Assembly: GCA_964519895.1 (NCBI GenBank)
Contig: CAZFLE010000015.1
Coordinates: 2,073-66,072 of the forward strand
Reading direction: 5' to 3'
Length of the DNA stretch: 64,000 nt
Origin: an uncultured Enterobacterales bacterium
Lineage (GTDB): Bacteria > Myxococcota_A > UBA796 > CAJQPC01
Shown: piece by piece, positions 1 through 64,000 of the stretch
Layout of the letters: each line of letters opens with the position of its first letter
Numbering within the stretch: the first letter of the stretch is position 1
The notes under the pieces: model-generated
Databases searched by the model: none
Told to the model about the DNA's origin: nothing
Seen by the model: the letters and a program-made list of their open reading frames with translations, nothing else
Made by a program: the position numbers and the translations under genes

Positions 1-770
1 TGGATCTGTTCATCAACTTGCGGCCGGTCAAGCTGCTGGACGCCCGGTACACCCCGCTCAAGGACAAGGCCCCGGAAGACCTGCGCTTCACCGTGTTCCG
101 AGAGAACACCGAGGGCCTCTACACCGGTGTCGGCGGCCAGTTCAAGCGCGACACACCCGACGAGATCGCCATCGAGGCCGAGCTGAACACCCGCAAGGGG
201 GTGGAACGCATCGTGCGGGCGGCGTTCGCCTTTGCCCACGAGCGTGGCCTGGACCGGGTCTGCATGTCGGACAAGTCCAACGCCATGCGCCACGGCCACG
301 ACCTGTGGCAGCGCGTGTTCAAGCAGGTGGCGTCGGAGTACCCGGCCATCGCCGCGAGCCACCTGTACGTGGACGCCCTGTGCATGGAGATGGTCCGAGC
401 ACCGGAGCAATTCCAGGTCATCGTGACGAACAACCTCTTCGGCGACATCGTCACCGATCTCGGGGCCCAGCTCCAGGGCGGCATCGGGCTCGCGGCCAGC
501 GGCAACCTGCACCCGGGCCGGGTCGGCATGTTCGAGCCGGTGCACGGCTCGGCGCCCAACATCGTGGGCCAGGGCATCGCCAATCCCCTTGCCGCCATCC
601 TCAGTGCGGGCATGATGGTGGGGTACCTGGGACACCCCGACCTCGAAGACCGCATCGAGCAGGCGGTCCGGGCCTGCCTCGTCGCTGGCCGGGTGACCCC
701 CGAGCTCGGCGGCGACCTCACAACCTCCCAGGTCGGCGACGCCGTCGTCGCGCACCTGCTCCACACCTAG
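1..770 (+). CDS. Isocitrate/isopropylmalate dehydrogenase superfamily enzyme, tartrate/D-malate dehydrogenase-like (5' partial, runs off the window)
   Basis: The frame is open from base 3 (DLFINLRPVKL). It has FRENTEGLYTGVGG, NLFGDIVTDLGA and GSAPNIVGQGIANP motifs typical of the family. The RENTEG motif rather than RELTGG argues for TtuC/IDH-like rather than canonical LeuB. Confidence 0.8.
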   Translation, partial: DLFINLRPVKLLDARYTPLKDKAPEDLRFTVFRENTEGLYTGVGGQFKRDTPDEIAIEAELNTRKGVERIVRAAFAFAHERGLDRVCMSDKSNAMRHGHDLWQRVFKQVASEYPAIAASHLYVDALCMEMVRAPEQFQVIVTNNLFGDIVTDLGAQLQGGIGLAASGNLHPGRVGMFEPVHGSAPNIVGQGIANPLAAILSAGMMVGYLGHPDLEDRIEQAVRACLVAGRVTPELGGDLTTSQVGDAVVAHLLHT

Positions 771-785
771 CACCAGGACTCCCCC

Positions 786-2003
786 ATGGGCCTCAGCACC
801 GACATCGTCTTCCTCTCCGGCAAGCGGACCCCCTTCGGCGCCTTCAACGGCGCCCTGTCCAGCCTGAGCGCCACCCAGCTGGGAACCATCGCGTCGAAGG
901 CCGCCATCCTGCAGGCGGGCGTGAACCCCGGCGACATCGACCACGTGGTCTTCGGCAACGTGATGCAGACCAGCGCGGATGCGATCTACTGCGCCCGCCA
1001 CGTGGGCCTGCAGTGCGAGATCCCGGTGGAGACGCCGGCCGTGACCGTGAACCGCCTGTGCGGCTCTGGCTTCGAATCCCTGATCCAGGCCGCCCAGCAG
1101 CTGGCCCTGGGCGACGCCACCCTGGTGCTTGCGGGTGGCACCGAGAACATGAGCCAGGCCCCCCACACCATCCGCGGTGCCCGCGCCGGCTACAAGCTCG
1201 GCGGCACCAAGATGAACGACTACCTGCAGGAGGTCCTGTACGACCCCCAGGCCGGCTGCGCGATGGCGATCACCGCCGAGAACCTGGCCGAGAAATACGA
1301 CATCAGCCGCGAAGACGCCGACGAGTACGGCTTCCGCTCGCAGACCGCGTGGAAGACCGCCCACGAGGACGGCCGCTACGCCACCGAGATCACGCCGGTG
1401 ACCCTCAGCGGCCGCCGCGGCGACACCGTGGTCGAGGTCGACGAGCACCCGCAGCTCTCTCCCCTGGCCCCCGAGAAGTACCGCACCCGCTTCGGCAAGG
1501 AGTCGATGGCCCGGCTGCGGCCGGTCTTCAAGAAGGACGGCACGGTGACCGCGGCCAATGCGTCGGGCATCAACGACGGTGCGGGCGCGATGGTCATGAC
1601 CACTGCAGACCACGCCAGTGCCAACGGCCTGACCCCGATCGGGCGCCTGGTCGGCTACGGCGTCGCGGGCGTGGAGCCCAAGTACATGGGCATCGGCCCG
1701 GTCTACGCCATCCGGCGAGCCCTTGCCCACGCGGGCATGAACCTGGATCAGATGGACCTGATCGAGATCAACGAGGCCTTCAGCAGCCAGTACCTGGCCT
1801 GCGAGCGTGAGCTGGGCCTGAACCGCGAGATCACCAACGTGAACTCCGGCGGCGTGGCCATCGGCCACCCCCTGGCCGCAAGCGGCACCCGCATCACGAC
1901 TCACCTGCTGTACGAGCTGAAGCGGCGGGGCAAGCGCTTCGGCGTCGGCTCCGCCTGCATCGGTGGCGGCCAGGGCATCGCGGTCGTGGTCGAGGTCCTG
2001 TGA
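786..2003 (+). CDS. Acetyl-CoA C-acetyltransferase (thiolase II)
   Basis: 405 aa with the VNRLCGSG active-site Cys region, NASGINDGA, and the C-terminal GVGSACIGGGQGIA thiolase signature. Confidence 0.9.
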   Translation: MGLSTDIVFLSGKRTPFGAFNGALSSLSATQLGTIASKAAILQAGVNPGDIDHVVFGNVMQTSADAIYCARHVGLQCEIPVETPAVTVNRLCGSGFESLIQAAQQLALGDATLVLAGGTENMSQAPHTIRGARAGYKLGGTKMNDYLQEVLYDPQAGCAMAITAENLAEKYDISREDADEYGFRSQTAWKTAHEDGRYATEITPVTLSGRRGDTVVEVDEHPQLSPLAPEKYRTRFGKESMARLRPVFKKDGTVTAANASGINDGAGAMVMTTADHASANGLTPIGRLVGYGVAGVEPKYMGIGPVYAIRRALAHAGMNLDQMDLIEINEAFSSQYLACERELGLNREITNVNSGGVAIGHPLAASGTRITTHLLYELKRRGKRFGVGSACIGGGQGIAVVVEVL

Positions 2004-3253
2004 TGTCCGGTTCCAACGGCCGTCCCCCGGAAGCGGACACCATCTACGACTGGAACCTCAACGGCGAGCGGGTCAGCCCGCCGCTCCGGCCCATCGAGTA
2101 CTTCGACGAGACCCTGCGCGACGGCATCCAGTGCCCGTCGGTCCAGGACCCGCCCATCGAGGCCAAGATGGAGATGATCCGGCTGATGTCGGATCTGGGC
2201 GTGCACCACGTCGACGTGGGACTGCCCGGCGCCGGCAAGCGGGCGGTCCAGGACTGCACGGTGCTGGCCGAGATGATCCGCGACGAGGGCCTGCCCATCA
2301 AGCCCACCTGTGCCGCCCGGACCCACGCCAACGACATCAACCCGATCATCGCCATCAGCCAGACTGTCGGCATCGGCATCGAGGTCATGGCCTTCCTGGG
2401 CACCAGCCCGCTGCGGCTCTACGCCGAGAGCTGGGACGCAGAGCTGCTGGAGAAGCGCACCCGCGAGGCGGTGTCCCTGGCCAAGGGCGCTGGGCTCCAG
2501 TGCACCTTTGTGACCGAAGACACCGTGCGCAGCCACCCCAAGCTGCTGGCCCGGCTCTGGAACGCCGCCATCGAGGAACAGGCCGACGGCCTGTGCCTGT
2601 GCGATACGGTGGGCCACGCCACCCCAGACGGGGTCTTCAACCTGATCCACTACGCCCGCAACATCATCCGGGCCGCGGACACGGACACCCGCATCGACTG
2701 GCACGGTCACAACGACCGAGGCCACGCGCTGCCGAACGCACTCATGGCCATCGAAGCCGGCGCCGACCGCATCCACGGCACCGTGCTCGGCATGGGCGAG
2801 CGGGTGGGCAACACAGCCCTGGACCTGCTGATGGTCAACTTGAAGCTCCTGGGCCAGGAAGACGGCGACCTGCGCAAGCTGGTCGACCTGGTCGAGCTGG
2901 CCAGCGAGGCCTGCCACGTGCCGATCCCGCCCGCGTACCCGGTCTTTGGCCACGACGCCTTCCGCACCGGGACCGGCGTGCACGCCGCAGCGGTCATCAA
3001 GGCCCAGCGCAAGGGCCACGCCTGGCTGGCCGACCGCATCTACTCCGGCGTGCCCGCGGCGTGGTTCGGCCGCGAGCAGATCATCGAGGTGGGCCACTAC
3101 TCCGGTGCATCCAACGTGGTCGCCTGGCTCCAGGCCCACGACATCGAGGCGACCGAGAGCCTGGTCCAGGCCGTCATGCACAAGGCCAAGTCGGGCAACC
3201 GCCTGCTCGAAGAGGCCGAGATCCTCCAGGTGGTCGCCGAGCACCGGGTGTGA
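2000..3253 (+). CDS. HMGL-like (DRE-TIM) 2-isopropylmalate/homocitrate synthase family protein
   Basis: 417 aa with ETLRDGIQ, HGHNDRGHALPNALMAIEAGADRIHGTVLGMGERVGN and GVHAAAV motifs. Its start overlaps the thiolase stop (ATGA). Confidence 0.75.
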   Translation: MMSGSNGRPPEADTIYDWNLNGERVSPPLRPIEYFDETLRDGIQCPSVQDPPIEAKMEMIRLMSDLGVHHVDVGLPGAGKRAVQDCTVLAEMIRDEGLPIKPTCAARTHANDINPIIAISQTVGIGIEVMAFLGTSPLRLYAESWDAELLEKRTREAVSLAKGAGLQCTFVTEDTVRSHPKLLARLWNAAIEEQADGLCLCDTVGHATPDGVFNLIHYARNIIRAADTDTRIDWHGHNDRGHALPNALMAIEAGADRIHGTVLGMGERVGNTALDLLMVNLKLLGQEDGDLRKLVDLVELASEACHVPIPPAYPVFGHDAFRTGTGVHAAAVIKAQRKGHAWLADRIYSGVPAAWFGREQIIEVGHYSGASNVVAWLQAHDIEATESLVQAVMHKAKSGNRLLEEAEILQVVAEHRV

Positions 3254-3321
3254 GGCCCAACCCGGATTCCCTGGGCCTCCCAGAACTCGCCGGGCTTCCC
3301 GCCTGGGAGCCGGGCCGCACG

Positions 3322-3864
3322 ATGGCCCTGGGCGGCCGGGTGCGGGGCAGCCTGCTCAAGGACTGGGGGGTGCACGTGGAGCGCCGCTGGGGCCGAGGTG
3401 CCCCCGAGGCGCTGGTCGAGGCACTGGGCTTCGATCTGGCCATTCGCCCGGCCCAGGGCGCCTGGTTCCCGGTCTGGGTCCAGCTTCGCCTGACGGAGCT
3501 CATCATCGAGCGGCACCTGGGCGGAGACCGGGCGGCGTTGGCCCCCTTGATCTGGGAGGACGCCGCCCTGAGCGCCGGTCCGCTGGCCACCGCGGCGCTG
3601 CGCCTCGCCGGCCCCGTGCGCATCCTCAAGCGCGCCCCGGGCAGCTTCTCCGGGCTCTACGACCAGGTCCAGGCGACGACCGAGCTCGACGACCAGCGCA
3701 TCGCCGTGCGCTTCACCGGCCCGGACCACGTGGACCAGCCCACCTGGAAGCTGCTCCAGGCCACGTCGCTCACGGGCCTGGTCCAGATGGCTGGACTGAG
3801 CGACTGGTCCCTGGCGGCGAGCTCGCCCTCTCCCGGCGCCTTCGACCTGACGCTGAGCCTGTGA
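3322..3864 (+). CDS. Hypothetical protein, possibly TIGR02265/DUF2378 (Myxococcus paralogous family)
   Basis: This is the in-frame tail of track ORF 1963..3864, with the first plausible ATG at 3322. The size (180 aa) and sequence style resemble DUF2378. The assignment is from memory only. Confidence 0.4.
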   Translation: MALGGRVRGSLLKDWGVHVERRWGRGAPEALVEALGFDLAIRPAQGAWFPVWVQLRLTELIIERHLGGDRAALAPLIWEDAALSAGPLATAALRLAGPVRILKRAPGSFSGLYDQVQATTELDDQRIAVRFTGPDHVDQPTWKLLQATSLTGLVQMAGLSDWSLAASSPSPGAFDLTLSL

Positions 3865-4122
3865 CCCCAGATGACCTCGGCGGGGGCGCTGCGCCCAGGC
3901 CGTGAGCGTCAGGCCGCGGTCCTGGGCTGGCGTCGGTTTCTTGCGGGCTCGATCACGCCGCCCAGACAGTCCAACGCGACAACCCAACCCAGAGTCATGC
4001 CCCAGGGTCAGAACCAATCACAATCCCGATCCATCCCGGCGAGGCTAATGCTTAACAAAAGGTTCCCGACCCCGGTTCCCGAGACTCCCGAGACCCCGGT
4101 TCCACGACCCGCTGGCCTCCAG

Positions 4123-4286
4123 CTAGTCCCCTGTCTCACAAGTTCGTGAGGTGATCGCGCAGCCATCGCCGTGGCTGGTGGTCTGCTCGAGCGGCCGGTG
4201 TGGCCGAGTCACATCAAAGCGAGAGCGGGCCGCCAGGCGCGGCGAGGGCAAGTGAGCGCCCACGAACTTGTGAGACAGGGGACTAG
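4123..4286. mobile_element. MITE-like element, copy 1 (164 bp, perfect 26-bp terminal inverted repeats, flanked by CTAG)
   Basis: The left arm ctagtcccctgtctcacaagttcgtg is the exact reverse complement of the right arm cacgaacttgtgagacaggggactag. A gap-free colinear second copy lies at 28337-28500, and the two share an identical 27-nt core gcggccggtgtggccgagtcacatcaa. Confidence 0.7.
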
Positions 4287-4307
4287 TGGGGTGAGTCGAA
4301 CGCTCGC

Positions 4308-6629
4308 TCAGTAGTGCCGCTGGAGCACGTACCAGCCGAACGCCCTGAGCATGACCTTGGAGAGGCTGTCGTCGACCAGCGGATCGAGCTGGCGCCAGGC
4401 GTCTTCCACCAGGCCTTCGGCCTGTTCCACGCAGTCGTCGATGGCTCCGATCTCTTCCAGGCGCGCGATGACGTCGTTCACGACGGCCTGGTCCTGGGGA
4501 CAGGCACAGACCGTGTCGGCCAGCCATGCCCGATCGTCGGGGGACAGGACCCGCATCGCCTTGACCACGGGCAGGGTGATCTTGCCCTGGCGGATGTCCT
4601 CGCCGCGCTCCTTGAGGTTGCCCTTGAAGCCCCGTAGGTTCAACACGTCGTCGATGATCTGGAAGGCCAGGCCCAGGGACTCGAAGTAGCGTCCGACGCC
4701 GTCGATCTGTTCCTCGCTGCCCTTGCCGGCGATGGCGCCCATGCGCGCGAGGGCCGCGGCAGGCGCTGCGGTCTTGAGGCGGTGGATCGCCAGGACCCGC
4801 TGCTCCAGGAAGTCGATGCGACCGGTCTCCACGGCGCCGGGCACGGCGTCCATGGGCCCCAACAGGTCCAGGGCCTGGCCGGCGTGACCAGCACGGAGCG
4901 CCTCGAAGTAGAGCTCGTAGACACGCACGGTCTCGGCGCTGGAGAGGTCCGGGTTCTGCAGCAGCTGCTGGCCGATGAAGTACCCGGCTGTCCCCGAGTT
5001 GATGGCCAGGGCCTCGCCGTAGACCAGGTGACAGGCCGGTCCGCCGCGACGCCAGTCGGACTTGTCCTGCACGTCGTCGACGATCAGTGAGCCCACGTGC
5101 ATGAGCTCGGGCATCGCCAGCCACTTCACGTAGTCCCGGCTGTCGCCCCCCACGATGTCGCAGCAAGCCAGCGCCGCATAGCTGCGCCAGGCCTTGCCCC
5201 CCCGGTCGGTGATCTCGCGGAGGGGCTTCAGGTAGCCCTCGACCAGCTGGTCGTGGTCCACGCCCTCCATGAAGTGATCTCGGTGCTCCCCGGACACCAG
5301 GTCCCGCAGCGCGTTGTAGCTGGGGCGCTCGATCGGCAGGACCTTGCGGATGGAGCGCCGGACCTCGCGGGAGACCGACTTGAAGAACTTGTCCAGGGTG
5401 TCGGTCGTGAAGTACCCGCTGCGCTCCACATAGGCCTGGCCTGTGAGGCGGCGCTTGCCCCGGGTCCCCTGGACCAGACATCGCCCTTCCCAGAACGCCG
5501 GCTTGGAGATCAGCGTCACGAATTCCTGGTCTGCGAAGCACGCCTCGATCCGCAGCTCCAGGTCCGCCGCGGGCACGCTGAGCGTCCAGGCCAGCGGATA
5601 GCGGTTGAAGGTCCGGGCGCTGGTCCAGCTGTTCGGATCCGGGGTGAGCTCGAGCTCCGGGAAGCGGGTGACCGTGCCGTCCGCATCGATCAGCACGGCA
5701 CAGGCGTCGATCGGGGCCTGGCCAGCCAGGTCCTCCATGGTGTAGGCCGTGAGCTGGGAGCCGTCTTTCAGCTGGGCCGCGAGCCAGTTCCAGGCCATGT
5801 CGTCGTTGGCCACGGCCGCAGGGGGCTCGCCGGCCACCGGCGGGGCGGGATCCTGTCCCATCGCATCGGCGTCCAGGATGGAGTGGGCCCCGAACTCGTG
5901 GTCGTACCAGGCCTTTCCACCCCGGACCCGCTTGCGACGGCCGTCGAGCCACACCTGGCCGCTCACGTCACAGCGGGGCAGGAAGTAGTAGAACATGTCC
6001 TCGCCGGCCCGGCCCTTGACCACGCCGTCGGTCCCGTGGCGCACCGCCGTGCAGCGCGGGGTCAGCGTCAGGTCGACCGCGGTGCCTTCGGGTCCGTCCT
6101 TGAGCTCCAGCCGGTAGCGCCCGTCGTCGAGCTTCCAGAACCGGTTGCCCCCGAAGTCCAGGTCCAGACGGCCCTTGGAGACCAGCACCGGTGCGGCGAA
6201 GAACCGGTCCGGCTGGGGCACCTGGCCGCGCTCCAGGACCTCCTTCATCGCCTGCTGGATGCGGGGGTCCCGAGAGCCCTGACCGCGCTTGATCTTCTCC
6301 AGCCCGTGCTTGGGTGCGCTGGTGTCCACCCGGCTGTCGAACAGGTAGCGCGACCGCGCGGTGTCGCTGACGGCCCAGGTCAGGCTGTGGGCATGGATCG
6401 GGGCCTTGGTGTCCGGGTGCTCCCCGCTGAGGATGCGGAAGAACGACGCGAACACGCCCACCGTTCGACCCCGGCCGAGGTCCAGGTGGCCGTTGAGGTA
6501 CCACCACTCGGTTGTGGAGGAGGCATGGGGCAGATCCTGCACCGCCAGGTCGATGGGACCTGGGCCGGGCCAGTCGACGGGTGCGTCCACCAGACGGATC
6601 GCCGTCGGCCCGAAGGCGTTCTCTCCCAC
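4308..6629 (-). CDS. Fusion protein: N-terminal CrtC/AttH-like lipocalin (carotenoid hydratase-like) domain plus C-terminal polyprenyl diphosphate synthase
   Basis: 773 aa. The N-terminal half has the TEWWYLNGHL motif and beta-rich architecture typical of AttH/CrtC. The C-terminal half has prenyl synthase Asp-rich motifs LIVDDVQDKSDWRRG and FQIIDDVLN. Confidence 0.75.
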   Translation of the reverse strand: MGENAFGPTAIRLVDAPVDWPGPGPIDLAVQDLPHASSTTEWWYLNGHLDLGRGRTVGVFASFFRILSGEHPDTKAPIHAHSLTWAVSDTARSRYLFDSRVDTSAPKHGLEKIKRGQGSRDPRIQQAMKEVLERGQVPQPDRFFAAPVLVSKGRLDLDFGGNRFWKLDDGRYRLELKDGPEGTAVDLTLTPRCTAVRHGTDGVVKGRAGEDMFYYFLPRCDVSGQVWLDGRRKRVRGGKAWYDHEFGAHSILDADAMGQDPAPPVAGEPPAAVANDDMAWNWLAAQLKDGSQLTAYTMEDLAGQAPIDACAVLIDADGTVTRFPELELTPDPNSWTSARTFNRYPLAWTLSVPAADLELRIEACFADQEFVTLISKPAFWEGRCLVQGTRGKRRLTGQAYVERSGYFTTDTLDKFFKSVSREVRRSIRKVLPIERPSYNALRDLVSGEHRDHFMEGVDHDQLVEGYLKPLREITDRGGKAWRSYAALACCDIVGGDSRDYVKWLAMPELMHVGSLIVDDVQDKSDWRRGGPACHLVYGEALAINSGTAGYFIGQQLLQNPDLSSAETVRVYELYFEALRAGHAGQALDLLGPMDAVPGAVETGRIDFLEQRVLAIHRLKTAAPAAALARMGAIAGKGSEEQIDGVGRYFESLGLAFQIIDDVLNLRGFKGNLKERGEDIRQGKITLPVVKAMRVLSPDDRAWLADTVCACPQDQAVVNDVIARLEEIGAIDDCVEQAEGLVEDAWRQLDPLVDDSLSKVMLRAFGWYVLQRHY

Positions 6630-6765
6630 TGCTTCTCCACGGGTGCCGCGGTTTACCTACCACCCGGTCGGGAGCGGGTAAGGGCCCGCCATCAGTCTTG
6701 ACGCCTTCCAGACTGGGCGTTGACAGCCCGAACCCGGGTCCGTGGCCCCGAGTGGGCCACTGGAT

Positions 6766-7122
6766 TCAGTCGTCGGCGTCGGTCGATCCGTCCGTGAGGC
6801 GCTCCAGCACCTGGGCCCTGAGGGCCTCGCGCTTGGCGTCCGTGGTGTTCGAGCCGGCGTCGCGCCAGGCCATGAGGTAGTGCCTGTTGTTCTGGACCGT
6901 GTGCAGGATGAGCAGCCCGGCCAGCATCAGGTTCACGATGCGCAGGACCCCGGTGAACCCGGGAATACCCACGGTCACCAGCACGCAGGCCACCGCGAAA
7001 TTGGCCAGCTGGATGGTCCAGAACAGGGCCTTGCGCCGGTACCATCGCTCCCCCACGTGCAGAGCCCGGTTGGCGATCATCAGGCCCACGGTGCCGAACA
7101 GCAGCCAGGTGTCCAGGTCCAT
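6766..7122 (-). CDS. Small integral membrane protein (118 aa), hypothetical
   Basis: This is the tail of track ORF 6766..7710. Its ATG at 7122 overlaps the panC stop (ATGA). It has three hydrophobic segments. Confidence 0.5.
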   Translation of the reverse strand: MDLDTWLLFGTVGLMIANRALHVGERWYRRKALFWTIQLANFAVACVLVTVGIPGFTGVLRIVNLMLAGLLILHTVQNNRHYLMAWRDAGSNTTDAKREALRAQVLERLTDGSTDADD

Positions 7123-7952
7123 CAGGGCACGAGGGCCCGGTTGTCGATGAGCCGGGTCTGGCCGTAGAAGGCGGCGACCAGGGCCCTGGCCGGACCGGTC
7201 ACGGTCTGCACCGGGGCCAGACTGTCGGCGTCTCGGACCTCGAGGTAGTCGAGGCGGTCGGCCCGGATCTGATCTCGACCCAGGGCCAACAGCTGGGGCA
7301 CGTCGCGGGTGCCGCTGGCCACGGCGTCGGCCATCGCCGTGAGCGCCCGGTTCAGGCTGAGCCCCCGGGCCCGCTGGTCCGGGGTCAGGTAGGCGTTGCG
7401 CGAGGAGAGGGCCAGACCATCGGGGTCCCGGATGAGGGGAGCCCCCACCACCTCGACAGCGAGGGCCAGATCGCAGGTCATGCGCCGGACCACCGCGAGC
7501 TGCTGGTAGTCCTTTTCGCCGAAGACCGCGACGTGGGGCTGGACCAGCCCGAAGAGCCGCGCGACCACCGTGGTCACCCCGTCGAAGTGACCGGGCCGGC
7601 GACCACCGCACAGGCCTTCGCTCACCCCGCTCACCGAGACCCCGGTCGAGAAGTCCCGGGGGTAGAAGCGCTCGGGCACGAACAGCAGGTCGACCCCGTG
7701 ATCCCGGCACTTGGCCGCATCCCCCGCCAGGTCTCGCGGGTAGGTGTCCAGGTCCTCGCTCGGGCCGAACTGCAACGGGTTCACGAAGATGCTGACCACG
7801 AGACGGTCGCAGTCCCCCCGCGCGCGGTCCATCAGGCTGGTGTGCCCCGCGTGCAGGAAGCCCATGGTGGGCACGAAGCCGATGCGCAGCCCGGCCTGGC
7901 GCCAGGCGCGGGTCTGCGTGATCAATGCATCGGGGGATGCGACGGACTCCAT
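7122..7952 (-). CDS. panC: Pantoate--beta-alanine ligase
   Basis: Carries GFVPTMGFLHAGHTSL, FVNPLQFGPSEDL and GEKDYQQ motifs. The start was trimmed to the Met 4 nt downstream of the panB stop. Confidence 0.9.
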   Translation of the reverse strand: MESVASPDALITQTRAWRQAGLRIGFVPTMGFLHAGHTSLMDRARGDCDRLVVSIFVNPLQFGPSEDLDTYPRDLAGDAAKCRDHGVDLLFVPERFYPRDFSTGVSVSGVSEGLCGGRRPGHFDGVTTVVARLFGLVQPHVAVFGEKDYQQLAVVRRMTCDLALAVEVVGAPLIRDPDGLALSSRNAYLTPDQRARGLSLNRALTAMADAVASGTRDVPQLLALGRDQIRADRLDYLEVRDADSLAPVQTVTGPARALVAAFYGQTRLIDNRALVP

Positions 7953-7956
7953 CGCT

Positions 7957-8826
7957 TCAGTAGAGCTTGGCGAGCTGCGGGCCAGGCCGGGCCTTGCGCT
8001 TCCAGAAGCCGTGCTCACGGGCGGGGAAGCTGCCGGCCTTGACCTCGGCCACGTAGCGGGTCACCGCGTCGACCATCGGCTGCTCCAGCTCGGCGAAGCG
8101 CTTGACGAAGCGGGGCTTGAAGCTGGTGTCGAAGCCCAGGAGATCGTTGCACACCAGGACCTGGCCGTCGCAGTGCGGCCCGGCGCCGATGCCGATGGAC
8201 GGGATGTGCAGCAGCGCCGTCAGCTCGGCTGCCAGCTCGCCGGGCACCATCTCGAACACCACGCTGAAGGCGCCGGCGTCCTGGACCGCCAGGCAGTCCC
8301 GCCGGAGCTGGTCAGCACCCGCGTCGCCGCGGCCCTGGACACGCCAGCCCCCCAGCGCGTGCACGGACTGCGGGGTCAGCCCCACGTGAGCCACCACCGG
8401 GATGCCGGCCTCGACGATGCGCGCGATGGCCGGGGCCGAGCGCTCGCCGCCCTCGAGCTTCACGCTCTGGGCACTGCCCTTCTGGACCAGGTACCCGGCC
8501 GACGTGAGCGCCTGTTCCGGGGAGACCTGGTAGGACATGAACGGCATGTCGACCGTCAGGTGGGCCCTCTGCAGACCCCGGGCGACGCAGCGCCCGTGGT
8601 AGGCCATGTCGTCCAGGCTCACCGACAAGGTGTCCTGCTGGCCCTGGATGACCATGCCCAGCGAGTCGCCCACCAGGACCATGTCTACGCCGGCTTGGTC
8701 GACCAGGCGGGCCATGGAGTAGTCATAGGCCGTGACCATGGCGATCTTCTCGGGTCCATCGGACCCCTTACTCTCGAGGTTGTCGGCCTTCATGCGGAGA
8801 AGGTCCAACGCGGTCTTGCGGGGCAT
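7957..8826 (-). CDS. panB: 3-methyl-2-oxobutanoate hydroxymethyltransferase
   Basis: The C-terminal 289 aa of the 804-aa track ORF carry VTAYDY, LVGDSLGMV, VKLEGG, HVGLTPQS and IGIGAG motifs. The ATG is at 8826. Confidence 0.9.
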   Translation of the reverse strand: MPRKTALDLLRMKADNLESKGSDGPEKIAMVTAYDYSMARLVDQAGVDMVLVGDSLGMVIQGQQDTLSVSLDDMAYHGRCVARGLQRAHLTVDMPFMSYQVSPEQALTSAGYLVQKGSAQSVKLEGGERSAPAIARIVEAGIPVVAHVGLTPQSVHALGGWRVQGRGDAGADQLRRDCLAVQDAGAFSVVFEMVPGELAAELTALLHIPSIGIGAGPHCDGQVLVCNDLLGFDTSFKPRFVKRFAELEQPMVDAVTRYVAEVKAGSFPAREHGFWKRKARPGPQLAKLY

Positions 8827-8834
8827 CTGCCCTC

Positions 8835-9518
8835 CTACACGCCCTCCGTGCTGAACAGTGTCGGCTGGGTCTCCCGCTCGAACAGAGTCGATGCAGGGAC
8901 CCCGGGGGCACACTTGCCCGCCAACCAGTCCTGGATCATTCCAAGGACCGCTGTGCGGGCGTCTGGATCGTTGACGTAGTCGATGTCCGTGGTCTCCAGG
9001 TAGTGAACCGGTGCTTCGTGGTAGTTCTTCCACAGGTTGAAGTACCGGTCGCGCAGGTCGTCCAGGTAGTTGCGCTGGATGACGGCCTCGGCGGAGATGC
9101 CGCGGCACTGGATGCGGGACATGATGACGTCGGTGGGGGCGTCGAGGAACAGGACCAGGTCCGGCCGGACCAGGTTCGTGCCCAACAGCCCGGCGAAGCG
9201 GTCGTAGAGGGCCAGCTCGTCGCCGCCGAGGGTCTTCTCGGCGAACAGGCGGTCCTTCTCGAACAGGTAGTCGCTGACGATCAGGTCGGTGAACAGCTCG
9301 CCCTGGCGCAGGTTCTGCTGCTGCGCGTACCGGGTGGCCAGGTAGAACATCTGGGCCGGAAAGGCAAAGCGTTCGGAGTCCGCGTAGAACTCCTTCAGGA
9401 AGGGGTTGTCCTCGGCGGGCTCCAACACCAGGTGGGCTCGCAGCTCGTCTCGCAGCGCGCGGCACAGGGTGGTCTTGCCGACCCCGATCAGGCCCTCGAC
9501 GACGAGAAACTTCGACAC
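8835..9518 (-). CDS. Deoxynucleoside kinase family protein
   Basis: 227 aa with the P-loop VEGLIGVGKTTL, an ERF..P...FY dNK pattern, and the DRYF lid region. Confidence 0.8.
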   Translation of the reverse strand: MSKFLVVEGLIGVGKTTLCRALRDELRAHLVLEPAEDNPFLKEFYADSERFAFPAQMFYLATRYAQQQNLRQGELFTDLIVSDYLFEKDRLFAEKTLGGDELALYDRFAGLLGTNLVRPDLVLFLDAPTDVIMSRIQCRGISAEAVIQRNYLDDLRDRYFNLWKNYHEAPVHYLETTDIDYVNDPDARTAVLGMIQDWLAGKCAPGVPASTLFERETQPTLFSTEGV

Positions 9519-9759
9519 CCGCGAGGCCTCTGGCCGAGGGTTCTGAGGGGGCTGACCGTGCCGGCCAGCTGCTCTGCTGTGCGCGACCTAATCTACCGCG
9601 GTCGCCCACGCCCCCCCGCCCCGCGATCCGAGCCCCCGGGGTGTCAGCCGCCAGGGCGCCCCATGTCAGCGGCCTGCCAGGTCGCCACGGTGCCAGGCCG
9701 ATCCACGGCGGGCACGGGCCTTGCTTGGGAGCGCTGCGCTTCGACAACGGAGGTGAAGC

Positions 9760-10194
9760 ATGAAGAGCATGAACGAGGTGTTTCTCCTGGGCCACGTGGG
9801 CCGGGATCCCGAGGTGAGCAAGACCCGCAGCGGCAAGGACCGTGCGACCTTCAGCCTGGCCACCAGCTACAGCATTCGCGCCGACGACGGCTGGGACGAA
9901 CGCACGGACTGGCACAAGGTGGTGGTGTTCGACTGGCTGGCCAAGCGAGTCGAAGAGCGCCTGCGCAAGGGCGATCCGGTCATGGTGCGTGGCCGCATGA
10001 GCAGCCACAAGTGGACCGACGACAACGGGCAGGCCCGGGTGTCCTGGAGCGTCGTGGCGCGCGAGGTCAGCTTCTTGCGCTCCCGCCGCGACGGCGAGCA
10101 CCGAGACCTGGGCATGGGGCCGGCCCCCGGCTCGGTGGCGATGCCGCCTCAGGCGCCGGGGGAGGTGCAGCCAGACGACGACATTCCCTTCTAG
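9760..10194 (+). CDS. ssb: Single-stranded DNA-binding protein
   Basis: OB-fold N-terminus (NEVFLLGHVGRDPE, WHKVVVF), a Gly/Pro-rich linker, and the acidic tail DDDIPF. Confidence 0.9.
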   Translation: MKSMNEVFLLGHVGRDPEVSKTRSGKDRATFSLATSYSIRADDGWDERTDWHKVVVFDWLAKRVEERLRKGDPVMVRGRMSSHKWTDDNGQARVSWSVVAREVSFLRSRRDGEHRDLGMGPAPGSVAMPPQAPGEVQPDDDIPF

Positions 10195-10688
10195 GGATCT
10201 GCGGTGGCGGCCTCTGCGCGCGGACGCCGCCACCACCACAGCCCCAGGCTCAGCGGTCCCAGCCACGGCGCCCACAGGACCGTCGCCTCGCTGCTGAGCC
10301 AGCGGAGTTCGAAGTCCCAGGTCGTGAACGGGTAGGCCAGCATGTACCCCACCCCCATGTGGTCCTGGCACAGGTCCAGCGCCAGGTGCAGGAACAGGCC
10401 GGCCAGCAGGTTCTTCCAGGCCTCGAGACGGTCCGGTTCGTGGAACAGGAGCGCCAGCACCGTGCCCAGCGCCAGCATGCCCAGCGGCATGTGGGCGATC
10501 TGGGGGGCATGGACCAGGGCCTCGGGGATCGGCGCCCCGGCTTCCCGCAGCCGGGCGAGCCCCAGCCCCGGTGCCCGGGCCAGCAGATCCGGCAGCACGG
10601 TGCCCAGGACCAGGGTCGCGGTGTGGCCCCGCCGAGTGACGGCCTTGACCAGAAAGCCGGTGGCCATGTGCGTGATCAGGTCAGCCAC
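10191..10688 (-). CDS. Membrane-bound metal-dependent hydrolase, YdjM/DUF457-like
   Basis: 165 aa with the N-terminal DLITH motif, multiple transmembrane segments and conserved His residues. Confidence 0.6.
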   Translation of the reverse strand: MADLITHMATGFLVKAVTRRGHTATLVLGTVLPDLLARAPGLGLARLREAGAPIPEALVHAPQIAHMPLGMLALGTVLALLFHEPDRLEAWKNLLAGLFLHLALDLCQDHMGVGYMLAYPFTTWDFELRWLSSEATVLWAPWLGPLSLGLWWWRRPRAEAATADP

Positions 10689-11133
10689 GGGCCACCACCC
10701 CCCCCTCTCGCCAGCGGAAGCCCACCAGCACCAGCACCCCGCTCAGCGCCACCCCCAGCAGCCCCAGTCCGACCTTGGCCTTGCGCAGGTGGTGGACCTC
10801 GTGACGCTGCTCGACCAGGAGCTGACGGTCGCTGTCGAAGACCGTGACGGCGGAGATCGTGTCCCCCAGGGCGAGCCCGCTGGGGTCCCCCTCGACCGGG
10901 ATGGGACCGGTGATCTTGTACAGATCGTAGCCGTCGTCCCGCAGGGCCGTGACCCGCCACAGAGGCAACAGGATGGTCCGCCCGCGGCACTCCTCCAGGT
11001 GGTCCAGGCAGTAGCGGTAGCCCACGGGCTTGGTGACGCTGTAGTGCCCGTAGAAGGCCGCCATCAGCACCAGCCAGCCCAGGCAGGCCGCGGCCACCCA
11101 GGGCCGCGCCCGGTTCGAGAGCAGCGAGGTCAC
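10681..11133 (-). CDS. Hypothetical membrane protein
   Basis: 150 aa with transmembrane segments at the N- and C-termini. It overlaps both neighbours by a few nt, which suggests an operon. Confidence 0.45.
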   Translation of the reverse strand: MTSLLSNRARPWVAAACLGWLVLMAAFYGHYSVTKPVGYRYCLDHLEECRGRTILLPLWRVTALRDDGYDLYKITGPIPVEGDPSGLALGDTISAVTVFDSDRQLLVEQRHEVHHLRKAKVGLGLLGVALSGVLVLVGFRWREGGVVARG

Positions 11134-11140
11134 CGTGGGT

Positions 11141-12109
11141 TCAGGCGGTGGCTTCGGCGGGTTGCTCGCCCATCAGGTGCCGAACGTCGGCCGGCGGTAG
11201 CGCCCGCTTGCCCGCCAGCTGCGCCAGGAACTGCCGCCACCCGCGGGTCAGGAAGTACGGGTGCAGGTCCGTGGGCATCAGGTCGAAGCAGCGCCGGTGG
11301 TACGCCGGCAACAGGTACCAAGGCACCTTGAAGTTTGCGTGGTGCTCGAAGTGGTAGTTGATGTTGAACGGGCTGGTCAAGTACCGGGTCCCGTAGAAGT
11401 AGGTCCGAGACCGAAAGAACGCGTCGGGCTCGGTGGCCAGGCCGCTGGCGTGTTCCTGGGCGATCTTGGTGAAGTTGAGCATCGACGTGAACTGGAAGGA
11501 CAGCAGCACGGCGAGCGCCACCTGGGGGGCGACCAGCACGTAGCCCAGGGTCCCGACGGCGCCCCAGAAGGCCACCCCGATGACCATGCGTTTGAGGCTG
11601 AACCCGTACTGGGCCGACGGGTTGGTCTTGAGTGGGCCGAGCACGGGGATCAACAGGAACAGGTAGCGCCGCAGCAGGCGCATGCCGTCCAGCGGGTCCG
11701 GGTTCTGCTTGTCCTCGGGTTCGGTCGGCTTGAGGTGGTGCACCACGTGGCCTTCCTGCCAGTGCTGCACGTAGTCCGTGAACAAGATGTTCCCGAAGGC
11801 CACGCCGATCCGGTGGTTGAGCGCCTCGGAGCGTTCGTTGTCCTCGCGCAGCACGAACATCACGTGGCTGCACTCGTGGATGACCAGGATGTAGAGGCTG
11901 TAGGACAGGGACCCGAGCAGCACCACGGCCAGCGGCAGGTAGATCAATGGCTCGAGCACCGCGCCCAGCGCCATCACGCCGGCGTAGGCCGACGCCACCA
12001 GCGCCAGGCTGCCGAGATTGATCAGGTTGTGCCGGGCCTTGGGCTGCTTCTTGTAGTGAAAGTCACCGCCAGCGGCGATGGCCTTCTTCAGCCAGTCAGG
12101 ACGTGCCAC
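11141..12109 (-). CDS. Fatty acid desaturase family protein
   Basis: Three His boxes are present: HECSH, HVVHH and HFEHH. The protein is polytopic. Confidence 0.8.
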   Translation of the reverse strand: MARPDWLKKAIAAGGDFHYKKQPKARHNLINLGSLALVASAYAGVMALGAVLEPLIYLPLAVVLLGSLSYSLYILVIHECSHVMFVLREDNERSEALNHRIGVAFGNILFTDYVQHWQEGHVVHHLKPTEPEDKQNPDPLDGMRLLRRYLFLLIPVLGPLKTNPSAQYGFSLKRMVIGVAFWGAVGTLGYVLVAPQVALAVLLSFQFTSMLNFTKIAQEHASGLATEPDAFFRSRTYFYGTRYLTSPFNINYHFEHHANFKVPWYLLPAYHRRCFDLMPTDLHPYFLTRGWRQFLAQLAGKRALPPADVRHLMGEQPAEATA

Positions 12110-12131
12110 GCGCTCACCTCGAACCCAGGGA

Positions 12132-13184
12132 ATGGGGCTTCTAACCAGACCGCTCGGATTACGGGGTGGCCCAGTGGGACCCCTCGCCGGCCGCTATCGC
12201 CTGGAGCACCTGATCGGCGAAGGCAGCTTCGCGTCGGTGCACGCCGCCTGGGACCTGCAGGCCGAGCGGCGGGTGGCGATCAAGGTGCTCAAGGACACCA
12301 CCCGCCAGCGCCCTCGGATGATCGAGCGCTTTCGCCGCGAAGGCCGCACGCTAGCTGACCTGGCGCACCCTCACCTGGTCCAGGTGCTGGACGTGGGGTG
12401 CGAACAGGGCCGTGACTACCTGGTGCTCAGCTTCGTCGACGGCGAGTCCCTCGGAGAGCGGCTCGAAGGGCGTCGCCCCATGTCCCAGGACCAGGTGGTC
12501 GAGCTGGGGCTCCAGCTCCTGGCGGGGCTGGCGGCGGCGCACGCAGAAGGCATCGTGCACCGAGACGTGAAGCCACCCAATGTGCTGCTCTCCGGGGACC
12601 AAGCTGTGCTGGGCGACTTCGGCATCGCGGCGCCGATGGCGGGGGATGGGAGCGGCCGGATCACCCGCACGGGCGCCACGCTGGGCACGTTTGGGTACAT
12701 GGCCCCGGAGCAGCTGGTGGATGCAAAAAACGTGGGCGTCCAGGCCGATCTCTATGGGCTCGGCGCCACCCTGTACCACGCCTGTTCCGGGTACGCGCCC
12801 GCCAACCTGCACGCGGCGGCCCTGGACTCGCCGCGGTGGCGGCGGGTACCGCCGGAGCTGGTCCCGGTGCTGTCGCGGGCGGTACGGCTGGACCCGGCCG
12901 AGCGCTGGGCGGACGCCGGAGCGATGGGCCGGGCCCTGCTCAGCTGTCGCGGCAGACCCGAGCTCCCTGCAGCCCTGGACCCCACCCGCTGGCCCGCCCC
13001 CCATGCGGACCTGACCCTGGAGGCCGCGCCCGCCTGCGTGCCCTTCGAGCCACCGTCCGGACCCAACCGGGACACCCTGTGGGACCTCCCGACCAACCAC
13101 GAGGAACAGCCTGTCGAGCGGCGGCGCTGGCCCTGGCTGGCCGCGGGCGTCGCCCTGGTGATGGCAGGGCTGTGGTGGTGGTGA
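12132..13184 (+). CDS. Serine/threonine protein kinase with C-terminal transmembrane anchor
   Basis: Carries GEGSFASV, AIKVL, HRDVKPPN, DFG and APE motifs. The start was trimmed to the ATG at 12132 to avoid overlap with the divergent desaturase. Confidence 0.85.
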   Translation: MGLLTRPLGLRGGPVGPLAGRYRLEHLIGEGSFASVHAAWDLQAERRVAIKVLKDTTRQRPRMIERFRREGRTLADLAHPHLVQVLDVGCEQGRDYLVLSFVDGESLGERLEGRRPMSQDQVVELGLQLLAGLAAAHAEGIVHRDVKPPNVLLSGDQAVLGDFGIAAPMAGDGSGRITRTGATLGTFGYMAPEQLVDAKNVGVQADLYGLGATLYHACSGYAPANLHAAALDSPRWRRVPPELVPVLSRAVRLDPAERWADAGAMGRALLSCRGRPELPAALDPTRWPAPHADLTLEAAPACVPFEPPSGPNRDTLWDLPTNHEEQPVERRRWPWLAAGVALVMAGLWWW

Positions 13185-13188
13185 GGCG

Positions 13189-14199
13189 CTACTCGCCGGC
13201 GACGGCCCGGACGCCGTAGAGCTGGAGCAGGTCGTTCACGTCGGTGGTGCGCAGATCCATGCCGCTGCCCGACGGGAGGAACACGATGGACTTGCCCTGC
13301 AGGGCCTCGGCCACCTCGAGCTTGACCTTGTTGCGCCCGCCGGATCCGGCCAGGGCCTTGGCCCGCTCGGTCAGGCCCTCGGCCAGGGCGCGCTTCTCGG
13401 CCAGGGCCGCCTCGGCCTGCTTCTGCCGCTCGAAGGTGATGGCGTCGGCCTGGAGGCGCCGCTGGTCGGACTGCCCCTGGGCGGTGGCGACCGTCCGGGT
13501 CACCTCGCCCTTGGCGACCTCGAGCTCGCGGTTCATCTGGGCGATGGCCGCCGTGGTCTCGGACTTCAGGCGACTGGCGTCCTGTTCGGCGACTTTCTTG
13601 TCCTGGATGACCTTCATGTAGCGGGGGTTGAAGCGGTGCTCGCCCAAGAGCACCTGCTCCACGATGATGCCCTCGCCACCCAGGTAGTGGTCCAAGTGCT
13701 CCTTGCACTCCGCCGCCTTCCGGAAGCGCACCTCGGCGTTGTAGTACTGCTCGCTGCCCAGCTCGTTGAGCACGTCGCGGATGATGGTCCGGCTGACCGG
13801 GCGCACCAGCCGCTCTTCGACCTCGCGGGTGGACCGCCCGACGAAGCGCAGCAAGTAGGGCGCCTGGGCAGGGTCGAGCCGCCAGGAGACGGTCACGTTC
13901 ACCGAGATGTCGTTGCCGTCGATGGTCTTGAAGTTGAGGGAGTCGTCGCCGGCCCTGGAGCCCGAGTCGCTCTCCCGGGACATCTCCAGGTTCTGGAGTG
14001 CGGTGTCGAACACCTGCCAGTCGGTGATCACCGGCGGAAAGAAGCTGGTGGAGCCGGGGGCGTAGACGGTGTCCTGGACGCCCTTGTCGAACACGATGCC
14101 CATCTTGTTCGTGCGGACGCCGACCTCGGTGGAGCCGGTGGTGTGGGGGGTGCAGGCCACCAAGAGGGCGGCGAGGAACGCGGAGAGGATGCGGGTCAT
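13189..14199 (-). CDS. SPFH/Band-7 domain lipoprotein
   Basis: Signal plus lipobox MTRILSAFLAALLVAC, an SPFH core, and an Ala/Glu-rich coiled coil. The start could alternatively be the GTG at 14208. Confidence 0.75.
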   Translation of the reverse strand: MTRILSAFLAALLVACTPHTTGSTEVGVRTNKMGIVFDKGVQDTVYAPGSTSFFPPVITDWQVFDTALQNLEMSRESDSGSRAGDDSLNFKTIDGNDISVNVTVSWRLDPAQAPYLLRFVGRSTREVEERLVRPVSRTIIRDVLNELGSEQYYNAEVRFRKAAECKEHLDHYLGGEGIIVEQVLLGEHRFNPRYMKVIQDKKVAEQDASRLKSETTAAIAQMNRELEVAKGEVTRTVATAQGQSDQRRLQADAITFERQKQAEAALAEKRALAEGLTERAKALAGSGGRNKVKLEVAEALQGKSIVFLPSGSGMDLRTTDVNDLLQLYGVRAVAGE

Positions 14200-14201
14200 G
14201 G

Positions 14202-15227
14202 CTACCACCCCTGGACCAGGTCATCGAGGTGGAGCGGGTTGATCCCGCTGGGGCCGTCGGTCGGCACGACGATGACCTGGGTGCTCTCCAGGACCTCGGC
14301 CATGCGCAGCCCAACCAGGTTCGACGCGCCCGCGGCCTTGAGGGCCTCGTTCTCCAGGCGGATGCCCTCGGCCTCTGCCAGTGCCACCAACAGGTCGCCT
14401 TCGGCCACCTTCTTCCGGTAGTACAGGTTGGCCTCGGCCTCGATCTTGCGCACCTCGGTCCTGCCTCGCTCGCGCTCGACCTCGACCTGGGCCTGGCCTT
14501 CGGCGAGCACCCGGTTCTTCTCGGCCTCCTGCTCCGCGGCGACCGCCTCGGCCTGGTTCTTGAAGACCAGCTGGTCCTGGATCTTGCGCTGCTCGATCGC
14601 CTCTTGGTATCGGTCGTCGTAGGTGTAGTGACGGACCATCACCGACCAGACCTCGATGCCCTTTGGGGCCAGGTCGGCGGACAGGGCCTCCCGAGCGGCG
14701 ATGCCGGCGGCCCGTCGCGCGGCGCCGTCGTAGAACTGCTCGGAGTTGAGCTTGCCCAGGGTCTGGCGCAGGAAGGTGTCCGAGCGTGGTGCGACGAGGC
14801 TGGTCTCGTAGAGGCGCCCCGGGCCCACGCTGGTGATGACCTTGTAGGGGTCCGAGATGCGGAAGGCGACGGTCACGTCGACCGTGACCTGGTAGCCCTC
14901 GTTGGTCTGGATCCGGATGGCCGGCGCGTAGAAGGCCTCGGCCGAGCTCGACGTGTGGTCGTCGTTGAGCTCCATGAGCTGGATGTCCCGGGGGAACACG
15001 TGGAGCTGCTCGTAGCCGGGCACCACCACGTGGAGGCCCGGGCCGAGCACGTTCTTCTGGATGCCCTTGTTCGGGCCCAGGTAGACCTGCTTCACGGCAA
15101 AGGCGTCGGGGGGCACATAGGTGGTGAAGCTCGCGTAGAGCATCACCAAACCGATGAGCAAGGCCGGGAAGACCAGCAGGAGTCGGTTCCGGGCGGTGTT
15201 GACAGAGGCGAGCTTGAGCTCAGCCAT
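14202..15227 (-). CDS. SPFH/Band-7 domain membrane protein (HflK/C-like)
   Basis: 341 aa with an N-terminal transmembrane segment, an SPFH core and a coiled coil (QAEAVAAEQEAEKNRVLAEGQAQ). Confidence 0.8.
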   Translation of the reverse strand: MAELKLASVNTARNRLLLVFPALLIGLVMLYASFTTYVPPDAFAVKQVYLGPNKGIQKNVLGPGLHVVVPGYEQLHVFPRDIQLMELNDDHTSSSAEAFYAPAIRIQTNEGYQVTVDVTVAFRISDPYKVITSVGPGRLYETSLVAPRSDTFLRQTLGKLNSEQFYDGAARRAAGIAAREALSADLAPKGIEVWSVMVRHYTYDDRYQEAIEQRKIQDQLVFKNQAEAVAAEQEAEKNRVLAEGQAQVEVERERGRTEVRKIEAEANLYYRKKVAEGDLLVALAEAEGIRLENEALKAAGASNLVGLRMAEVLESTQVIVVPTDGPSGINPLHLDDLVQGW

Positions 15228-15236
15228 GGGCGGGCC

Positions 15237-15833
15237 TCACTGTGGGTCGGGCTGGCGCGGGCGGTCTCGGGACTTGGAGCCTTCGGCCCCCGGGTCCTCG
15301 AGCGACAGCGCGGGTTGGTAGGCGTCGAGCTGCGCCTGGATACGCTCCAGGTCGTCCACGATTGCCTGGAGCGCCCCCTGGTAGCGGCTCGTGGCCTGCC
15401 AGGCGCGGAGCTCCGGCAGGAACGGGACCAGGAACGGCACGATGAAGGCCAGGGCGACGACCGGGCTGTGCAGGGCACGGGTCGCGATCAGGGCGACCAC
15501 GAGAGGCACGATGAAGGCGACGAGCCGGAACACGACGTCGCCCTTGCGCCAGGTGTCGAAGCGACTGCTCTCCAGCTCGTTCTGGAGCTTGGCGAGCTTG
15601 AGCCAGCGCGGCAGGAAGGTCTCGACCATCTCGCGCTGGAGCCGCTCGGCGTGGGCGGGGTCGCTCATCACTTCGCCCATCTCGGACAGCACCTCGCCCA
15701 GGGCCTCGTCGACGATGCGACGGGCCGCTGCGTCCAGCTCGTCGGGCCGATCGAGGTAGCTGCGCCGAGCGCCCTCCAGGCGCTCGGTCAGGTGGGCGGC
15801 GACGGTGTCGAGGCGGTAGCTCTTGGCGACCAA
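15237..15833 (-). CDS. Hypothetical membrane protein, first gene of the SPFH operon
   Basis: 198 aa with a TTG start, a helical N-domain, two central transmembrane helices and a charged tail. Confidence 0.5.
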   Translation of the reverse strand: MVAKSYRLDTVAAHLTERLEGARRSYLDRPDELDAAARRIVDEALGEVLSEMGEVMSDPAHAERLQREMVETFLPRWLKLAKLQNELESSRFDTWRKGDVVFRLVAFIVPLVVALIATRALHSPVVALAFIVPFLVPFLPELRAWQATSRYQGALQAIVDDLERIQAQLDAYQPALSLEDPGAEGSKSRDRPRQPDPQ

Positions 15834-15880
15834 CAGGATGCCTTGACCGGGTGGGGCAGGAGGTTAGTTGGCGGGTCGCT

Positions 15881-15955
15881 GGGCGATTAACTCAGTGGGA
15901 GAGTGCTACCTTCACACGGTAGAAGTCACTGGTTCAAATCCAGTATCGCCCACCA
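15881..15955 (+). tRNA. tRNA-Val (anticodon CAC), CCA encoded
   Basis: A full cloverleaf was folded by hand. Acceptor stem gggcgat/atcgccc. D stem actc/gagt. Anticodon stem ctacc/ggtag with loop ttCACac. T stem actgg/ccagt with loop ttcaaat. Discriminator a, then CCA. Confidence 0.9.
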
Positions 15956-17426
15956 TTTTCGACACCTCTGGGGCTCCGGCCCCGAGGATGTCGAAGACAA
16001 CTGAAGTTTCGGCGGTTCCAAACGACTCGCCGTCGTGGGTGAGCCCGGTCGGGAACACCAGCCGCTGAAGGTGGATGCGGGCCTTGGGATGCAGGTCCGT
16101 CCACAGCGCGGCCGGCTTCGACAGCAGGCGCTCGGCGAACCCGAGCAGGGCGTCCACGTCGAGCTGGTCGTCCTGGGCCTGGTGAAGCTCGATGCGGACC
16201 GCTGCGATGTCGGCGTCCAGCTCGGCCTGCTTCGCCCGGCAGGCCTCCTCGCTGATGACGCGGTCGAGGTACGCATCCACAACCTGCCCTCGGCGTCGCT
16301 CCAGGTCCTGCAGCCGTTTGTGGAGGGCGGCCTCGGCCGCACCGGCGTCCTGGCGACGAGTCCGCCACACGTCGAGGATGACCTCGCGGAACAGCCGCAC
16401 GTACTCGACCCTCGGTGACGCCCGGCACAGCAGCTCCACGAAGGCCTCCTCCATCCGCTCCTTGGGCAGGGACACGCAGCCACTCCGGCGGCACCTGTAG
16501 TAGCCGAAGCGGCCGTTGCGTCCGCGGGAGAAGCTCCCAGTGACCGGCAGATCGTGGTGTGCGCAGCGCACGAAGCGTCGCAGTGGAAAGTCCGGGTGGT
16601 CCAGGAGGTGCGGCGGGGACTTCGGCCCCTTGCGCGTCAGGACGTGCTGAACGGCATCCCAGAGCGCCTCGTCCACGAGCGGATCGAAGTCGCCCTCGAC
16701 GTCGATGGCCCACCTGGGCTCGACGATGCGGCCCTTGTAGATCGGGTTGCCCAGCATGTTGCGAAAAGTCTGGGCGCTCACAGCGTTGCCTCGCCGGGTC
16801 GTCAGGCCGAGGGCGTTCACGTGCCTGCGGACCGCGGCTTGCGAGCGGTGGCCGGTGGCGTACATCTCGAAAGCCAGCCGAACCAGCGGGGCGCGATCGG
16901 AATCAGCAACCAAGCTGGCTCCCGCCCCCGTCCGGGGCTTGGTATACCCGACGGGCGGCTGGTGGGGCCATCGGCCGCGCGCGACCGCGGCCTTCATGCC
17001 GTTGAGCGCCCGCTCCGAGCGCACGTCGTTGTCGAACTGGGCGACCAGGGCCAACATGCCTTCGAGGAACCGGCCTGGTGCGTCATCCTCCAGGTGCTCG
17101 GTCGCCGACCGTAGTTCGATGCCGAGGGTACGCAGTCCGCCGCGCAGCATGTGGTAGTCGCCGACGTTCCGGGAGAACCGGTCCACCTTGTACACGACCA
17201 CGTAGTCGACCTCGGCCTTCCGGTCGGCGCACACTCGCAGCAGCCGGTGGAGCTGGGTCCGGTCCGCCGTCTTGGCGGACTCGCCGCGCTCCTCGAAGAC
17301 CTCCATGACCTGGAGACCGTTGCGCCGGCAGTAGTCGCGGCAGGCGTCGAGCTGGGTCGCCAGGCTCAGGTTCGAGACCTGCTCCTTGGTAGAGACACGA
17401 CAGTAGACGAGGGCGTTGAGGGGCAC
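15912..17426 (-). CDS. Large serine recombinase (integrase)
   Basis: 504 aa. It has a resolvase catalytic N-terminus ALVYCRVSTKEQ, VYKVDRFSRN, a recombinase domain, the Cys-rich zinc ribbon CAHH..YYRCRRSGC, and a coiled coil. The last 14 codons are antisense to tRNA-Val positions 32-75. Confidence 0.9.
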   Translation of the reverse strand: MPLNALVYCRVSTKEQVSNLSLATQLDACRDYCRRNGLQVMEVFEERGESAKTADRTQLHRLLRVCADRKAEVDYVVVYKVDRFSRNVGDYHMLRGGLRTLGIELRSATEHLEDDAPGRFLEGMLALVAQFDNDVRSERALNGMKAAVARGRWPHQPPVGYTKPRTGAGASLVADSDRAPLVRLAFEMYATGHRSQAAVRRHVNALGLTTRRGNAVSAQTFRNMLGNPIYKGRIVEPRWAIDVEGDFDPLVDEALWDAVQHVLTRKGPKSPPHLLDHPDFPLRRFVRCAHHDLPVTGSFSRGRNGRFGYYRCRRSGCVSLPKERMEEAFVELLCRASPRVEYVRLFREVILDVWRTRRQDAGAAEAALHKRLQDLERRRGQVVDAYLDRVISEEACRAKQAELDADIAAVRIELHQAQDDQLDVDALLGFAERLLSKPAALWTDLHPKARIHLQRLVFPTGLTHDGESFGTAETSVVFDILGAGAPEVSKMVGDTGFEPVTSTV

Positions 17427-17656
17427 GGCGGTCTACGGTCCATTGCCGTCGAAGCCACGGCCGCGTCCACGAGGACACGGGCGACGGCGTACATGGCCGC
17501 ACGCAGCTCGGCGAGCTGTCGGGGGGTCAGCTCGGCGGAGCCACGCAGCTCGCTGAATCGTTCGAGGGAGAGCACGGCGGGGGCCTGCTCGCGTCGGGTG
17601 GACGCGGGTTGACCGACCGCTCGGGCTCATCCCGTGGCGCTCAGGGGGCTGCATGG

Positions 17657-18514
17657 TCACTCCTCAGCGGCACGCGGGGTCGTCCCGTCGTGCTCCGAGG
17701 GCTTGGTGTGGACGGTCCGCTCAACATGGAGGATGGAGCCGTCGCGGCGAACGATGCGGAGGTCCTGGTAGTCGTCGGACGCCACCAGGTCGGCCAACTC
17801 GGCGTGGTCGTCGAGCGAGACGCGCTGCGTCGCGGCGACGTGGCGAACCTCGCCGTTCTTCAGGCGGACCTCGACGCGGTCGAAGTCGCCAGACCGGATC
17901 ATCTTGACGACGTCCTGCTCCGGCTTGGACATCAGGTTGCCCATCATGGCGTGGCCCAGTTCGGCCATGAAAGTGCGCCCCCGGCCGTGGCGTGGCAGCT
18001 CGATCGGAGGCTTGCGACAGCGCAAGAGACGCCGGACCAGTGGGTTGACGTTGAGCAGGATGACCGACGGCGGCGCCGCGTCCGGGTCGTTGGACTCCTC
18101 CAAGTCACCGTGCTGAAGCAGGTCGATGATCTCCATCGCTGAGTCCATGACGAAGCGGCTCTTCAGGTCCGTCATCACGAACACCGGCAGGTCCAGCAGC
18201 GCGATCAGCCGGACGGCGGACATGAAGTGATCGGCGCCCTCGTCCAGCATGACGTCGCGGACGAAGCGCAGCGACCCGACGGGCACGCCGTAGCGCTTGC
18301 GGATCTCTGCCATCACCATCAGCGCGAAGACCTGGCGCGGAGTGTAGCGGCGCCATGACTCGCCGCGCCGCTCCTGGTCCGGGAGCACGCCCTTGCCGTC
18401 CCACTCGTTGAGCTGCCGGTACGACAGGTCTGCGGCCTTGCGTACATCGCCGGCGGTGAAGGGTCGGTCGGCCTCGTCAGGCATCGGACATCCAGAATGA
18501 ACGTGAGCGTTCAT
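17657..18514 (-). CDS. MerR-type HTH protein with uncharacterised C-terminal domain
   Basis: The N-terminus FTAGDVRKAADLSYRQLNEWDGKGVL looks like a MerR/excisionase-type HTH. The remaining ~200 aa are unrecognised. The start is at 18514 or 18484. Confidence 0.55.
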   Translation of the reverse strand: MNAHVHSGCPMPDEADRPFTAGDVRKAADLSYRQLNEWDGKGVLPDQERRGESWRRYTPRQVFALMVMAEIRKRYGVPVGSLRFVRDVMLDEGADHFMSAVRLIALLDLPVFVMTDLKSRFVMDSAMEIIDLLQHGDLEESNDPDAAPPSVILLNVNPLVRRLLRCRKPPIELPRHGRGRTFMAELGHAMMGNLMSKPEQDVVKMIRSGDFDRVEVRLKNGEVRHVAATQRVSLDDHAELADLVASDDYQDLRIVRRDGSILHVERTVHTKPSEHDGTTPRAAEE

Positions 18515-18625
18515 TCCTTCTACCGCGCCAGGTCTCCAGCGAGCAAGGGGAAATGTACGGCTCGGTTCAATCCTGCTCGGCTGGCGCGACGGTCGCGTCT
18601 GGTTGCAGCCCGTTGCGCGGACCGA

Positions 18626-19489
18626 TCAGGGCCCGGCCCGTTGGGGCTCCGGCATCCGCGCGAGCGCAGCCAGCCCGAGAGACGCCAGGGTCACACACGA
18701 CAGGGCAGTCAGCCAGGCGTTCCCCAGGACCCAGGCGGCCAACGTCGCCCCGGTCTCGCGCCAGACGATGTAGCCAGCCATGACCAGAACGAAGACGCCG
18801 AACCCGCGGCGAAGCGCCCCCTCGGGGACCCTGGACGCGAGCTTCGCACCAGCAAGCGCACCGACGACGGCGCCGGCGGTGACTGCGGCGGCAAGCTCGA
18901 AGTCGACCGACACATCAGCCGCGTGACCTGCAAACGCCGCGAACGACTTCAGCGCGATCACGAGCAGCGAGGTGCCGATCGCCCTGTGCATGTCCATTCC
19001 GCCAAGGAGAACCAGTGCCGGGACCACCAGGAAGCCGCCACCGGCACCGACCAGCCCGGTGGCGGCTCCCACGATGAGACCCTCGACGATAACCAGCGTC
19101 ACCGGCAGCGACCCGCCCTCCGACCGCCGCGCCGGCGTGCCGCGCCCGCGGAACATCCCGACAGCGGTCGCCACCATCATGGCGGCGAAGAGCAAGAGCA
19201 GCGTGGACCCGCTGAACCAGCCCGCCGCCCGGCCGCCGAGGTAGGCGCCAGCCATCGCCGTGGCGCCGAACAGCAACCCCGTGCGCCACGCGACGTTGCC
19301 CGAGCGTGCATGGGGCACGAGCGCGAAGGCTGAGGTCGTCCCAACGATCAGGAGGGACGTGGCGATGGCCTCGCGGGGCTCCAAGCCCACGGCGTAGGTC
19401 AGGATGGGGACCGCCAGGATCGACCCGCCACCGCCGAGGAGCCCGAGGGCGAGGCCGATGAGAACGGAGAGTGCAACAGCGAGCGCCAC
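18626..19489 (-). CDS. TauE/SafE (TSUP, DUF81) sulfite exporter family permease, copy 1
   Basis: 287 aa, polytopic, with repeated GGGGS/GAGGGF motifs. The GTG start is preceded by GGGAGG. Confidence 0.85.
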   Translation of the reverse strand: MALAVALSVLIGLALGLLGGGGSILAVPILTYAVGLEPREAIATSLLIVGTTSAFALVPHARSGNVAWRTGLLFGATAMAGAYLGGRAAGWFSGSTLLLLFAAMMVATAVGMFRGRGTPARRSEGGSLPVTLVIVEGLIVGAATGLVGAGGGFLVVPALVLLGGMDMHRAIGTSLLVIALKSFAAFAGHAADVSVDFELAAAVTAGAVVGALAGAKLASRVPEGALRRGFGVFVLVMAGYIVWRETGATLAAWVLGNAWLTALSCVTLASLGLAALARMPEPQRAGP

Positions 19490-19491
19490 GG

Positions 19492-19950
19492 CTACCTCCC
19501 CGCTTCAGCGGCGGCGGTGCGAGCGACGCGAGTCGCGGCGAAGCCGTCCAGGAAGTGAACCAGCAACATCCCACCGAGCATGGCTGCGACAAACGTGATC
19601 GCCTTGGGTCCGCCCGGCAGCGCTGAGACCACCGCAGGGCCGGGACAGTAGCCAGCCAGGCCCCACCCCACTCCGAAGAGGGCGGCGCCACCAACCAGCC
19701 GGCCATCGATGTCCCGCCTCGTCGGCCGGCTGAAGGACGTCGAGCACAGCGGCGCTGTTCGATGGTCGATGACCCGACGCAGAGGGGTGTGCACGAGGAG
19801 TGCCCCGACCATCACGACGCCGAGGCTGGGGTCCCACGGGCCAAGCAGGTCCAGGAAACCGACGACCACGTCCGGACGGGTCATCCCCGACACGACGAGG
19901 CCGGCGCCGAAGACCAGCCCGGAGAGAGCCGCTGTGATGAGACCCTTCAC
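19492..19950 (-). CDS. YeeE/YedE (sulfur transport, DUF395) half-protein B, copy 1
   Basis: Its GTG start overlaps the upstream stop (GTGA). It carries the [11 protein letters not shown] motif. Confidence 0.75.
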   Translation of the reverse strand: MKGLITAALSGLVFGAGLVVSGMTRPDVVVGFLDLLGPWDPSLGVVMVGALLVHTPLRRVIDHRTAPLCSTSFSRPTRRDIDGRLVGGAALFGVGWGLAGYCPGPAVVSALPGGPKAITFVAAMLGGMLLVHFLDGFAATRVARTAAAEAGR

Positions 19951-20378
19951 AGCGCACCTCCGAGCACATGGTTGACCGCGAAGGCACTGGCGGCGCCGGT
20001 GCCCATGAACGTCAGGACGCTGGTGAGCGACCGGGGTGACATCCGAGCCAAGCCACACACGCCGTGCCCGCTCGTGCAGCCGTTTCCGAGCCGGGTGCCA
20101 GCCCCGACGAGCAGCCCCGCGACAATGAGAGCGCCGGTGGACCGGGAGAGCGGATTCACGAATGCGTCCGGGACGACCGGGACGAGCAACAGCCCCGCGA
20201 GCACCAACCCGACAACGAAGGCCGCGCGCCAGTGGCGCTCTTGGGTCCGACGCTGAAGCAGCCCGCCGACGATGCCGCTGATCCCGGCGATGCGACCGTT
20301 GAACAGGAGGTACGAGGATGCCGCCAGCCCGATGAGCATCCCGCCGACGAGGGGAGGGAGGAGTGACTGCAGGGTCAT
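19947..20378 (-). CDS. YeeE/YedE (sulfur transport, DUF395) half-protein A, copy 1
   Basis: Its ATG at 20378 overlaps the pdo stop (ATGA). It carries the [12 protein letters not shown] motif. Confidence 0.75.
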   Translation of the reverse strand: MTLQSLLPPLVGGMLIGLAASSYLLFNGRIAGISGIVGGLLQRRTQERHWRAAFVVGLVLAGLLLVPVVPDAFVNPLSRSTGALIVAGLLVGAGTRLGNGCTSGHGVCGLARMSPRSLTSVLTFMGTGAASAFAVNHVLGGAL

Positions 20379-21433
20379 CGTGCTTCTCCTTCGACGGAGG
20401 CCCGGACGACAGGCAGGCCCCGATCGGTCCAGGCCTGCATCCCGCCTGAGACGGAAGCGATCTGGGAGAAGCCACTCGTGCGAAGCCTCTGAGCCGCCTC
20501 GGCCGACCGCCGGCCCGAGTGGCAGATCAACGCGATCCGGTCGTCGGTCGACCACTCGCTCGCGGCGTCAGCGAGCTTGCCGAGGGGGACGCGCTGGGCG
20601 TCAGGCGCGCACCCGAGCGGCCCACAGCACTCCGCGGGCTCGCGGATGTCGATCAGCCGGACGCGGGCCGCGTTCGCGGCGATCCACACGGGGTCGACCT
20701 CCGGGATGCCGGCACCAGTGAGGACGATGGGAAGGCCCGTCGCAGTCGCCCCACACGCCCGGTTGGCCGGCAGGGCGACGTCGATGCGCTTGGGGTACGG
20801 AAGGCCCAGGCCATTCATCAGCGCGATGAAGTCGCCCTCGGAGCGACCATGTCCGAGCCTGGCGTTGTGCCGCTTCTCGTCGCCGACGGTGCTGACGGTG
20901 CGGCCCTTGTAGTCGTGGCCGGGGTAGACGCGGGTGGCGTCCGGCAGCGTGAAGATCTGCTCGTGGACGCGGCGGTAGAGCGTCCTCGCGTCGCCCTCCT
21001 GGAAGTCGGTCCGGCCGCACCCGCCGATCAGCAAGGCATCGCCGGTGAACACCATCGTCTCGTCGAGCGTGACGAAGCTCACGCAGCCCGCGGTGTGGCC
21101 CGGCGTGGCCCGCACCTGCAGGCCGTAGCCGCCGAAGCGGACCACCTCGCCGTGGCCGACGGCCTGGTCGGAGCAGCTGACCCCGGCGGCCTCGCTAACC
21201 ACGGCGAGGCAGCCCAGCCGGTCCCGTAAGGCCGAGGCGCCGGTCACGTGGTCGGCGTGGACGTGGGTGTCGAGAGTGCACACCAGTCGGACCCCAAGGC
21301 TGTCGACGAGCGCAGCGTCCCGGTCGACCTGTTCCAGCACGGGATCGATGATGACTGCCTCACGGCTCTCGGGGTCGGCGAGGAGGTAGGTGAAGGTGGA
21401 CGTGTCCGGGTCGAACAACTGTCGGAAGATCAT
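20375..21433 (-). CDS. Persulfide dioxygenase (MBL fold, ETHE1-like) fused to a rhodanese domain, copy 1
   Basis: The start was trimmed to MIFRQLF to match copy 2. It has the THVHADHV metal motif and a C-terminal rhodanese domain with the active-site loop CHSGRRS. Confidence 0.85.
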   Translation of the reverse strand: MIFRQLFDPDTSTFTYLLADPESREAVIIDPVLEQVDRDAALVDSLGVRLVCTLDTHVHADHVTGASALRDRLGCLAVVSEAAGVSCSDQAVGHGEVVRFGGYGLQVRATPGHTAGCVSFVTLDETMVFTGDALLIGGCGRTDFQEGDARTLYRRVHEQIFTLPDATRVYPGHDYKGRTVSTVGDEKRHNARLGHGRSEGDFIALMNGLGLPYPKRIDVALPANRACGATATGLPIVLTGAGIPEVDPVWIAANAARVRLIDIREPAECCGPLGCAPDAQRVPLGKLADAASEWSTDDRIALICHSGRRSAEAAQRLRTSGFSQIASVSGGMQAWTDRGLPVVRASVEGEAR

Positions 21434-21468
21434 GGCAGAGCCCTCGGAGTGAGACAGCTTGGACAAGA

Positions 21469-21483
21469 GCAACGGGCGTGCCA
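21469..21483 (-). promoter_or_regulatory. Sigma-54 promoter (-24/-12) of sulfur module 1
   Basis: The minus strand reads TGGCACgcccgTTGC, an exact match to the TGGCAC-N5-TTGC consensus. It lies about 35 nt upstream of the pdo ATG. Confidence 0.75.
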
Positions 21484-21554
21484 ACCCCCCGCGGCACGTA
21501 TTTCCGCAGACTTAGGTGGTTGCCTCCAGGCCTCGTATTTCATAGTGTCTCGAC

Positions 21555-22505
21555 ATGACGAAACAACATCGTCCAAAGACTCGGACGTTCCACGGCATGG
21601 TGACCGCCTCGCGGCAGATGGAGCGGCTGTTCGAGCTGGTAGGACGCGTCGCCGAGTCTGGCTCCTCCGTGCTGATCCGGGGGGAGACCGGCACGGGCAA
21701 AGAGCTGGTGGCGCGCGCCATCCACTCCTTGAGCCCTCGGCGGGACGCGACGTTCCGAGCAGTGAACTGCGCAACGCTCACGCCCGAGCTGCTTGCGTCG
21801 GAGCTGTTCGGGCACCGCCGGGGCGCCTTCACCGGAGCTGTACAGGACCGGCCCGGTCTCTTCGCTCTGGCCAATGGCGGCACGCTGTTCTTGGACGAGA
21901 TCGCCGAGATCCCGCTGGACATCCAGGGGCGCCTCCTCCGGGTCCTTCAGGAGCGCTCCTTCGTGCCTGTCGGCGGGACCGATCCAGTCCAGGTCGACGT
22001 GCGCGTCCTCGCGGCCACGCACCGTGCGCTGAGACGCGAGGTCGAGGCCGGGCGCTTCCGGGCCGACCTGATGTACCGGATCCGCGTCGTGCCGCTCTTC
22101 CTCCCGCGTCTGGTCGAGCGCTCCGGCGACATCGAAGCGCTGGCGTGGCACTTCATCGACGAGTTCAACGTCCGCGGGTTCCGCCAGGTCGAGCGCCTCG
22201 CCGCCGAGACCCTCGACCTGATGCACGCTCACGCCTGGCCGGGCAACGTCCGCGAGCTGCGCAACGTCATCGAGCACGCCTTCGTGATGGGAACCGGACC
22301 CGACCTGTTGCCGGGTGACCTGACGCCCGAGCTTCGCGGAGAGCCCCCGCCTGGAGACCCCGCCGACCGGACGGAAGAGAGCGCCGAGCGGGACCGCATC
22401 CTCACCGCGCTGAACCGCGCCCGAGGCCACAAGGGCAAGGCCGCCGAGTACCTCGGGTGGAGCCGGTCGACCCTGTGGCGAAAGATGCGCGAGCAACGAC
22501 TGTAG
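21555..22505 (+). CDS. Sigma-54-dependent transcriptional activator lacking an N-terminal sensory domain, copy 1
   Basis: 316 aa. The AAA+ core starts about 12 aa from the N-terminus ([27 protein letters not shown]). It has a C-terminal Fis-type HTH ([21 protein letters not shown]). Confidence 0.9.
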
Positions 22506-22520
22506 GGCGGCGCTGGACGC

Positions 22521-22961
22521 TCACCAGACCGACAGCAGGTCGTCGAGGGCGCGCTGCTCCGCCGCGTCCCGTGTCCAGGTCTCCAGGCCCGTCAAGACCG
22601 GCCCGTCACGCTTCGGCAGGCCGGCCCGGTCGAGGATGGCGCAGGCAGCGCGGATGCGGGCGCCGGTCTGGACCGAGCTGTCGGCGACGACGCCACGGAG
22701 GAATCGCATCGACTCCAAGGCAGCCGCGCCCACCTCCTCGCGGACCGCCGCCAGGCGCTCGGCTCGCCGGCGCCTCAGCTCCTCTTGAACCGCCGCGACC
22801 TGGAGCCAACGCCAACAGGTGGCTCGATGGACACCCAGCTCCGCCGCCACCTCGGGCACCGTCTTCCCGGCGAGGAGGTGGTCTACAAACAGGTCGTGGC
22901 GGGGCTCAAGCTGGCCCACTTGCACTCCAGTCTGGCCACTCCCCTGCCTGGTGTAAATCAA
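22521..22961 (-). CDS. Hypothetical HTH DNA-binding protein (phage/element-type)
   Basis: LLAGKTVPEVAAELGVHRATCWRWL is a clear HTH. The start codon is uncertain (TTG at 22961 or an internal GTG). Confidence 0.45.
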   Translation of the reverse strand: MIYTRQGSGQTGVQVGQLEPRHDLFVDHLLAGKTVPEVAAELGVHRATCWRWLQVAAVQEELRRRRAERLAAVREEVGAAALESMRFLRGVVADSSVQTGARIRAACAILDRAGLPKRDGPVLTGLETWTRDAAEQRALDDLLSVW

Positions 22962-23080
22962 GCAGTGCAGTCCTCCCAGGCGGGCACAATGGCCTCATGA
23001 GGCCCTCCCAGAGCCCCGTATCTGCTGCTCAACGATGGAAAGCCGCAAGTTCTCGACCTCCGAGAGCCACCCCCACACCC

Positions 23081-23150
23081 GGTTCCAACTCGGAGTGATT
23101 TGGCCCACCATCGATTGGCCCCGTCAAAGCCTACCTTTGACGGGGTCTTT
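23081..23150 (+). repeat. Degenerate tRNA 3'-tail-like remnant R1 plus terminator-like hairpin
   Basis: The tail ggttccaactcggagtgatttggcccaccatcga is followed by the hairpin ccccgtcaaag..ctttgacgggg and a T-rich run. The unit is paralogous to the one at 23976-24039. Confidence 0.5.
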
Positions 23151-23187
23151 CGTTCTTCCGCTCCACGTGCCCTACCGGACGCCCGAA

Positions 23188-23598
23188 CTACTCCGGTAGC
23201 ACGCGGAGAGCCGGGCAGTGTCTGGGCGCGACCGTCCGCATGTGTCGGTGGTCCAGACTGATGACCACGTCCGTGCCAAGACGCTCAGCGAGGGCAATGA
23301 CTGATGCGTCCGTGCCTCCGAGCGGGAAGGACGCGTACTGCTCCACCAACTCGGCCATCCTCGAGAGATCCTCGGGCCTCGGCCCCTCGACGTCAAAGTC
23401 CGACAGTCCCCGCAAGAACTCCGCTTCCACCCTCGCTCCCATTCGCGAACCGATGAGGTAGGTCGCCTCGGCGACGACCATCGCCGGGATGAGCAATCGC
23501 AGTCCGGGCGTCCGGAGCGCAGCGACGCAGGCTTCGTGATCCGCGTCGTCGGCGTCGACCGCCGCATACAGCGGACCCGTGTCAACGATCGCCAGCAC
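23188..23598 (-). CDS. vapC: PIN-domain toxin VapC (module 1)
   Basis: LAIVDTGPLYAAVDADD at the N-terminus, GGTDASVIALAE, and the C-terminal SLDHRH match the PIN acidic residues. The GTG start was chosen 17 nt inside the antitoxin gene. Confidence 0.75.
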   Translation of the reverse strand: MLAIVDTGPLYAAVDADDADHEACVAALRTPGLRLLIPAMVVAEATYLIGSRMGARVEAEFLRGLSDFDVEGPRPEDLSRMAELVEQYASFPLGGTDASVIALAERLGTDVVISLDHRHMRTVAPRHCPALRVLPE

Positions 23599-23824
23599 CG
23601 GTCCACTCCCGCGCGAGGATCTCTTCGGCTTTCCGGGCGGTGTGGCGCTGCCCGCTGCGCCCGATTCCGGCGAAGGGGAGGGCGCGAGGTTCCTCGTCGT
23701 CGAGACCGAGGGCGGCGGACAGAGCCCGGCGAACGACATCGGAGACCGACGTACCTGCGCGCTCCGCCCGACGCGCGAGGACGACGGCCATCTCTTCCGG
23801 CAGCGAAATGGTGATGCGATGCAT
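23582..23824 (-). CDS. Ribbon-helix-helix (CopG-like) antitoxin
   Basis: 80 aa. MHRITISLPEEMAVVLARRAERAGTSVSDVVRRAL is a canonical RHH. An AT-rich direct repeat (agtatgaagtatg, read on the minus strand at about 23821-23833) spans the start codon and the first few upstream bases. Confidence 0.75.
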   Translation of the reverse strand: MHRITISLPEEMAVVLARRAERAGTSVSDVVRRALSAALGLDDEEPRALPFAGIGRSGQRHTARKAEEILAREWTGAGDR

Positions 23825-23900
23825 ACTTCATACTACATCATCATCTGAGGGCGGGCAAGTCGCGTCAATCGTCCGATCAGGTCGCCGTCCCAACCCTCCC

Positions 23901-23921
23901 GGTCCAGGTTCGCCCACCATC
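23901..23921 (+). repeat. tRNA 3'-tail-like remnant R2
   Basis: ggtccaggttcgcccaccatc shares ccaggttcgcccaccatc with R3 and is followed by the imperfect hairpin ccctgcc..ggcgggg. Confidence 0.5.
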
Positions 23922-23975
23922 AAACCCTGCCGACGAGGCGGGGTTTCTTGCTCTGGCCACTGCCGGACGCCGGCC

Positions 23976-24003
23976 GGTTCAATCCAGGTTCGCCCACCAT
24001 CGA
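23976..24003 (+). repeat. tRNA-Val 3'-tail copy R3 (candidate attR / displaced original tRNA end)
   Basis: ggttcaatccaggttcgcccacca compares with the tRNA's ggttcaaatccagtatcgcccacca. There is one indel and two substitutions by hand alignment. Confidence 0.6.
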
Positions 24004-24007
24004 CCGA

Positions 24008-24039
24008 GCCCGTCAAAATTCATCTTCGACGGGCTTTTT
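24008..24039 (+). terminator. Rho-independent terminator following remnant R3
   Basis: The stem gcccgtc/gacgggc has a 13-nt loop and is followed by ttttt. Confidence 0.65.
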
Positions 24040-24131
24040 CGCGTCCTTGTCTGGCGCGACCATGCTGGACGTTCGAACTCTGGCCCGCCTGGCACTGAGC
24101 ACGGAACTTCACTATCGGTTAAGATTCGTGC

Positions 24132-24680
24132 ATGGGGGCAACCGGACCATCGTGGGACCAACTGTACGAACATGCCGTCGCCCAGGCCGGGTATTTCACC
24201 ACCGCGCAGGCAGCGGAGGCCGGCTACTCGTCGCCACTGCTGCACAAGTACCTCGCCAACGGCAAGGTCATGCGCATCCGTCGCGGCGTGTACCGGCTGG
24301 CACACTTCCCGGCGGGCGACGACGAGGATCTGGTGGTGCTCTGGCTCTGGAGCGACCGCGAAGGCGTGTTCAGCCACGAGACCGCGCTGGTCCGCCACGA
24401 GCTGTCCGATCTGCTGCCGCACGACGCCGAGATGACGGTGCCGCCATCGTGGCGGCGTCGACGGCTGCGGGTCCCCATGGGGCTGCACCTCCACTTCGCG
24501 CCCGTCCCCGCAGGCGAGCGCACCTGGTATGGCGCCGTGCCGATCACGACCGCCGCCCGCACCATTCGGGACTGCCGAGCCGCAGGTGTGTCGCCGGAGT
24601 TCGTTGACCAGGCCATTCGGCAGGGCGTTGGGCGAGGGCTGTTCACGGAGGGCGAGGTTGGCAACGGGGGCAGGTCGTGA
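24132..24680 (+). CDS. AbiEi-family antitoxin / transcriptional regulator (type IV TA)
   Basis: GYFTTAQAAEAGYSSPLLHKYLANGKVMRIRRGVYRL matches the AbiEi N-terminal winged-helix pattern. It overlaps the toxin gene by 4 nt. Confidence 0.8.
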   Translation: MGATGPSWDQLYEHAVAQAGYFTTAQAAEAGYSSPLLHKYLANGKVMRIRRGVYRLAHFPAGDDEDLVVLWLWSDREGVFSHETALVRHELSDLLPHDAEMTVPPSWRRRRLRVPMGLHLHFAPVPAGERTWYGAVPITTAARTIRDCRAAGVSPEFVDQAIRQGVGRGLFTEGEVGNGGRS

Positions 24681-25579
24681 AGCGCTACGCCACGCCGCTC
24701 GCCTTCAAGGAGGCGCTCGAAGCCCGGCTCCGGGCGGCGTCTCGGTCTGGCGGCCAGGAGCAGAACCGGCTGCGGATGCGCCTGCTGATGGACCGTTTCG
24801 CCGCGCGCGTGGTCCATGAGTACGGCGAGCACGTCGTGCTCAAGGGCGGCGTCGTACTCGAGCTCCGCCTGTCAGAGGCCCGTGCGACCAAGGATCTCGA
24901 CCTTCGTCTGGTCGGCGACCCCGATGCCACCCTCACCAGGCTCCAACGCGCCGGCAGAGAGAACCTCGGGGATCACCTGGCGTTCGAGGTCGGGCCCGAC
25001 CCTCGCCACCCCACGATCGAGTCGGAGGGCATGCAATACCAGGGGCTCAGGTTCCGCGTTCAGGCCCGGCTCGCCGCCAAGGTCTACGGTGGCCCCTTCG
25101 GGGTCGACGCCGCCTTTGCGGAGCCTTTGGTGGGCGACCCCGAGCTGCTGCGTGGCTCCGAGTTCCTCGCCTTCGCCGGGGTCGAGCCGCCGACCCTCCT
25201 AGTCTACCCGCTGGAGGCGCACATCGCAGAGAAGCTGCACGCCTACACGCTGCCCCGCTCGCGTCCGAATTCCCGGGTGAAGGACCTGCCCGACCTTGCG
25301 CTGCTCGCCAGGGTCCGGCCCATTGATGCCGTCACGCTGCGGGACGCTCTCGATAGGACCTTCGCGCATCGAGCGGTTCACACGGTCCCCACCGAGGTAC
25401 CCGACCCGCCCGAGGCATGGCGAGTGCCGTACGCACGGTTGGCTCGTCGGGACCGCCTGCCGTGGATCGACCTCGCCGCGGTGGCCGAAACGACCCGAGC
25501 CTTCCTCGACCCCGTACTCTCCGGCGGTGGGGGGCTCTGGAGTCCCAGCGCCTGGCGGTGGGAGGCCGAAGAGCCCTGA
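24677..25579 (+). CDS. AbiEii/AbiGii nucleotidyltransferase toxin (DUF1814)
   Basis: 300 aa with the VLKGGVVLELRL..ATKDLDL nucleotidyltransferase motif and family-typical length. Confidence 0.85.
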   Translation: MKRYATPLAFKEALEARLRAASRSGGQEQNRLRMRLLMDRFAARVVHEYGEHVVLKGGVVLELRLSEARATKDLDLRLVGDPDATLTRLQRAGRENLGDHLAFEVGPDPRHPTIESEGMQYQGLRFRVQARLAAKVYGGPFGVDAAFAEPLVGDPELLRGSEFLAFAGVEPPTLLVYPLEAHIAEKLHAYTLPRSRPNSRVKDLPDLALLARVRPIDAVTLRDALDRTFAHRAVHTVPTEVPDPPEAWRVPYARLARRDRLPWIDLAAVAETTRAFLDPVLSGGGGLWSPSAWRWEAEEP

Positions 25580-25842
25580 GCGGATTCACAGCATGGCGCC
25601 GAGCGCGCGAACGTGGAAGATCCAGGCGCCGTCCCATCCCTCCGCTTCGACCCAGAAAGTTCGAACGTCGTCCAAGACGGCCCACCATCTCAGAGCAGCC
25701 GCTGGAGCCGATCCAGCGGCTGTTGCTGCTTCGCGTCGTGAACCAGTGCTAGCAGCGTCGCTTCGCCCAACTGCAGCCTGCCGCTCGCACAGCTCGTTGA
25801 CGTCGCCTGTGAACACCTCTACGTTGATGGCAGAGAACTACC

Positions 25843-26097
25843 ATGAGTACTACCATCGATTCTGCCGGAAGGTTGGTCATCCCCAAGGCCGTGCGCGACG
25901 CGGCCGGTATACAGCCAGGCACCCCCCTTGATGTGCGCTTCCGGGACGGGCGCATCGAGGTCGAGCCCGTGCCTCTCGACGTCACTATCGAGTCCGTCGG
26001 TGGCGTCGCCGTCGCCACGCCACGGGAGCCCGTCGACACGTTGTCGGCCGCGGCGGTCTCAGCCACCCGCGGCCGCCTGCGCGACGAGCGAGGCTGA
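25843..26097 (+). CDS. vapB: AbrB/SpoVT-fold antitoxin (VapB-like, module 2)
   Basis: SAGRLVIPKAVRDAAGIQPGTPLDV is a canonical SpoVT/AbrB swapped hairpin. Confidence 0.8.
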   Translation: MSTTIDSAGRLVIPKAVRDAAGIQPGTPLDVRFRDGRIEVEPVPLDVTIESVGGVAVATPREPVDTLSAAAVSATRGRLRDERG

Positions 26098-26116
26098 CCT
26101 GACCGCGGGCACCGCC

Positions 26117-26545
26117 TTGGACACCAGCGTCATCATCCCGGCGTTGCTGGCGTGGCACGAACACCATGGTGCAGCACTTCCCGTCGTCACCGAAGCCCTG
26201 GCCCAGGAAGAGCAAGCCATCCTCCCGCTACCCGCGCTGATCGAGGCCTACGCTGTGCTCACTCGTCTCCCAGCGCCATGGCGGCTGCGTGCCTCGGACG
26301 CTCACCGACTGCTGGTAGACACCTTTCGTGGCAGAGTGCGGGTCGTCGGCCTGGATGCAGACGACGCCTGGTCCCTCCTGTCCCAGGTGGTCACCAACGG
26401 CGTGTCGGGCGGCGCGACCTACGATGCCCACATCGCGGCATGTGCCAGGAAGGGCGGTGCCGGGCGCCTCGCCACCTTCAATCGTCGCCACTTCGAGCGC
26501 CTCGATCTCGGTGCTGTCGCCCTGTGGGTGCCGTCGGTCCACTGA
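26117..26545 (+). CDS. vapC: PIN-domain toxin VapC (module 2)
   Basis: LDTSVIIPALL at the N-terminus, GGATYDAHIAACA, and the C-terminal TFNRRHF. The start is ambiguous (TTG at 26117 or CTG at 26099) and lies just after the antitoxin stop. Confidence 0.7.
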   Translation: MDTSVIIPALLAWHEHHGAALPVVTEALAQEEQAILPLPALIEAYAVLTRLPAPWRLRASDAHRLLVDTFRGRVRVVGLDADDAWSLLSQVVTNGVSGGATYDAHIAACARKGGAGRLATFNRRHFERLDLGAVALWVPSVH

Positions 26546-26634
26546 CCCCGCCCTCAGGGCGGCTCCGGTGGATTCCCCGGCTCCCCAGTCACCGCGTGCA
26601 CCGCCTGGGCCGCACGGAGGTCTCGACCTGGACA

Positions 26635-26661
26635 ATACAGTTATAATCGTGTATATACATG
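26635..26661 (+). promoter_or_regulatory. AT-rich promoter/operator of the arsR-like gene
   Basis: ATACAgttataatcgTGTATATACAtg contains TATAAT (26642-26647) and the perfect 10-bp palindrome TGTATATACA, which abuts the start codon. The surrounding sequence is about 70% GC. Confidence 0.5.
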
Positions 26662-27003
26662 TTTATGAATACTTCACTCCAGGCCCTGGCAGACCCCAGC
26701 CGACGCCGCATCGTCGAGCTGCTGCTCGCCCGGGAGCTGCCGGTCGGCGAGCTGGTCGAGGCCTTGCCCATCGCCCAGTCCGGCGTGTCCCGGCACCTGC
26801 GCATCCTGCGAGAGGCCGGCATGGTGCGGTGCCGGGCAGAGGGTCAGCGGCGGCTCTACGCCCTACAACCCGAGCCCTTCGCCGAGCTCTCGGACTGGCT
26901 GGCCGAGGTGCGGCGGCACTGGGACCACAGTCTGGATCGCTTCGAGATGGCGCTGGCGCAGCGCCAGTCCCCCACCCCACCCGAGACCAAGGACGAGACA
27001 TGA
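26659..27003 (+). CDS. ArsR/SmtB family transcriptional regulator
   Basis: LADPSRRRIVELL...ELPVGELVEALPIAQSGVSRHLRILREAGMV is a winged HTH. The start may be the second ATG at 26665. Confidence 0.85.
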   Translation: MFMNTSLQALADPSRRRIVELLLARELPVGELVEALPIAQSGVSRHLRILREAGMVRCRAEGQRRLYALQPEPFAELSDWLAEVRRHWDHSLDRFEMALAQRQSPTPPETKDET

Positions 27004-27455
27004 GCACGCAACAGACCATCGAGCGGGTCTTCGACGCACCCCTGGCGCTGATCTGGGAGCTCTGGACCACCGCGGCGGGCCGCGGAGCCTGGTACGGGCC
27101 GCGAGGCTTCGTGACAGAGGTGCACCGCTACGAGCTGCACGTCGGGGGCGCGTTCGACTACACGATGCGGGCGGGCTCCCCCGAGATGGCCGCGAACATG
27201 GAGAAGATGGGCCGGCCCCCGTCCTTTACGGTGAACGCTGTCATCACGGCCATCGAGCCCATGACCCACCTGGCCTGGCGAGAGACCCACGGCAGCGCCA
27301 GCATCGACACGGCGGTGACCTTCACCGAGCAGCCCGAGGGCGTGCACATGACCCTGGTGCTCGCGGCCGCGACGGAGCAGCAGCTGGGCGGCGCCGCGAT
27401 GGGCTGGCGCAGCACACTCGACCGGCTCGAGGAGCAATTGGCACAAGGGGCCTGA
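27000..27455 (+). CDS. SRPBCC superfamily protein (AHSA1/Aha1-like)
   Basis: Its ATG overlaps the arsR stop (ATGA). IERVFDAPLALIWELWT is typical of AHSA1-domain partners of ArsR regulators. Confidence 0.75.
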   Translation: MSTQQTIERVFDAPLALIWELWTTAAGRGAWYGPRGFVTEVHRYELHVGGAFDYTMRAGSPEMAANMEKMGRPPSFTVNAVITAIEPMTHLAWRETHGSASIDTAVTFTEQPEGVHMTLVLAAATEQQLGGAAMGWRSTLDRLEEQLAQGA

Positions 27456-27467
27456 AACCTTGGGCGT

Positions 27468-28334
27468 TCACCTGGGCGCCGGGTGCTCCCGTTCCGGCGC
27501 CCGGGCGAGCGCACCCAGTCCGAGGGCCGCCAGGACCACGCCCCACAGACCGGCGATCCACCGGTTGTCGACCACCCAGGCGGCCGCAGACGCCCCGGTC
27601 TCCCGCCAGACGATGAAGCCGGCCATCGCCAGGACGAAGACCCCGAACCCACGACGGAGCGACGCTCCCGGGACCCTGGACGCGAGCTGGGCACCCGCCA
27701 GCGCGCCCAGCACGGCCCCGGCGGTGACCGCACCGGCCAGCGCCAGGTCGACGGGCACATCGACCGCGTGGCCCGCATAGGCCGCAAAGGACTTCAGGGC
27801 GATCACGAGCAACGAGGTTCCGATGGCCCGGTGCATGTCCATGCCCCCGAGCAGGACCAGCGCCGGCACCACCAGGAAGCCCCCGCCGGCGCCCACCAGC
27901 CCTGTCGCCGCTCCGACCCCCAAGCCCTCGGCGACCACCAAGGCCACTGGCGGGGACCCGGCCCAGGGCCCCGGGGCCGCCGAGCTGCGGCCTCGGAACA
28001 TGCCCAGGGCGGTGGCGACCATCATGGCGGCGAACAGCAGGAGCAGCGTCGATCCGCTGAACCACCCGGCCGCCCGGCCGCCGAGGTAGCCCCCGGCCAT
28101 CGCCGTGGCCCCGAACAAGAGCCCCGTGCGCCAGGCCACGTTGCCCGCCCGCGCATGGGGCCAGAGCGCAAAGGCCGACGTGGTCCCGACGATCAGCAAG
28201 GACGTGGCGATGGCCTCGCGCGGCTCCAGACCCACGGCATAGGTCAGGATCGGCACCGCGAGGATCGACCCACCACCGCCCATCAGGCCAAGGGCGAGGC
28301 CGATGAGCACGGAGAGCGCCACGGCGATCCACAC
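27468..28334 (-). CDS. TauE/SafE (TSUP) sulfite exporter family permease, copy 2
   Basis: Colinear with copy 1. A GTG at 28334 (or 28322) was chosen because the track ORF start at 28379 lies inside the inserted repeat element. Confidence 0.8.
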   Translation of the reverse strand: MWIAVALSVLIGLALGLMGGGGSILAVPILTYAVGLEPREAIATSLLIVGTTSAFALWPHARAGNVAWRTGLLFGATAMAGGYLGGRAAGWFSGSTLLLLFAAMMVATALGMFRGRSSAAPGPWAGSPPVALVVAEGLGVGAATGLVGAGGGFLVVPALVLLGGMDMHRAIGTSLLVIALKSFAAYAGHAVDVPVDLALAGAVTAGAVLGALAGAQLASRVPGASLRRGFGVFVLAMAGFIVWRETGASAAAWVVDNRWIAGLWGVVLAALGLGALARAPEREHPAPR

Positions 28335-28336
28335 GG

Positions 28337-28500
28337 CTATTCCCCTGTCGCAGAAGTTCGCGAGGCACTCGCGAAGCAATCGTCGCGCCTGGTGGATTCC
28401 AGACGCGGCCGGTGTGGCCGAGTCACATCAACGCGGCTGGGAGCCGCCAGGCGCGACGAGGGCGAGCGAGTGTCCGTGAACTTCTGCGACATGGGACTAG
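28337..28500. mobile_element. MITE-like element, copy 2, inserted in the yeeE-B/tauE junction of sulfur module 2
   Basis: 164 bp, gap-free colinear with copy 1. The arms are ctattcccctgtcgcagaagttcgcg and cgtgaacttctgcgacatgggactag (23 of 26 pair). It is flanked by CTA(T)/CTA(G). The paralogous junction in module 1 (19487-19492) has no insert. Confidence 0.7.
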
Positions 28501-28955
28501 TGCCGCCGCTCAGGAGAGGCGACGCGGGCCAGGGGTCTCCCGGCGAGGGCGTCCACGCGGTGCACCAGCACCATGCCGGCCAACATGGCGGCCAGGAAGG
28601 TGAGCGCCTTGGGGCCGCCCGGCAGGGCAGAGACCACCGCAGGGCCCGGACAGTAGCCAGCCAGACCCCAGCCCACGCCAAAGAGGGCGGCGCCCACGAC
28701 CAGGCGGGCGTCGAGGTCCCGCCGGGTCGGCATCCTGAAGGCGTCGGAGCACAGGGGCGACCGCCGGCGTTCGATCAACCAGCGCAGCGGGGCGTGCACG
28801 AGCAGGGCCCCGACCATCACGACCCCCAGGCTCGGGTCCCAGGTGCCGAGGACGTCCAAGAAGCCGACGACCACGTCGGGGCGGGTCATCCCCGACACCA
28901 CGAGGCCGATGCCAAAGACCAGGCCCGAGGCGGCTGCGGTGATCAGTCCCCTCAC
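28497..28955 (-). CDS. YeeE/YedE half-protein B, copy 2
   Basis: GTGA start overlap as in copy 1, with the [11 protein letters not shown] motif. Its TAG stop lies in the terminal CTAG of the inserted element. Confidence 0.75.
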
Positions 28956-29383
28956 AGCCCACCTCCCAGCCACTGGCTGACCGCGGTGGCGCTGGCCGCG
29001 CCGGTGGCCATGAAGGTGAGCACGCTGACCAGCGAGCGCGGGGAGCTCCGAGCCAGCCCACACACGCCGTGCCCGCTGGTGCAGCCGTTCCCGAGCCGAG
29101 TGCCAGCGCCCACCAGCATCCCCGCGACGACGAGAGCGGCGGTGGACCGAGAGAGCGGATTCACGAAGGCCTCGGGAGCGGCAGGGGCGAGCAACAGTCC
29201 CGCCCCACTCAGCCCGATCACGAACGCGCCCTGGAGATGGCGGTCCCCAGTGCGACGCTGGAGCAGCCCGCCGACGATGCCGCTGATCCCAGCGACGCGA
29301 CCGTTGAACAACAGGTAGCCGGACGCCGCCAAGCCGATGAGCATCCCGCCCACGAGCGGCGGGAGGAGCGCTTGAATGGTCAT
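28952..29383 (-). CDS. YeeE/YedE half-protein A, copy 2
   Basis: ATGA overlap with the pdo stop, with the [12 protein letters not shown] motif. Confidence 0.75.
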
Positions 29384-30438
29384 CGTGTGGCTCCGTCGCT
29401 GGACACCCGCACCACTGGGAGGCCAAGGGCGGTCCAGGCGGCCATGCCGCCTTCCACGGACGCGACCTGGGCCAAGCCACGGGCCCGGAGCCCCAAGGCG
29501 GCGTCGCCCGAACGCCGGCCCGAGTGGCAGACCAGGGCGACCCGAGCGTCGCTCGACCACGCGCCCGCGGCCTCGCCGAGCTCGCCAAGGGGGACCCGCA
29601 AGGCGTTGGGAATGCACCCCAGCGGTCCGCAGCACTCGACCGGCTCGCGAATGTCGACCACCTGAAGCCGCGCCGGGTTCGCCGCCACCCACTGGGGGTC
29701 GACCTCGGGGATGCCGCCGCGGCTCATGACGATGGGAAGGCCCGTCGCAGGCACCCCGCACGCCCGGTTCGCGGGCAGCGCGACGTCGATGCGCCTGGGG
29801 TAGGGAAGCCCTAGCCCGTTCATCAAGCGGATGAAGTCAGCCTCGGGGCGTCCCTGCCCGAGCCGGGCATTGTGTTGCTTCTCGACGCCCACGGTGCTGA
29901 CCGTGCGGCCCCTGTAGTCGTGGCCGGGGTACACCCGGGTGGCGTCCGGAAGCGTGAAGATCTGCTCGTGCACGGAGCGGTAGAGGGTGCTCGCGTCGCC
30001 CTCCTGGAAGTCCGTGCGTCCGCAGCCGCCGATCAGCAGGGCGTCCCCGGTGAAGACCATGGCCTGGTCCAGGGTGACGAAGCTCACGCAGCCCGCGGTG
30101 TGACCCGGCGTGGCCCGGACCTGCAGCCCAAATCGACCGAACCGCACGACCTCGCCGTGCCCGACGGTCTGGTCGGAGCAGCTCACCCCTGCGGCCTCGC
30201 TGACCACCGCCTCGCAGCCGAGGCGGTCACGGAAAGCCGTGGCGCCGGTCACGTGATCGGCGTGCACGTGGGTGTCGAGCGTGCACACCAGGCGCAGGCC
30301 CAGCTCCTCGACCAGGGCCGCATCCCGCTCGACCTGCTCCAGCACGGGATCGATGATGACCGCCTGGGCACTGACGGGATCGGCCAGGAGGTAGGTGTAG
30401 GTGGAGGTGTCCGGGTCGAACAGCTGTCGGAAGATCAT
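29380..30438 (-). CDS. Persulfide dioxygenase-rhodanese fusion, copy 2
   Basis: 352 aa starting [18 protein letters not shown], with THVHADHV and a rhodanese CHSGRRS loop. Confidence 0.85.
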
Positions 30439-30472
30439 CGGGGTGCCTGGGAGGGAGTTGGCTTCACTGTGA

Positions 30473-30487
30473 GCAACGGCCGTGCCA
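30473..30487 (-). promoter_or_regulatory. Sigma-54 promoter (-24/-12) of sulfur module 2
   Basis: The minus strand reads TGGCACggccgTTGC, an exact consensus spacing, in the same position relative to pdo as in module 1. Confidence 0.75.
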
Positions 30488-30558
30488 ACACCTTCCGCCT
30501 CGCGTTTCCAGCCACTTGGAGACCTGCCGAACCAAGAGTTGATTCATAATGTCTCAAC

Positions 30559-31509
30559 ATGAAGCAATATGATCGTCCAAGCACGCGCACATTCCACGGC
30601 ATGGTGACCGCGTCACCCCAGATGGCCCATCTCTTCGCGCTGGTGGCGCGCGTCTCCGAGCCTGATTCGTCTGTGTTGATCCGCGGAGAGACCGGCACCG
30701 GCAAGGAGCTCGTTGCCCGGGCCATTCATGCCCTGAGCCCCCGCCGGAACGCGGCCTTTCGGGCGGTCAACTGCGCCACCCTCACCCCCGAGCTGCTCGC
30801 GTCGGAGCTGTTCGGGCACCGTCGCGGCGCCTTCACCGGGGCCATCCGGGACAAGCCTGGTCTGTTCCAGCTCGCCGACGGCGGCACGCTCTTCCTGGAC
30901 GAGATCGCCGAGATCCCCTTGGACATCCAGGGGCGACTGCTGCGGGTCCTGCAGGAGCGCTCCTTCGTGCCGGTGGGCGGGACCGAGCCGGTGCAGGTCG
31001 ACGTGCGCGTGCTGGCGGCGACGCACCGAGCCCTCCGCCGCGAAGTCCAAGCCGGGCGCTTCCGGGCAGACCTGATGTACCGGGTCCGTGTGGTGCCGCT
31101 GTTTCTCCCGCGCCTGGTGGAGCGCACGGGCGACATCGAGGCCCTGGCCTGGCACTTCATCGACGACTTCAACCGGCGGGGCTTCCGGCAGGTCGACCAT
31201 CTGGCGCCAGAGACCCTGGACCTGCTCCACGCCCACCCGTGGCCGGGCAACGTGCGCGAGCTCCGGAACGTCATCGAGCACGCCTTCGTGATGGGCACGG
31301 GCCCCGACCTGGTGCCCGACGACCTGACGCCCGAGCTTCGCGGGGAGCCGCCGCGGGCAGACCCCGGCGCGGCGACCGCGCTCCAGGCCGAGCGGGACCG
31401 GATCCTGTCGGCGCTGAACCGCGCGCGAGGGCACAAGGGCAAGGCCGCGGAGATCCTGGGGTGCAGCCGATCGACGCTGTGGCGGAAGATGCGGGAGCAG
31501 CGGCTCTGA
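30559..31509 (+). CDS. Sigma-54-dependent transcriptional activator lacking a sensory domain, copy 2
   Basis: 316 aa, colinear with copy 1 (about 45 mismatches by hand alignment). It has GAFTGA, Walker A/B and a Fis HTH. Confidence 0.9.
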   Translation: MKQYDRPSTRTFHGMVTASPQMAHLFALVARVSEPDSSVLIRGETGTGKELVARAIHALSPRRNAAFRAVNCATLTPELLASELFGHRRGAFTGAIRDKPGLFQLADGGTLFLDEIAEIPLDIQGRLLRVLQERSFVPVGGTEPVQVDVRVLAATHRALRREVQAGRFRADLMYRVRVVPLFLPRLVERTGDIEALAWHFIDDFNRRGFRQVDHLAPETLDLLHAHPWPGNVRELRNVIEHAFVMGTGPDLVPDDLTPELRGEPPRADPGAATALQAERDRILSALNRARGHKGKAAEILGCSRSTLWRKMREQRL

Positions 31510-31601
31510 CTCGGCAGACCATGAACCGTCCCCGTCCACTCAGGCCTCCCGGTGGGGCAGGTGGGCGGGCTCGGCGCAGGCCGTCGCCGAGGGCGCCAGA
31601 G

Positions 31602-32108
31602 TCACTCGGCAAGGGCAGCCACGGCCCTGGCCACCAGGTCAACGCTGGCGGGCACGGGCCCCACGCCCTCTCCCAGGGTCATCTGGCGGCCTTGCTTGAT
31701 CGGTCCCAGCAGCACCAGGTAGGACTGACCCTGGCGGGTGTAGGCGTCCCGCAGTCCAGGCCGATCGGCGCGGGCTGTCTTGGAACCGGCCACGACCCAC
31801 TGGTGCACCGTGTGGCGCCCGGGCTGCAGGCCACCGGAGAGCACCCGGCCCACGTCGAATGTGAGCGCCTGGGACGCGATCTCGTACCCACTCCAGCTGT
31901 CGGGGGGCTCCCCGACCGCCACCAGGGTGCCCACGAAGGCGCCGGTGGCCTGGGAGAGGAGCAGGAGGACCGCGTCTTCGGCGGCCCGGTCTTCGGCCTG
32001 GGCGATGAAGTCCACGGGGGTGTCCTGGGCAGGGCTCTGCGGGGGCGGTTCCTGGGATGCTGCGGCACAGCCCGCGAGCACGGCCAGGGTGGGCAGCAGG
32101 GTGCTCAA
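31602..32108 (-). CDS. Hypothetical lipoprotein
   Basis: This is the tail of track ORF 31602..32432. The TTG start gives STLLPTLAVLAGC, a signal plus lipobox. Confidence 0.45.
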   Translation of the reverse strand: MSTLLPTLAVLAGCAAASQEPPPQSPAQDTPVDFIAQAEDRAAEDAVLLLLSQATGAFVGTLVAVGEPPDSWSGYEIASQALTFDVGRVLSGGLQPGRHTVHQWVVAGSKTARADRPGLRDAYTRQGQSYLVLLGPIKQGRQMTLGEGVGPVPASVDLVARAVAALAE

Positions 32109-32362
32109 GGTCGGGCGGCGTAGCCGCGCTCGCTGTTGTACTCGTTCTCGACGTCGATGCCCTGTTGGTGCGACGCGGGGAAGCGGCTGGCCTGGTCGGC
32201 GTCGAGGGTGGCGAGGTCGGTCCGATAGGTGGCGACGTCGTTGACGAAGCTCTGGGCCAAGGCGATGTCGCCGGGAGACGAACCGCCCGGGGGTGCGCCA
32301 CCCGCCGTCAGGGCGGCCACGATGGCGCTCTGGGTCGCGGTGAGCGCGCCCTGGCGGGCCAC
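32105..32362 (-). CDS. Hypothetical small protein (85 aa)
   Basis: It has a GTG start and its stop overlaps the lipoprotein's TTG start. Composition is protein-like but no recognisable domain was found. Confidence 0.3.
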   Translation of the reverse strand: MARQGALTATQSAIVAALTAGGAPPGGSSPGDIALAQSFVNDVATYRTDLATLDADQASRFPASHQQGIDVENEYNSERGYAARP

Positions 32363-32421
32363 CAGCGCTCGGGCCCGCTGCGCCAGCGGATCGGATACGC
32401 CTTCGGCCTGACCCGGAGGCC

Positions 32422-33024
32422 TTGATGACCACGTCCCTGACCTACTTCGACTTCGACGGCTCCCGCGGCCTGGAGTGCCGCCTGGCCCTGACCCTGGCCG
32501 GGGTGGACTTCGAGGACGTCCGCATCAAGCGCGAGCAGTGGCCGGGGCTGAAGCCCGAGCAGCCCTTTGGGGCGCTGCCGGTCCTGGACCAGGACGGTCG
32601 CAAGCTCGCCCACTCGGCCGCCATCCTGGGCTACATCGGACGCGCCCACGGGCTCCACCCGAGCGATCCCTGGGAAGCCGCCCGGCACGACGCCATCATG
32701 GTGTCGGTCGAGGACCTGCGGGCCAAGGTGCCCGGGGGCCGGGACATGTCCGACGACGCCAAGAAGGCCGCCCGCGAGGCTTTTGCCGCCGGCTGGCTCG
32801 CCCAGTGGGCCAGCACCGTGTCCGAGCAGATCCAGGGACCGTTCTTGGCCGGGGAGCAGCTGAACGTCGCCGACCTCAAGGTCTTCGTCATCCTCAAGGC
32901 CTACCTCAACGGTGGCTTCGACCACATCCCCGCCAGCGTGTTCGACGCGTGGCCCGAGCTGCTCGCACACCAGGCCGCCGTGGCCGCCCACCCCGGGGTC
33001 CAGGCCTACTTCGCCGGGCGCTGA
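32422..33024 (+). CDS. Glutathione S-transferase
   Basis: 200 aa with an N-terminal thioredoxin-like fold (FGALPVLDQDGRKLAHSAAILGYI) and an alpha-helical C-domain. Confidence 0.8.
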   Translation: MMTTSLTYFDFDGSRGLECRLALTLAGVDFEDVRIKREQWPGLKPEQPFGALPVLDQDGRKLAHSAAILGYIGRAHGLHPSDPWEAARHDAIMVSVEDLRAKVPGGRDMSDDAKKAAREAFAAGWLAQWASTVSEQIQGPFLAGEQLNVADLKVFVILKAYLNGGFDHIPASVFDAWPELLAHQAAVAAHPGVQAYFAGR

Positions 33025-33026
33025 CC

Positions 33027-34517
33027 ATGTCCGTGCCGACCCAGCTCGTGATCTTCGGCGCGTCCGGGGACCTGGCCCAGCGCAAGCTGGTCCCCGCCCT
33101 GCTGGGCAACGTGGCCGAGGGCGCACTGTCCCAGGGCCTGCAGGTCGTGGGCGTGTCGCGCTCGGAGCGCACCAGCGAGGGGTGGCGAACACGGCTCGAT
33201 CCGCACATCCCATCGGAGCTCCGGTCCACGTGGCATGGCTTCCGGGACCAGCTGCACTGGGTGAGCTGCGATCCGACGCGACCGGGCGCCGTGGCCCAGC
33301 TCAAGATCGCGCTGGACGGGCTCATCGCCCAGGCCGGCGGGCACCCCGTGCGCTCCGGGCGGCTCTTCTACCTGGCGCTGGCACCAGCGCTGTTCGGTCC
33401 GGTGGTCCAGGCCCTGTCCGACGAGGGCATGCTGGCCTGTCCGCCGGACAGCGCCGAAGGCTGGCGACGGGTCGTGGTCGAGAAGCCCTTTGGCAAGGAC
33501 CTGGCCAGCGCCAAGGCGTTGAACCAGGCCCTGCTCAGCCACCTGCGCGAGGACCAGCTCTTCCGCATCGACCACTACCTGGGCAAGGAGACCGTCCAGA
33601 ACATCCTGGCTCTGCGGTTCCAGAACGCGATCTTCGAGCCCCTGTGGAACCGCCAACACGTGGAGTCTGTGGAGATCTCGGTCTGCGAGACCGTGGCCAT
33701 GGAGGGCCGCCGGGGGGCCTACTACGACACGGCGGGGGCTCTGCGGGACATGGTGCAGAACCACCTCCTCCAGGTGCTCGCCCTGGTCGCGATGGAGGCC
33801 CCCGGGGCGCTCCGGGCCGACGCCATCCGGAACGAGAAGGTCAAGGTGCTCCAGGCCCTGCGCCCCTTCTCGGCCCAGCGGGTCCAGAGCGACGTGGTCC
33901 GCGCCCAGTACGCCGCAGGCCCTGCCCGGGATCGGGGCTACCTGGTGGAGCCCGGTGTGGCCCAGGGCTCGACCACCGAGACCTTCGTGGCCATGCGGGC
34001 CCTGGTGGACAACTGGCGCTGGAGCGGGGTGCCGTTCCTGTTGCGCACCGGCAAGGCTCTGCCCAAGCGCTTCAGCGAGGTGGTCCTGCGCTTTCGCACG
34101 CCGCCGGTGGACCTGTTGAACGGCCCGCTGCCCGAAGACACCTGTGCCCTGCGGCCCAACGACCTGCGCCTGCTGATCCAGCCGGTCGAGGCGATGCGCT
34201 GGTCCTTCCTGGTCAAGCAGCCGGGACCGGGCATGGTCATGCGCCCGGCGGAGCTCGGCTTCGACTACGCGTCGATGGGCGAGGGCCCGACGCCCCCGGC
34301 GTACCAGCGCCTCCTGTTGGATGCCCTGGAGGGCAACGCGACCCTGTTCATTCGCGGCGACGAGGTCGAAGCGGCGTGGTCCTTTGTCGACGGCATCCGC
34401 GAGGGGTGGCACGCCACCGGGGCGCCGGTCCACCAGTACCCGGCCGGCTCCCGGGGTCCCGAGGCAGCGGACAGCCTGTTCCGCGGCTGTGAGGGCACCT
34501 GGAGTGCCGGCCCGTGA
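33027..34517 (+). CDS. zwf: Glucose-6-phosphate dehydrogenase
   Basis: Carries FGASGDLAQRKL, RIDHYLGKE, EKPFG and NWRW motifs. The start was trimmed to the ATG at 33027. Confidence 0.9.
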   Translation: MSVPTQLVIFGASGDLAQRKLVPALLGNVAEGALSQGLQVVGVSRSERTSEGWRTRLDPHIPSELRSTWHGFRDQLHWVSCDPTRPGAVAQLKIALDGLIAQAGGHPVRSGRLFYLALAPALFGPVVQALSDEGMLACPPDSAEGWRRVVVEKPFGKDLASAKALNQALLSHLREDQLFRIDHYLGKETVQNILALRFQNAIFEPLWNRQHVESVEISVCETVAMEGRRGAYYDTAGALRDMVQNHLLQVLALVAMEAPGALRADAIRNEKVKVLQALRPFSAQRVQSDVVRAQYAAGPARDRGYLVEPGVAQGSTTETFVAMRALVDNWRWSGVPFLLRTGKALPKRFSEVVLRFRTPPVDLLNGPLPEDTCALRPNDLRLLIQPVEAMRWSFLVKQPGPGMVMRPAELGFDYASMGEGPTPPAYQRLLLDALEGNATLFIRGDEVEAAWSFVDGIREGWHATGAPVHQYPAGSRGPEAADSLFRGCEGTWSAGP

Positions 34518-35209
34518 CCCTGACGGTGACGGACTCGGTGGGGGCCACGGCCGGCCGCCTGCTCGATGAGGCACTCACCCGGGCCAAGCACACCAGAGGC
34601 CGCGCGAGCCTGGCCGTGCCCGGCGGGGGCAGCCCGCTGTCCGTGTTCCGGTGGCTGGCCGAGCACCACGATGGGGGTGGCACGCTGCTCACCTGGGTCG
34701 ACGAGCGGCACCTGCCCTGCGACCCGAACGGGCCGTGGCAGGACCTGCCTGCCGAGAGCAACCTGCGAGGCGCCTGGGAGCACTGGCTCTCCCGGACGAA
34801 CCGGCCCCCTGCGCTGCTGCCGATGGTCAGCCCCGGGACCCTGGACCAAGCCTGCGCGACCTTCGCGGCGGCGTGGTCCGGCCGCGTCGAGCGCCTGGAC
34901 GCCGTGCTCCTGGGCATGGGCCCCGACGGCCACGTGGCGTCCCTGTTCCCCGGGCACCCCGTGCTGTCGGCGACCGGGGTCTGTGCCGCGGTGAGCGACA
35001 GTCCCAAGCCGCCGTCAGAGCGCCTGACCCTGACCCTGCCCACGCTGCTCGCGGCCGAGACCGTGGTGCTCGTGGCGACCGGGGCCGCCAAGGGCGCTGC
35101 CCTGGCCCGGGCGGCCGCCGGCGACCCTCACCTTCCCCTGACCCCGCTGTGGCAGCGAGACGACCTGGCCGTCGTGCTCGATCCGGCCGCGGCTTCGGAG
35201 CTCCCGTGA
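34514..35209 (+). CDS. pgl: 6-phosphogluconolactonase
   Basis: Carries LAVPGGGSP, LLGMGPDGHVASLFPG and LTLTLP motifs. Its GTG start overlaps the zwf stop. Confidence 0.85.
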   Translation: MTLTVTDSVGATAGRLLDEALTRAKHTRGRASLAVPGGGSPLSVFRWLAEHHDGGGTLLTWVDERHLPCDPNGPWQDLPAESNLRGAWEHWLSRTNRPPALLPMVSPGTLDQACATFAAAWSGRVERLDAVLLGMGPDGHVASLFPGHPVLSATGVCAAVSDSPKPPSERLTLTLPTLLAAETVVLVATGAAKGAALARAAAGDPHLPLTPLWQRDDLAVVLDPAAASELP

Positions 35210-36624
35210 GCACGTCCCCTCCCCTGGCCCAGATCGCCGTCATCGGCATGGGCGTCATGGGCCTGTCCCTGGCTCGAAACCTCCACAGTCGCGGTCTACG
35301 GGTCGTCGGCTTCGATCGGAGCCCGGCCCGCGCGGCCGCGCTCACCGACACCTGGGGCGACGAGCGCTTCTCCTTCACCAGCGACTACGGGAGCGTCGCA
35401 GCGGCCCTGGAGCGGCCCCGACGGCTCCTGCTCATGGTGACGGCCGGTGCGGCGGTGGACGCGGTCATCGCCGCTGCCAAGCCCTTCCTGGCGCGGGGCG
35501 ACGTGATCGTGGACGGCGGAAACTCCCACTGGCCGGACACGGACCGGCGGGAGCAGGCCCTGGCCGCAGAAGGCCTGCAATTCGTGGGCATGGGCGTGAG
35601 CGGCGGACAGGAGGGGGCCCTGCGCGGGCCCTCGATGATGCCCGGCGGCAGTCCCCAGGCCTGGGACGCCCTGCGGCCCCTGCTCGAGCCGGCGGCCGCG
35701 GTGAGCGACACGGGACCGTGTGTCACCTGGTGTGGCCACGGAAGTGCCGGCCACGCCGTGAAGATGGTGCACAACGGCATCGAGTACGGCGACATGCAGC
35801 TCATCGCCGAGGTGTGGTCACTCCTGCGTCCGGGCCGCACGCCGGGCCAGGTGGCCCAGGTCTTCCACCAGTGGAACGAGGGCCGCTTGCAGAGCTTCCT
35901 GGTGGAGATCACCAGCCACATCGTGGCGGCACGGGATCCGCGCGGCAGCGGCCCCCTGGTGGACGCCATCCTGGACGTCGCCGGCCAGAAGGGCACCGGG
36001 CGCTGGACCGTGGTGGACGCCGTCCAGGCCGGGGTGGCCATGCCCACCGTCGCCGCCGCCGTGGACGGTCGGGTGCTCTCTGCCCGCAAGGCCGACCGGG
36101 TGCGTGCTGCGGGTCTCATCCGCGAAGACCACGCCGCGCCGGACATCGCGTCGGCGGACCTCGAGGCCGCGCTCTATGCCGCCAAGCTCTGCTCCTACTC
36201 CCAGGGATTCAATCTGCTGGCTGCGGCGTCGACCAGCCGCGGCTACGACACAGACCTGGCGGAGATCGCCCGGATCTGGAAGGCGGGCTGCATCATCCGG
36301 GCCCGCTTCCTGGACCGAGTGCACGCGGCCTTCCAGCGGGACCCGGGGCTGACACTGCTGGCCCTGGACCCGGACTTCGCGGCCGAGCTGTCCCAAGCCC
36401 TTCCGGCCCTGCGCCGTGTGGTCGGAGCCGCGATCGGCGCCGGTGTCCCGGTGCCGGCCCTGGCTGCGTCGCTGAGCTGGCTCGACCAGCTGCGGCAGAC
36501 CCGGGGAACCGCCTGCCTGATCCAGGCCCAGCGCGACTGGTTCGGGGCCCACAGCTACAGGCGCACCGAAGCGCCAGATGTGCCTGTGCACACGGAATGG
36601 GGCACACTGGAGCGCCTCAGCTAA
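35206..36624 (+). CDS. gnd: 6-phosphogluconate dehydrogenase (decarboxylating)
   Basis: Carries IGMGVMG, GVSGGQEGALRGPSMMPGG, KMVHNGIEYGDMQLI and QAQRDWFGAHSY motifs. Its GTG at 35206 overlaps the pgl stop. Confidence 0.9.
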   Translation: MSTSPPLAQIAVIGMGVMGLSLARNLHSRGLRVVGFDRSPARAAALTDTWGDERFSFTSDYGSVAAALERPRRLLLMVTAGAAVDAVIAAAKPFLARGDVIVDGGNSHWPDTDRREQALAAEGLQFVGMGVSGGQEGALRGPSMMPGGSPQAWDALRPLLEPAAAVSDTGPCVTWCGHGSAGHAVKMVHNGIEYGDMQLIAEVWSLLRPGRTPGQVAQVFHQWNEGRLQSFLVEITSHIVAARDPRGSGPLVDAILDVAGQKGTGRWTVVDAVQAGVAMPTVAAAVDGRVLSARKADRVRAAGLIREDHAAPDIASADLEAALYAAKLCSYSQGFNLLAAASTSRGYDTDLAEIARIWKAGCIIRARFLDRVHAAFQRDPGLTLLALDPDFAAELSQALPALRRVVGAAIGAGVPVPALAASLSWLDQLRQTRGTACLIQAQRDWFGAHSYRRTEAPDVPVHTEWGTLERLS

Positions 36625-36632
36625 GGACACCC

Positions 36633-38441
36633 ATGCTCCTCGCGCTCGCGCTGGCCCTGGTGGGCTGCGAAGCCGACCCGGCGCCGGCCTCGGACGGACT
36701 GCCGCCGCTGAGCGCTCCCCTGCGGGCGCTCACCCCCACCGAGTACAACAACGCCATCCGCGACCTGCTGGTCCTGCCGGCAGACGGCGCCGACTGGCCG
36801 GCGGCCCCCGACATCGCCGGCCGCTTCACCGCCTCGGAGGGCCAGACCAGCGGCGTCTTCGGCGTCGACGCCGCCGACGAGCCGCCCTGGCCGCGCATCC
36901 TTCCCGAAGAGGCGATGGTCGCGGGCTTCGAGGGCATCGCCAACGGCCAGGAGCCCTCGGCCTACCAGCTCGAGGAGCTCCAGAAGGCCGCCGTGCACTT
37001 CGCCAGCTTCACCCTGGTGTCTTCCAACTTCTTCCAGTGTGAGGACTGGGCCAGCTCCCAGGATGCCGACTGCGCCTGGGCCAGCCTGGCTCGCTTCGCC
37101 CAGCGGGCCTGGCGGCGCCCCCTCGCAGCCGACGAGCGCCAGCGGCTCCTGGACTTCTGGACCAGCAACCTGGACGCCGGCACCGCCGAGGAGGCCGTGG
37201 TCCTGACCGCGGCCGGCATCCTCCAGGCGCCGCAGTTCGTCTTCCGCATCGAGCGGGGCGACCCGGCGACCACCACGGCGTCCCAGGTGGCCCTCACGGA
37301 CTGGGAGGTCGCCACCCGGCTGTCGTTGTTGTTGTGGGACTCGATGCCCGATCCGACCCTCTTCCAGGCCGCGGCCGACGGCGAGCTGTCCACCGAAGAG
37401 GGCGTGCGCACCCAGGTCCGGCGGATGCTCCAGGACGACCGCGCACACGCCGCGCTGGTGCGCTTCCACGACCAGTGGCTCGGCACCGACGCCGTGCACG
37501 ACGTGTCGCCTGACCGCTCGGCCTATGGGCCCCTCTATGGGCTGGACCCGGACCCCGAGCTCGACACCACCGGCGACGCGGACTGGCCGTCCGTGTTGGG
37601 CCCGGTGCGCTACTCGATGGAGGCCGAGGTCTTCCTGTTCGTCCGCGACGTGCTGTTCGGGGACGAGCCGACCCTGACCCGGCTCCTGACCCACGACCAA
37701 GGCTGGTCGTCCAGCTACACCGAGCCGCTCTACGGCGACGTGGAGACCCTCGAGGGCGACACCGAGCGCTGGCCCTACGAGACCATCATCGCCAGCCTGC
37801 CGACCCAGGGCACCCTCACCCTGCGCCCCATCGCCTTCCCCCCCGGTGAGCGGGCCGGCCTGCTCACGCTGCCGGCCTTCCTCGCGGTGGGGGCCTACAC
37901 CGTGCACCCGGCCCCCATCCTGCGAGGGCACACGATCCTGGAGCGGGTGACCTGCACCGACCTGGGGGTGCCACCCCAGGGCGCCGAGGCCGAGACCCCC
38001 CAGGACACCCTGGACGCCGAGTCCACCAACCGGGCTCGGACCGAAGAAGCGACCAGCGCCGCGGAGTGTGCGGGCTGCCACGACATGCTCAACCCAGCGG
38101 GCTTCGCCTTCGAGCACTACGACGCCATGGGCATGTTCCGCACCACCGACAATGGCCAGCCGGTGGACGCCAGCGGGTCGACGAGCATTGGGGGCGAGGA
38201 CTTCAGCTTCATGGACGCCCTGGGGCTGAGCCTTCAGCTGGCCGCCAGCGAGCGGGTCCGGGACTGCTACAGCCTCCACTGGGCACGGTCGGCCACCGGG
38301 CTGAGCCTCGACGAGCACGACGACCGGATCGCAGACCTGCAGGCCTCCTTCCGGGCCGACGACGACGTGCTCCAGCTGCTCGAGGACCTGGCGGCCAGTG
38401 CGCTCTTCCGGACCCTGCAGACCGAGGAGGACAGCCGATGA
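36633..38441 (+). CDS. DUF1592/DUF1595/DUF1588-type lipoprotein with a CxxCH heme-binding motif
   Basis: Lipobox LALALVGC, LTPTEYNNAIRDLL (DUF1587-like), and the CAGCH motif with NPAGFAFEHYD. The start was trimmed to the ATG at 36633. Confidence 0.75.
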   Translation: MLLALALALVGCEADPAPASDGLPPLSAPLRALTPTEYNNAIRDLLVLPADGADWPAAPDIAGRFTASEGQTSGVFGVDAADEPPWPRILPEEAMVAGFEGIANGQEPSAYQLEELQKAAVHFASFTLVSSNFFQCEDWASSQDADCAWASLARFAQRAWRRPLAADERQRLLDFWTSNLDAGTAEEAVVLTAAGILQAPQFVFRIERGDPATTTASQVALTDWEVATRLSLLLWDSMPDPTLFQAAADGELSTEEGVRTQVRRMLQDDRAHAALVRFHDQWLGTDAVHDVSPDRSAYGPLYGLDPDPELDTTGDADWPSVLGPVRYSMEAEVFLFVRDVLFGDEPTLTRLLTHDQGWSSSYTEPLYGDVETLEGDTERWPYETIIASLPTQGTLTLRPIAFPPGERAGLLTLPAFLAVGAYTVHPAPILRGHTILERVTCTDLGVPPQGAEAETPQDTLDAESTNRARTEEATSAAECAGCHDMLNPAGFAFEHYDAMGMFRTTDNGQPVDASGSTSIGGEDFSFMDALGLSLQLAASERVRDCYSLHWARSATGLSLDEHDDRIADLQASFRADDDVLQLLEDLAASALFRTLQTEEDSR

Positions 38442-39820
38442 TCCATCGACGACGCTTTCTCCAGACCCTGGGACTCGGCGCGGTAGGTGCCGGCACCCTG
38501 TCCAGCCGGACCCTCTGGGCCGATCAGCACGAGGCCCCGAAGCGGCTGTTGATCATCTCCCACTGCCACGGCTGGCCCTATGAGAGCTGGCGGCTCCGCC
38601 CAGAAGGCCTGTCCGACGACGCGCCCTGGGAGCTGGAGCTGACGACTCTGGACGCCGACGAGCTCTCCGCACCCCTGGCCCCGCTGCACGCCCACCGCAG
38701 CCGGCTGGTGGCCCTGGACGGCCTGTCCTTGGCGACCGCCGAGCTGGACATGGACGGCAACCGCCACGACACCGGCTGGGTGCACGCCTGGACCGGGGAC
38801 AATGCGGATTTTTCCGACTCGGACACCCGCAGCCGCTCCCCGAGCATCGACCAGCGCATCGCCGCCGCCATCTCGCGCCTGGACCGCCTGCCGTCGTTGG
38901 AGCTCTCGGTCGACGCAAGCGGCGAGAGCGGCCGACCCATCGCCTATGCCCAGAACGGCGTGCGGCTGCCGGTGGCCAACACGCCGCTGCTGGCCTGGGA
39001 GCGCCTGTTCGGGCTCACCTCGAACGCCGATCCACTGGTCCTGCGCCAGAGGGAGCAGCTCGCCTATGCCCACGCCGAGTACCAGGCGGTGTGTCCAAGC
39101 CTGGGCCGGGCGCAGCAGGAGCGGCTGACCACCCACTTCGACCTGCTCGACGACCTGATCGCCCGCATCACGGGGCTGGCGAGCCTGACCTGTGACACCG
39201 TGCCCGAGCCGGTCACGTCGGTCGCCAGCTACGACGAGAACTTCGACGCCTTCGCCGAGCTGATCGGTGCGGCCTTCGCCTGCGACATCACCCGAGTCGC
39301 GAGCCTGTCCCTGGGCGAGCTGCCCACCGCGGACTTCGGCTGGGACAGCCTGACCGACGACGTGCACAAGGGCATCGCCCACGGGGTCTACGACAGCCCC
39401 ATGAAGCTCCAGGCGATGACCGACTACCTGACCCTGCACAGCGAACAGGTGGCGCGGCTGGTCTCGCTACTGGAGAGCCTGCCCGACGTGGACGGCCGCT
39501 CGGTCATGGACAACACCCTCATCGTCTGGGGCTCGGAGCTGGGGGATGGTTGGCACGGCTACCAGCACTGGTGTCCGCTCCTGATCGGGGGGGACTGGCA
39601 CTTCCCCACCGGCCGCTACGTGCACGAGCCCCACGCCACACCGGTCGAGATCCTGGTGCCCGACGGCTACGCCACAGTGTCCGGCCTGCCCCACCAGCAC
39701 CTGTTGGTGAGCGTCGCCCAGGCCCTGGGACTGGACCTGGACAGCGTGGGCATCGACGCGACCTGGAGCCAGACCGGGGATCGGATCGACTGCAGCGGCC
39801 CGCTTGCGGTGCTGACGTGA
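38438..39820 (+). CDS. DUF1552 family protein with a Tat signal
   Basis: Twin-arginine leader MIHRRRFLQTLGLGAVGAG. ATGA overlap with the upstream gene. This is the classic DUF1592/DUF1552 gene pair. Confidence 0.75.
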   Translation: MIHRRRFLQTLGLGAVGAGTLSSRTLWADQHEAPKRLLIISHCHGWPYESWRLRPEGLSDDAPWELELTTLDADELSAPLAPLHAHRSRLVALDGLSLATAELDMDGNRHDTGWVHAWTGDNADFSDSDTRSRSPSIDQRIAAAISRLDRLPSLELSVDASGESGRPIAYAQNGVRLPVANTPLLAWERLFGLTSNADPLVLRQREQLAYAHAEYQAVCPSLGRAQQERLTTHFDLLDDLIARITGLASLTCDTVPEPVTSVASYDENFDAFAELIGAAFACDITRVASLSLGELPTADFGWDSLTDDVHKGIAHGVYDSPMKLQAMTDYLTLHSEQVARLVSLLESLPDVDGRSVMDNTLIVWGSELGDGWHGYQHWCPLLIGGDWHFPTGRYVHEPHATPVEILVPDGYATVSGLPHQHLLVSVAQALGLDLDSVGIDATWSQTGDRIDCSGPLAVLT

Positions 39821-40368
39821 TCGGCCTGTGGCTGGGGCTCGGCTGTGGCGGCGGCACGCTGACGACCGGCACGACGGGTGTCGACACCGGCGCGGCGTCC
39901 ACCGGCACCGCGTGCTGGTGGTGTGTCGACACCGGCCTGGACAGCCAGGACACCAGCGACCCCACGGACTCGAACTCCAAGACCGGCAAGGACGACACCG
40001 GCAAGGGCGGCGACGAGGTGCTGTCCGGTCGGCAGGCCCAGGGCTCCGGCCTGGGGAGCCTGAGCTTCGCCGACTACGACGCGTCGGCCTACTGCGGCCT
40101 GAACCTGGAGGTCGTCGAGGCCACCGCCGCAGACACCTGCGACGACTGCGACTTTGCCTGGCTCGTCACCCTGAGCGACACGGCCGAGGTGACCAAGGAC
40201 GGTGGCGGCTGCGGCCCTGGTCTGGCCTATGAGGGCACGTCGAACTGGTGGGGGCACGGCGCCGACGGCCAGCTCTGGTCGTCGACGGACGGCGGGGCCT
40301 GGTCTGCCGAGAGTGGTTCGACGAGCAAGGTGATGGGCATGTCGTGGACGTGGAGCCTGAACCTCTGA
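39817..40368 (+). CDS. Hypothetical Thr/Gly/Asp-rich, Cys-containing lipoprotein
   Basis: Its GTG start overlaps the DUF1552 stop (GTGA). It has the lipobox LGLGC and a low-complexity region with VDTG repeats. Confidence 0.4.
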   Translation: MIGLWLGLGCGGGTLTTGTTGVDTGAASTGTACWWCVDTGLDSQDTSDPTDSNSKTGKDDTGKGGDEVLSGRQAQGSGLGSLSFADYDASAYCGLNLEVVEATAADTCDDCDFAWLVTLSDTAEVTKDGGGCGPGLAYEGTSNWWGHGADGQLWSSTDGGAWSAESGSTSKVMGMSWTWSLNL

Positions 40369-40381
40369 CGGACGCTGACGC

Positions 40382-40570
40382 TCACCCCGCCCTCGCCCGC
40401 GCCCGCCACCGGGACGGACTCACCCCCACCTGCCGCTTGAACGCCCGTGAGAACGCCGCCTCGGAGCCATAGCCGACGCCCTCGGCGATGTGCGCCAGGC
40501 CCGCGCCCTCGCGCAGGCCCCGGCGGGCCAGCACCGCGTTCGCCGTCGACGCCTTCCGGGTCGGTCGGGC
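40382..40570 (-). pseudogene. AraC-family regulator remnant (only the last HTH is retained)
   Basis: The tail IAEGVGYGSEAAFSRAFKRQVGVSPSRWR is the AraC second HTH. Everything upstream is occupied by the 3' end of the FG-GAP gene or lacks AraC-like sequence. Confidence 0.5.
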
Positions 40571-40586
40571 CGCCCAGGCCGTCTGA

Positions 40587-41969
40587 TCAGCGGAACAGCC
40601 ACACGACCCCGGCCCCTTCGGCGTCGCCCAGGGCCCCCCAGGCCCCGACCGCCAGGGCATCGCGCCCGTCTCCGCCGCCACCGGGGATGGCCGCGAGGCC
40701 CTGGGAGAAGGCGTCGCCGTCGGCGTGACCGGAGGTGCTGTCCAGGGTGTCGACTGCGGTGGTCCCCAGGGGCGTGCCCCACGCCAGCCACAGCACACCG
40801 GGACCGGACTCGCCCTGGGGGCCCACCGGCGCGTGGGGTGCGCCGAAGACCACGTCGTCACGGCCGTCGCCGTCGAGGTCCAGGTCCGTCGCCAGCGTGG
40901 TGCCGACGCGGTCCCCCGCTCGCTGGCCGGTGAGCAGCCCGTCGGGTTCGTCGCTCGGAGGACTCAGGTGGATGGCGACGCTGCCCGCGTGGTCGGCCAC
41001 CCGGCCGTCCTCGGGCGCACTCACGACCAGGTCGGCCAGCCCGTCGCCGTCCAGATCGCCGCCCAGGGCCAGCTGAGCCCCGGACGCGCCCGTACCGCCC
41101 ACCCGGTGATCCGCATCCGCCACCGCCAGGCCGTCCGGGACCGGTGCCAGGAAGATCGCCGCCCGGCCACCGCCACCCAGAGCCCCAGGCGCCCCGATGG
41201 CCAGGTCCAGGAGACCGTCGCCGTCCACGTCGCCGGCGGACAGCGACGTGCCCGCTTCGTGTCCGTCGGCCGTGCCAGAGACCCGCTCCGAGACGGACCA
41301 GAGCGGCACGTCGCCGGGCTCGAAGGGCCCACTGGCCACATAGACGACCCCTCGGCCATCGCCCTCGAAGGGCGCTGAGACGGCGACTTCGGCGGCACCG
41401 TCGCCGTGGTGGTCACCGAGACCGACCACGGCATGTCCGGTTCCCGCGTAGGGCGTGATGCCGATCAGGCGGGTCTGCACGGCGCTGATCCGCCCCCGGT
41501 AGGCCACCGGGCCGGGCACCCAGCCCGCGTAGCCGGACCCGTCCTCGAGGCCATCCGGCGCTCCCAGCCACAGATCGGGCACGCCGTCCCCGTCCACGTC
41601 CCCGGCTGCAGCGACCTCCGTGCCCAGGGCCCCTGGCGCAGGATCGTCCGGCTCTGCGACCCGCACCGCTGTCGGCGAGAGCGCCGCGATGCCGACGATG
41701 TCGACAGGGGCCAGATACGCGAGGTCAGGGACCTGGGCCTGGGGTGCCGTGACCACCAGGTCCGCGGCGCCGTCGGCGTCCAGGTCGCCGGCCATCACCA
41801 GGGCGTAGCCGGCCCGGCCGTGGATCTGGTCGCCCACCAGGCAGCCCTCGGCCACCAGCCCGCCCAGCACCGCTCCTGTCACGCAGAGGGGCGCGGGCTC
41901 CTCGTCGACCCACGGACACTCCGCGGCCGGGCACCAGTCGCACCCCCCGGTGAAGAGCAACAGCAGCAT
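40587..41969 (-). CDS. FG-GAP repeat (integrin-alpha-like beta-propeller) protein
   Basis: About seven repeats of the GD(L/V)DGDGxxDLxxxAP type. The N-terminus is hydrophobic and Cys-rich. Confidence 0.8.
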   Translation of the reverse strand: MLLLLFTGGCDWCPAAECPWVDEEPAPLCVTGAVLGGLVAEGCLVGDQIHGRAGYALVMAGDLDADGAADLVVTAPQAQVPDLAYLAPVDIVGIAALSPTAVRVAEPDDPAPGALGTEVAAAGDVDGDGVPDLWLGAPDGLEDGSGYAGWVPGPVAYRGRISAVQTRLIGITPYAGTGHAVVGLGDHHGDGAAEVAVSAPFEGDGRGVVYVASGPFEPGDVPLWSVSERVSGTADGHEAGTSLSAGDVDGDGLLDLAIGAPGALGGGGRAAIFLAPVPDGLAVADADHRVGGTGASGAQLALGGDLDGDGLADLVVSAPEDGRVADHAGSVAIHLSPPSDEPDGLLTGQRAGDRVGTTLATDLDLDGDGRDDVVFGAPHAPVGPQGESGPGVLWLAWGTPLGTTAVDTLDSTSGHADGDAFSQGLAAIPGGGGDGRDALAVGAWGALGDAEGAGVVWLFR

Positions 41970-41990
41970 GGGCCCACGGTAGTCCAGGGT

Positions 41991-42470
41991 CTACAGGAAC
42001 AGCGCCCGCTCGTGCTCCGTCACGTGCTCCCGAGGGGCCGGCAGTGTGGTGGTGTGGCCCGTGGGCAGGAAGCCATGCCGCGCATAGAGCCTCACCGCCG
42101 GCAGGTTGGCGTCCGCGACCTCGAGCAGCAGCGTGTGCTCGCCGAGCTCCCGGGCCCAGGCCACCAGCGCCTGGACCAAGGCGTCGCCCAACCCTCTGCC
42201 CCGGCTCTCGGGCGCAACCCACATGGAGAGCAGCCAGGACGTGCGCGCCCGGTCGGCGTCCGGTCCGCCCCGCACGATGCCCACGTCGGCGCCACCATCG
42301 ACCGCGACAAAGGTGGCCAGATCACGGACCTGCTGATCCCAGCTCTCCGGGGGACGCTGGGCGGTCTCGGCGTAGGTGCTGGCGAAGGCGTCGGGGGCCT
42401 CTTGCAGCGACCGCAGCCGAATCGCCCGCAGGCGCGGCCCTTCGTCGGGCCCCAGGCGAACCACGATCAT
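41991..42470 (-). CDS. GNAT family N-acetyltransferase
   Basis: WVAPESRGRGLGDALV (the acetyl-CoA loop) and RLYARHGF. The start is at 42470 (MIVVRL) or 42506. Confidence 0.75.
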   Translation of the reverse strand: MIVVRLGPDEGPRLRAIRLRSLQEAPDAFASTYAETAQRPPESWDQQVRDLATFVAVDGGADVGIVRGGPDADRARTSWLLSMWVAPESRGRGLGDALVQALVAWARELGEHTLLLEVADANLPAVRLYARHGFLPTGHTTTLPAPREHVTEHERALFL

Positions 42471-42597
42471 CGGGTCTTCAGGGTCGGGATCAGCGGAGGC
42501 ACCCACGCCCTCTATCCACCGCTGTCAGGAGACCGCTCTGGGGGCTGCCGGAGTCCGGGTCTTCGGGGTATGGATCCAACACCTTCTTGGAGCACCG

Positions 42598-44100
42598 ATG
42601 ACCTCTGCCAAGACCGCCCTGCAGGCCATCCGGAATCACGCCGGCACCCGCCAGACCCTGGGCCTGGACGACGCGACTGTCGACCGCTTCCTGGCCCTCG
42701 ATCCAACCCTGGCCGAAGCCATCCTGGCGGCCCAGGCCGAGCACAAGGCCATGGCCGCGGACCACGCCGAGCTGCTGGCCGCCGACGAGGCCGCCTTGGC
42801 CCTGGCACTTCAGACCGACTTCGTGAACTTCTACCCGCCCGAGACGGTGAACCCCTACGTGGCCCTGGCTGCCCGGGGTCCCTGGGTCATCACCACCCAC
42901 GGCGCAGTCATCCACGACAACGGCGGCTACGGCATGCTCGGCATGGGCCACGCCCCCGCCGAGATCCTGGCGGTCATGGCCCAGCCCCACGTGATGGCCA
43001 ACGTCATGACGCCCAACGCCAGCCAGAAGCGCTTCGCGACCCTGCTCCAGGCCGAGATCGGCCAGACACGCACGGACGGCTGTCCCTTCACCCGCTTCAT
43101 CTGCATGAACTCGGGCTCCGAGTCGGTGACGGTCGCCTGCCGGATCTCCGACGTGAACGCCCTGCGCCAGACCGGCCCGGGGGGCCGCCACCAGGGGCGG
43201 ACCATCAAGTTCCTGACCCTGGAGGGCAGCTTCCACGGGCGCACCGACCGGCCGGCCCAGGCGTCCGACTCCTGTGTCAGCACCTACCGCAAGCACCTGG
43301 CCAGCCACCACGGCAACGACAACCTGGTCACGGTGCCGATCAACGACGTGTCGGCTCTGCGAGCGGCCTTTGCCGACGCAGACGCCCAGGGTGTCTTCCT
43401 CGAGCTGTTCCTGATGGAGCCCGTGATGGGCGAGGGCAACCCGGGCGAGGGCGTGACGCCCGAGTTCTACGCCGCCGCCCGCGAGCTCACCCGGGCCCAC
43501 GGCGGATTGTTGCTGGTCGACAGCATCCAGGCCGGCATCCGCGGCACCGGGTACCTCTCCGTGGTCGACTACCCCGGCTTCCAGCACCTCGACCCGCCGG
43601 ACCTGGAGACCTGGTCCAAGGCCCTGAACGCCGGGCAGTACCCCATGAGCGTGCTCGGCCTGACCGCCAGTGCTGCGGCGCTCTACCAGCGCGGCATCTA
43701 CGGCAACACCATGACCACCAACCCCAAGGCCCTCGACGTGGGCTGTGCGGTGCTCAGCGGCCTGACCCCCGCGATCCGAGAGAACATCCGGGCCCGGGGC
43801 CGACAGCTGGTCGCCGGCTTCAACCAGCTGGCCCGCGAGTTCCCCGGCGTGGTCACCAACGTCCAGGGCACCGGGCTCTTGTGCTCCTGCGAGCTCACCC
43901 CGAGCATCGAGGTGGTGGGCTACGACGGCATCGAGACCTGGCTGCGAAAGCACGGCCTGGGGGTGATCCACGGCGGCGAGAACAGCCTGCGCTTCACGCC
44001 CTGGTTCAGCCTGAGCGAAGCCGAAGCCGACCTGATCGTGGACTGTGTCCGCCAGGGCATCGCGGCCTTCGTGGGCGCCCAGGCCGCCGCGAGCAAGTAG
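42598..44100 (+). CDS. Class III PLP-dependent aminotransferase
   Basis: Carries NSGSESV, EPVMGEGN, LLVDSIQAG and SKAL (Lys) motifs. The start was trimmed to the ATG at 42598. Confidence 0.8.
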   Translation: MTSAKTALQAIRNHAGTRQTLGLDDATVDRFLALDPTLAEAILAAQAEHKAMAADHAELLAADEAALALALQTDFVNFYPPETVNPYVALAARGPWVITTHGAVIHDNGGYGMLGMGHAPAEILAVMAQPHVMANVMTPNASQKRFATLLQAEIGQTRTDGCPFTRFICMNSGSESVTVACRISDVNALRQTGPGGRHQGRTIKFLTLEGSFHGRTDRPAQASDSCVSTYRKHLASHHGNDNLVTVPINDVSALRAAFADADAQGVFLELFLMEPVMGEGNPGEGVTPEFYAAARELTRAHGGLLLVDSIQAGIRGTGYLSVVDYPGFQHLDPPDLETWSKALNAGQYPMSVLGLTASAAALYQRGIYGNTMTTNPKALDVGCAVLSGLTPAIRENIRARGRQLVAGFNQLAREFPGVVTNVQGTGLLCSCELTPSIEVVGYDGIETWLRKHGLGVIHGGENSLRFTPWFSLSEAEADLIVDCVRQGIAAFVGAQAAASK

Positions 44101-44103
44101 CGC

Positions 44104-44892
44104 TCAGCTGAACCGGCGCATGAGCCAGTAGACCAGGCCTGGGCACAGGCGCATCAGCACGTCCACCGCGACGCCGTGGCCGGTGATGACCTTGCGTCGA
44201 CGACGCCTGGCGATGGCGGCGACCATCACCCGGGCCGCCCGATCGGCCTTCCACATGATCAGCTCTGGCCGCTTGTCGACGCGGTCCTCGTGGAACACGC
44301 CCTTGTTGTCGACCTGGTTGATCTCGGACTCCACGAAGCCGGGGTGCAGGGCCGTGCAGCTGACGCCAGTGCCCTTGAGATCGATGTAGAGCCCGTCGCC
44401 GTAGGCCCCGACCGCGGCCTTGCTCGCCGCATAGGCCGCGCCGGTCGGGTAGCTCACGAACGACGCCACGCTGCCCATCAAGGCCAGCCGGCCGCCGGTC
44501 TTGAGCAGCTCTGGGAGCGCGGCCTGGACCGTGCCCACCACCCCGAACACGTTCACGCCCAGCTGCCGCTGGAAGTCTTCGACCGTGGCGTGGTGGCCCT
44601 TCTTGGCGATGCCGAAGCCCGCGTTGGCCACCGCCACATCGAGCCCGCCCCACGCCTCCACGATGTGCGCCACGGCGCCGACGAGGGCGGCCTGGTCTTG
44701 CACGTCACAGGGGACCGCGAGGCCCTCACCGCCTGCAGCCTGGACCTGGGCCACGGTCTGGTCCAGCTTCTCTGTCCGGCGTCCAGATACCGCGACGCGG
44801 GCCCCTTGACGGGCGAATTCGACAGCGATGGCGCGGCCGATGCCGCTGCCCCCGCCCGTGATCCAAGCGACCTTGCCTGCGAACTCACCCAT
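44104..44892 (-). CDS. Short-chain dehydrogenase/reductase (SDR)
   Basis: Carries TGGGSGIGRA and YAASKAA motifs. The start was trimmed to MGEFAGK at 44892. Confidence 0.85.
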   Translation of the reverse strand: MGEFAGKVAWITGGGSGIGRAIAVEFARQGARVAVSGRRTEKLDQTVAQVQAAGGEGLAVPCDVQDQAALVGAVAHIVEAWGGLDVAVANAGFGIAKKGHHATVEDFQRQLGVNVFGVVGTVQAALPELLKTGGRLALMGSVASFVSYPTGAAYAASKAAVGAYGDGLYIDLKGTGVSCTALHPGFVESEINQVDNKGVFHEDRVDKRPELIMWKADRAARVMVAAIARRRRRKVITGHGVAVDVLMRLCPGLVYWLMRRFS

Positions 44893-44962
44893 CGGTGCAC
44901 CCTCCTCGGCAGCGCCTCTATCCGGTGCCGTTACATTCCCGCCCTCGATCCGGGAGATCCAG

Positions 44963-46852
44963 ATGTCCCCCCTCCTCTTGCTGGCTCTGGCGGCCTGCTC
45001 CGACGGCGAACCCACACCCCAGGCCCAGCCCGGCCCGCTCACGGCCGGCATCGCCACGGCGCGCATCCCGGCGCCCGTAGGCATCGGCACCGCGGGCAAC
45101 GGCCCCTTCGACGCGCCCACCTCGGACTCCCCCTTCGCCGAGATCTACCCGGCGACCAAGCACCTGTATGGCCACCCGGAGATCAAGGTCGTCACGCTGT
45201 CCCGGGGCGAGGGCTTCGAGCTCATCTTCGTCCGGGTCGACGCCATCGGCATGTTCCAGCAGCTCCGCCGGGCCCTGGTCCTGGAGCTCGAGCAGCGCAC
45301 CGGCCGGGACTTCGACGACGCCCTCATCATCGGAGCCACCCACACCCACTCGGGACCTGGGCGAGTGCTCGATGCCGGGGGCTTCTTCGACCTGATCGCA
45401 GACCGCTACTTCCCCGAATTCTACGAGGCCTTCCTGCACACGCTCGCCGACACCATCGAGGCCTCCCTGGCGGACCTGCAGCCAGCGAGGGTGGGCCACG
45501 CCATCACCACCTGCAGCGACGCCCACGAGGACCGCCGCTGCGAGGACGGACTGGACTACGAGAACCCCGCCCTGCCGGTGATCGCCGTCGAGCGGGACGC
45601 TCGGGTCGACGCGGTGGTCATGAGCTACGCCATCCACGGCACGGTGCTCGGCATCGACGAGCTGTTCCTGTCCCAGGACGTGTCCGGGGTGATCGAACAG
45701 GCCGTCGAGGACCGCTTCGACCACCCGGTCGAGGCCTTGATGTTCAACGCCTGGGGTGCCGACATGGCCCCGGCCACGCCGATCGTGGAGACCCGCGCCG
45801 GCGCGAGCCAGCCCAGCGGATTCGACAAGATGGACGCCGTGGGCCAGACCGTGGCCGACGCCGTGGACCAGGCCGTGACCTCGCTGAGCTGGCACGACGA
45901 GCCCACCATCGCCGCCACCACCAGCCGCATCCACATCGACCGCGAGATCATCGGCTACGAAGACGGGGTGTTCGAGTACGAGTACGGCGGCGTGTACTGC
46001 GAAGGCGGCGACGACTGCGACACCAGCACGGTCGAGGAAGAGCTCGATGCGCGCTGCATCCCCTTCAACGCCGACTACCCAGCCCCGGACCAGACCGTCG
46101 TGACCGCCGGACAGGTGGGCGGCATGCACTTCATCACCTGGCCTGGCGAAGCGGGCACACTGCTCGCAGAGGCGCTGATGGCCGACATCCAGGACACACA
46201 CCCGGACGTCCAGGAGCTGGCTTTCTTCGGCTACACCCAGGACTACCTGGGCTACTCCATCCTGGAGGACGACTGGTGGCAGGGCGGGTACGAGGCCGCC
46301 GGTGGCCTCTGGGGTCCCCAACAGGGAGAGCACCTGAGCTTCTGGTCCTGGCTGGCCTTTGGCAGCTACATGGGCACCCACATCATGGGCCTGGAGCCCG
46401 AGCCCATCACGCCCTTCGACGACCCGGTCTACGAACCCTACGTGGTCGAGACGGCCATCGATGCCGGCACGGTCCTGGCCGACGTCCCTGACGCCGTCGG
46501 GGTCTCCGACGTGGTGACCCTGACCGTGCTCGGCGAAGACGCCTGGCTGGGCACGCCCCTGGCCCACCTCGAGACCGCCGCCGGAGAGCCGGTCACGCGG
46601 GCCAATGGTGCACCCGTGGACAGCGACTCCAGCCGCTTCTGGATCGACCACGTGGTGGACCCCACCTACGAGGACGAGGAGCTCGCCGGGGCCCGCACCT
46701 TTGCCTGGACCTACTCCCTGCCCGTCCAGAAGCCCACGGTCGGTGCCGGCACCCTGGCGGCGGGCAGCTACCGGATCCGGGTGGAGATCCCCAGGGCCGA
46801 CGGGTCGATCGACACGGTGACCAGCAGCGCCTTCACCGTCACCCTTGACTGA
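44963..46852 (+). CDS. Neutral/alkaline ceramidase-like lipoprotein
   Basis: Lipobox LLLALAAC and the GATHTHSGPG motif with surrounding context typical of the neutral ceramidase N-domain. The assignment is from motif memory. Confidence 0.6.
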   Translation: MSPLLLLALAACSDGEPTPQAQPGPLTAGIATARIPAPVGIGTAGNGPFDAPTSDSPFAEIYPATKHLYGHPEIKVVTLSRGEGFELIFVRVDAIGMFQQLRRALVLELEQRTGRDFDDALIIGATHTHSGPGRVLDAGGFFDLIADRYFPEFYEAFLHTLADTIEASLADLQPARVGHAITTCSDAHEDRRCEDGLDYENPALPVIAVERDARVDAVVMSYAIHGTVLGIDELFLSQDVSGVIEQAVEDRFDHPVEALMFNAWGADMAPATPIVETRAGASQPSGFDKMDAVGQTVADAVDQAVTSLSWHDEPTIAATTSRIHIDREIIGYEDGVFEYEYGGVYCEGGDDCDTSTVEEELDARCIPFNADYPAPDQTVVTAGQVGGMHFITWPGEAGTLLAEALMADIQDTHPDVQELAFFGYTQDYLGYSILEDDWWQGGYEAAGGLWGPQQGEHLSFWSWLAFGSYMGTHIMGLEPEPITPFDDPVYEPYVVETAIDAGTVLADVPDAVGVSDVVTLTVLGEDAWLGTPLAHLETAAGEPVTRANGAPVDSDSSRFWIDHVVDPTYEDEELAGARTFAWTYSLPVQKPTVGAGTLAAGSYRIRVEIPRADGSIDTVTSSAFTVTLD

Positions 46853-47537
46853 GCCCTGCACGCGTCCGGAGCCGGTGGACCCCCACACGGTTCCGGTGCC
46901 CATCCTGTCCCGAGACGCGCGCTTCGTGGTGGTGGCCAAGCCGTCGGGCCTGGCGGTGCACCGGGGCCTGGCCCAGGACCCGACCTACGTGCTTCAGCGG
47001 GTGCGGGATGCCGTGGGACGGCATGTCTACCCCGTGCACCGCCTGGACCGCCCCACCAGCGGGGCGCTGCTCATGGCCCTGGACCGGGACGCCGCCCGCA
47101 TCCTGCACGACCAGTTCGACGCCCGCACCGTGGCCAAGCGCTACCTGGCCCTGGTGCGGGGCCGCGCGCCCGACGAGGGGGGCGTCGACTCGCCTCTGGC
47201 CCGAGACTCCGGGGCCCCGGTCGAAGCCCTCACCCGGTATCGCACGCTGCAGCGGGTGCGCAGGGCGTCGTGGCTCGAGGTCATCCCACTGACTGGCCGC
47301 AAGCACCAGATCCGGCGGCACCTGCGCCGGATCGACCACCCGGTGGTGGGCGACGTGACCCTGGGGGACGGCAGCATCAACCGGCAGTTCCGGCAACGCT
47401 GCGGGCTCTGGCGACTGGCACTGCACGCCAGCCAGCTGGCCTTCGATCACCCCGAGACCGGGGCCCGCATCCAGGTCGACTGCCCGCTCCCCCCAGACCT
47501 GGCCGGACCGCTGGAGCGCCTGGGCATCCAGGGCTGA
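46845..47537 (+). CDS. RluA-family pseudouridine synthase (TruC-like)
   Basis: Carries the VHRLDRPTSGALL catalytic Asp motif, KRYLALV and GRKHQIRRHL. Confidence 0.85.
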   Translation: MTEPCTRPEPVDPHTVPVPILSRDARFVVVAKPSGLAVHRGLAQDPTYVLQRVRDAVGRHVYPVHRLDRPTSGALLMALDRDAARILHDQFDARTVAKRYLALVRGRAPDEGGVDSPLARDSGAPVEALTRYRTLQRVRRASWLEVIPLTGRKHQIRRHLRRIDHPVVGDVTLGDGSINRQFRQRCGLWRLALHASQLAFDHPETGARIQVDCPLPPDLAGPLERLGIQG

Positions 47538-47679
47538 GCGCCCGGCACCCCCAGCCCCGTCTTCGCATTCCTTAGGACAGGGTCACGGATTGTCCGGGGC
47601 CCGAATGGTGCAGCCAAGCCGGCGTCGGAGTGTGCGAGTCCCGAGCGGGACCACCTCAACCTCTCCACTGGAGCACCCC

Positions 47680-47979
47680 ATGAAGACCCTCATCGCCCTG
47701 ACCACCCTCGCCGCCATCGCCACCTCCTCCGCCGACGCCGAAGCCCGCCCCATGCTGGACCGCGGCGACCGCATCGAGATCGCAGCCCAGTCCGGCGAGC
47801 TGACCAAGCGAGAGGTCGCCCGCCTGCGAGCCGAGCAGCGTGAGCTGGCCACCGCCCTGGACATCGCCCAGTCCGACGGGCGTGTGACCCGGGCCGAGCG
47901 CAAGCAGCTGCAGCGCCTGGAGAACCAGCTGGATCGTCGCCTGGTGCGCTACGGGCACAACGAGCGCTCCCGACGCTGA
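47680..47979 (+). CDS. Small secreted protein with two Thr-x-x-Glu/Gln-rich helical repeats
   Basis: Signal peptide MKTLIALTTLAAIATSSADA. It contains two similar helical repeat segments (ELTKREVARLRAEQ and RVTRAERKQLQRLENQ). Confidence 0.45.
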   Translation: MKTLIALTTLAAIATSSADAEARPMLDRGDRIEIAAQSGELTKREVARLRAEQRELATALDIAQSDGRVTRAERKQLQRLENQLDRRLVRYGHNERSRR

Positions 47980-48013
47980 GCCTTGGCGGGCCCACCACCC
48001 GGCCGCGCTCTCC

Positions 48014-48667
48014 ATGTGGGGGGCGCGGCCGTCGCGCGCCGGGCTCGGTTACGCCCAAGGCATGGGCAGGCGCTTGCAAGCGGCAGTCGTCGGGACGGTC
48101 GCAGGGCTGGCCGGCTGGACCTGGCTGGCGCTGGACTGGGTCCCGGTGACCAACACCGAGATGGCCCCGAGCCTGGTGCCGGGAGACTGGGTGCTGTTGG
48201 GGCCCGGTGCGCCCGTGCTGGGCCGAGTGGTCGCGCTCGACGACCCGGCCTGGCCGGGTCGACCGGTGCTGCGCCGGGTGCTCGGCCTGGCCGGCAACAC
48301 GGTGGGCGTGGAAGACGGGCTCGTGGTGGGCGAGGATCAGCGCCTTCGGATCCGGGAGATGGGTCGCGACGAGCACACCCTGACCCTGGCCGAGGACAAC
48401 GGCTACCTGATCCGCCGACTGCTCACCCGGGACCGGGCCCGAACCCCGCCGGTCCAGGTCCCCGACGGCCAGCTGTGGCTGCTGGCGGACAACCGGCCCG
48501 AAGCCCTGGACAGCCGCTGGTGGGGACCGGTCGCCGCCGAGCGGATCGAGCAGGTCGTGTGGCTGCGGCTGGGCGAGCCCGGCCTGTGGCGCAAGCGCGT
48601 GGCCATCGGTGGCCGCGACGGTCCCTGGGCCAAGCCCACGCCGCAATCCGCCGCCGAGCCGGGGTAG
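48014..48667 (+). CDS. Signal peptidase I (S26)-like protein with substituted catalytic residues
   Basis: The S26 boxes are recognisable (PGDWVLL, RRVLGLAGNTV, LLADNRPEALDSRWWGPV). However, the SM.PTL box reads EMAPSL and the K-R-V box reads R-R-V. Confidence 0.65.
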   Translation: MWGARPSRAGLGYAQGMGRRLQAAVVGTVAGLAGWTWLALDWVPVTNTEMAPSLVPGDWVLLGPGAPVLGRVVALDDPAWPGRPVLRRVLGLAGNTVGVEDGLVVGEDQRLRIREMGRDEHTLTLAEDNGYLIRRLLTRDRARTPPVQVPDGQLWLLADNRPEALDSRWWGPVAAERIEQVVWLRLGEPGLWRKRVAIGGRDGPWAKPTPQSAAEPG

Positions 48668-48675
48668 CGTGCGGC

Positions 48676-49584
48676 GTGCCCGAGTACCCCGACGTCACCG
48701 TCTACATCGAGCGCCTGGAAGCCCGGGTCACCGGCCACGTCTTGGAGCGCCTGCGCCTGGCCAGCCCGTTCCTGGTGCGCACCTTCGACCCCCCGATCAG
48801 TGCCCTGACCGGGCTGACCGTGCGTGGCTTCCGCCGGATCGGCAAGCGCATCGTGTTCGCCTTCGATCACGACCTGTTCCTGGTGCTGCACCTGATGGTC
48901 GCGGGTCGCCTGCGCTGGCGGGATCCCGGCGCCAAGCTGAACCGTCGGCTGGCCCTGGCCGGCTTCGACTTTGCCCACGGCACCTTGCTGCTGACCGAAG
49001 CGAGCAAGAAGAAGCGGGCGTCCCTGCACCTGGTCCGTGGCGAGGCGGCCTTGGCAGAGCACGACCGGGGCGGCGCGGAGCTCTCTGGCCTGGATCGTGA
49101 GGGCTTCAAGGCCGTGCTGCGCCGAGAGAACCACACCCTCAAGCGCACGCTGACCGATCCCAGGCTGTTCAGTGGGATCGGCAACGCCTACAGCGACGAG
49201 ATCCTGCATCGGGCCCAGCTCTCCCCGCTCACTTGGAGCACCCGGCTCGACGAGGACCAGATCACCCGCCTCTACCAAGCCACCCTGGCCTGCCTGACCG
49301 AGTGGACCGAGCGGCTGCGAGCCGAGGTCGGCGACGGCTTCCCCGACAAGGTCACGGCCTTTCGGGACGAGATGGCCGTGCACGGTCGGTACAAGAAGCC
49401 CTGCCCCGTCTGCGGCGACCCGGTCCAGCGCATCCAGTACGCCGACAACCAGACCAACTACTGCCCCACCTGTCAGACCGGGGGCAAGCTGCTCGCCGAC
49501 CGCGCCCTGAGCCGCCTCCTCAAGGGAGACTGGCCCAGGAGCCTGGATGCGCTCGAAGAGCACAAGGCCGAGCGCAAGGTCTGA
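48676..49584 (+). CDS. Fpg/Nei family DNA glycosylase
   Basis: The GTG start gives (M)PEYPDV with Pro2/Glu3. It has the H2TH region GIGNAYSDEILH and the C4 zinc finger CPVCG..CPTCQ. Confidence 0.8.
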   Translation: MPEYPDVTVYIERLEARVTGHVLERLRLASPFLVRTFDPPISALTGLTVRGFRRIGKRIVFAFDHDLFLVLHLMVAGRLRWRDPGAKLNRRLALAGFDFAHGTLLLTEASKKKRASLHLVRGEAALAEHDRGGAELSGLDREGFKAVLRRENHTLKRTLTDPRLFSGIGNAYSDEILHRAQLSPLTWSTRLDEDQITRLYQATLACLTEWTERLRAEVGDGFPDKVTAFRDEMAVHGRYKKPCPVCGDPVQRIQYADNQTNYCPTCQTGGKLLADRALSRLLKGDWPRSLDALEEHKAERKV

Positions 49585-49587
49585 GCG

Positions 49588-50385
49588 TCAGCCCTCGCGG
49601 GCCAGCTGGAGCTGGCTGAAGCCAAACCGGACCTTCAAGGTCATGTACTCCTCGCCGATCTCCAGGGCGAGGTCGTCCACGCCCATCTTGATGTTCAGCG
49701 GGCCCAGGCCGTTCTCGCCACCCATCATGCCGTCGAGCTGGTCCTTCTTGAGGATCGGCACCGGGTTGAACCGGACCATCTGCTGGTCGATGAGCTTCTG
49801 GGCCATGTCGTCGACGTACTTCCAGAGGGGATGGTCGCCGAAGCGGACGGTGACGCCCTTGAGGTTGCCCTGGAGCTGGCCCGTCTCGTTGTTGTAGTGG
49901 ATGTCCTTGAGGTGCACCTCGGCCCCCAGCCGCTTGGACAGGTCGAAGGGGATCTCCAGGTTCTGCTTGAGCAGGGTGGCCCGCCCTGCGGCGCTGAACT
50001 TGAAGAAAGCCTGGGCGCCGATCTCCTGGGTGGCGTAGACGAACTCGCTGCCGTCCCGATCGACCTCGACCTTCCAGGTGCCGTCGACGGACAGCATCTC
50101 CTCCAGCACTTCGTAGACCTGGTCCCGGCGGTTGTCCCACACGTCGCCGGCCTTGTCCTTGACCTTGACCAGGGCGTTGGGTGCGCCGCCGCCTTCGATG
50201 AGCCCCCGGACCTTTTCCTTGACCCCCAGCTGCCGGGCGAGATCCCGGGCGTTCTTGACCAGATCGAACTCTCCCTCCTTGACGGTGACCGGCAGGCTCG
50301 CGGCGAGCAGCTCCGAGAACATGGTCCGTCCGATGGACAGGGCCATGTGGTAGCCGTCGCTGATCTGCTTGGGGGCGTGGGCCAT
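49588..50385 (-). CDS. Hypothetical protein (265 aa), no recognisable domain
   Basis: The start was trimmed to MAHAPKQ. It has balanced, Lys/Glu-containing composition that is atypical of artefact ORFs in this GC context. Confidence 0.5.
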   Translation of the reverse strand: MAHAPKQISDGYHMALSIGRTMFSELLAASLPVTVKEGEFDLVKNARDLARQLGVKEKVRGLIEGGGAPNALVKVKDKAGDVWDNRRDQVYEVLEEMLSVDGTWKVEVDRDGSEFVYATQEIGAQAFFKFSAAGRATLLKQNLEIPFDLSKRLGAEVHLKDIHYNNETGQLQGNLKGVTVRFGDHPLWKYVDDMAQKLIDQQMVRFNPVPILKKDQLDGMMGGENGLGPLNIKMGVDDLALEIGEEYMTLKVRFGFSQLQLAREG

Positions 50386-50540
50386 GGAACCTCCGTGCCG
50401 GGGCAGTCTACCGGAGCGGGCCGCGGATGCGCTCCAGGACGGCCACCGCGTCACTGACGCCCTGTCGCATCAAATCGCGTCAAGGCGGCCCCGTGGCGAC
50501 AGGTTGTCGCGCCCACACCGCGGATCGAGGCCCCTGGGGC

Positions 50541-50556
50541 AGGCACGGCTCTTGCT
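50541..50556 (+). promoter_or_regulatory. Candidate sigma-54 promoter
   Basis: aGGCACGgctcTTGCt has GG-to-GC spacing identical to the consensus. It lies 31 nt upstream of the 50587 ATG. Confidence 0.55.
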
Positions 50557-50586
50557 TTGGAGCACCCACACACCTTGGAGGTGTTC

Positions 50587-50961
50587 ATGACTCGCTGGAT
50601 CCCCCTGTCCACCGGCCTGGTCTGCGGTGCCCTCGCCGCCACGCTGCTCACCACGGCCCAGGCCCGCACGGCCCTCGCCCCTGAACCGGCCTTGCGCCTC
50701 GAAGCGTCCGCGCCCGCCACCGACTCGGCGACGGGCGAGGTGGACTGCGTGGTGCTGCGCCCGCCGACCGAAGCCTCCCTGGAGGCCTGGTTCAGCCACC
50801 AGCTGGCCGCTGACCGCGATCACTTCGTCACCGGCGACGGCGCCATCTACCAGGCCCAGGGCGTGTCCATGAGCCCTTCGGAGTGGATCTGCGCCCTGCG
50901 CGTCAGCGACAGCCGCTCTACGAGAGCTCGGTCGCGCGGAAGAAGTACGCGATCTCGATAG
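50587..50961 (+). CDS. Hypothetical secreted protein
   Basis: Signal-like N-terminus [26 protein letters not shown]. The 3' end overlaps convergent ndk by 44 nt, so the C-terminus is doubtful. Confidence 0.35.
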
Positions 50962-51337
50962 CGGCGTTCTCGGTCGAGTCCGAGCCGTGCACGCTGTTCT
51001 CGCCGATGCTGCCGGCGTAGAGCGCCCGCAGGGTGTCCGGCGCGGCTTCGGCTGGGTTGGTGGCGCCCATGATCTCGCGGTTCTTGGCGACCGCGTCGTC
51101 GCCCTCGAGCACCATCACGACCACCGGGCTGCGGGACATGAACGCGGTCAGCTCGCCGAAGAACGGCCGCTCCCGGTGCACCGCGTAGAAGCCTTCGGCC
51201 TCGTGCTGGGACAGATGGATCTTGCGCATCGCAGCAATCCGCAGCCCCTCCTGCTCGAAGCGACCGGCGATCTTGCCGATGAGGTTCCGCTCGACGGCGT
51301 CGGGCTTGATGATGCTCAGGGTCTGCTGCGTGGCCAT
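50918..51337 (-). CDS. ndk: Nucleoside diphosphate kinase
   Basis: Carries [10 protein letters not shown], the NSVHGSDS active-site His region and GATNP. Confidence 0.95.
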
Positions 51338-51395
51338 CTTTGGCGCTCCGGTTGAGGGGTTGCTCAGAGGGGCGCCCGTATAGCTCGGTCGGCGT

Positions 51396-52264
51396 CTAGA
51401 GCAAGCCCTGCACGGTCTTGCCCATGTCCGACGGGTTCCGGCTCAGGTGGATGCCAGCGTCCTCCATGGCTGCGTACTTGGCTTCGGCGGTGCCCTTGCC
51501 GCCGCTGATGATGGCGCCAGCGTGGCCCATCCGCCGCCCAGGAGGCGCCGTCGCGCCGGCGATGAAGCCCACGACGGGCTTGGTCATGTGGTCCTTGGCC
51601 CAGGCACAGGCGTCTTCTTCGGCGGTGCCACCGATCTCGCCGATCATGACGACCACGTCGGTGTCGGGGTCGTCGTTGAACAGCTGGAGCGCGTCGATGT
51701 GCCGGGTGCCGATGATCGGGTCCCCACCGATGCCGATGCAGGTGGACTGTCCCAGCCCCAGGGCCGTGAGCTGCCCGACGGCCTCGTAGGTGAGAGTCCC
51801 GGAGCGGGACACGACGCCGACGCGGCCCGGCAGGTGAATGTGACCGGGCATGATGCCGATCTTGCACTCCCCGGGGGTGATGATGCCCGGACAATTGGGG
51901 CCGATCATGCGGGTCTGCTTGCCCTCGAGGTAGCGCCAGACCCGGACCATGTCGTGCACGGGCACGCCCTCGGTGATGGGCACGACGAGCTCCACGCCGG
52001 CGTCGATGGCCTCCATGATGGCGTCGGCCGCGAACGGCGGCGGCACGAAGATGACCGAGACGTTGGCGCCGGTCTCGGCCACGGCTTCGGCCACGGTGTC
52101 GAAGACCGGCACCCGGTCCCTGAAGGTCTGTCCGCCCTTGCCGGGGGTGCAGCCGGCCACCAGGTTGGTGCCGTAGTCCATCATCTGGCCGCAGTGGAAG
52201 CTGCCGGCGCCGCCGGTGATGCCCTGACAGAGCAGGCGGGTGTCCTTGTTGACGAGGATGGACA

Positions 52265-52265
<1 letters not shown>
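51396..52265 (-). CDS. sucD: Succinyl-CoA synthetase alpha subunit
   Basis: Carries [27 protein letters not shown] and the GHAGAII phosphohistidine loop. The ATG is at 52265. Confidence 0.95.
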
Positions 52266-53503
<1,238 letters not shown>

Positions 53504-53567
53504 CAGGGAACTCCATCGCCCGACTGGGCGAAGCGGTCCGCCCCGACGCGGGGCGGTTTGGGTGGCG

Positions 53568-54737
53568 TCAGCGCTGGCGGCTGCGGACCGGCTGGTCTTC
53601 GGCGATGAACTTGCAGCGGTAGATGGCCACGCCCTTGCCGCCACGGAAATTCAAGCGTTCGTCGATGATCTGGGCCGCGATGCCGGAGCAGCGGCTCAGC
53701 CCGAAGAGACAGGTGTAGTAGTCGCTGTTGCTCAGGCCCACGGCCTGGAGCAGCGTGCCGCTGATAGCGTCGACGTTTGGGTAGGGGTTGGAGACCTTGG
53801 GGTTCTCGCTCAGCACCTTGACCGCACGCTCCCGCATGGCCATCGCGGTCTTGTAGAGCGGGTCTTCGGGGCAGATCTCGGCACCCAGGCCGTACTGGAT
53901 GGTCGCGCGGGGGTCTTCTGCGCGGAGCACCGCGTGACCGAAGCCGAAGATCAGCCGCTTGGCGGCGAGCTCGCCCCGGATGAAGGCCTCGACCTGGTCT
54001 GGGTCGGACGTGCCGACACTGCGCACGAAGTTGAGGCAGTCCTGGTTGGCCCGGCCGTGTCGAGGCCCGTACAACCCGGCCATCGAGGCGGCCAGCGACG
54101 CATAGAGATCGGCCAGGCCCGACGCCACGGACTTGCCCGTGAAGGTGGACAGGTTGCCGCCGCCGTGGTCCAGGTGGAGCACGTAGAAGACCCGCAGGAG
54201 CCGCGTGATGGCGTCGTTGTCGCCACCGGGCACGCCCAGCATGTGCACGAAGTTTTCGATCAGGCCCCGCTCCGGCTCGGACGGGATGGGATCGCCCCAG
54301 CCCTCGCGAACCCGCACGATCGCAGCCAGCAGGGTCGGCAGCTGGGCCACCACCCGCAGGGCGTCCTCGCGGAAGTCGTCGGCCTTGCCCGTCATGCCCA
54401 GGAACATGAGCCCGGAGATGAGCCACTCCATGGGGTGGCCGTCCCGGGGCAGGCCCTTGATGAGGTCCAGCACGCGGCCATCGACCGCCGCCCGCTCCAC
54501 GAGCTGGGCCTTGAATGATGCCAGCTCGTCGTCGCTCGGCAGAGCCTTGTGGAAGAGCAGGTAGACGGCGGCCTCGGGGTCCAGGTCCCACAGATCGGTG
54601 ATCGGGTAGCCGCAGTAGTGGAGGCCCTTGTGGGGGTCCACGAACGAGGTGCGCACCGTGCCCACCGGCACGCCTCTCAGGCCGGTGTTGAGGTGTGCCC
54701 GGGTGACCTGAAAAAGGACCTCATTCGCGTCCGACAT
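53568..54737 (-). CDS. Citrate synthase family protein (short type; several signature positions diverge)
   Basis: Carries [21 protein letters not shown] and GFGHAVLR, which correspond to the citrate synthase His motifs. The start was trimmed to MSDANEV. Confidence 0.8.
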
Positions 54738-54949
54738 CCTGCTGTTCCTCCTCGGCGGGGTCGCGCCACAGAGGGCCATCGTGCGGCACGCTGAGCGGTG
54801 CCAGGGCCCTCGGGCGGGAGGCATTGGATAGCGCGTGCAGGGGCCCTGCGCTACCTCCGCAACCGGCCCGAAGGACCCACGCTGAGCTATGATGCGAAGC
54901 CGTCGAGAGCACGACTTGCGCGTCGACGGCGACACCCAGGAGTCCAGGC

Positions 54950-56110
54950 TTGAAGCTGCAGGAAGTGGTCGCCCGCACGGACGTCGGCCGGGTTCGCGAT
55001 CACAACGAGGACAACCACCTGCTGGACGCCGAGCTGGGCGTCCTGGCCGTCGCTGACGGCATGGGCGGCCTGGCCCTGGGCGAGGTGGCGTCTGCCACCG
55101 CCATCGCCACGCTGGGCGCCGCCACCGAGGTGCTCCGGCCGCTGATCTCCGCGGTGGACAAGAACCCGACCAGCGCCAACCGCATCCAGCTCGCCCAGGC
55201 CCTCGAGGTCCTGAGTCACATCGCGTCCCAGCGCATCCAGCAGGCCACCCAGGGCCAGCCGTCGGGGACCACGATGGTCAGCGCCATCCTCACGATGGGT
55301 CACCTGCTGGTCTGCCACGTGGGAGACAGCCGGGCCTACCTGTACCGGGACAACACCCTGCGCCCCCTGACCCAGGACCACACCATCGCGGCCGCGCGCC
55401 TGCGCCAGGGCCTGATCACCCAGGAAGAACACGACCAGAGCCCCTACCAGCACATGCTGTACCAGGCGCTGGGCACCCAGGGAGACATCGACCCGGACCT
55501 GATCGACGTCACACTTGCCGACGGCGACCAGATCCTGCTCTGCTCCGACGGCCTGACCGGGCCAGTCTCCGACGACGCGCTGGCCATCATCCTGGCCAAC
55601 GCAGAGTCCCTGGACGACGCCGCAGACCAGATGATCGCCATGTCCCTGGCCAACGGCGGCCCGGACAACATCACGCTGGTGCTGGCCAGGGTCGAGACCC
55701 CGGCCGCCGCCGCCGTGATCGACCGCCGCCAGGAAGAGCTCGCAGCCAGCCCCACCTTTGGGCTGCTCAGCGACAACGACCACCTGCTACTGGCCTTGTT
55801 CCTCCAGGACGCGCGGGTCGACGCGGACCAGCCCTTCGACCTGGACCTGGGCGTGCACGTGCTGGTGGCTGGCGCGGCCACGTCGGGCGACAAGACCCTG
55901 GGCCCCGGGGACGCCTTTGGCGTCGCCCGCTTCGCCGGCGCCGAAGCGGGCGAACCCGACGTCTCCGCCACGTCGGCCGCGCACGCAGCCGTGCTCACCC
56001 AGGACGCCTTCGACGTGCTGGACAAGCGCCGGCCGGCGCTGAGCGCCCGACTGCTCCGCGGGCTGCTGGGGGTCCTGGCGACCCAGCTTCCTGGTCGCCG
56101 GGACGCCTGA
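54950..56110 (+). CDS. PP2C Ser/Thr phosphatase fused to a cyclic-nucleotide-binding-like domain
   Basis: TTG start. It has TDVGRVRDHNED, ADGMGG, GDSRAYL and DNITLV motifs. The C-terminal ~120 aa have a cNMP-domain pattern (GPGDAFG...). Confidence 0.8.
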   Translation: MKLQEVVARTDVGRVRDHNEDNHLLDAELGVLAVADGMGGLALGEVASATAIATLGAATEVLRPLISAVDKNPTSANRIQLAQALEVLSHIASQRIQQATQGQPSGTTMVSAILTMGHLLVCHVGDSRAYLYRDNTLRPLTQDHTIAAARLRQGLITQEEHDQSPYQHMLYQALGTQGDIDPDLIDVTLADGDQILLCSDGLTGPVSDDALAIILANAESLDDAADQMIAMSLANGGPDNITLVLARVETPAAAAVIDRRQEELAASPTFGLLSDNDHLLLALFLQDARVDADQPFDLDLGVHVLVAGAATSGDKTLGPGDAFGVARFAGAEAGEPDVSATSAAHAAVLTQDAFDVLDKRRPALSARLLRGLLGVLATQLPGRRDA

Positions 56111-56131
56111 GCGAGCGGGGGCCTCAGTCCG

Positions 56132-57301
56132 CTACAGCCCCACGAAGGACTTGACCGCTGCCGCCTTGTCCGTGTTCTCCCAGGGGAACTCGGGACGACC
56201 GAAGTGGCCGTAGGCGGCGGTGTTGCGGTAGGTCACGCTGCCAGACAGCAAGCCCAGGTGGCCGATGAGGTCCGCCGGCTTGGTGGGAAAGATCTCCCGC
56301 ACGCAGTCGGCCAGCTTCTCGTCGGCGACCTTGCCGGTGCCGTAGGTGTCGACCATCACCGAGACCGGCTCGGCGACGCCGATGGCGTAGGCCAGCTGGA
56401 CCAGGGCCCGCTCGGCCGCGCCGGAGGCGACGATGTTCTTGGCGGCGTAGCGGCCCAGGTAGGCTGCGGAGCGGTCGACCTTGGAGGGGTCCTTGCCCGA
56501 GAAGGCGCCGCCGCCATGGGCGCCGTGGCCGCCGTAGGTGTCGACGATGATCTTGCGACCGGTCAGGCCGGCGTCGCCCATGGGACCGCCGACCACGAAG
56601 CGGCCGGTCGGGTTCACGAAGTAGCGAGTGTCGGCGTCGAGCAGGTCCGCGGGGAGAACCCGCTTGATGTTCTCCTCGATGATGAAGTCCTGGAGATCGC
56701 CGTGGCTCACCGACGCCGCGTGCTGGGTCGAGATGACGACCGTGTCGATCCGCACCGGGCGGCCGTCGCGGTACTCGACGGTGACCTGGGACTTGGAGTC
56801 CGGGCGGAGCCAGTCCACCACGTTGCTCTTGCGGAGCTGGGCCATCTGGGCCAGCAGCTGGTGGGAGAAGTGGATGCTCATCGGCATCAACACGTCGGTC
56901 TCGTCGCAGGCGTAGCCGAACATCATGCCCTGGTCGCCCGCGCCCTGTTCCGTGAACAGGCCCTCGCCAGCCGTCACGCCCTGGGAGATGTCCGGGGACT
57001 GCTGCTCGACCGCGACCATGATGGCGCAAGTGTTGCCGTCGAAGCCCTTGTCGCTGTGGTCGAAGCCGATGTCGTTCACGACTTCGCGAATGACCGAGGG
57101 GTAGTCGACCCGCTCGCTCGACGTGATCTCGCCGGCGATGGCGACGAACCCGGTCTTCACCATGGTCTCGCAGGCCACGCGGGAGCTGGCGTCGCCGGCC
57201 AGGTGTGCGTCGAGGATGGCGTCCGAGATCTGGTCGCACATCTTGTCGGGGTGACCCTCGGAGACGCTCTCGGAGGTGAACAGGAAGTCCTTCACAGCCA
57301 T
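56132..57301 (-). CDS. metK: S-adenosylmethionine synthetase
   Basis: Carries [19 protein letters not shown] and GGGAFSGKD motifs. Confidence 0.95.
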
Positions 57302-57444
57302 GTTGTTGAGTCCTTGGCGAGCCTCAGGCAGCTCGGTGGTGTCGTTCAGGCGGAGCAGGCAGCAAACGCCCCCGCCGCGAAGAGCGGGGCAACATTGCCC
57401 GACGATGGGCCTCTGTCAAGCCTGCGGGCGAGGCTCGAACGGAC

Positions 57445-58887
57445 TCAGAACAGCTGCTTGCGCTTGGAGCTGCTCAGGATGCCCATGCCTTCGCGGTACT
57501 TGGCCACCGTGCGACGGGCGCACTGGATGTTGTAACGACGAAGCTCCTTGACCAGCTGGGCGTCGCTCAGCGGTCGCTTGGGGTCCTCGGCCGAGATGAG
57601 GTTCTTGATGCGGTTCTTCACCGACTCGGCGGCGACCTCGGACCCGTGCACCTGTTGGATGCCGGCGTTGAAGAAGTACTTCAGCTCGAAGATGCCTTGG
57701 GGACACTGGATGTACTTGTTCGACGTCACCCGAGAGACCGTGGACTCGTGCACGCCGATCTCGTCGGCCACGTCTCGGAGCACCATGGGCCGCAGGTGGT
57801 CGATGCCGCGCTCGAAGAAGTCCAGCTGGCGCTCCAGGATGGACTTGACCACTTTGTAGATGGTGCCCTGGCGCTTGTAGATCGACTTGATGAGGAAGTC
57901 CGCGGAGTCGAGCTTGCCCTTGACGTAGGCCCGGTCTTCCTTGGTCCCCTGCCCCCGCAGGACCTTGGCGTAGTACGGCGAGATGCGCAGCTTGGGCAGG
58001 CCATCCTCGTTGAGGTTGATCTGCCACTCCCCGCTGATCTTGAACAGGTAGACGTCGGGGGTGATGTACCGGGGCTCACAGTCGCTGTAGCCACGGGCTG
58101 GGCGCGGCTCCAGGTCCCGGAGCATCTTGTGATACTCGATGGCGTCCTCGACATCGAGGTCCATCGCCCGGGCCACGCCCTGGTAGTTCCGGCGCTCGAA
58201 GTCCCCCAGGTGGTCCTGGATGATCTGGACCACGAACGGGTCCTCGGGCCAGACCTTGCGGGCCTGGATGACCAGACACTGGACCAGATCAGAGGACCCG
58301 CAGCCCAGGGGATCGAGGGACTGGACCACCATCTGGCCGCCCTCGACCATGTCCAGGTCCAGCTCCATCTCGTCGGCGATGACGTCGAGGGGGATGGTCA
58401 GGTACCCCCGCTCGTCCAGGTTGCAGATGATGACCTCGGCCGCCCTGCGCTCGTCGTCCAGGCAGCGCACCAGCCCCAGCTGCTCGAGCAGGTGGTCCAT
58501 CAGCGACGAGCTCGAGGCCAGGTTGGCCTCGATCGGGGGCAGGTCGTCGTTGCGGCTGACCCCGGTGCCGGTCTTGAAGGTCGACGCGCTGTAGCTCTCC
58601 AGGACCTTCTGCCAGTCCGTGTCGGAGTTCTCGTGGCCGTTGGCGGCCTCGACGTTCTCGGCCTGCTTCTCTTCGGCCTTCTGCTCGAGCTTCCGCTGGG
58701 CGTCGGGCAGCTCGGGGCTCTCGGTGCCGGGGATCTCCTCGAGGGCCGGGTTCTCCATCATCTCCTGCTGGATGGTCTCGACCAGGTCCAGGTGGGAGAG
58801 CTGCAGGAGCTTGATGGCCTGCTGGAGCTGTGGTGTGAGGACGAGCTGCTGAGTGAGCTTGAGACTCTGTTTGATCTCGAGCGCCAT
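57445..58887 (-). CDS. rpoN: RNA polymerase sigma-54 factor
   Basis: Region I is MALEIKQSLKLTQQLVLTPQLQQAIKLLQLS. The RpoN box is ARRTVAKYR. The start was trimmed to 58887. Confidence 0.95.
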   Translation of the reverse strand: MALEIKQSLKLTQQLVLTPQLQQAIKLLQLSHLDLVETIQQEMMENPALEEIPGTESPELPDAQRKLEQKAEEKQAENVEAANGHENSDTDWQKVLESYSASTFKTGTGVSRNDDLPPIEANLASSSSLMDHLLEQLGLVRCLDDERRAAEVIICNLDERGYLTIPLDVIADEMELDLDMVEGGQMVVQSLDPLGCGSSDLVQCLVIQARKVWPEDPFVVQIIQDHLGDFERRNYQGVARAMDLDVEDAIEYHKMLRDLEPRPARGYSDCEPRYITPDVYLFKISGEWQINLNEDGLPKLRISPYYAKVLRGQGTKEDRAYVKGKLDSADFLIKSIYKRQGTIYKVVKSILERQLDFFERGIDHLRPMVLRDVADEIGVHESTVSRVTSNKYIQCPQGIFELKYFFNAGIQQVHGSEVAAESVKNRIKNLISAEDPKRPLSDAQLVKELRRYNIQCARRTVAKYREGMGILSSSKRKQLF

Positions 58888-58984
58888 GCGGCTGTCGACT
58901 CCCCTGGTCCGAGCCCGCGCCCCGACCTCCTGGAGTCTGGCACGAATGTTGCTTGCAGGCAATGACCGCCGCTGCCGGAAGCCT

Positions 58985-59698
58985 TCAGGAGGACCAGCTC
59001 GCCCCCAGCCAGCGCTCCCGGGCTCGCGGATCCTGGGCGACGTCTTCGGGCGCACCCTCGAACACCAGGCGGCCTTCGACCAGCAGGAGGACGCGGTCAC
59101 AGGCCGAGAGCGCCTCGCGGACCGCGTGGTCGGTCAGGAGCACCCCCAGCCCCGCAGCTGCCAGCGCCCTGAAGCGGGCCACCAGGCCCCCCACCGCGAC
59201 GGGGTCGACCCCCGCAAAGGGCTCGTCGAGCAGGAGTACTCGCGGATCGGCGGCCAGGCACCGTGCGATCTCCAGGCGCCGCCGCTCGCCGCCGGACAGC
59301 GCTGTGGCGGGCTGGTCTGCCAGCGCGGAGAGGCCGGCATCGGCCAGCAGGCCCTGGGCGGCCGCTCGGGGCGCCCCGCGGGCCTCCAGGGGCACGAACA
59401 GGTGCTGCCGGACCGTCAGGCCGCGGAACAAGGTGGCGTGCTGAGGCAGGTACCCCAGCCCGGCGCGGACCCGCGCGTGGAGCGGCCCGGTGAGGGGGAC
59501 CCCGCGGAGCCGGACGTCCCCGGCGTCCGGCTTCAGCAGCCCGGTCAGCAGCTGAAAGGTCGTGGTCTTGCCGGCGCCATTCGGGCCCAGGAGCCCGACC
59601 ACCTCACCCGCGTGCACCGACAGGTCCAGCCCATCCACGACCCGCCGGCCCGCCCACGAGCGACGCAGTCCCCGGGCCTCGAGCAGCGGTGCGCTCAC
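58985..59698 (-). CDS. lptB: LPS export ABC transporter ATP-binding protein
   Basis: Walker A GPNGAGKTT, signature LSGGERRR, Walker B LLLDEP. It has the conserved lptA-lptB-rpoN context. Its GTG start overlaps the upstream stop. Confidence 0.85.
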   Translation of the reverse strand: MSAPLLEARGLRRSWAGRRVVDGLDLSVHAGEVVGLLGPNGAGKTTTFQLLTGLLKPDAGDVRLRGVPLTGPLHARVRAGLGYLPQHATLFRGLTVRQHLFVPLEARGAPRAAAQGLLADAGLSALADQPATALSGGERRRLEIARCLAADPRVLLLDEPFAGVDPVAVGGLVARFRALAAAGLGVLLTDHAVREALSACDRVLLLVEGRLVFEGAPEDVAQDPRARERWLGASWSS

Positions 59699-60191
59699 GG
59701 CCCGTCGAGACCCGCGGCGTCCACCACGAGCGTGCACTGCTCGCAGTCGACTGCCTCGCGGTCCACGTACAACAGGATGCGCTCACCGCGCAGCGCGTGG
59801 GCACCGTTCGTCACAGTGGGCGACCCGGTCAGGGTCACCGCCCCGGTGGCGACGGCCAGCTCAGCCCGGTCGGCCGCGGCACGCCATTCGGCTCGGGTCA
59901 CGACCACGTCGCCGGTGGCCAGGGCGGACACCAGCTGACCGTCGCTGTCGTAGCGGGCCTCCAGGCGCTCACAGGACAGCGCCAGGGGGCCCCGACTCGC
60001 CCTCACCTGACCCTCGAAGTGGGCCAGCCGTGCGGTCACGTCCCAGGTGCTGCGCGCGGCCTGGACCGTGAGGGGCAGCCCCCCGTCCGCTGCGGCGGTG
60101 CCCACGAACGCGATGTCCTCGAGCCGCAGGATGGGTTGCTCGACCGGGCCCGGCGCGGTGGGAAAGGCACAGGCCGCCAGGACCCAGCCGA

Positions 60192-60195
<4 letters not shown>
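59695..60195 (-). CDS. LptA/OstA-like periplasmic protein (start codon unresolved)
   Basis: Assigned on context and a beta-rich OstA-like sequence. No ATG, GTG or TTG lies between the pyrG stop and the hydrophobic leader [15 protein letters not shown] at 60195 is used provisionally, and the nearest TTG (60345) would overlap pyrG by about 150 nt. Confidence 0.5.
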
Positions 60196-61846
<1,651 letters not shown>

Positions 61847-61850
<4 letters not shown>

Positions 61851-62575
61851 GGGCTCTCTCCTGACGCGATCAGCGAGCGCACGCGCTCGAGGTCTGACGG
61901 GGTGTCGACGGACGGAGACGGCTCCGCCACCTGGACGACCCGCACGGTGTGACCGTACTCCAGGAAGCGCAGCTGCTCCAGGCGTTCTGCGGCCTCGAGG
62001 GGGCCCCTCGACCTGGCCGCGAAGTCCGCGAGGGCCGAGGTCCGGAAGGCGTAGAGGCCGATGTGCTGCAGTGCGGCTCCCGCGGACGGGATCCGGCTCC
62101 GGGAGAAGTACAGGGCGTCGCCGGCCTGGTCGACCACGACCTTGACCACGGCGGGATCGTCGTCGCCGGGTCCGAGGGGCGCCGCGACGGTGGCCACGGA
62201 GACGCCCGGGTCGGCAAAGGTGGCGATGAGCGCCTCGACGTGGGCCGGGTCCAGCAGCGGCTCATCCCCCTGGACGTCGACCACCACCGACGGCTCGGTC
62301 CCGCCCTGGGCCACCAGGCGGGTCACCACCTCGCAGACCCGGTCGGTGCCGCTGGCGTGATCCGGCCGGGTGATCCAGCACTCGCCGCCGGCGGCCTCGA
62401 CCACCGCCTGGATCGCGGGTTCGTCGGTCGCGACGATGACCCGATCCACGCCGCGGACGCGCCGGGTGCGGTCGAGCACGTGCAGGATCATGGGGCGCCC
62501 AGCCAAGGGCAGGAGCACCTTGCCGGGCAGCCGGTGGCTGGAGAGGCGGGCGGGTATGACGGCCAGGACGTTCAT
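61847..62575 (-). CDS. kdsB: 3-deoxy-manno-octulosonate cytidylyltransferase
   Basis: Carries [15 protein letters not shown] and VQGDEPL. The start was trimmed to MNVLAVI. Confidence 0.9.
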
Positions 62576-62599
62576 CGTCTCGCTGGCCGGTACCAATGC

Positions 62600-62995
62600 C
62601 TACCGCTTGCTGAACTGGAAGCGCTTGCGGGCGCCGGGCTGGCCGTACTTCTTGCGCTCGACCTTGCGGGCGTCGCGGCGGAGCATCCCGGCGGCCTTGA
62701 GGCCGGGACGGTTGTTCGGGTCCCGGTCGCAGAGCGCCCGGGCGAAGCCCATGCGGATGGCGCCGGACTGGCCGGACTTGCCGCCACCCTTGACCGTGAT
62801 GTACGCGTCGACGTTTTCGACGTCGCCGGTCAGCTGCAGCGGCGCGATGAGCCAGCGGCGGTGAGTGTCACGCTCGAAGTAGTCCTCGAGCGCACGGTTG
62901 TTCACGATGATGCGGCCGGAGCCGGGACGCAGGAAGACACGGGCGGTGGCCTCCTTGCGACGGCCTGTGGCGTACCACTGGGTCTTGTTCGCCAT
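62600..62995 (-). CDS. rpsI: 30S ribosomal protein S9
   Basis: Carries GRRKEATARV and GGGKSGQSGA, and ends KRFQFSKR. The ATG is at 62995. Confidence 0.95.
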   Translation of the reverse strand: MANKTQWYATGRRKEATARVFLRPGSGRIIVNNRALEDYFERDTHRRWLIAPLQLTGDVENVDAYITVKGGGKSGQSGAIRMGFARALCDRDPNNRPGLKAAGMLRRDARKVERKKYGQPGARKRFQFSKR

Positions 62996-63006
62996 TTGGG
63001 TGAGCC

Positions 63007-63441
63007 TCAGACGTAGCTGGGAAAGGGCTGGGGAGACTGGGCCGCGTGGGGGTGATCCCCACCCGCGTAGATCTTGAGCTTCTTGATCTGCTGACGGGCC
63101 AGCTTGTTCTTGGGGAGCATGCGGCGGACCGCTTCGTGGATGACCATCTCGGGCTTGCTCTCGAGCATCTCCCGGGCGGTGGTCTCCTTGAGGCCGCCGA
63201 TGTAGCCGCTGTAGCGGTAGTACTTCTGGGTGTCGAGCTTCTTGCCGGTCAGCCGGATCTTCTCGCAGTTCACGACCACCACGAAGTCGCCGGTGTCGAC
63301 GTGGGGGGTGTAGCTCGGCTTGTGCTTGCCCATCAGGACGGTGGCGATCCGGGTCGAGATACGCCCCAGGACCAGATCCTGGGCGTCGACGACGAACCAC
63401 GCACGCTGCACGTCGGCAGGCTTTGTGGAGACGGTGGTCAT
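63007..63441 (-). CDS. rplM: 50S ribosomal protein L13
   Basis: Carries [13 protein letters not shown] and [11 protein letters not shown]. Confidence 0.95.
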
Positions 63442-63546
63442 GGTTCTTCCTGGCAGTTCCGGGACCTGCGTGGAACACAGGTCACGCCGCGCGGACCGTG
63501 CGGACCCGCGAGAGACGGCGCCTTGTAGTGAACCCCGGGCCGGCTG

Positions 63547-64000
63547 TCAAGGACCGTCGAGGGACTCGGCAGGCACGGCGATCTGAACCGTCTCCTCACC
63601 GATGGCCAGCACGTGGGACAGGATGTCGCTGCTCCCAGACCGACCGTCGGCCCACACGAAGTGGAGGTCGTCACCCCGGCGCCCGAGCCAGGGATCGATC
63701 GCCCAGGCAGACCCGGGCGTGGACCCGTCGATGCGGTAGTCGAAGGCCGCCCAGGTCTCCCCGCGGTTCTCGCTGTAGTTGTAGAACAGGTCGTCGAAGC
63801 CCACCTGTTCGTCGTCGTAGCGCCGGTCCTGCCACAGCACGACCACCAGGTCGTCGTCGGGGCCCGAGGGCGCCAGGATCCGAGGGTCGTAGGACTGGGC
63901 TTCGCCGTCGAAGTCCCGCTCCAGCCGCGACTCCTGGGCGGCCCAGCTCTCGCCGCCGTCGACGCTCCTGCGCAGGAAGATGTCGTAGCCGCCGGCGCGA
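63547..64000 (-). CDS. BNR/Asp-box repeat protein (5' partial, runs off the window)
   Basis: Asp-box motifs SENRGETW and SVDGGESW are present. The frame stays open to the window edge. Confidence 0.55.
   Translation of the reverse strand, partial: RAGGYDIFLRRSVDGGESWAAQESRLERDFDGEAQSYDPRILAPSGPDDDLVVVLWQDRRYDDEQVGFDDLFYNYSENRGETWAAFDYRIDGSTPGSAWAIDPWLGRRGDDLHFVWADGRSGSSDILSHVLAIGEETVQIAVPAESLDGP

Follow-up and report, generated by a model that had tools for sequence, protein, structure and literature searches.

Two diverged copies of a five-gene sulfur-detoxification cassette near a tRNA-Val gene and a large serine recombinase

Two colinear five-gene sulfur-detoxification cassettes, module 1 (18626-22505) and module 2 (27468-31509), lie in the same window, which is the whole 64,000-nt stretch of DNA analyzed here. 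Each comprises genes for a FisR-like activator, a BpPRF-type persulfide dioxygenase (PDO)-rhodanese protein, a split YedE1/YedE2 pair and TauE, and is of a known kind of sulfur-detoxification cassette. Judged from sequence divergence, the split between the module paralogues is as deep as the divergence of the host Zwf and Gnd proteins from their nearest sampled relatives. Overall, the pair is the product of ordinary gene duplication or of transfer between close relatives. The explanation that we consider best, to which we give an about even chance, is that these are working sulfur cassettes, with module 1 the cargo of an integrative element and module 2 the older copy in this genome.

In module 1, the gene for the activator (316 aa; 21555..22505, + strand) diverges from those for the PDO-rhodanese fusion (352 aa; 20375..21433), yeeA (YedE1-like, 143 aa; 19947..20378), yeeB (YedE2-like, 152 aa; 19492..19950) and tauE (TauE/SafE sulfite exporter family, 287 aa; 18626..19489), all on the - strand. 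Module 2 has the identical gene order and strands, as the initial annotation had stated, with the activator (316 aa) at 30559..31509 on the + strand, and the PDO-rhodanese fusion (352 aa; 29380..30438), yeeA (YedE1-like, 143 aa; 28952..29383), yeeB (YedE2-like, 152 aa; 28497..28955) and tauE (288 aa; 27468..28334) on the - strand. The Pfam domains of the module genes are, in the same order, Sigma54_activat, AAA_lid_14 and HTH_8; Lactamase_B and Rhodanese; half of Sulf_transp; DUF6691 (E 5e-42 in module 1); and TauE (E 8e-51 in module 1). PDO-rhodanese 1 matches BpPRF (5ve3) over residues 1-340 with an E value of 7.7e-111 and carries the motifs HVHADH (residue 57) and CHSGRRS (residue 304); in PDO-rhodanese 2 both active-site motifs and 10 of 10 cysteines are positioned as in copy 1. 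Activator 1 has an AAA+ domain from residue 16, a single cysteine (C72) and no N-terminal sensory domain, and over its whole length it is 43% identical to residues 111-423 of the Acinetobacter baumannii FisR (423 aa). Both activators have the same recognition helix, RSTLWRKM. The cysteines of module 1 YeeA are at positions 101 and 108 and those of YeeB at 69 and 102; active-site motifs and all cysteines are kept in both copies.

The nucleotide similarity of the modules falls into two blastn blocks, the sole long repeats within the window: 80.9% identity over 2985 nt (19533-22495 versus 28538-31499) and 79.6% over 854 nt (18648-19501 versus 27493-28345). These values agree with an earlier estimate of three quarters to four fifths. 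The activators, previously described as colinear with some 45 mismatches, differ at exactly 45 of 316 residues without gaps (85.8% identity), and the other protein pairs are 80.1% (PDO-rhodanese), 81.1% (YeeA), 75.7% (YeeB) and 81.9% (TauE) identical. With about 80% DNA identity and a dS between copies of 0.57-0.72 (about 0.65), the pair is no recent tandem duplication, as had been proposed. The dN/dS ratio is 0.12-0.26 across all five genes, and both copies are intact and under purifying selection. Identity is uniform along the length of the modules (0.6-0.9 per 100 nt), and no conversion tracts were found along the alignment. Similarity ends at the tauE stop codon on one side and at the activator stop codon on the other; outside these limits no homology was found, the flanks of one module being unrelated to those of the other.

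The start-stop overlaps had also been described as the same in both modules. This is true of the ATGA overlap between pdo and yeeA and of the GTGA overlap between yeeA and yeeB, but the third junction differs: the yeeB/tauE gap is 2 nt in module 1 and 162 nt in module 2, because of a 164-nt palindromic, MITE-like insertion at 28337..28500. The insertion has a TAG repeat at each end, a second copy at 4123-4286 of the window and a folding dG of -102.6 kcal/mol (z -10.3). Upstream of both pdo genes is an exact match to the sigma-54 pattern TGGCACG-N4-TTGCT, TGGCACGCCCGTTGCT at 21468..21483 (- strand) in module 1 and TGGCACGGCCGTTGCT at 30472..30487 (- strand) in module 2. The two sites lie 35 and 34 nt, respectively, upstream of the pdo ATG, which bears out the shared offset noted initially. 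At one mismatch or fewer, the pattern occurs at five sites in the window versus 0.27 expected by chance, and rpoN is encoded within the same window. Just 5' of the activator ATG in module 1, and some 60-75 nt upstream of the -24 element, lies a dyad with the core TGTCTCGACA (21541..21557), which an anchored alignment shows to be kept in module 2 as well as in L092, the closest outside relative. The dyad is a candidate activator-binding site. Given the same recognition helix in both activators and this shared upstream dyad, the copies probably cross-regulate.

Both modules plausibly work, each as a conserved and self-contained cassette that oxidizes zero-valent sulfur and persulfide; the five-gene order is the same in L092. 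Transcription would start at the exact -24/-12 sigma-54 promoter seen in the sequence and would require the divergent AAA+ activator. Since this FisR-like protein has no sensory domain, control would be exerted in trans or through its own expression level. By homology, the YedE1/YedE2-like small membrane proteins, with their conserved cysteines kept, would import polysulfide or elemental sulfur and aid formation of glutathione persulfide. The PDO domain would convert persulfide to sulfite, the rhodanese domain, with its CHSGRRS loop intact, may act in sulfane-sulfur transfer, either to form persulfide or to turn over thiosulfate, and TauE would export sulfite. A scan of the module proteins confirmed that neither module encodes a sulfide:quinone oxidoreductase (SQR), and no Pyr_redox_2/SQR-type protein was found among the other window ORFs scanned. 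The conclusion once drawn from this, that the persulfide source is encoded elsewhere, is doubtful: YedE1E2 is reported to import zero-valent sulfur and to accelerate the formation of GSSH, the PDO substrate (PMC10812762), so that SQR may not be needed. The essential Cys104 and Cys101 of the published YedE1E2 (PMC10812762) have their counterparts here in Cys101 and Cys102.

To the left of module 1 is a tRNA-Val(CAC) gene (15881..15955, + strand; ARAGORN; Rfam tRNA, 68.7 bits), to which the island array is attached. It is abutted and overlapped by the gene for a large serine recombinase of 504 aa (15912..17426, - strand; Pfam Resolvase, Recombinase and Zn_ribbon_recom), which is not truncated in comparison with its homologues and matches the phrog_95 integrase (E 1e-82). 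In its last 14 codons (15912-15955) the recombinase gene runs antisense to the 3' half of the tRNA, so that the protein ends in VGDTGFEPVTSTV. Such antisense-tRNA tails end most cluster representatives of the recombinase family (97 of 150, versus 4 of 379 control proteins). Next is a MerR-like HTH protein of 275 aa (17657..18484, - strand; Pfam MerR_1, E 7.5e-6), which has no matches in PHROG or NCBIfam and may regulate the element or serve as a recombination directionality factor. Beyond module 1, a small HTH protein with HTH_23 and weak similarity to terminase small subunits (22521..22961, - strand) is encoded by the final gene ahead of the first tRNA remnant.

Four remnants of the tRNA 3' end follow on the + strand, the first at about 23.1 kb, past module 1, and three more up to 25.7 kb. 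R1 (23068..23152) combines a degenerate 3' portion of the tRNA, GGTTCCAACTC...GGCCCACCATC, with a terminator hairpin after it; we propose it as the right end of the recombinase element. R2 (23903-23921) has its own hairpin, R3 (23975-24001) consists of the T-arm and acceptor end, GGTTCAATCCAGGTTCGCCCACCA, with a hairpin reaching 24041, and R4 (25660..25735), the last tRNA-like remnant, reads GTTCGAACG...GGCCCACCATC with a hairpin. Four exact copies of the GCCCACCATC type occur beyond 23103, all intergenic, on the same strand and each followed by a hairpin; none was found between the tRNA and 23103, even at one mismatch. The region between the modules had been described as filled with toxin-antitoxin systems and an ArsR pair, and this description stands. 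After the small HTH gene come an RHH antitoxin/PIN toxin pair between R1 and R2 (23188..23824, - strand; Pfam RHH_1, PIN) and an AbiEi/AbiEii toxin-antitoxin pair between R3 and R4 (24132..25579, + strand; Pfam). Beyond the last remnant are a MazE/PIN pair (25843-26545, + strand) and an ArsR/AHSA1 pair (26659-27455, + strand), whose ArsR protein has a single cysteine and falls below the BigR cut-off.

The location of module 1 between tRNA-Val and the first remnant, beside a large serine recombinase, fits the cargo of an integrative element. Module 1 would have arrived on an element of about 7.2 kb (about 15956-23118), driven by the tRNA-targeting recombinase and now forming the most recent layer of a serial-integration island, module 2 being the older copy within the host genome. 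Before that integration, the two modules would have diverged either in a lineage that is closely related or on the element itself. The layout agrees with published serial integration beside tRNA genes (10.1101/2020.12.28.424599). Neither an empty site nor a circular junction appears in any of the assemblies of the host population. Long att identity is not required by large serine recombinases, and the remnants may thus not be footprints of this recombinase. As a separate matter, the degeneracy of R1 counts against module 1 being cargo.

The relationship of the copies can be read in two ways. Among 5.8 billion proteins, the activator copies are 87% identical versus at most 73% for any other, and the PDO copies are about 80% identical versus 63% for the next closest. 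For both genes tested, activator and PDO, the copies are sisters (bootstrap 200/200), with outgroups equally distant from both. Horizontal arrival of module 1 on the recombinase element, as initially suggested, is supported by the recombinase-bearing segment at tRNA-Val and by a lower GC3; the copies being mutually closest speaks against it, although their divergence is not synonymous-only. The sister relation is not decisive, because the nearest host relatives that have been sampled are only 76-83% identical in Zwf/Gnd (dS 0.64-0.76) and a donor at such a distance would be unsampled. At this depth, a transfer whose donor was a close but unsampled relative is indistinguishable from an old duplication inside the host lineage. 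The latter is a tenable but distinctly less probable account, in which a direct-orientation duplication left two vertically inherited copies kept by selection, module 1 being no cargo; on this equally tentative view, the recombinase, MerR-like gene and toxin-antitoxin cassettes would have entered next to the modules and between them at a later time. It accords with the equal rates, the same orientation of modules just 5 kb apart, purifying selection on both, the lack of any donor-like sequence in public data, the paralogous PDO-rhodanese genes known in Sandaracinus and the second YedE1E2 pairs in 7 strains (PMC10812762). It fits less well with the freedom from tRNA-like remnants of the stretch from the MerR-like gene to tauE1, and with a tRNA-adjacent segment that should be newest under serial integration, yet holds an old divergence. 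Composition also argues against it: within one genome, GC3 at aligned codons is significantly lower in module 1 than in module 2 (82 versus 122 discordant sites, p=0.006), a modest difference, and module 1 fits the codon usage of flanking genes worse than module 2.

It is rather unlikely that both modules are island cargo in a variable region that begins at tRNA-Val and stops just short of zwf (about 15.9-33 kb), and the corresponding picture, in which each module integrated separately from one of two related donors and module 2 lies in an older, decayed layer, is equally doubtful. Module 2 had been called resident or earlier-acquired; residency is not borne out, and the sequence just upstream of zwf is non-syntenic in both nearest relatives, with a different gene directly upstream; their contigs, however, reach only about 1.1 kb there. 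Module 2 also fits flanking codon usage less well (-0.95 versus -0.74) and is adjoined by toxin-antitoxin pairs and the ArsR pair, but its GC3 (0.895) is within the range of flanking genes, and neither a tRNA remnant nor a recombinase was found right of 25.7 kb. A chimeric contig, merging versions of one locus from two strains or species that occur together, is very improbable. Several ENA assemblies do break at the palindromic element of module 2 and at the tRNA, but four independent assemblies from several samples (L081, L082, L083 and L097) have module 1, the spacer and tauE2 together on one contig at 99.9% identity or higher, two long contigs of separate origin (87,534 and 88,347 nt) hold genes from either side of the break, and the modules have unrelated flanks.

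The putative element carrying module 1 resembles tycheposons (10.1101/2020.12.28.424599) in its recombinase beside a full tRNA, partial tRNAs as older layers and niche-relevant cargo; a minority of tycheposons use a large serine recombinase (10.1101/2020.12.28.424599). It differs in its host, a myxobacterium-like genome of 70% GC, in its small size and absence of replication genes, and in that the recombinase 3' end is itself antisense tRNA. The modules share with the FisR operons of Cupriavidus pinatubonensis JMP134 and Acinetobacter baumannii (A1S_1707-1711; FisR-pdo-tauE) a divergent sigma-54 AAA+/Fis-HTH activator, beside which a sigma-54 promoter drives pdo and tauE (PMC7315123). In contrast to FisR, the module activators have no N-terminal regulatory domain (316 versus 423 aa) and one cysteine, and the modules lack SQR, have PDO fused to rhodanese and add the split YedE pair. 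Likeness to BpPRF of Burkholderia phytofirmans (PDB 5VE3/5VE4/5VE5) extends over the full length, including the HxHxDH metal motif and rhodanese Cys loop; the operon context is different, and the activity of the fusion here is predicted from sequence. As in YedE1E2/PmpAB of C. pinatubonensis and S. meliloti, adjacent genes of 143-152 aa lie beside PDO, with one conserved Cys near position 101-104 per protein (PMC10812762). Split YeeE-family pairs of this type also occur in the BigR operons of Agrobacterium, Xylella and Acinetobacter. YedE1E2 operons have ArsR-type BigR/SqrR repressors, whereas the modules here have a sigma-54 activator instead. The S. aureus cst operon (CstR, TauE, CstA, CstB and SQR) follows the same logic as the modules, a PDO with a rhodanese domain and a TauE exporter induced by sulfide stress, but with a CsoR-family repressor, with SQR and without the YedE pair.

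Gene positions in both modules were set by frame-specific GC content and translation, and all five gene assignments were backed by Pfam. In module 1, tauE (18626-19489), yeeB (19492-19950), yeeA (19947-20378) and pdo-rhodanese (20375-21433) are on the minus strand and the activator gene (21555-22505) is on the plus strand; the same genes in module 2 lie, in the same orientations, at 27468-28334, 28497-28955, 28952-29383, 29380-30438 and 30559-31509. When the window was compared with itself, only two long repeats were found, 19533-22495 against 28538-31499 (80.9% over 2985 nt) and 18648-19501 against 27493-28345 (79.6% over 854 nt), in agreement with the three quarters to four fifths identity estimated by eye in the initial annotation. 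Both activators have 316 aa, align without a break in order and differ at exactly 45 positions, where about 45 had been counted by hand; the PDO-rhodanese, yeeA, yeeB and tauE proteins are 76-82% identical between copies. For all five gene pairs dS was 0.57-0.72, dN 0.09-0.17 and dN/dS 0.12-0.26. Identity is uniform over the modules, which rules out gene conversion between the copies, and stops at both outer stop codons. Neither near-identical copies nor shared flanks were seen, so that a recent tandem or segmental duplication, already denied in the initial annotation, is rejected by the level of identity, the dS values and the sharp ends of homology. A chimeric contig was also rejected, since several independent assemblies run from module 1 through the spacer into the start of module 2 with at least 99.9% identity.

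The ATGA and GTGA start-stop overlaps are common to both modules, as had been described, but the correspondence does not extend to the last junction of module 2, where yeeB2 and tauE2 are split by a 164-nt palindromic insertion absent from module 1. This near-perfect palindrome has two copies in the window, at 4123-4286 and 28337-28500, which are about 80-85% identical, with terminal inverted repeats CTAGTCCCCTGTC...GACAGGGGACTAG and a predicted RNA fold of -102.6 kcal/mol (z -10.3). Its place in module 2 is precisely the gap from the yeeB2 stop codon to the tauE2 start codon; TAG flanks it on either side, and a GGGGA shortly before the tauE2 GTG comes from its end. The palindrome is also a break point in two ENA assemblies. 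It was ruled out as a known RNA family, as Rfam finds tRNA only. At 4308-6629 on the minus strand is a 773-aa ORF with CrtC-like, lipocalin-like and polyprenyl synthetase domains, an unusual-looking fusion in a carotenoid/isoprenoid context.

The PDO-rhodanese protein matches the Burkholderia phytofirmans fusion BpPRF (5ve3) over its full length and in both domains (E 7.7e-111). The HVHADH motif (residue 57), the CHSGRRS rhodanese loop (residue 304) and all ten cysteines are kept in both copies; by its domains and motifs, the protein is predicted to be a persulfide dioxygenase-rhodanese fusion. In addition to the catalytic CHSGRRS loop, both copies have a Cys-rich ECCGPLGC sequence (residues 269-275) at the start of the rhodanese domain. 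Pfam identified yeeA as a Sulf_transp half and yeeB as DUF6691, encoded by adjacent small genes with an overlapping GTGA junction, and TauE as a full-length family member (E 8e-51, residues 5-240). The YedE1E2 pair has been reported to import zero-valent sulfur and to promote the formation of glutathione persulfide for PDO, and to depend on one Cys per subunit near positions 101-104, C104 in CpYedE1 and C101 in CpYedE2 (PMC10812762). Cys101 and Cys108 of yeeA and Cys69 and Cys102 of yeeB are kept in both copies, at positions similar to the published ones. Sulfide:quinone oxidoreductase (SQR) is absent from both modules, as noted initially, and none was found among the window ORFs scanned. The further claim that the persulfide source must then be encoded elsewhere is doubtful: given the published role of YedE1E2 in importing S0 and aiding GSSH formation (PMC10812762), a missing SQR does not imply an external source of substrate. 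Judged from its predicted gene products, the cassette is a PRF/YedE1E2/TauE sulfur-oxidation operon under FisR-like control, a kind of unit that is already known.

The activator has a Sigma54_activat domain (Pfam, E 6e-66), with Walker A at residue 43, GAFTGA at residue 90 and Walker B at residue 111 in both copies, and a C-terminal Fis-type helix-turn-helix (HTH_8, residues 276-313). It is 43% identical to the 423-aa FisR of Acinetobacter baumannii, and the alignment covers FisR residues 111-423 only. In Cupriavidus, the N-terminal regulatory domain of FisR holds the sensing cysteines. No N-terminal regulatory domain was found in the activator, in which the AAA+ domain begins at residue 16, and the copy 1 protein has a single Cys (C72). 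The activator-pdo intergenic region is only 121 nt, which excludes a missed exon. For these reasons the activator resembles FisR at the promoter but departs from it in the sensory domain. This is a feature of the clade and not a truncation, because the best 120 homologues are all 297-358 aa long; none of the closest (P0003-P0120, 64-73% identity) has an N-terminal sensory domain. Copies 1 and 2 share a short conserved peptide at the N-terminus. The gene for one 70%-identical activator (P0004, at locus L095) has no sulfur gene adjoining it.

An exact sigma-54 promoter, TGGCACG-N4-TTGCT, is divergent from the activator and predicted to drive the pdo operon in both copies, lying 35 nt (module 1) or 34 nt (module 2) before the pdo ATG; the initial annotation had given the same offset for both. 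With one mismatch at most, five sites in the window fit the pattern, where chance alone would give 0.27, and rpoN itself is present at 57445-58887 on the minus strand. A third exact match, at 58938-58953 on the plus strand, lies between rpoN and an lptB-like gene (ending at about 58985, minus strand) and points into lptB antisense; it could be a chance occurrence or a sigma-54 site for rpoN autoregulation. A dyad with the core TGTC-N2-GACA immediately precedes the start codon of the activator gene, some 60-75 nt upstream of the promoter's -24 element, in module 1, module 2 and the closest outside relative of the modules (L092), and is a candidate activator-binding site. Since this dyad recurs in both modules and their activators have the same recognition helix, it is likely that the modules cross-regulate. 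The ArsR protein encoded beside module 2 was considered as a BigR/SqrR-type sulfur sensor and rejected: its score of 44 bits falls short of the cut-off of 155, and it has one Cys.

The recombinase gene (15912-17426, minus strand) adjoins a complete tRNA-Val(CAC) gene (15881-15955, plus strand) and encodes a large serine recombinase of 504 aa, not a tyrosine integrase. Its tail, ending ...VGDTGFEPVTSTV before the stop, is encoded at 15912-15955 on the minus strand, such that the last 14 codons read the 3' half of tRNA-Val in reverse complement and the stop codon falls on the anticodon. Read in antisense, the T-loop consensus GGTTCGAATCC gives GFEP. The tail is shared across the family: among the 150 best cluster representatives of the recombinase (33-59% identity), 97 have the motif [GR][FILV][ED][PL] in their last 25 residues, and in 70 of these its start is precisely 8 residues from the C-terminus, a typical tail being ...ASPTGFEPVLPP; the same motif was found in 4 of 379 unrelated control proteins. 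In a 29-sequence alignment the G, E and P of the motif are invariant. This survey was made at the protein level, and the tRNA overlap was read on DNA for the window gene only. Antisense-T-arm tails suggest a whole clade of tRNA-targeting serine integrases, of which a limited literature search found no description. Close relatives of the window recombinase were sought in metagenomes, where matches had 25-32% identity only, and in phages and plasmids by tblastn, where all were below 33%. None of the comparison loci has a homologue of this clade.

We tentatively put forward, as a possible though rather unlikely joint reading, that these proteins would form an undescribed large clade of tRNA-targeting large serine integrases whose last 8-14 codons are antisense of the T-arm and acceptor stem, here delivering a full sulfur-oxidation cassette with its own regulator, and that this regulator would belong to a widespread sensory-domain-less FisR-like clade. 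If this is true, integration and excision would rewrite the C-terminus of the enzyme, and sulfur would be sensed through a partner protein or the AAA+ core.

The closest outside relative of the modules, locus L092 (PDO 63%), carries all five genes in identical order and is equidistant from copies 1 and 2: activator 68.1/68.4%, PDO 63.2/63.3%, yeeA 66.2/66.2%, yeeB 63.7/63.6% and tauE 72.0/71.2%. Looser versions of the cassette occur in Myxococcales, Bradymonadales and other MAGs. When GTDB representatives, which do not include the host genome, were scanned with the copy 1 activator, the best match was 68%, and no flanking synteny was found.

The duplication itself is ordinary. In the most probable history, to which we give about an even chance, a serine-recombinase element that targets tRNA-Val brought module 1 as cargo from a close relative and set it down beside an older copy. 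An old duplication within the lineage is a less probable but serious alternative. It is favored by neighbor-joining trees of both the activator and PDO, in which copies 1 and 2 are sisters in 200 of 200 bootstrap replicates and equally distant from the outgroups; by the criterion that the initial annotation itself set, this result speaks against its claim of a horizontal arrival of module 1. It is favored also by a donor search with both copy 1 proteins among 5.8 billion proteins, which found nothing nearer to either copy than the other copy: the activator matched itself, then copy 2 at 87%, then others at 73% or less, and PDO matched first a population variant (99%), followed by copy 2 (80%) and by others at 63%. 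However, Zwf and Gnd of the two nearest relatives differ from those of the window by dS 0.64-0.76 and dN 0.13-0.19, which is the depth of the split between the modules; a donor at that distance would therefore be unsampled, and the sister relation is not decisive. All 90%-identity clusters of window proteins have members from this population only; leaving self-matches aside, the nearest Gnd proteins have 80% and 76% identity.

With pS at 0.40-0.61 in all comparisons, near saturation at GC3 of about 0.9, dS is a poor clock. There is a modest composition signal separating module 1 from module 2: GC3 is lower in module 1 (0.864) than in module 2 (0.895), with the flanking genes at 0.92 and the toxin-antitoxin genes at 0.81, and among aligned codons GC is found in copy 2 only at 122 sites and in copy 1 only at 82 (p=0.006). 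Module 2 had been called resident (or earlier-acquired); residence is not shown by its surroundings. The genes immediately upstream of zwf differ in both nearest relatives, whose contigs give about 1.1 kb there, so that module 2 cannot be taken as ancestral. Two separate acquisitions of the modules are improbable in our judgement. Directly after zwf-pgl-gnd, at 36633-39820, are PSD/PSCyt3 (DUF1592-like, Planctomycete-type) and HXXSHH (DUF1552-like) genes, where the two nearest relatives have other genes.

What we find is a complete, self-regulated sulfur-detoxification cassette which a small tRNA-targeting element apparently carries as cargo; the host lineage is uncultured, deep-branching and Myxococcota-like. 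A second copy beside the cassette has been kept intact for a long time. If module 1 is cargo, such elements would offer a route by which tolerance of sulfide and polysulfide could spread, or double in dosage, in sulfidic sediments. A FisR-like clade without a sensory domain prompts one to ask how reactive sulfur is sensed, and serine integrases with antisense-tRNA tails could yield new tRNA-specific integrases.

To the right of the tRNA are four tRNA-3'-end-like remnants, R1 to R4, at 23068-23152, 23903-23921, 23975-24041 and 25660-25735. The exact decamer GCCCACCATC has five sites in the window, and the four right-hand ones (23103, 23912, 23992 and 25680) mark these remnants; all are intergenic, on the plus strand and followed by a hairpin. 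In R3 (23975-24001), the clearer copy, some 24 nt of the T-arm and the acceptor end survive; R1 (23068-23118) is degenerate and homologous to R3 over 53 nt. Serine recombinases need no such repeats. The acceptor-stem TTCGCCC of R2 and R3 would give a mispair at position 7-66 if set against the 5' end of the tRNA as it now stands. Between the remnants there are toxin-antitoxin pairs only (RHH/PIN and AbiEi/AbiEii), as though decayed island layers had kept only their addiction modules. An empty site or excised form was sought in the assembled contigs of the population and none was found, all having the same arrangement; in a search through the left-flank gene, contigs were all colinear or ended inside the tRNA. 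Independent assemblies (L083, L085, L098, L100, L084, L086, L081 and L087) tend to end at the tRNA, just past R3 and at the palindrome (15910-15948, 22544, 24060-24075 and 28370-28500). No alternative junction was recovered at these ends, which may be due to repeats or to variants within the population at the borders of the island.

If the island was built up by serial integration, the newest layer would run from 15956 to about 23118 and would comprise the recombinase and module 1, together with the genes for a MerR-like and a small HTH protein. In serial integration at a tRNA, the newest element is nearest to the tRNA and partial tRNAs mark the decayed layers (10.1101/2020.12.28.424599). The layout of the tRNA-Val island, with a recombinase beside the tRNA and tRNA-like remnants beyond, agrees with this published picture.

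Follow-up and report, generated by a model that had tools for sequence, protein, structure and literature searches.

Short sigma-54 activators without an N-terminal sensor domain beside PDO operons: architecture, predicted binding sites, and candidate routes of signal input

Introduction

How could a sigma-54 activator that carries no N-terminal sensor domain place genes of reactive-sulfur metabolism under control? The question is raised by two paralogous loci in a 64-kb stretch of DNA (64,000 nucleotides, hereafter the window), at each of which a short activator gene diverges from an operon headed by a gene of persulfide dioxygenase (PDO) type. Three classes of reactive-sulfur regulators have been described, namely CstR, SqrR/BigR, and FisR, and where their sensing chemistry is known, it relies on cysteines in a sensing module. 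FisR, a sulfide/persulfide-responsive sigma-54 enhancer-binding protein (EBP), diverges from a pdo operon in which TauE is also encoded (PMC7315123), and Cupriavidus FisR senses by three cysteines of its N-terminal regulatory domain (PMC12754779). Domain-less EBPs under trans control have precedents in PspF, the phage-shock activator of E. coli, and HrpR/S (PMC7057263), and HrpR and HrpS of Pseudomonas syringae are short EBPs without a sensing domain (PMC8657755).

Architecture of the Two Activators

The activator of copy 1, EBP1 (21555-22505, plus strand), and its paralogue EBP2 (30559-31509, plus strand; 86% amino acid and 81% nucleotide identity) are both 316 aa in length, and the domain assignments and structure model identify EBP1 as a sigma-54 activator without an N-terminal sensor domain. 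The Pfam layout of both proteins comprises Sigma54_activat at residues 16-181, AAA_lid_14 at 188-268, and HTH_8 at 276-313, with PF00158 scores of 221.6 and 219.8 bits against a curated cut-off of 20.2. Walker A (GETGTGKE, residues 43-50) and GAFTGA (residues 90-95) are present in both and conserved family-wide. Furthermore, the features of a bacterial enhancer-binding protein are found together, i.e., a Fis-type HTH, a cognate -24/-12 promoter, and a predicted upstream site of putative binding. Judged from sequence, EBP1 and EBP2 are complete sigma-54 activators with an AAA+ core, a lid, and a Fis-type HTH.

Each ATG is preceded, at a distance of 12 nt, by an in-frame stop (TAG at 21543-21545 for EBP1 and TAA at 30547-30549 for EBP2), and the spacer to the divergent PDO gene is 121 nt in copy 1 and 120 nt in copy 2; an N-terminal extension is excluded by these stops and the 121-nt spacer. 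In the AlphaFold model of EBP1 (pLDDT 86.7), the first strand is at residue 10 and is assigned to the AAA+ region by Pfam. Neither protein has an N-terminal regulatory domain. The earlier note on this DNA had described both 316-aa activators as sensor-less and without a longer N-terminus; this description is borne out by the above data and by the uniformly short family discussed below, and neither the structure model nor the HMM search revealed a cryptic N-terminal domain, the assigned domains filling residues 16-313. EBP1 has C72 as its sole cysteine, and EBP2 has C72 and C302. The dN/dS between the two is 0.12, indicating that both copies are under purifying selection, and a pseudogene or truncation artefact is ruled out by this value together with the family-wide length. 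Among PDB chains, the best sequence match is ZraR (1ojl; E = 4e-72), covering the AAA+ domain through the HTH, and PspF stands far below ZraR, NifA, and FleQ in the ranking of solved structures.

Target Operons, Promoters, and Genomic Setting

Operon 1 is encoded on the minus strand and comprises a PDO-type MBL hydrolase fused to rhodanese as its first gene (20375-21433, 352 aa), Sulf_transp, a YeeE/YedE half (19947-20378, 143 aa), DUF6691, the second YeeE/YedE-like half (19492-19950, 152 aa), and a member of the TauE/SafE sulfite exporter family as the last conserved gene (18626-19489, 287 aa). The copy-2 operon, also on the minus strand, repeats this content, with a PDO-rhodanese (29380-30438; 80% amino acid identity to that of copy 1) followed within 27468-29383 by Sulf_transp (~28952-29383), DUF6691 (~28497-28955), and TauE (27468-28379). 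The PDO start codons are at 21433 in copy 1, correcting 21434, and at 30438 in copy 2. The PDO domains are Lactamase_B at residues 12-173 and Rhodanese at 254-336 (Pfam), and THVHADH in the translation fits the HxHxDH metal motif. The best NCBIfam matches, GloB and Blh, are both under cut-off; the PDO assignment is thus made by family resemblance and context.

The earlier note had reported an exact TGGCAC-N5-TTGC promoter facing each activator, and both were recovered on the minus strand, 71 nt from each ATG: TGGCACGCCCGTTGC at 21469-21483 in copy 1, whose first base T (21483) precedes the PDO start codon by 50 nt, and TGGCACGGCCGTTGC at 30473-30487 in copy 2. Three exact matches are found in the window against 0.11 expected, and none of 100 shuffles gave three. 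The gene for sigma-54, rpoN (57445-58887, minus strand), is located within the 64-kb window, so the host carries the sigma factor required by these promoters. A GAAAT element lies 21 nt upstream of TGGCAC in copy 1 (21500-21504, minus strand), with a counterpart at 30503-30507 in copy 2, and 7 of 20 family promoters show it in a position-specific manner. Upstream of EBP1 and EBP2 themselves, no consensus sigma-70 promoter was detected at the scan threshold, and no Shine-Dalgarno sequence was found; the activator genes might, quite tentatively, be expressed from a -10-like CATAGT/CATAAT as leaderless mRNA.

A distance of 9 kb separates the two copies, and promoter, predicted upstream site, and operon are present separately at both. 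Copy 1 is carried on a probable integrative island of ~8 kb (15881-24000) with a tRNA-Val (15881-15955), a serine recombinase (15912-17426), and, at 23978-24000, a degenerate copy of the 3' end of the tRNA. This location suggests that activator and operon together make up a self-contained cassette by which sulfur detoxification can be transferred.

Predicted Activator-Binding Sites

A 10-bp palindrome, TGTYGCRACA, recurs ~50-110 nt upstream of the sigma-54-like promoters in family loci, mostly as two to three units spaced 10-12 bp apart and at enhancer distance. It was obtained by Gibbs sampling of 20 promoters, with a positional peak 68-73 nt upstream of TGGCAC, and in a leave-group-out test 19 of the 20 promoters contained a match at p < 0.05. 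K-mer enrichment for an upstream activator site (UAS) did not rise above shuffles because GC-rich coding sequence dominates. TGTYGCRACA is thus the putative binding site of the activator.

In copy 1, the predicted UAS consists of the adjacent 10-bp units TGTCTCGACA and TGACGAAACA (21546-21565), which straddle the EBP1 ATG (21555). Measured from the T of TGGCAC, they are situated 72 and 82 nt farther upstream; the units are imperfect, with 9/10 and 8/10 matches, respectively. In copy 2, TGTCTCAACA (30550-30559) is followed by a weak second unit, TGAAGCAATA, and the pair (30550-30569) straddles the EBP2 ATG (30559). With a position weight matrix (PWM) trained without the window sites, TGTCTCAACA ranks 3 and the copy-1 units rank 9 and 8 among 63,991 positions. 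The proposal that the binding sites may lie inside the activator's own 5' coding region was essentially right, since the predicted copy-1 units straddle the ATG, and the location of the predicted UAS over the activator's own start codon suggests autoregulation. The best PWM match of the window is TGTCGCATCA (50463-50472, plus strand), 78 nt upstream of AGGCAC-N5-TTGC (50541-50555), and an RBS and an ORF (50587-50961) follow downstream. This region (50463-50555) remains just a candidate third target because no homologs of the ORF were found in related loci.

The Short Family and Its Longer Relatives

EBP1 and EBP2 belong to a large and uniformly short family found chiefly in Myxococcota and Deltaproteobacteria metagenome-assembled genomes. 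All 120 closest homologs are 297-358 aa in length, 21 of 38 related genes leave room for 24 codons at most before the FHG motif, and in a neighbour-joining tree the short sequences form one all-short clade. The Fis-type HTH is nearly invariant across the family, and among the best 150 representatives no other group shares the segment PELRGEPPP with which the family's lid ends. Cys72 is invariant in the short family, and it is the sole cysteine in 74 of 120 members; a cysteine at this position is generic, being present at 95 of 101 sites in diverse EBPs. These counts agree with the earlier view that a single generic cysteine offers no obvious thiol sensor.

A survey of short activators beside pdo genes, as the earlier note had proposed, covered 35 related loci whose flanking sequence reached 1.5 kb or more; PDO, Sulf_transp, DUF6691, SulP, or TauE was present in 23 of them, and a sulfur gene is absent nearby in about one-third. 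Sigma-54-like promoters are located upstream of the family-linked PDO, YeeE-half, SulP, or TauE genes. Control of the PDO operons by the activators is therefore supported by comparative evidence, i.e., conserved linkage, sigma-54-like promoters, and an upstream motif at enhancer distance. Furthermore, four of the closest long relatives were examined (52-57% identity); all of them adjoin an operon of the type found beside EBP1 and EBP2, and all have an extra N-terminal region of 130-150 aa that is partly PAS-like. With such relatives beside the same operons, the short family looks like a FisR-like lineage without the domain, that is, a domain-less sister of FisR-like, PDO-linked activators, as far as sequence and gene context indicate.

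Further searches were made for partners and precedents. Clustering of the unassigned ORFs located up to 5 kb from 41 family genes gave only lineage-restricted clusters and no recurrent partner gene, whereas PspA is itself a member of the regulon that its activator controls. When the 64-kb window was searched for the relatives' N-terminal domains encoded as a separate protein, no significant match appeared, and a split sensor within the window was rejected on this ground. A scan of a genome collection with generic EBP motifs gave, among the matches listed, unrelated EBPs alone (at most 56% identity), and tblastn of the activator and the PDO against plasmids and two annotated regions gave generic EBPs and no FisR-type neighbour. 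No description of short EBPs adjoining PDO or YeeE genes was found in the literature. Within the literature searched, the suggestion that this minimal architecture is undescribed holds for short EBPs beside such genes, but not for the architecture as such: domain-less EBPs are already known (PspF, HrpR/S), and EBP1 and EBP2 are members of a large family and not a one-off. What is new is the large short family, the TGTYGCRACA motif, and the long FisR-like relatives beside the same operon type.

Proposed Mechanism and Alternative Explanations

We consider it probable, with slightly better than even confidence, that EBP1 and EBP2 are dedicated, intrinsically active sigma-54 activators of the divergent PDO-rhodanese/split-YeeE/TauE operons and that their input lies outside the protein. 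The activator would bind TGTYGCRACA units via its nearly invariant Fis-type HTH, contact the sigma-54 holoenzyme ~70-80 nt away, and open the promoter by ATP hydrolysis. Because there is no cis-inhibitory domain, it would be intrinsically active in the style of PspF or HrpR/S, and the environmental signal would accordingly enter elsewhere. The activator would also repress its own gene, since the predicted sites cover its own start, and its level would be kept low and steady. The input would most likely be the amount of activator made, as in a cascade, the alternative being an unlinked anti-activator. With identical recognition helices, EBP1 and EBP2 would probably cross-activate both operons. 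Several observations weigh against this model: the copy-1 units are imperfect, neither a consensus sigma-70 promoter nor a Shine-Dalgarno sequence precedes the activator genes, no partner gene recurs near family members, about one-third of related loci have no sulfur gene close by, and some relatives show the gene order described in the next paragraph.

A different possibility, which we regard as unlikely, is that the AAA+ domain, lid, or HTH itself senses a sulfur species or metabolite and thereby gates ATPase activity, oligomerisation, or DNA binding, the candidates being the cysteine next to the Asn71 position and the PELRGEPPP segment. The cysteine is family-invariant, but it is also generic in diverse EBPs, and members with a single cysteine, the majority of those counted, could not perform the intramolecular di- or polysulfide chemistry of known persulfide sensors. 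Similarly, PELRGEPPP is absent from other groups among the best 150 representatives, whereas its first half overlaps the Pfam lid model. Gene order provides another argument for such sensing: in four relatives (L106, L113, L127, and L146), the activator is on the same strand as, and downstream of, genes with a sigma-54-like promoter, an arrangement that would lock the system on if the protein were always active and that argues for some post-translational control. For FisR of Acinetobacter baumannii, likewise, there is no explanation of sulfide sensing, the cysteines of its regulatory domain being unconserved (PMC7315123).

Post-translational control could also be exerted in trans by a PspA/HrpV-like anti-activator that holds the AAA+ domain and is released as sulfane sulfur rises, and this is the mode of both well-studied domain-less EBPs (PMC7057263). 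Candidates are the YeeE halves, Usp, the STAS domain of SulP, and the rhodanese domain of the PDO fusion; a rhodanese cysteine cycling between thiol and persulfide would be a natural signal carrier, and genes for Usp and SulP-STAS are found repeatedly in related loci. However, no candidate is common to all loci, most PDOs of the relatives (279-301 aa) have no rhodanese, the window operons have no Usp or SulP, and no PspA-family gene is nearby. In addition, the residue aligned by eye with W56 of PspF, the PspA contact, is Arg or variable in the family. An anti-activator of this type therefore appears distinctly improbable. Sensing of reactive sulfur or of sulfur status without a sensor domain or a Cys pair, whether directly in the core (Cys or PELRGEPPP) or through persulfide-dependent anti-activators among the operon proteins, would be new and would constitute an undescribed input route offsetting the loss of the FisR-type domain; we think it doubtful. 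The cassette might even receive no signal and be always on, its level set only by autorepression and sigma-54 availability, which would suit a mobile island that must function in whatever rpoN-carrying host it enters. The probable tRNA-Val integrative island of copy 1, the overlap of the predicted site with the activator's own start codon, and the failure of partner clustering, the cysteine survey, and the window search for N-terminal domains to find a sensor all speak for this idea. Nevertheless, an ATP-dependent sigma-54 switch is uneconomical for constitutive expression, the short family is chiefly chromosomal and widespread, and PDO/sulfite-export genes are inducible in every studied system, e.g., FisR, CstR, and SqrR/BigR (PMC7315123); we give this idea very little credence.

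If the proposed model of intrinsically active activators with external input is correct, a large natural family would control the same kind of genes as the known regulators without a sensing module and usually with one generic cysteine. The short family constitutes a natural deletion experiment on FisR-like regulators and, in addition to PspF and HrpR/S, a clean system for studying how sigma-54 activators that have no cis domain are controlled. The predicted motif, the promoters, and the family signature allow direct design of reporter, footprint, and pull-down work.

Comparison With Known Systems

EBP1 and EBP2 resemble FisR in that they divergently adjoin a pdo operon with TauE, and all four of the closest long relatives examined have the FisR three-domain layout beside the same genes; the connection is drawn from how these nearest long relatives are built and from the genes around them, with FisR itself compared by description. 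By contrast, the N-terminal regulatory domain of FisR is missing from EBP1 and EBP2, whose C72 is generic, and the window operons have no SQR gene.

PspF is intrinsically active and divergent from its sigma-54 target operon, and Jovanovic et al. in 1997 are said to have described its autorepression via UAS sites that overlap its own promoter. Like the present activators, PspF is naturally domain-less, with an AAA+ domain plus HTH in ~325 aa; PspF itself is under control in trans (PMC7057263). A PspF equivalog was nevertheless rejected, with TIGR02974 scoring 233 bits against a cut-off of 443.55 and NF008622 scoring 196 against 529. No PspA/B/C is found near EBP1 and EBP2, and their target operons encode enzymes and transporters of sulfur compounds (MBL-rhodanese, Sulf_transp, DUF6691, and TauE) rather than membrane-stress functions.

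HrpR and HrpS are likewise two domain-less paralogues in one genome, and their output is set by expression level and the anti-activator HrpV. Their genes are adjacent, and the two proteins depend on each other within one hetero-hexamer that serves a single promoter, whereas EBP1 and EBP2 are separated by 9 kb, each with its own operon, promoter, and predicted UAS, and one is on a probable island. ZraR, the closest solved structure, carries a receiver domain as the response regulator of a two-component system and has no tie to sulfur metabolism.

SfnR of Pseudomonas putida is not known to carry an N-terminal domain. It is a CysB-regulated sigma-54 activator of dimethyl-sulfone genes, placed in a cascade under a master regulator, according to paper titles cited in PMC13352529. 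Its targets, the sfnFG monooxygenases, differ from those of EBP1 and EBP2; a cascade of this kind is the favoured input route for the two activators.

Architecture of the Two Activators

The sigma-54 activators (EBPs) EBP1 (21555-22505, plus strand) and EBP2 (30559-31509, plus strand) each comprise 316 residues and are 86% identical. In Pfam, both consist of a sigma-54 interaction domain (residues 16-181), an AAA+ lid (188-268), and a Fis-type HTH (276-313), with about 15 residues preceding the covered region; Walker A (GETGTGKE) and GAFTGA are intact, and the two proteins are, judged by sequence, bona fide EBPs. In-frame stops are located 12 nt 5′ of the ATGs (TAG at 21543-21545 for EBP1 and TAA at 30547-30549 for EBP2), and a sensory domain is physically impossible because the divergent gene starts just 121 nt (copy 1) or 120 nt (copy 2) away. 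In the AlphaFold model, based on 36 family sequences (mean pLDDT 86.7), the first strand begins at residue 10, within the Pfam-assigned AAA+ region, and no extra fold is seen. Thus, the claim of an earlier note that both activators lack a sensor domain holds, and the structure model and domain search proposed therein revealed no cryptic N-terminal domain. Some gene callers take Met15 as the start (P0001, 302 residues); since Met15 is not conserved in the family and the preceding pattern ..RP....FHG is, the ATG at 21555 is the likelier start of EBP1.

EBP1 contains C72 alone, and EBP2 contains C72 and C302. C72 is the sole invariant cysteine of the family, 74 of 120 members having no other, and the same position is cysteine at 95 of the 101 scored sites in diverse EBP representatives, so that the single cysteine of copy 1 is indeed at a generic position. 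Both activator genes are kept by selection, as indicated by a dN/dS of 0.12 for the pair.

Promoters, Predicted Target Operons, and Genomic Setting

As previously noticed, each activator faces an exact TGGCAC-N5-TTGC promoter, on the minus strand at 21469-21483 (copy 1) and 30473-30487 (copy 2); the window contains three exact matches versus 0.11 expected. The T of TGGCAC lies approximately 50 nt 5′ of the first gene of each four-gene minus-strand operon, which encodes a 352-residue metallo-beta-lactamase-fold protein of the persulfide dioxygenase (PDO) type fused to a rhodanese, two half-size YeeE/YedE-like membrane proteins (Sulf_transp and DUF6691), and a TauE/SafE sulfite-exporter homolog. 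The duplication takes in the entire module from TauE to the activator, spacer included, with approximately 80% nucleotide identity over 3.86 kb. The sigma factor for these promoters is at hand, because rpoN is encoded within the window (57445-58887). A GAAA[TC] element recurs in seven of the 20 family promoters, exactly 20-21 nt 5′ of the T of TGGCAC, among them those of the two window copies (21500-21504 and 30503-30507) and of the related loci L093, L106, and L113; elsewhere it turns up nine times in 5,000 positions. It might bend the DNA, act as a proximal half-site, or bind a second factor.

Genes of the lptB and LptA type precede rpoN (region 57445-59737). The third exact promoter match (58938-58952, plus strand) falls within the 97 nt that separate lptB from rpoN, 51 nt from the rpoN start and opposite in strand, and could be a sigma-54 site with an autoregulatory or antisense role.

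Copy 1 is flanked by tRNA-Val (15881-15955) on one side, adjoined by a serine recombinase gene (15912-17426, minus strand), and by a degenerate tRNA 3′-end repeat (23978-24000) on the other. The approximately 8 kb so enclosed (15881-24000) hold, besides the whole copy-1 module, a MerR-like gene (17657-18514), an HTH_23 gene, and a PIN toxin; they probably form an integrative island, and copy 1 may therefore have been horizontally acquired. Between the module copies, 22521-25579 encodes an HTH_23 protein and two gene pairs, a PIN/RHH toxin-antitoxin pair and AbiEi/AbiEii, a gene set that is mobile-element or defence cargo.

The Family of Short Activators

The 120 database proteins nearest to the activators (64-70% identity, the window's own copies apart) are all 297-358 residues long and carry the identical set of three Pfam domains and no others; the named sources among them are Myxococcota or Deltaproteobacteria MAGs. 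At the DNA level, the frame is closed within 24 codons 5′ of the conserved FHG motif in 21 of 38 related genes. A neighbour-joining tree of the AAA+-HTH region, built without bootstrap, places the short sequences in a single clade of 21 that includes no long protein. Among the best 150 representatives, the signature P-E-L-R-G-E-P-P-P at the lid end is confined to this family.

Related loci were gathered by exact-protein look-ups and a metagenome scan with the back-translated signature. Among loci with at least 1.5 kb of flank, PDO-type metallo-beta-lactamases, Sulf_transp and DUF6691 pairs, SulP-STAS permeases, TauE, or Usp are beside the activator in 23 of 35; one subclade has none of these neighbours nearby. 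Sigma-54-like promoters (TGGCAC-N5-yTGC, 0-2 mismatches) precede such neighbours in many loci. An alternative role for the regulon is sulfur scavenging: SulP, YeeE (which takes up thiosulfate), rhodanese, and PDO could be used to acquire sulfur instead of detoxifying it, and this would suit a cascade headed by a sulfur-starvation regulator, as is known for SfnR.

In one relative (L088), the activator gene is flanked by two sigma-54-like promoters, for PDO and for SulP, and at least three tandem GGTGTTCTT-type repeats (8641-8900) lie 5′ of the SulP promoter. In one subclade only, a cysteine-containing 112-residue ORF is located between SulP and the short activator (L106, 5363-5701; L113; L119) and could be a lineage-specific accessory or partner.

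Predicted Activator-Binding Sites

Gibbs sampling of the 250 nt 5′ of 20 family sigma-54-like promoters yielded a 10-bp palindrome, TGTYGCRACA/G, typically TGTTGCAACG, usually present as two or three units spaced 10-12 bp. The units are located 5′ of the T of TGGCAC at distances of 50-112 nt that peak sharply at 68-73 nt, and in a leave-group-out test against random 76-position blocks from the same loci, 19 of the 20 promoters have a match in that zone (p < 0.05). With a window-free matrix, 30550-30559, 21556-21565, and 21546-21555 rank third, eighth, and ninth of 63,991 window positions, the matrix having been built from sites picked with the consensus that the sampler itself produced; each is exactly 72 or 82 nt 5′ of its promoter. 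These predicted units straddle the activators' own ATGs (21555 and 30559), in agreement with the previous suggestion that binding sites reach into the 5′ coding region. Relative to the expected transcription start, the predicted sites fall at about -90 to -105, a typical enhancer distance. The short spacer is no obstacle.

From the co-occurrence, the position, and a recognition helix (SRSTLWRK) that is nearly invariant across the family, we infer that the activator itself recognises the palindrome. Predicted sites that overlap its own start point to negative autoregulation, as is known for pspF. No consensus sigma-70 promoter or Shine-Dalgarno sequence is found in front of either activator gene; CATAGT/CATAAT, 8-9 nt before the ATG, could conceivably serve a leaderless transcript.

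The best match to the family matrix in the window is TGTCGCATCA at 50463, 78 nt 5′ of a near-consensus sigma-54 promoter, AGGCAC-N5-TTGC (50541-50555), with more TCGCG/TGTCGC repeats up to 50513. The promoter is followed by GGAGG and a 124-residue ORF (ending at 50961) with a signal-peptide-like N-terminus, for which neither a Pfam match nor homologs in the related loci were found; 50463-50961 is a candidate for a third activator target.

Input Signal and Mechanism

On balance, the activator is probably intrinsically active, as are PspF and HrpR/S (PMC7057263). It would bind the tandem palindrome units, switch on the divergent sigma-54 operon, and repress its own gene, and the signal would enter via the quantity of activator made or via an unlinked factor. 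Direct sensing by the core itself is unlikely, an anti-activator encoded inside or outside the operon is somewhat less likely still, and a constitutive cassette is very unlikely. In cis, there is neither a sensor domain nor a cysteine pair; apart from the regulated genes, no gene recurs within 5 kb of 41 family genes, and no stand-alone copy of the long relatives' N-terminal domains occurs in the window.

In L106, L113, L127, and L146, the activator gene is on the same strand and 3′ of genes with a sigma-54-like promoter. An always-active protein in this layout would lock the system on, which counts against a simple always-active model.

Relationship to Known Systems

The PspF assignment was rejected (233 bits versus a cut-off of 443), EBP1 and EBP2 are not an HrpR/S-type co-dependent pair, and the closest solved structure is ZraR. 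Domain-less EBPs and sigma-54 control of pdo are already known; the combination of both in a large family is not. A literature search found no paper on short EBPs beside PDO or YeeE genes, although one may exist. The finding is solid and directly testable, and should surprise specialists moderately at most.

After 50% clustering, which reduced the short family to a few representatives, the next-best matches are proteins of 430-470 residues with 52-57% identity over AAA+-HTH and 130-150 extra N-terminal residues, PAS-like in P0132 and P0163 and assigned to no domain in P0159 and P0160. All four of these are beside Lactamase_B(PDO)/TauE/Sulf_transp/DUF6691 genes, three of them in the divergent layout of the window, and their spacers contain sigma-54 promoters along with TGTTTCA/GTTGCA-type repeats akin to the short-family motif. 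The PAS-like N-termini of several long relatives (P0148, P0153, P0163, and P0165) carry C-x5-C-x2-C-x3-C, suggestive of a metal or Fe-S redox sensor; P0163, the only one with its context examined, adjoins a PDO-type gene (L144/L145), and these proteins may represent an undescribed FisR-like sensor type. FisR comprises a regulatory domain, AAA+, and HTH, and is divergent from pdo-sqr-tauE (PMC7315123); in Cupriavidus, it senses via three regulatory-domain cysteines that are not generally conserved (PMC12754779). The long PDO-linked relatives share this architecture, whereas EBP1 and EBP2 lack the regulatory domain that defines FisR. Because its nearest long PDO-linked relatives are built like FisR, the short family appears to be a FisR-like, PDO-linked lineage from which the regulatory domain was lost, the likeness being one of architecture and gene context.

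Follow-up and report, generated by a model that had tools for sequence, protein, structure and literature searches.

The window, by which we mean the whole 64-kb stretch of DNA analysed here, contains two paralogous modules, each with a perfect sigma-54 promoter and a divergently oriented gene for a sigma-54 activator, so that tauE would be the fourth cistron of a single transcript in both. In module 2, a sulfur-detoxification operon on the minus strand, a 164-bp insertion (copy A) separates the last two genes. The features of this locus are:

27468..28334, minus strand: tauE-2 (TauE/SafE, PF01925), last gene of module 2, GTG start
28337..28500: the whole insertion, copy A, composed of CTAT, a 156-bp element and CTAG (164 bp in total); nhmmer E = 2.6e-44 against the family profile
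28337..28340, minus strand: target copy 2, ATAG on the minus strand, one base off CTAG, followed by CC and the tauE GTG
28341..28496: element body, one long imperfect hairpin of ~65 pairs
28341..28362, plus strand: left arm of the terminal inverted repeat, TTCCCCTGTCGCAGAAGTTCGC on the plus strand
28405..28431, plus strand: apical core, GCGGCCGGTGTGGCCGAGTCACATCAA, the same in every family copy found
28475..28496, minus strand: terminal inverted repeat, the right arm as seen on the plus strand
28497..28500, minus strand: target copy 1, CTAG, whose TAG (28499-28497) is the stop codon of the DUF6691 gene yeeE-B
28497..28955, minus strand: yeeE-B-2 (DUF6691, PF20398), upstream of the element, 152 aa, Pfam E = 1.6e-42
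28952..29383, minus strand: yeeE-A-2 (Sulf_transp, PF04143)
29380..30438, minus strand: metallo-beta-lactamase-fold/rhodanese fusion, first gene of module 2
30472..30487, minus strand: perfect sigma-54 promoter consensus of module 2, TGGCACGGCCGTTGCT
30559-31509, plus strand: divergent sigma-54 activator gene of module 2

With hyphens marking the element borders, the minus strand reads ...CGG CGG CAC TAG-TCCCATGTCGCAGAAGTTC...GAACTTCTGCGACAGGGGA-ATAG CC GTG TGG at the insertion site, and a longer reading of the same junction is CGG CGG CAC TAG-TCCCATGTCGCAGAAGTTCACGG ... CGAACTTCTGCGACAGGGGA-ATAG CC GTG TGG ATC. The original prediction, made from the sequence alone, placed a MITE-like element at this stop/start junction with a TAG-containing target on either side. 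Both points are confirmed by the existence of a repeat family and an empty paralogous junction, described below, and by plus-strand flanking tetranucleotides of CTAG and CTAT, which make the duplication imperfect by one base. As also proposed, the first TAG copy is the yeeE-B stop (28499-28497, minus strand), and the TAGccGTG context in front of tauE is kept as ATAG CC GTG at 28340-28332. The element proper measures 156 bp (28341-28496) if CTAG was duplicated and 158 bp (28340-28497) if only TA was duplicated, and the gap from the stop of the DUF6691 gene to the start of tauE in module 2 is 162 nt. The tauE GTG at 28334-28332 is the start of a 288-aa database protein (P0001, 100% identical). 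The mechanical list of open reading frames has a TTG-started ORF from 28379 that runs into copy A, as the prediction had remarked; the element can thus mislead ORF callers. A perfect stem of 23-26 bp, which had likewise been predicted, is not what we find: the arms are 26 nt long and 88% complementary, and their longest perfect run is 14 bp.

The corresponding junction of module 1 is empty and reads TAGccGTG with no insert, exactly as the original prediction had described it:

19481..19500, minus strand: empty paralogous junction of module 1, GGGAGG TAG CC GTG GCG CTC

Here the tetranucleotide is GTAG (agG-TAG), not CTAG, so that module 1 offers no target, whereas the target in module 2 was caC-TAG. 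Junctions in relatives are similarly tight:

DUF6691-tauE gap in module 1, the window paralog: +2 nt
DUF6691-tauE gap in L031 (TauE 72% identical): +7 nt
DUF6691-tauE gap in L050 and in L051: +7 nt
DUF6691-tauE gap in the contig carrying P0008: 7-nt overlap

The yeeE-B genes of modules 1 and 2 are equally long, which argues that the insertion left the YeeE-B protein unaltered. A search of the protein database for a strict module-2 ortholog with an empty site returned none beyond the same strain; the next TauE is 72% identical, and P0002 is the window's own module-1 TauE. Since the searched databases hold no strict module-2 ortholog, the empty-site evidence comes from the paralog and from more distant homologs. 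Five metagenome contigs carry the identical module-2 locus, all of them filled, at 99.96-100% identity; because they represent the same strain, these five assemblies do not count as independent evidence. The metagenomes with this locus are ERZ27251152, ERZ27249630, JGI 3300009703, JGI 3300011013 and SRR6056609, and some contigs stop within the element, at 141, 123, 103 and 30 nt from its border.

Copy A belongs to a dispersed repeat family. Search queries of 21 and 25 nt were derived from the apical core GCGGCCGGTGTGGCCGAGTCACATCAA. The window has two occurrences of the 25-nt core where 0 are expected, and a profile search identified exactly two family copies in these 64 kb, the second being:

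4123..4286, plus strand: copy B of the same MITE family, with CTAG on both sides, 22 nt past the stop of a minus-strand 773-aa ORF

Copy B shares the 27-nt apical core with copy A. Identity to the master copy of a metagenome-assembled genome (MAG) is ~91% for copy B and ~80% for copy A. A 21-mer scan of one genome per species yielded 26 exact-core matches, all in the MAG CAYFPX01 and all in unrelated flanks, and 3 further copies are present in metagenome contigs. The label 'Enterobacterales' attached to CAYFPX01 looks wrong for a genome of 70% GC. Full copies are each exactly 164 bp long with their flanking tetranucleotides and mostly have the form CTAG-TGTCCTGTCTCAGAAGTTCGTG ... CACGAACTTCTGAGACAGGACA-CTAG. 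The original prediction had suggested counting copies and comparing their flanks, and doing so revealed further copies in the window, in CAYFPX01 and in metagenomes, mostly with CTAG on both sides. Neither of the observations that it had named as speaking against an insertion, a lack of other copies with a flanking pattern or the presence of the same 164 bp in all relatives, was made: many further copies have the same flank pattern, and the junctions of the relatives and the paralog are tight and empty. A search of plasmids with the whole element (E <= 0.01) gave no match. Solo terminus matches in L005 and L019 are fragments rather than full insertion sequences, and a terminus match in a viral contig, which has neither a CTAG flank nor a second inverted arm nearby, was read as a chance match in coding DNA.

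In size, terminal repeats, dispersal and target, these copies have the properties of MITEs. The element is 156-158 bp long with no similarity to transposases inside. Its arms are 26 nt at 88% complementarity in copy A and 25 nt, near-perfect, in the family master copy. It is dispersed in 2 window, 26 CAYFPX01 and 3 metagenome copies with unrelated flanks. The flanks are mostly CTAG on both sides, and CTAT/CTAG at copy A, the empty site being that of the paralog and relatives, not of an ortholog. REP/BIME sequences are imperfect palindromes of ~20-40 nt that have no terminal repeats matching those of DDE insertion sequences and no target duplication. An assignment to REP/BIME (RAYT, IS200/IS605-type) was rejected in view of the 156-bp length, the IS630-like termini and the duplicated CTAG/TA flanks of the element.

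The termini of the copy A family, CTA-GTGTCCTGTCTCAGAAG..., identify the probable source of its mobility. When annotated plasmids were searched with a 30-nt terminus query at a relaxed E-value, the matches were the ends of IS630-family elements. One of these, on a Pseudomonas plasmid, reads CTA-GTGTCCTGTCTCAGATAAAA...TTTTTGAGACAGAACAC-TAG and is identical to the MITE terminus at 15/15 nt; another, on a Rhodococcus plasmid, reads CTA-GTGTTCTGAGTCAGG ... CCTGACTCAGAACAC-TAG. A tblastn search of the fetched sequences with the plasmid transposases returned one homolog, at locus L026 of CAYFPX01, 52% identical to the Rhodococcus protein. The 5' end of L026, CTA-GTGTCCTGTCTCAGAAG, equals the MITE terminus over 17/17 nt; the 3' end is ...GGGACAC-TAG, where the flank supplies the stop codon of the transposase. 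The L026 ORF contains Pfam DDE_3 and HTH domains and scores 272.9 bits (cut-off 100) against NCBIfam NF033545, 'IS630 family transposase'. Because the right-end repeat of L026 matches the left end over only ~8 nt, this IS630 copy may be defective. An IS630-family transposase is encoded in the MAG that has 26 MITE copies, and the termini suggest that the element family depends on a transposase of the IS630/Tc1-mariner type. No IS630 transposase was detected by tblastn in the 64-kb window, and our searches for an autonomous IS630 with the termini of the window sub-family (TCCCCTG..., TCCCCTGTC...) found none. A metagenome scan with a 19-nt terminus uncovered three other MITE families with the same termini and CTAG flanks and with entirely different interiors (hosts of 57-70% GC), the pattern expected of one IS lineage that repeatedly spawns MITEs.

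Very likely, in our view, the 164 bp represent a non-autonomous transposon (MITE), an old copy that has probably become immobile, with termini of the IS630 family (Tc1/mariner-related, DDE). The original prediction had instead inferred the IS5 family from the CTAG/TNA duplication and had proposed to look for a full-length insertion sequence, especially of that family, with matching repeats. This attribution has to be revised, since elements of the IS630 family on Pseudomonas and Rhodococcus plasmids and in the same MAG have matching terminal repeats and the search met no IS5 element of this kind. Tenzen 1990 and 1991, cited in PMC2170065, document insertion of IS630 at the TA within 5'-CTAG-3'; the Pseudomonas syringae element MITEPsy1 has CTAG or YTAA as its target and duplicates 4 nt (PMC3189936). 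Duplication of TA and duplication of CTAG both predict CTAG...CTAG, and informative copies are those in which the outer bases vary. The outer bases differ at L039 (ATAG/CTAG) and at L044, L014 and L038 (.../CTAC), which fit a TA duplication better, while L032, a metagenome copy of a sister family, has CTAA/CTAA and fits a 4-bp duplication. Taken together, these flanks make a 2-bp TA duplication more likely than a CTAG duplication, but unproven. A MITE derived from the IS5 family that genuinely duplicates a 4-bp CTAG (or 3-bp TNA) target seems to us very improbable. IS5-type elements such as MITEPsy1 do duplicate CTAG (PMC3189936), and the CTAA on both sides of L032 and the CCAG on both sides of L005 and L037 would be natural 4-bp duplications; however, the termini match IS630-family elements, one of them in the same MAG, the copies with unequal outer bases favor TA, and we came across no IS5-family element that ends in this way. 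The sole IS5-family element that we did meet, at L047, has a TTA duplication and ends (GAGCGTCCGGCAAATG) that are unrelated to those of the MITE. This is the 'IS5 family transposase' annotated beside a matching terminus on the Rhodococcus plasmid; we set it aside as a distinct element that has ends of its own and lies within an IS630-like remnant.

That the 164 bp are no insertion at all, and represent an ancestral structured intergenic spacer or an intrinsic terminator or attenuator of the operon, is barely credible. A very stable, GC-rich hairpin between two cistrons could suggest such a role, and the sequence is identical in all five metagenome assemblies bearing the locus. These five assemblies are, however, one strain, the hairpin has no U-tract, and the junctions of the paralog and relatives span only -7 to +7 nt. 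With at least 30 copies in unrelated flanks and with CTAG borders, the distribution of the repeat family has already effectively refuted the spacer reading.

If copy A is an IS630-type MITE, its position on a stop codon follows from the availability of targets. In 256 kb, comprising the window and the MAG loci, there are 60 CTAG sites where base composition predicts 672, an ~11-fold depletion. MITE copies are flanked by 39 of these 60 sites, a share that is inflated because the MAG loci were chosen for containing MITEs. Among the 21 free sites, which do not flank a MITE, 12 are stops of gene-like ORFs (defined by >=100 codons and GC3 >=0.85), and ~17 of the 26 MITE copies abut the stop (TAG) of a gene-like ORF. 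The copies at L024 and L011 likewise lie in stop/start junctions. A CTAG-specific element would land on stop codons because, with CTAG so rare in genomes of ~70% GC, stops make up more than half of the free sites. Judged from these counts, junction placement is a family-wide consequence of target choice without special targeting. The original prediction was therefore right that the insertion sits exactly in the junction, while CTAG specificity and CTAG scarcity leave nothing special about it. Our knowledge of MITEs is unchanged in kind, and placement at a stop is ordinary behavior for this family. The family illustrates cleanly how a transposon is channeled to 'safe' sites when its target specificity meets the scarcity of an oligonucleotide.

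In the mechanism that we propose, an IS630 transposase acting in trans would bind the ~17-23 bp terminal inverted repeats of the MITE and integrate the element at the TA within CTAG, so that TA is duplicated. As the element starts with G and ends with C, CTAG would be rebuilt on both sides; because of these G...C ends, insertions would regenerate the stop and spare both neighbors. At module 2, the CTAG that was hit would have consisted of the final C of the last sense codon of yeeE-B (caC) together with its TAG stop, a site 2 nt ahead of the tauE GTG. Insertion would have regenerated the yeeE-B stop, kept TAGccGTG and changed neither protein, turning a 2-nt junction into one of 162 nt. The claim that the element supplies the stop codon holds narrowly under the TA model, in which the G of TAG is the first base of the element; that G replaced an identical base, so the yeeE-B protein would be unchanged.

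The hairpin itself is very stable, and compensatory changes preserve its pairing in the family. The region folds at -113 kcal/mol (z = -7.6), and 0/200 shuffles are as stable. Every copy is asymmetric, one strand folding ~30 kcal/mol better than the other (-122 vs -92.5 kcal/mol); in copy A, the operon mRNA (minus strand) is the weaker-folding strand, at -101 kcal/mol vs -125 for the other. An alignment of 16 distinct copies showed that 13 of 65 pairs had changed on both sides with pairing kept, compared with 3.9 +/- 1.2 in shuffles (0/500 reach 13) and 0-3 in slid controls. Between copy A and the master copy there are 33 differences. They include ten pairs altered on both sides, every one of which is still Watson-Crick, and five altered on a single side, of which four no longer pair. 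These four, among them both termini, have the look of post-insertion decay and probably immobilise copy A. The upkeep of symmetry could be due to transposition requirements, re-palindromisation or selection at the RNA level. In Rfam, the matches were to eukaryotic miRNA-precursor hairpins and all fell below threshold (37.9 bits vs a gathering score of 90).

What the hairpin does to the operon mRNA can be approached through the signals around it. The original prediction suggested that it could terminate, process or uncouple tauE expression, a proposal against which stand the lack of a U-tract terminator and of any relaxed constraint on tauE-2. No terminator or sigma-70 promoter consensus is present on either strand between 27900 and 28900. 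An intrinsic (Rho-independent) terminator was rejected because the hairpin is followed by AAUAGCCGUG and no U run, and a sequence within the element that resembles a sigma-54 site (28375-28390, 2 mismatches) was rejected as a promoter, such matches being no more frequent than chance (26 observed vs 25 +/- 5) and the true operon promoters being perfect. The sigma-54-driven polycistronic mRNA would thus carry a ~65 bp hairpin with no U-tract, and on this model transcription most likely reads through the element. The complement of the left arm on the mRNA strand ends in AGGGGA (28346-28341), 6 nt upstream of the tauE GTG, and we infer that it is a Shine-Dalgarno-like motif for tauE-2. In the predicted fold AGGGGA pairs with UCCC just after the yeeE-B stop, so the hairpin would base pair the post-stop region with AGGGGA and the tauE start region. 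Constrained folding, used to model unmasking by a ribosome, raises the predicted accessibility of the Shine-Dalgarno only from 0.21 to ~0.46-0.49, in a model that is not discriminating because the module-1 Shine-Dalgarno is predicted to be fully paired by the same naive folding. Translation of tauE-2 would require the base of the stem to be opened, for instance when ribosomes terminate at the UAG next to it, and/or the stem to be cut by RNase III in the fashion of Correia elements. RNA hairpins of the Neisseria Correia/NEMIS elements are RNase III substrates (PMC2229807), and by analogy RNase III cleavage would be equally plausible here. Whatever the route, tauE has a dN/dS of 0.16 between modules 1 and 2, the lowest among the four gene pairs, which gives no sign that tauE-2 is silenced; a relaxed constraint on tauE-2, looked for via dN/dS, was not seen. 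Substitution patterns indicate that tauE-2 is still a functional gene under purifying selection.

One could argue that selection preserves in this family a structure specific to one strand, as RNA (or single-stranded DNA), and that copy A serves as a post-transcriptional control module that sets the expression of tauE-2 apart from that of its paralog. In that role copy A might offer RNase III a site, stabilise the mRNA or gate translational coupling through its hairpin. We regard this as unlikely. The 13 of 65 pairs changed on both sides, the 10/10 Watson-Crick pairs among such changes in copy A and the ~30 kcal/mol advantage of one strand in every copy all point in this direction, as do the AGGGGA that an element terminus places 6 nt before the GTG and the RNase III precedent of Correia/NEMIS (PMC2229807). 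Symmetry could, however, also be kept by the needs of transposition, or stem from master copies that had evolved differently, without any RNA function; the orientation bias relative to abutting genes is not significant (~6 vs 13), and the operon mRNA carries the weaker-folding strand. The shift in predicted accessibility comes from the non-discriminating model, and Rfam contributes no match above threshold. The wider proposal that the family hairpin is selected strand-specifically and that CTAG specificity puts it onto stops, which are regenerated, so that the family forms a mobile 3'-end/inter-cistronic RNA module, is improbable; if it were true, tauE-2 would be regulated differently from its paralog tauE-1. 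The two modules make a natural operon pair, similar otherwise, with and without a 65-bp RNA hairpin between cistrons, which could be used for tests of coupling and processing.

The elements described here constitute an undescribed, GC-rich family of IS630-type MITEs in uncultured bacteria, which are probably Myxococcota-like to judge solely by the organisms named as sources of the nearest TauE homologs. Its closest described analogue is RUP of Streptococcus pneumoniae, a MITE proposed to be mobilised by IS630-Spn1 (PMC2229807). Like the present element, RUP is small and non-coding, has terminal repeats similar to those of an IS630-family insertion sequence that its genome carries, occupies TA-containing targets in many copies and forms a long stem-loop upon transcription (PMC2229807). 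RUP is, however, 107 bp long and AT-rich, with short (9 bp) contiguous repeats and frequent locations inside other insertion sequences, whereas the present element has 156-158 bp, ~70% GC, repeats of 17-25 bp, a strict CTAG context and a location mostly at stop codons. With IS630 of Shigella sonnei the element shares the TA-in-CTAG target (Tenzen 1990 and 1991, cited in PMC2170065), and the termini GTGTCCTGTCTCAGA... are common to the present element, annotated IS630-family elements and L026. It differs in having no transposase, in an interior unrelated to the insertion sequences beyond the first 17 nt and in that this interior is itself a near-complete palindrome.

For a MITE hairpin within an operon transcript, Correia/NEMIS elements offer the best functional analogy. 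They are MITEs of ~107-155 bp with long terminal repeats and TA ends, are co-transcribed with their neighbors, and form RNA hairpins reported as RNase III substrates that modulate flanking mRNAs (PMC2229807). They have no sequence similarity to the present element, and Correia elements contain IHF sites and outward promoters, whereas no promoter consensus is present here. MITEPsy1 resembles our family in inserting at, and being flanked by, CTAG (or YTAA) (PMC3189936), the flank pattern to which the original prediction had drawn attention, but it has 100 bp, IS5 ends of the GGAAGGTCTGAAAAAGCC type and a genuine 4-nt duplication, and its terminal repeats are unrelated to those of the present element. 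On the practical side, the element breaks short-read assemblies exactly at its own border.

Four independent assemblies of the window's own locus (L001-L004) stop inside MITE copy A, the palindromic element between the yeeE-B stop and the tauE start of module 2, at 141, 123, 103 and 30 nt from the C of CTAG, and a fifth metagenome contig (L030) has its first base exactly at CTAG, window 28500. The breaks fall in the window at:

28360, 28378, 28398 and 28471, ends of L001-L004

In length these stretches resemble the k-mer values that assemblers use. On that reading the assembly graph would branch exactly at the border of copy A, so that in those metagenome samples the same element sequence would also continue into different flanking DNA.

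The terminus, CTAG followed by TGTCCTGTCTCAGAAGTTCGTG, recurs unchanged in three further MITE families with completely different interiors, found on metagenome contigs of 57-70% GC:

L032, L034, L038-L040, L042: one family, with a tandem pair within L034
L033, L036: a second family
L035: a third family

CTAG itself is scarce. In 256 kb of pooled sequence (the window plus L005-L029, the loci of MAG CAYFPX01), 60 sites are observed and 672 expected, an ~11-fold depletion; the window alone holds 10. Variant flanks of the MITE in the same pool are CCAG or CTGG in most cases, and TAG stops of gene-like ORFs read GTAG in 83 instances versus CTAG in 26.

The MAG loci also contain arrangements other than single full copies:

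L009 1562-1885, head-to-tail dimer of two MITE copies with one common central C(G)AG
L019 5468-5540, two solo terminal-repeat fragments in tandem

The dimer fits an event in which one MITE inserted into the CTAG bordering a copy already in place. At L006 5695-5735 the apical core stands alone (38-41 nt, GGTCTGCTCGAGCGGCCGGTGTGGCCGAGTCACATCAAC, 100% identical); the terminal repeats are absent and the surrounding context is otherwise unrelated. One copy, L020 240-310, has an AT-rich stretch of ~60 bp in place of the left half, delimited by an inverted repeat of 10 bp (GGGGTCAGAG / CTCTGACCCC), and this stretch could itself be a distinct, very small palindromic element.

The Rhodococcus rhodochrous plasmid NZ_CP120358.1 (L047 2004-3050) carries an IS5-family element with ends GAGCGTCCGGCAAATG... 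and a TTA duplication. The remnant hosting this nested element begins with an IS630-like terminus, CTAGTGTCCTGCGTCAGAAGTTAC, and directly adjoins a complete IS630-family element. The downstream context of the IS630-family copy in the MAG locus L026 is uncertain because a run of N (1372-1406; masked or a scaffold gap) lies ~40 nt past its right end.

The two paralogous sulfur modules of the window are ~80% identical in DNA and have MBL-rhodanese, Sulf_transp, DUF6691 and TauE in common. Each is preceded by a perfect match to the sigma-54 promoter consensus TGGCACGNCCGTTGCT with a divergent activator gene beside it:

21468-21483, minus strand, sigma-54 promoter upstream of one module
21555-22505, plus strand, its neighboring sigma-54 activator gene
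30472-30487, minus strand, sigma-54 promoter upstream of module 2
30559-31509, plus strand, its neighboring sigma-54 activator gene

Directly downstream of tauE-2, at window ~24600-27450, the L030 gene calls give an AHSA1/ArsR-type pair, a PIN/MazE-type toxin-antitoxin pair and an AbiEii/AbiEi pair. Their presence suggests that the surroundings of module 2 are variable and may have been gained by horizontal transfer.
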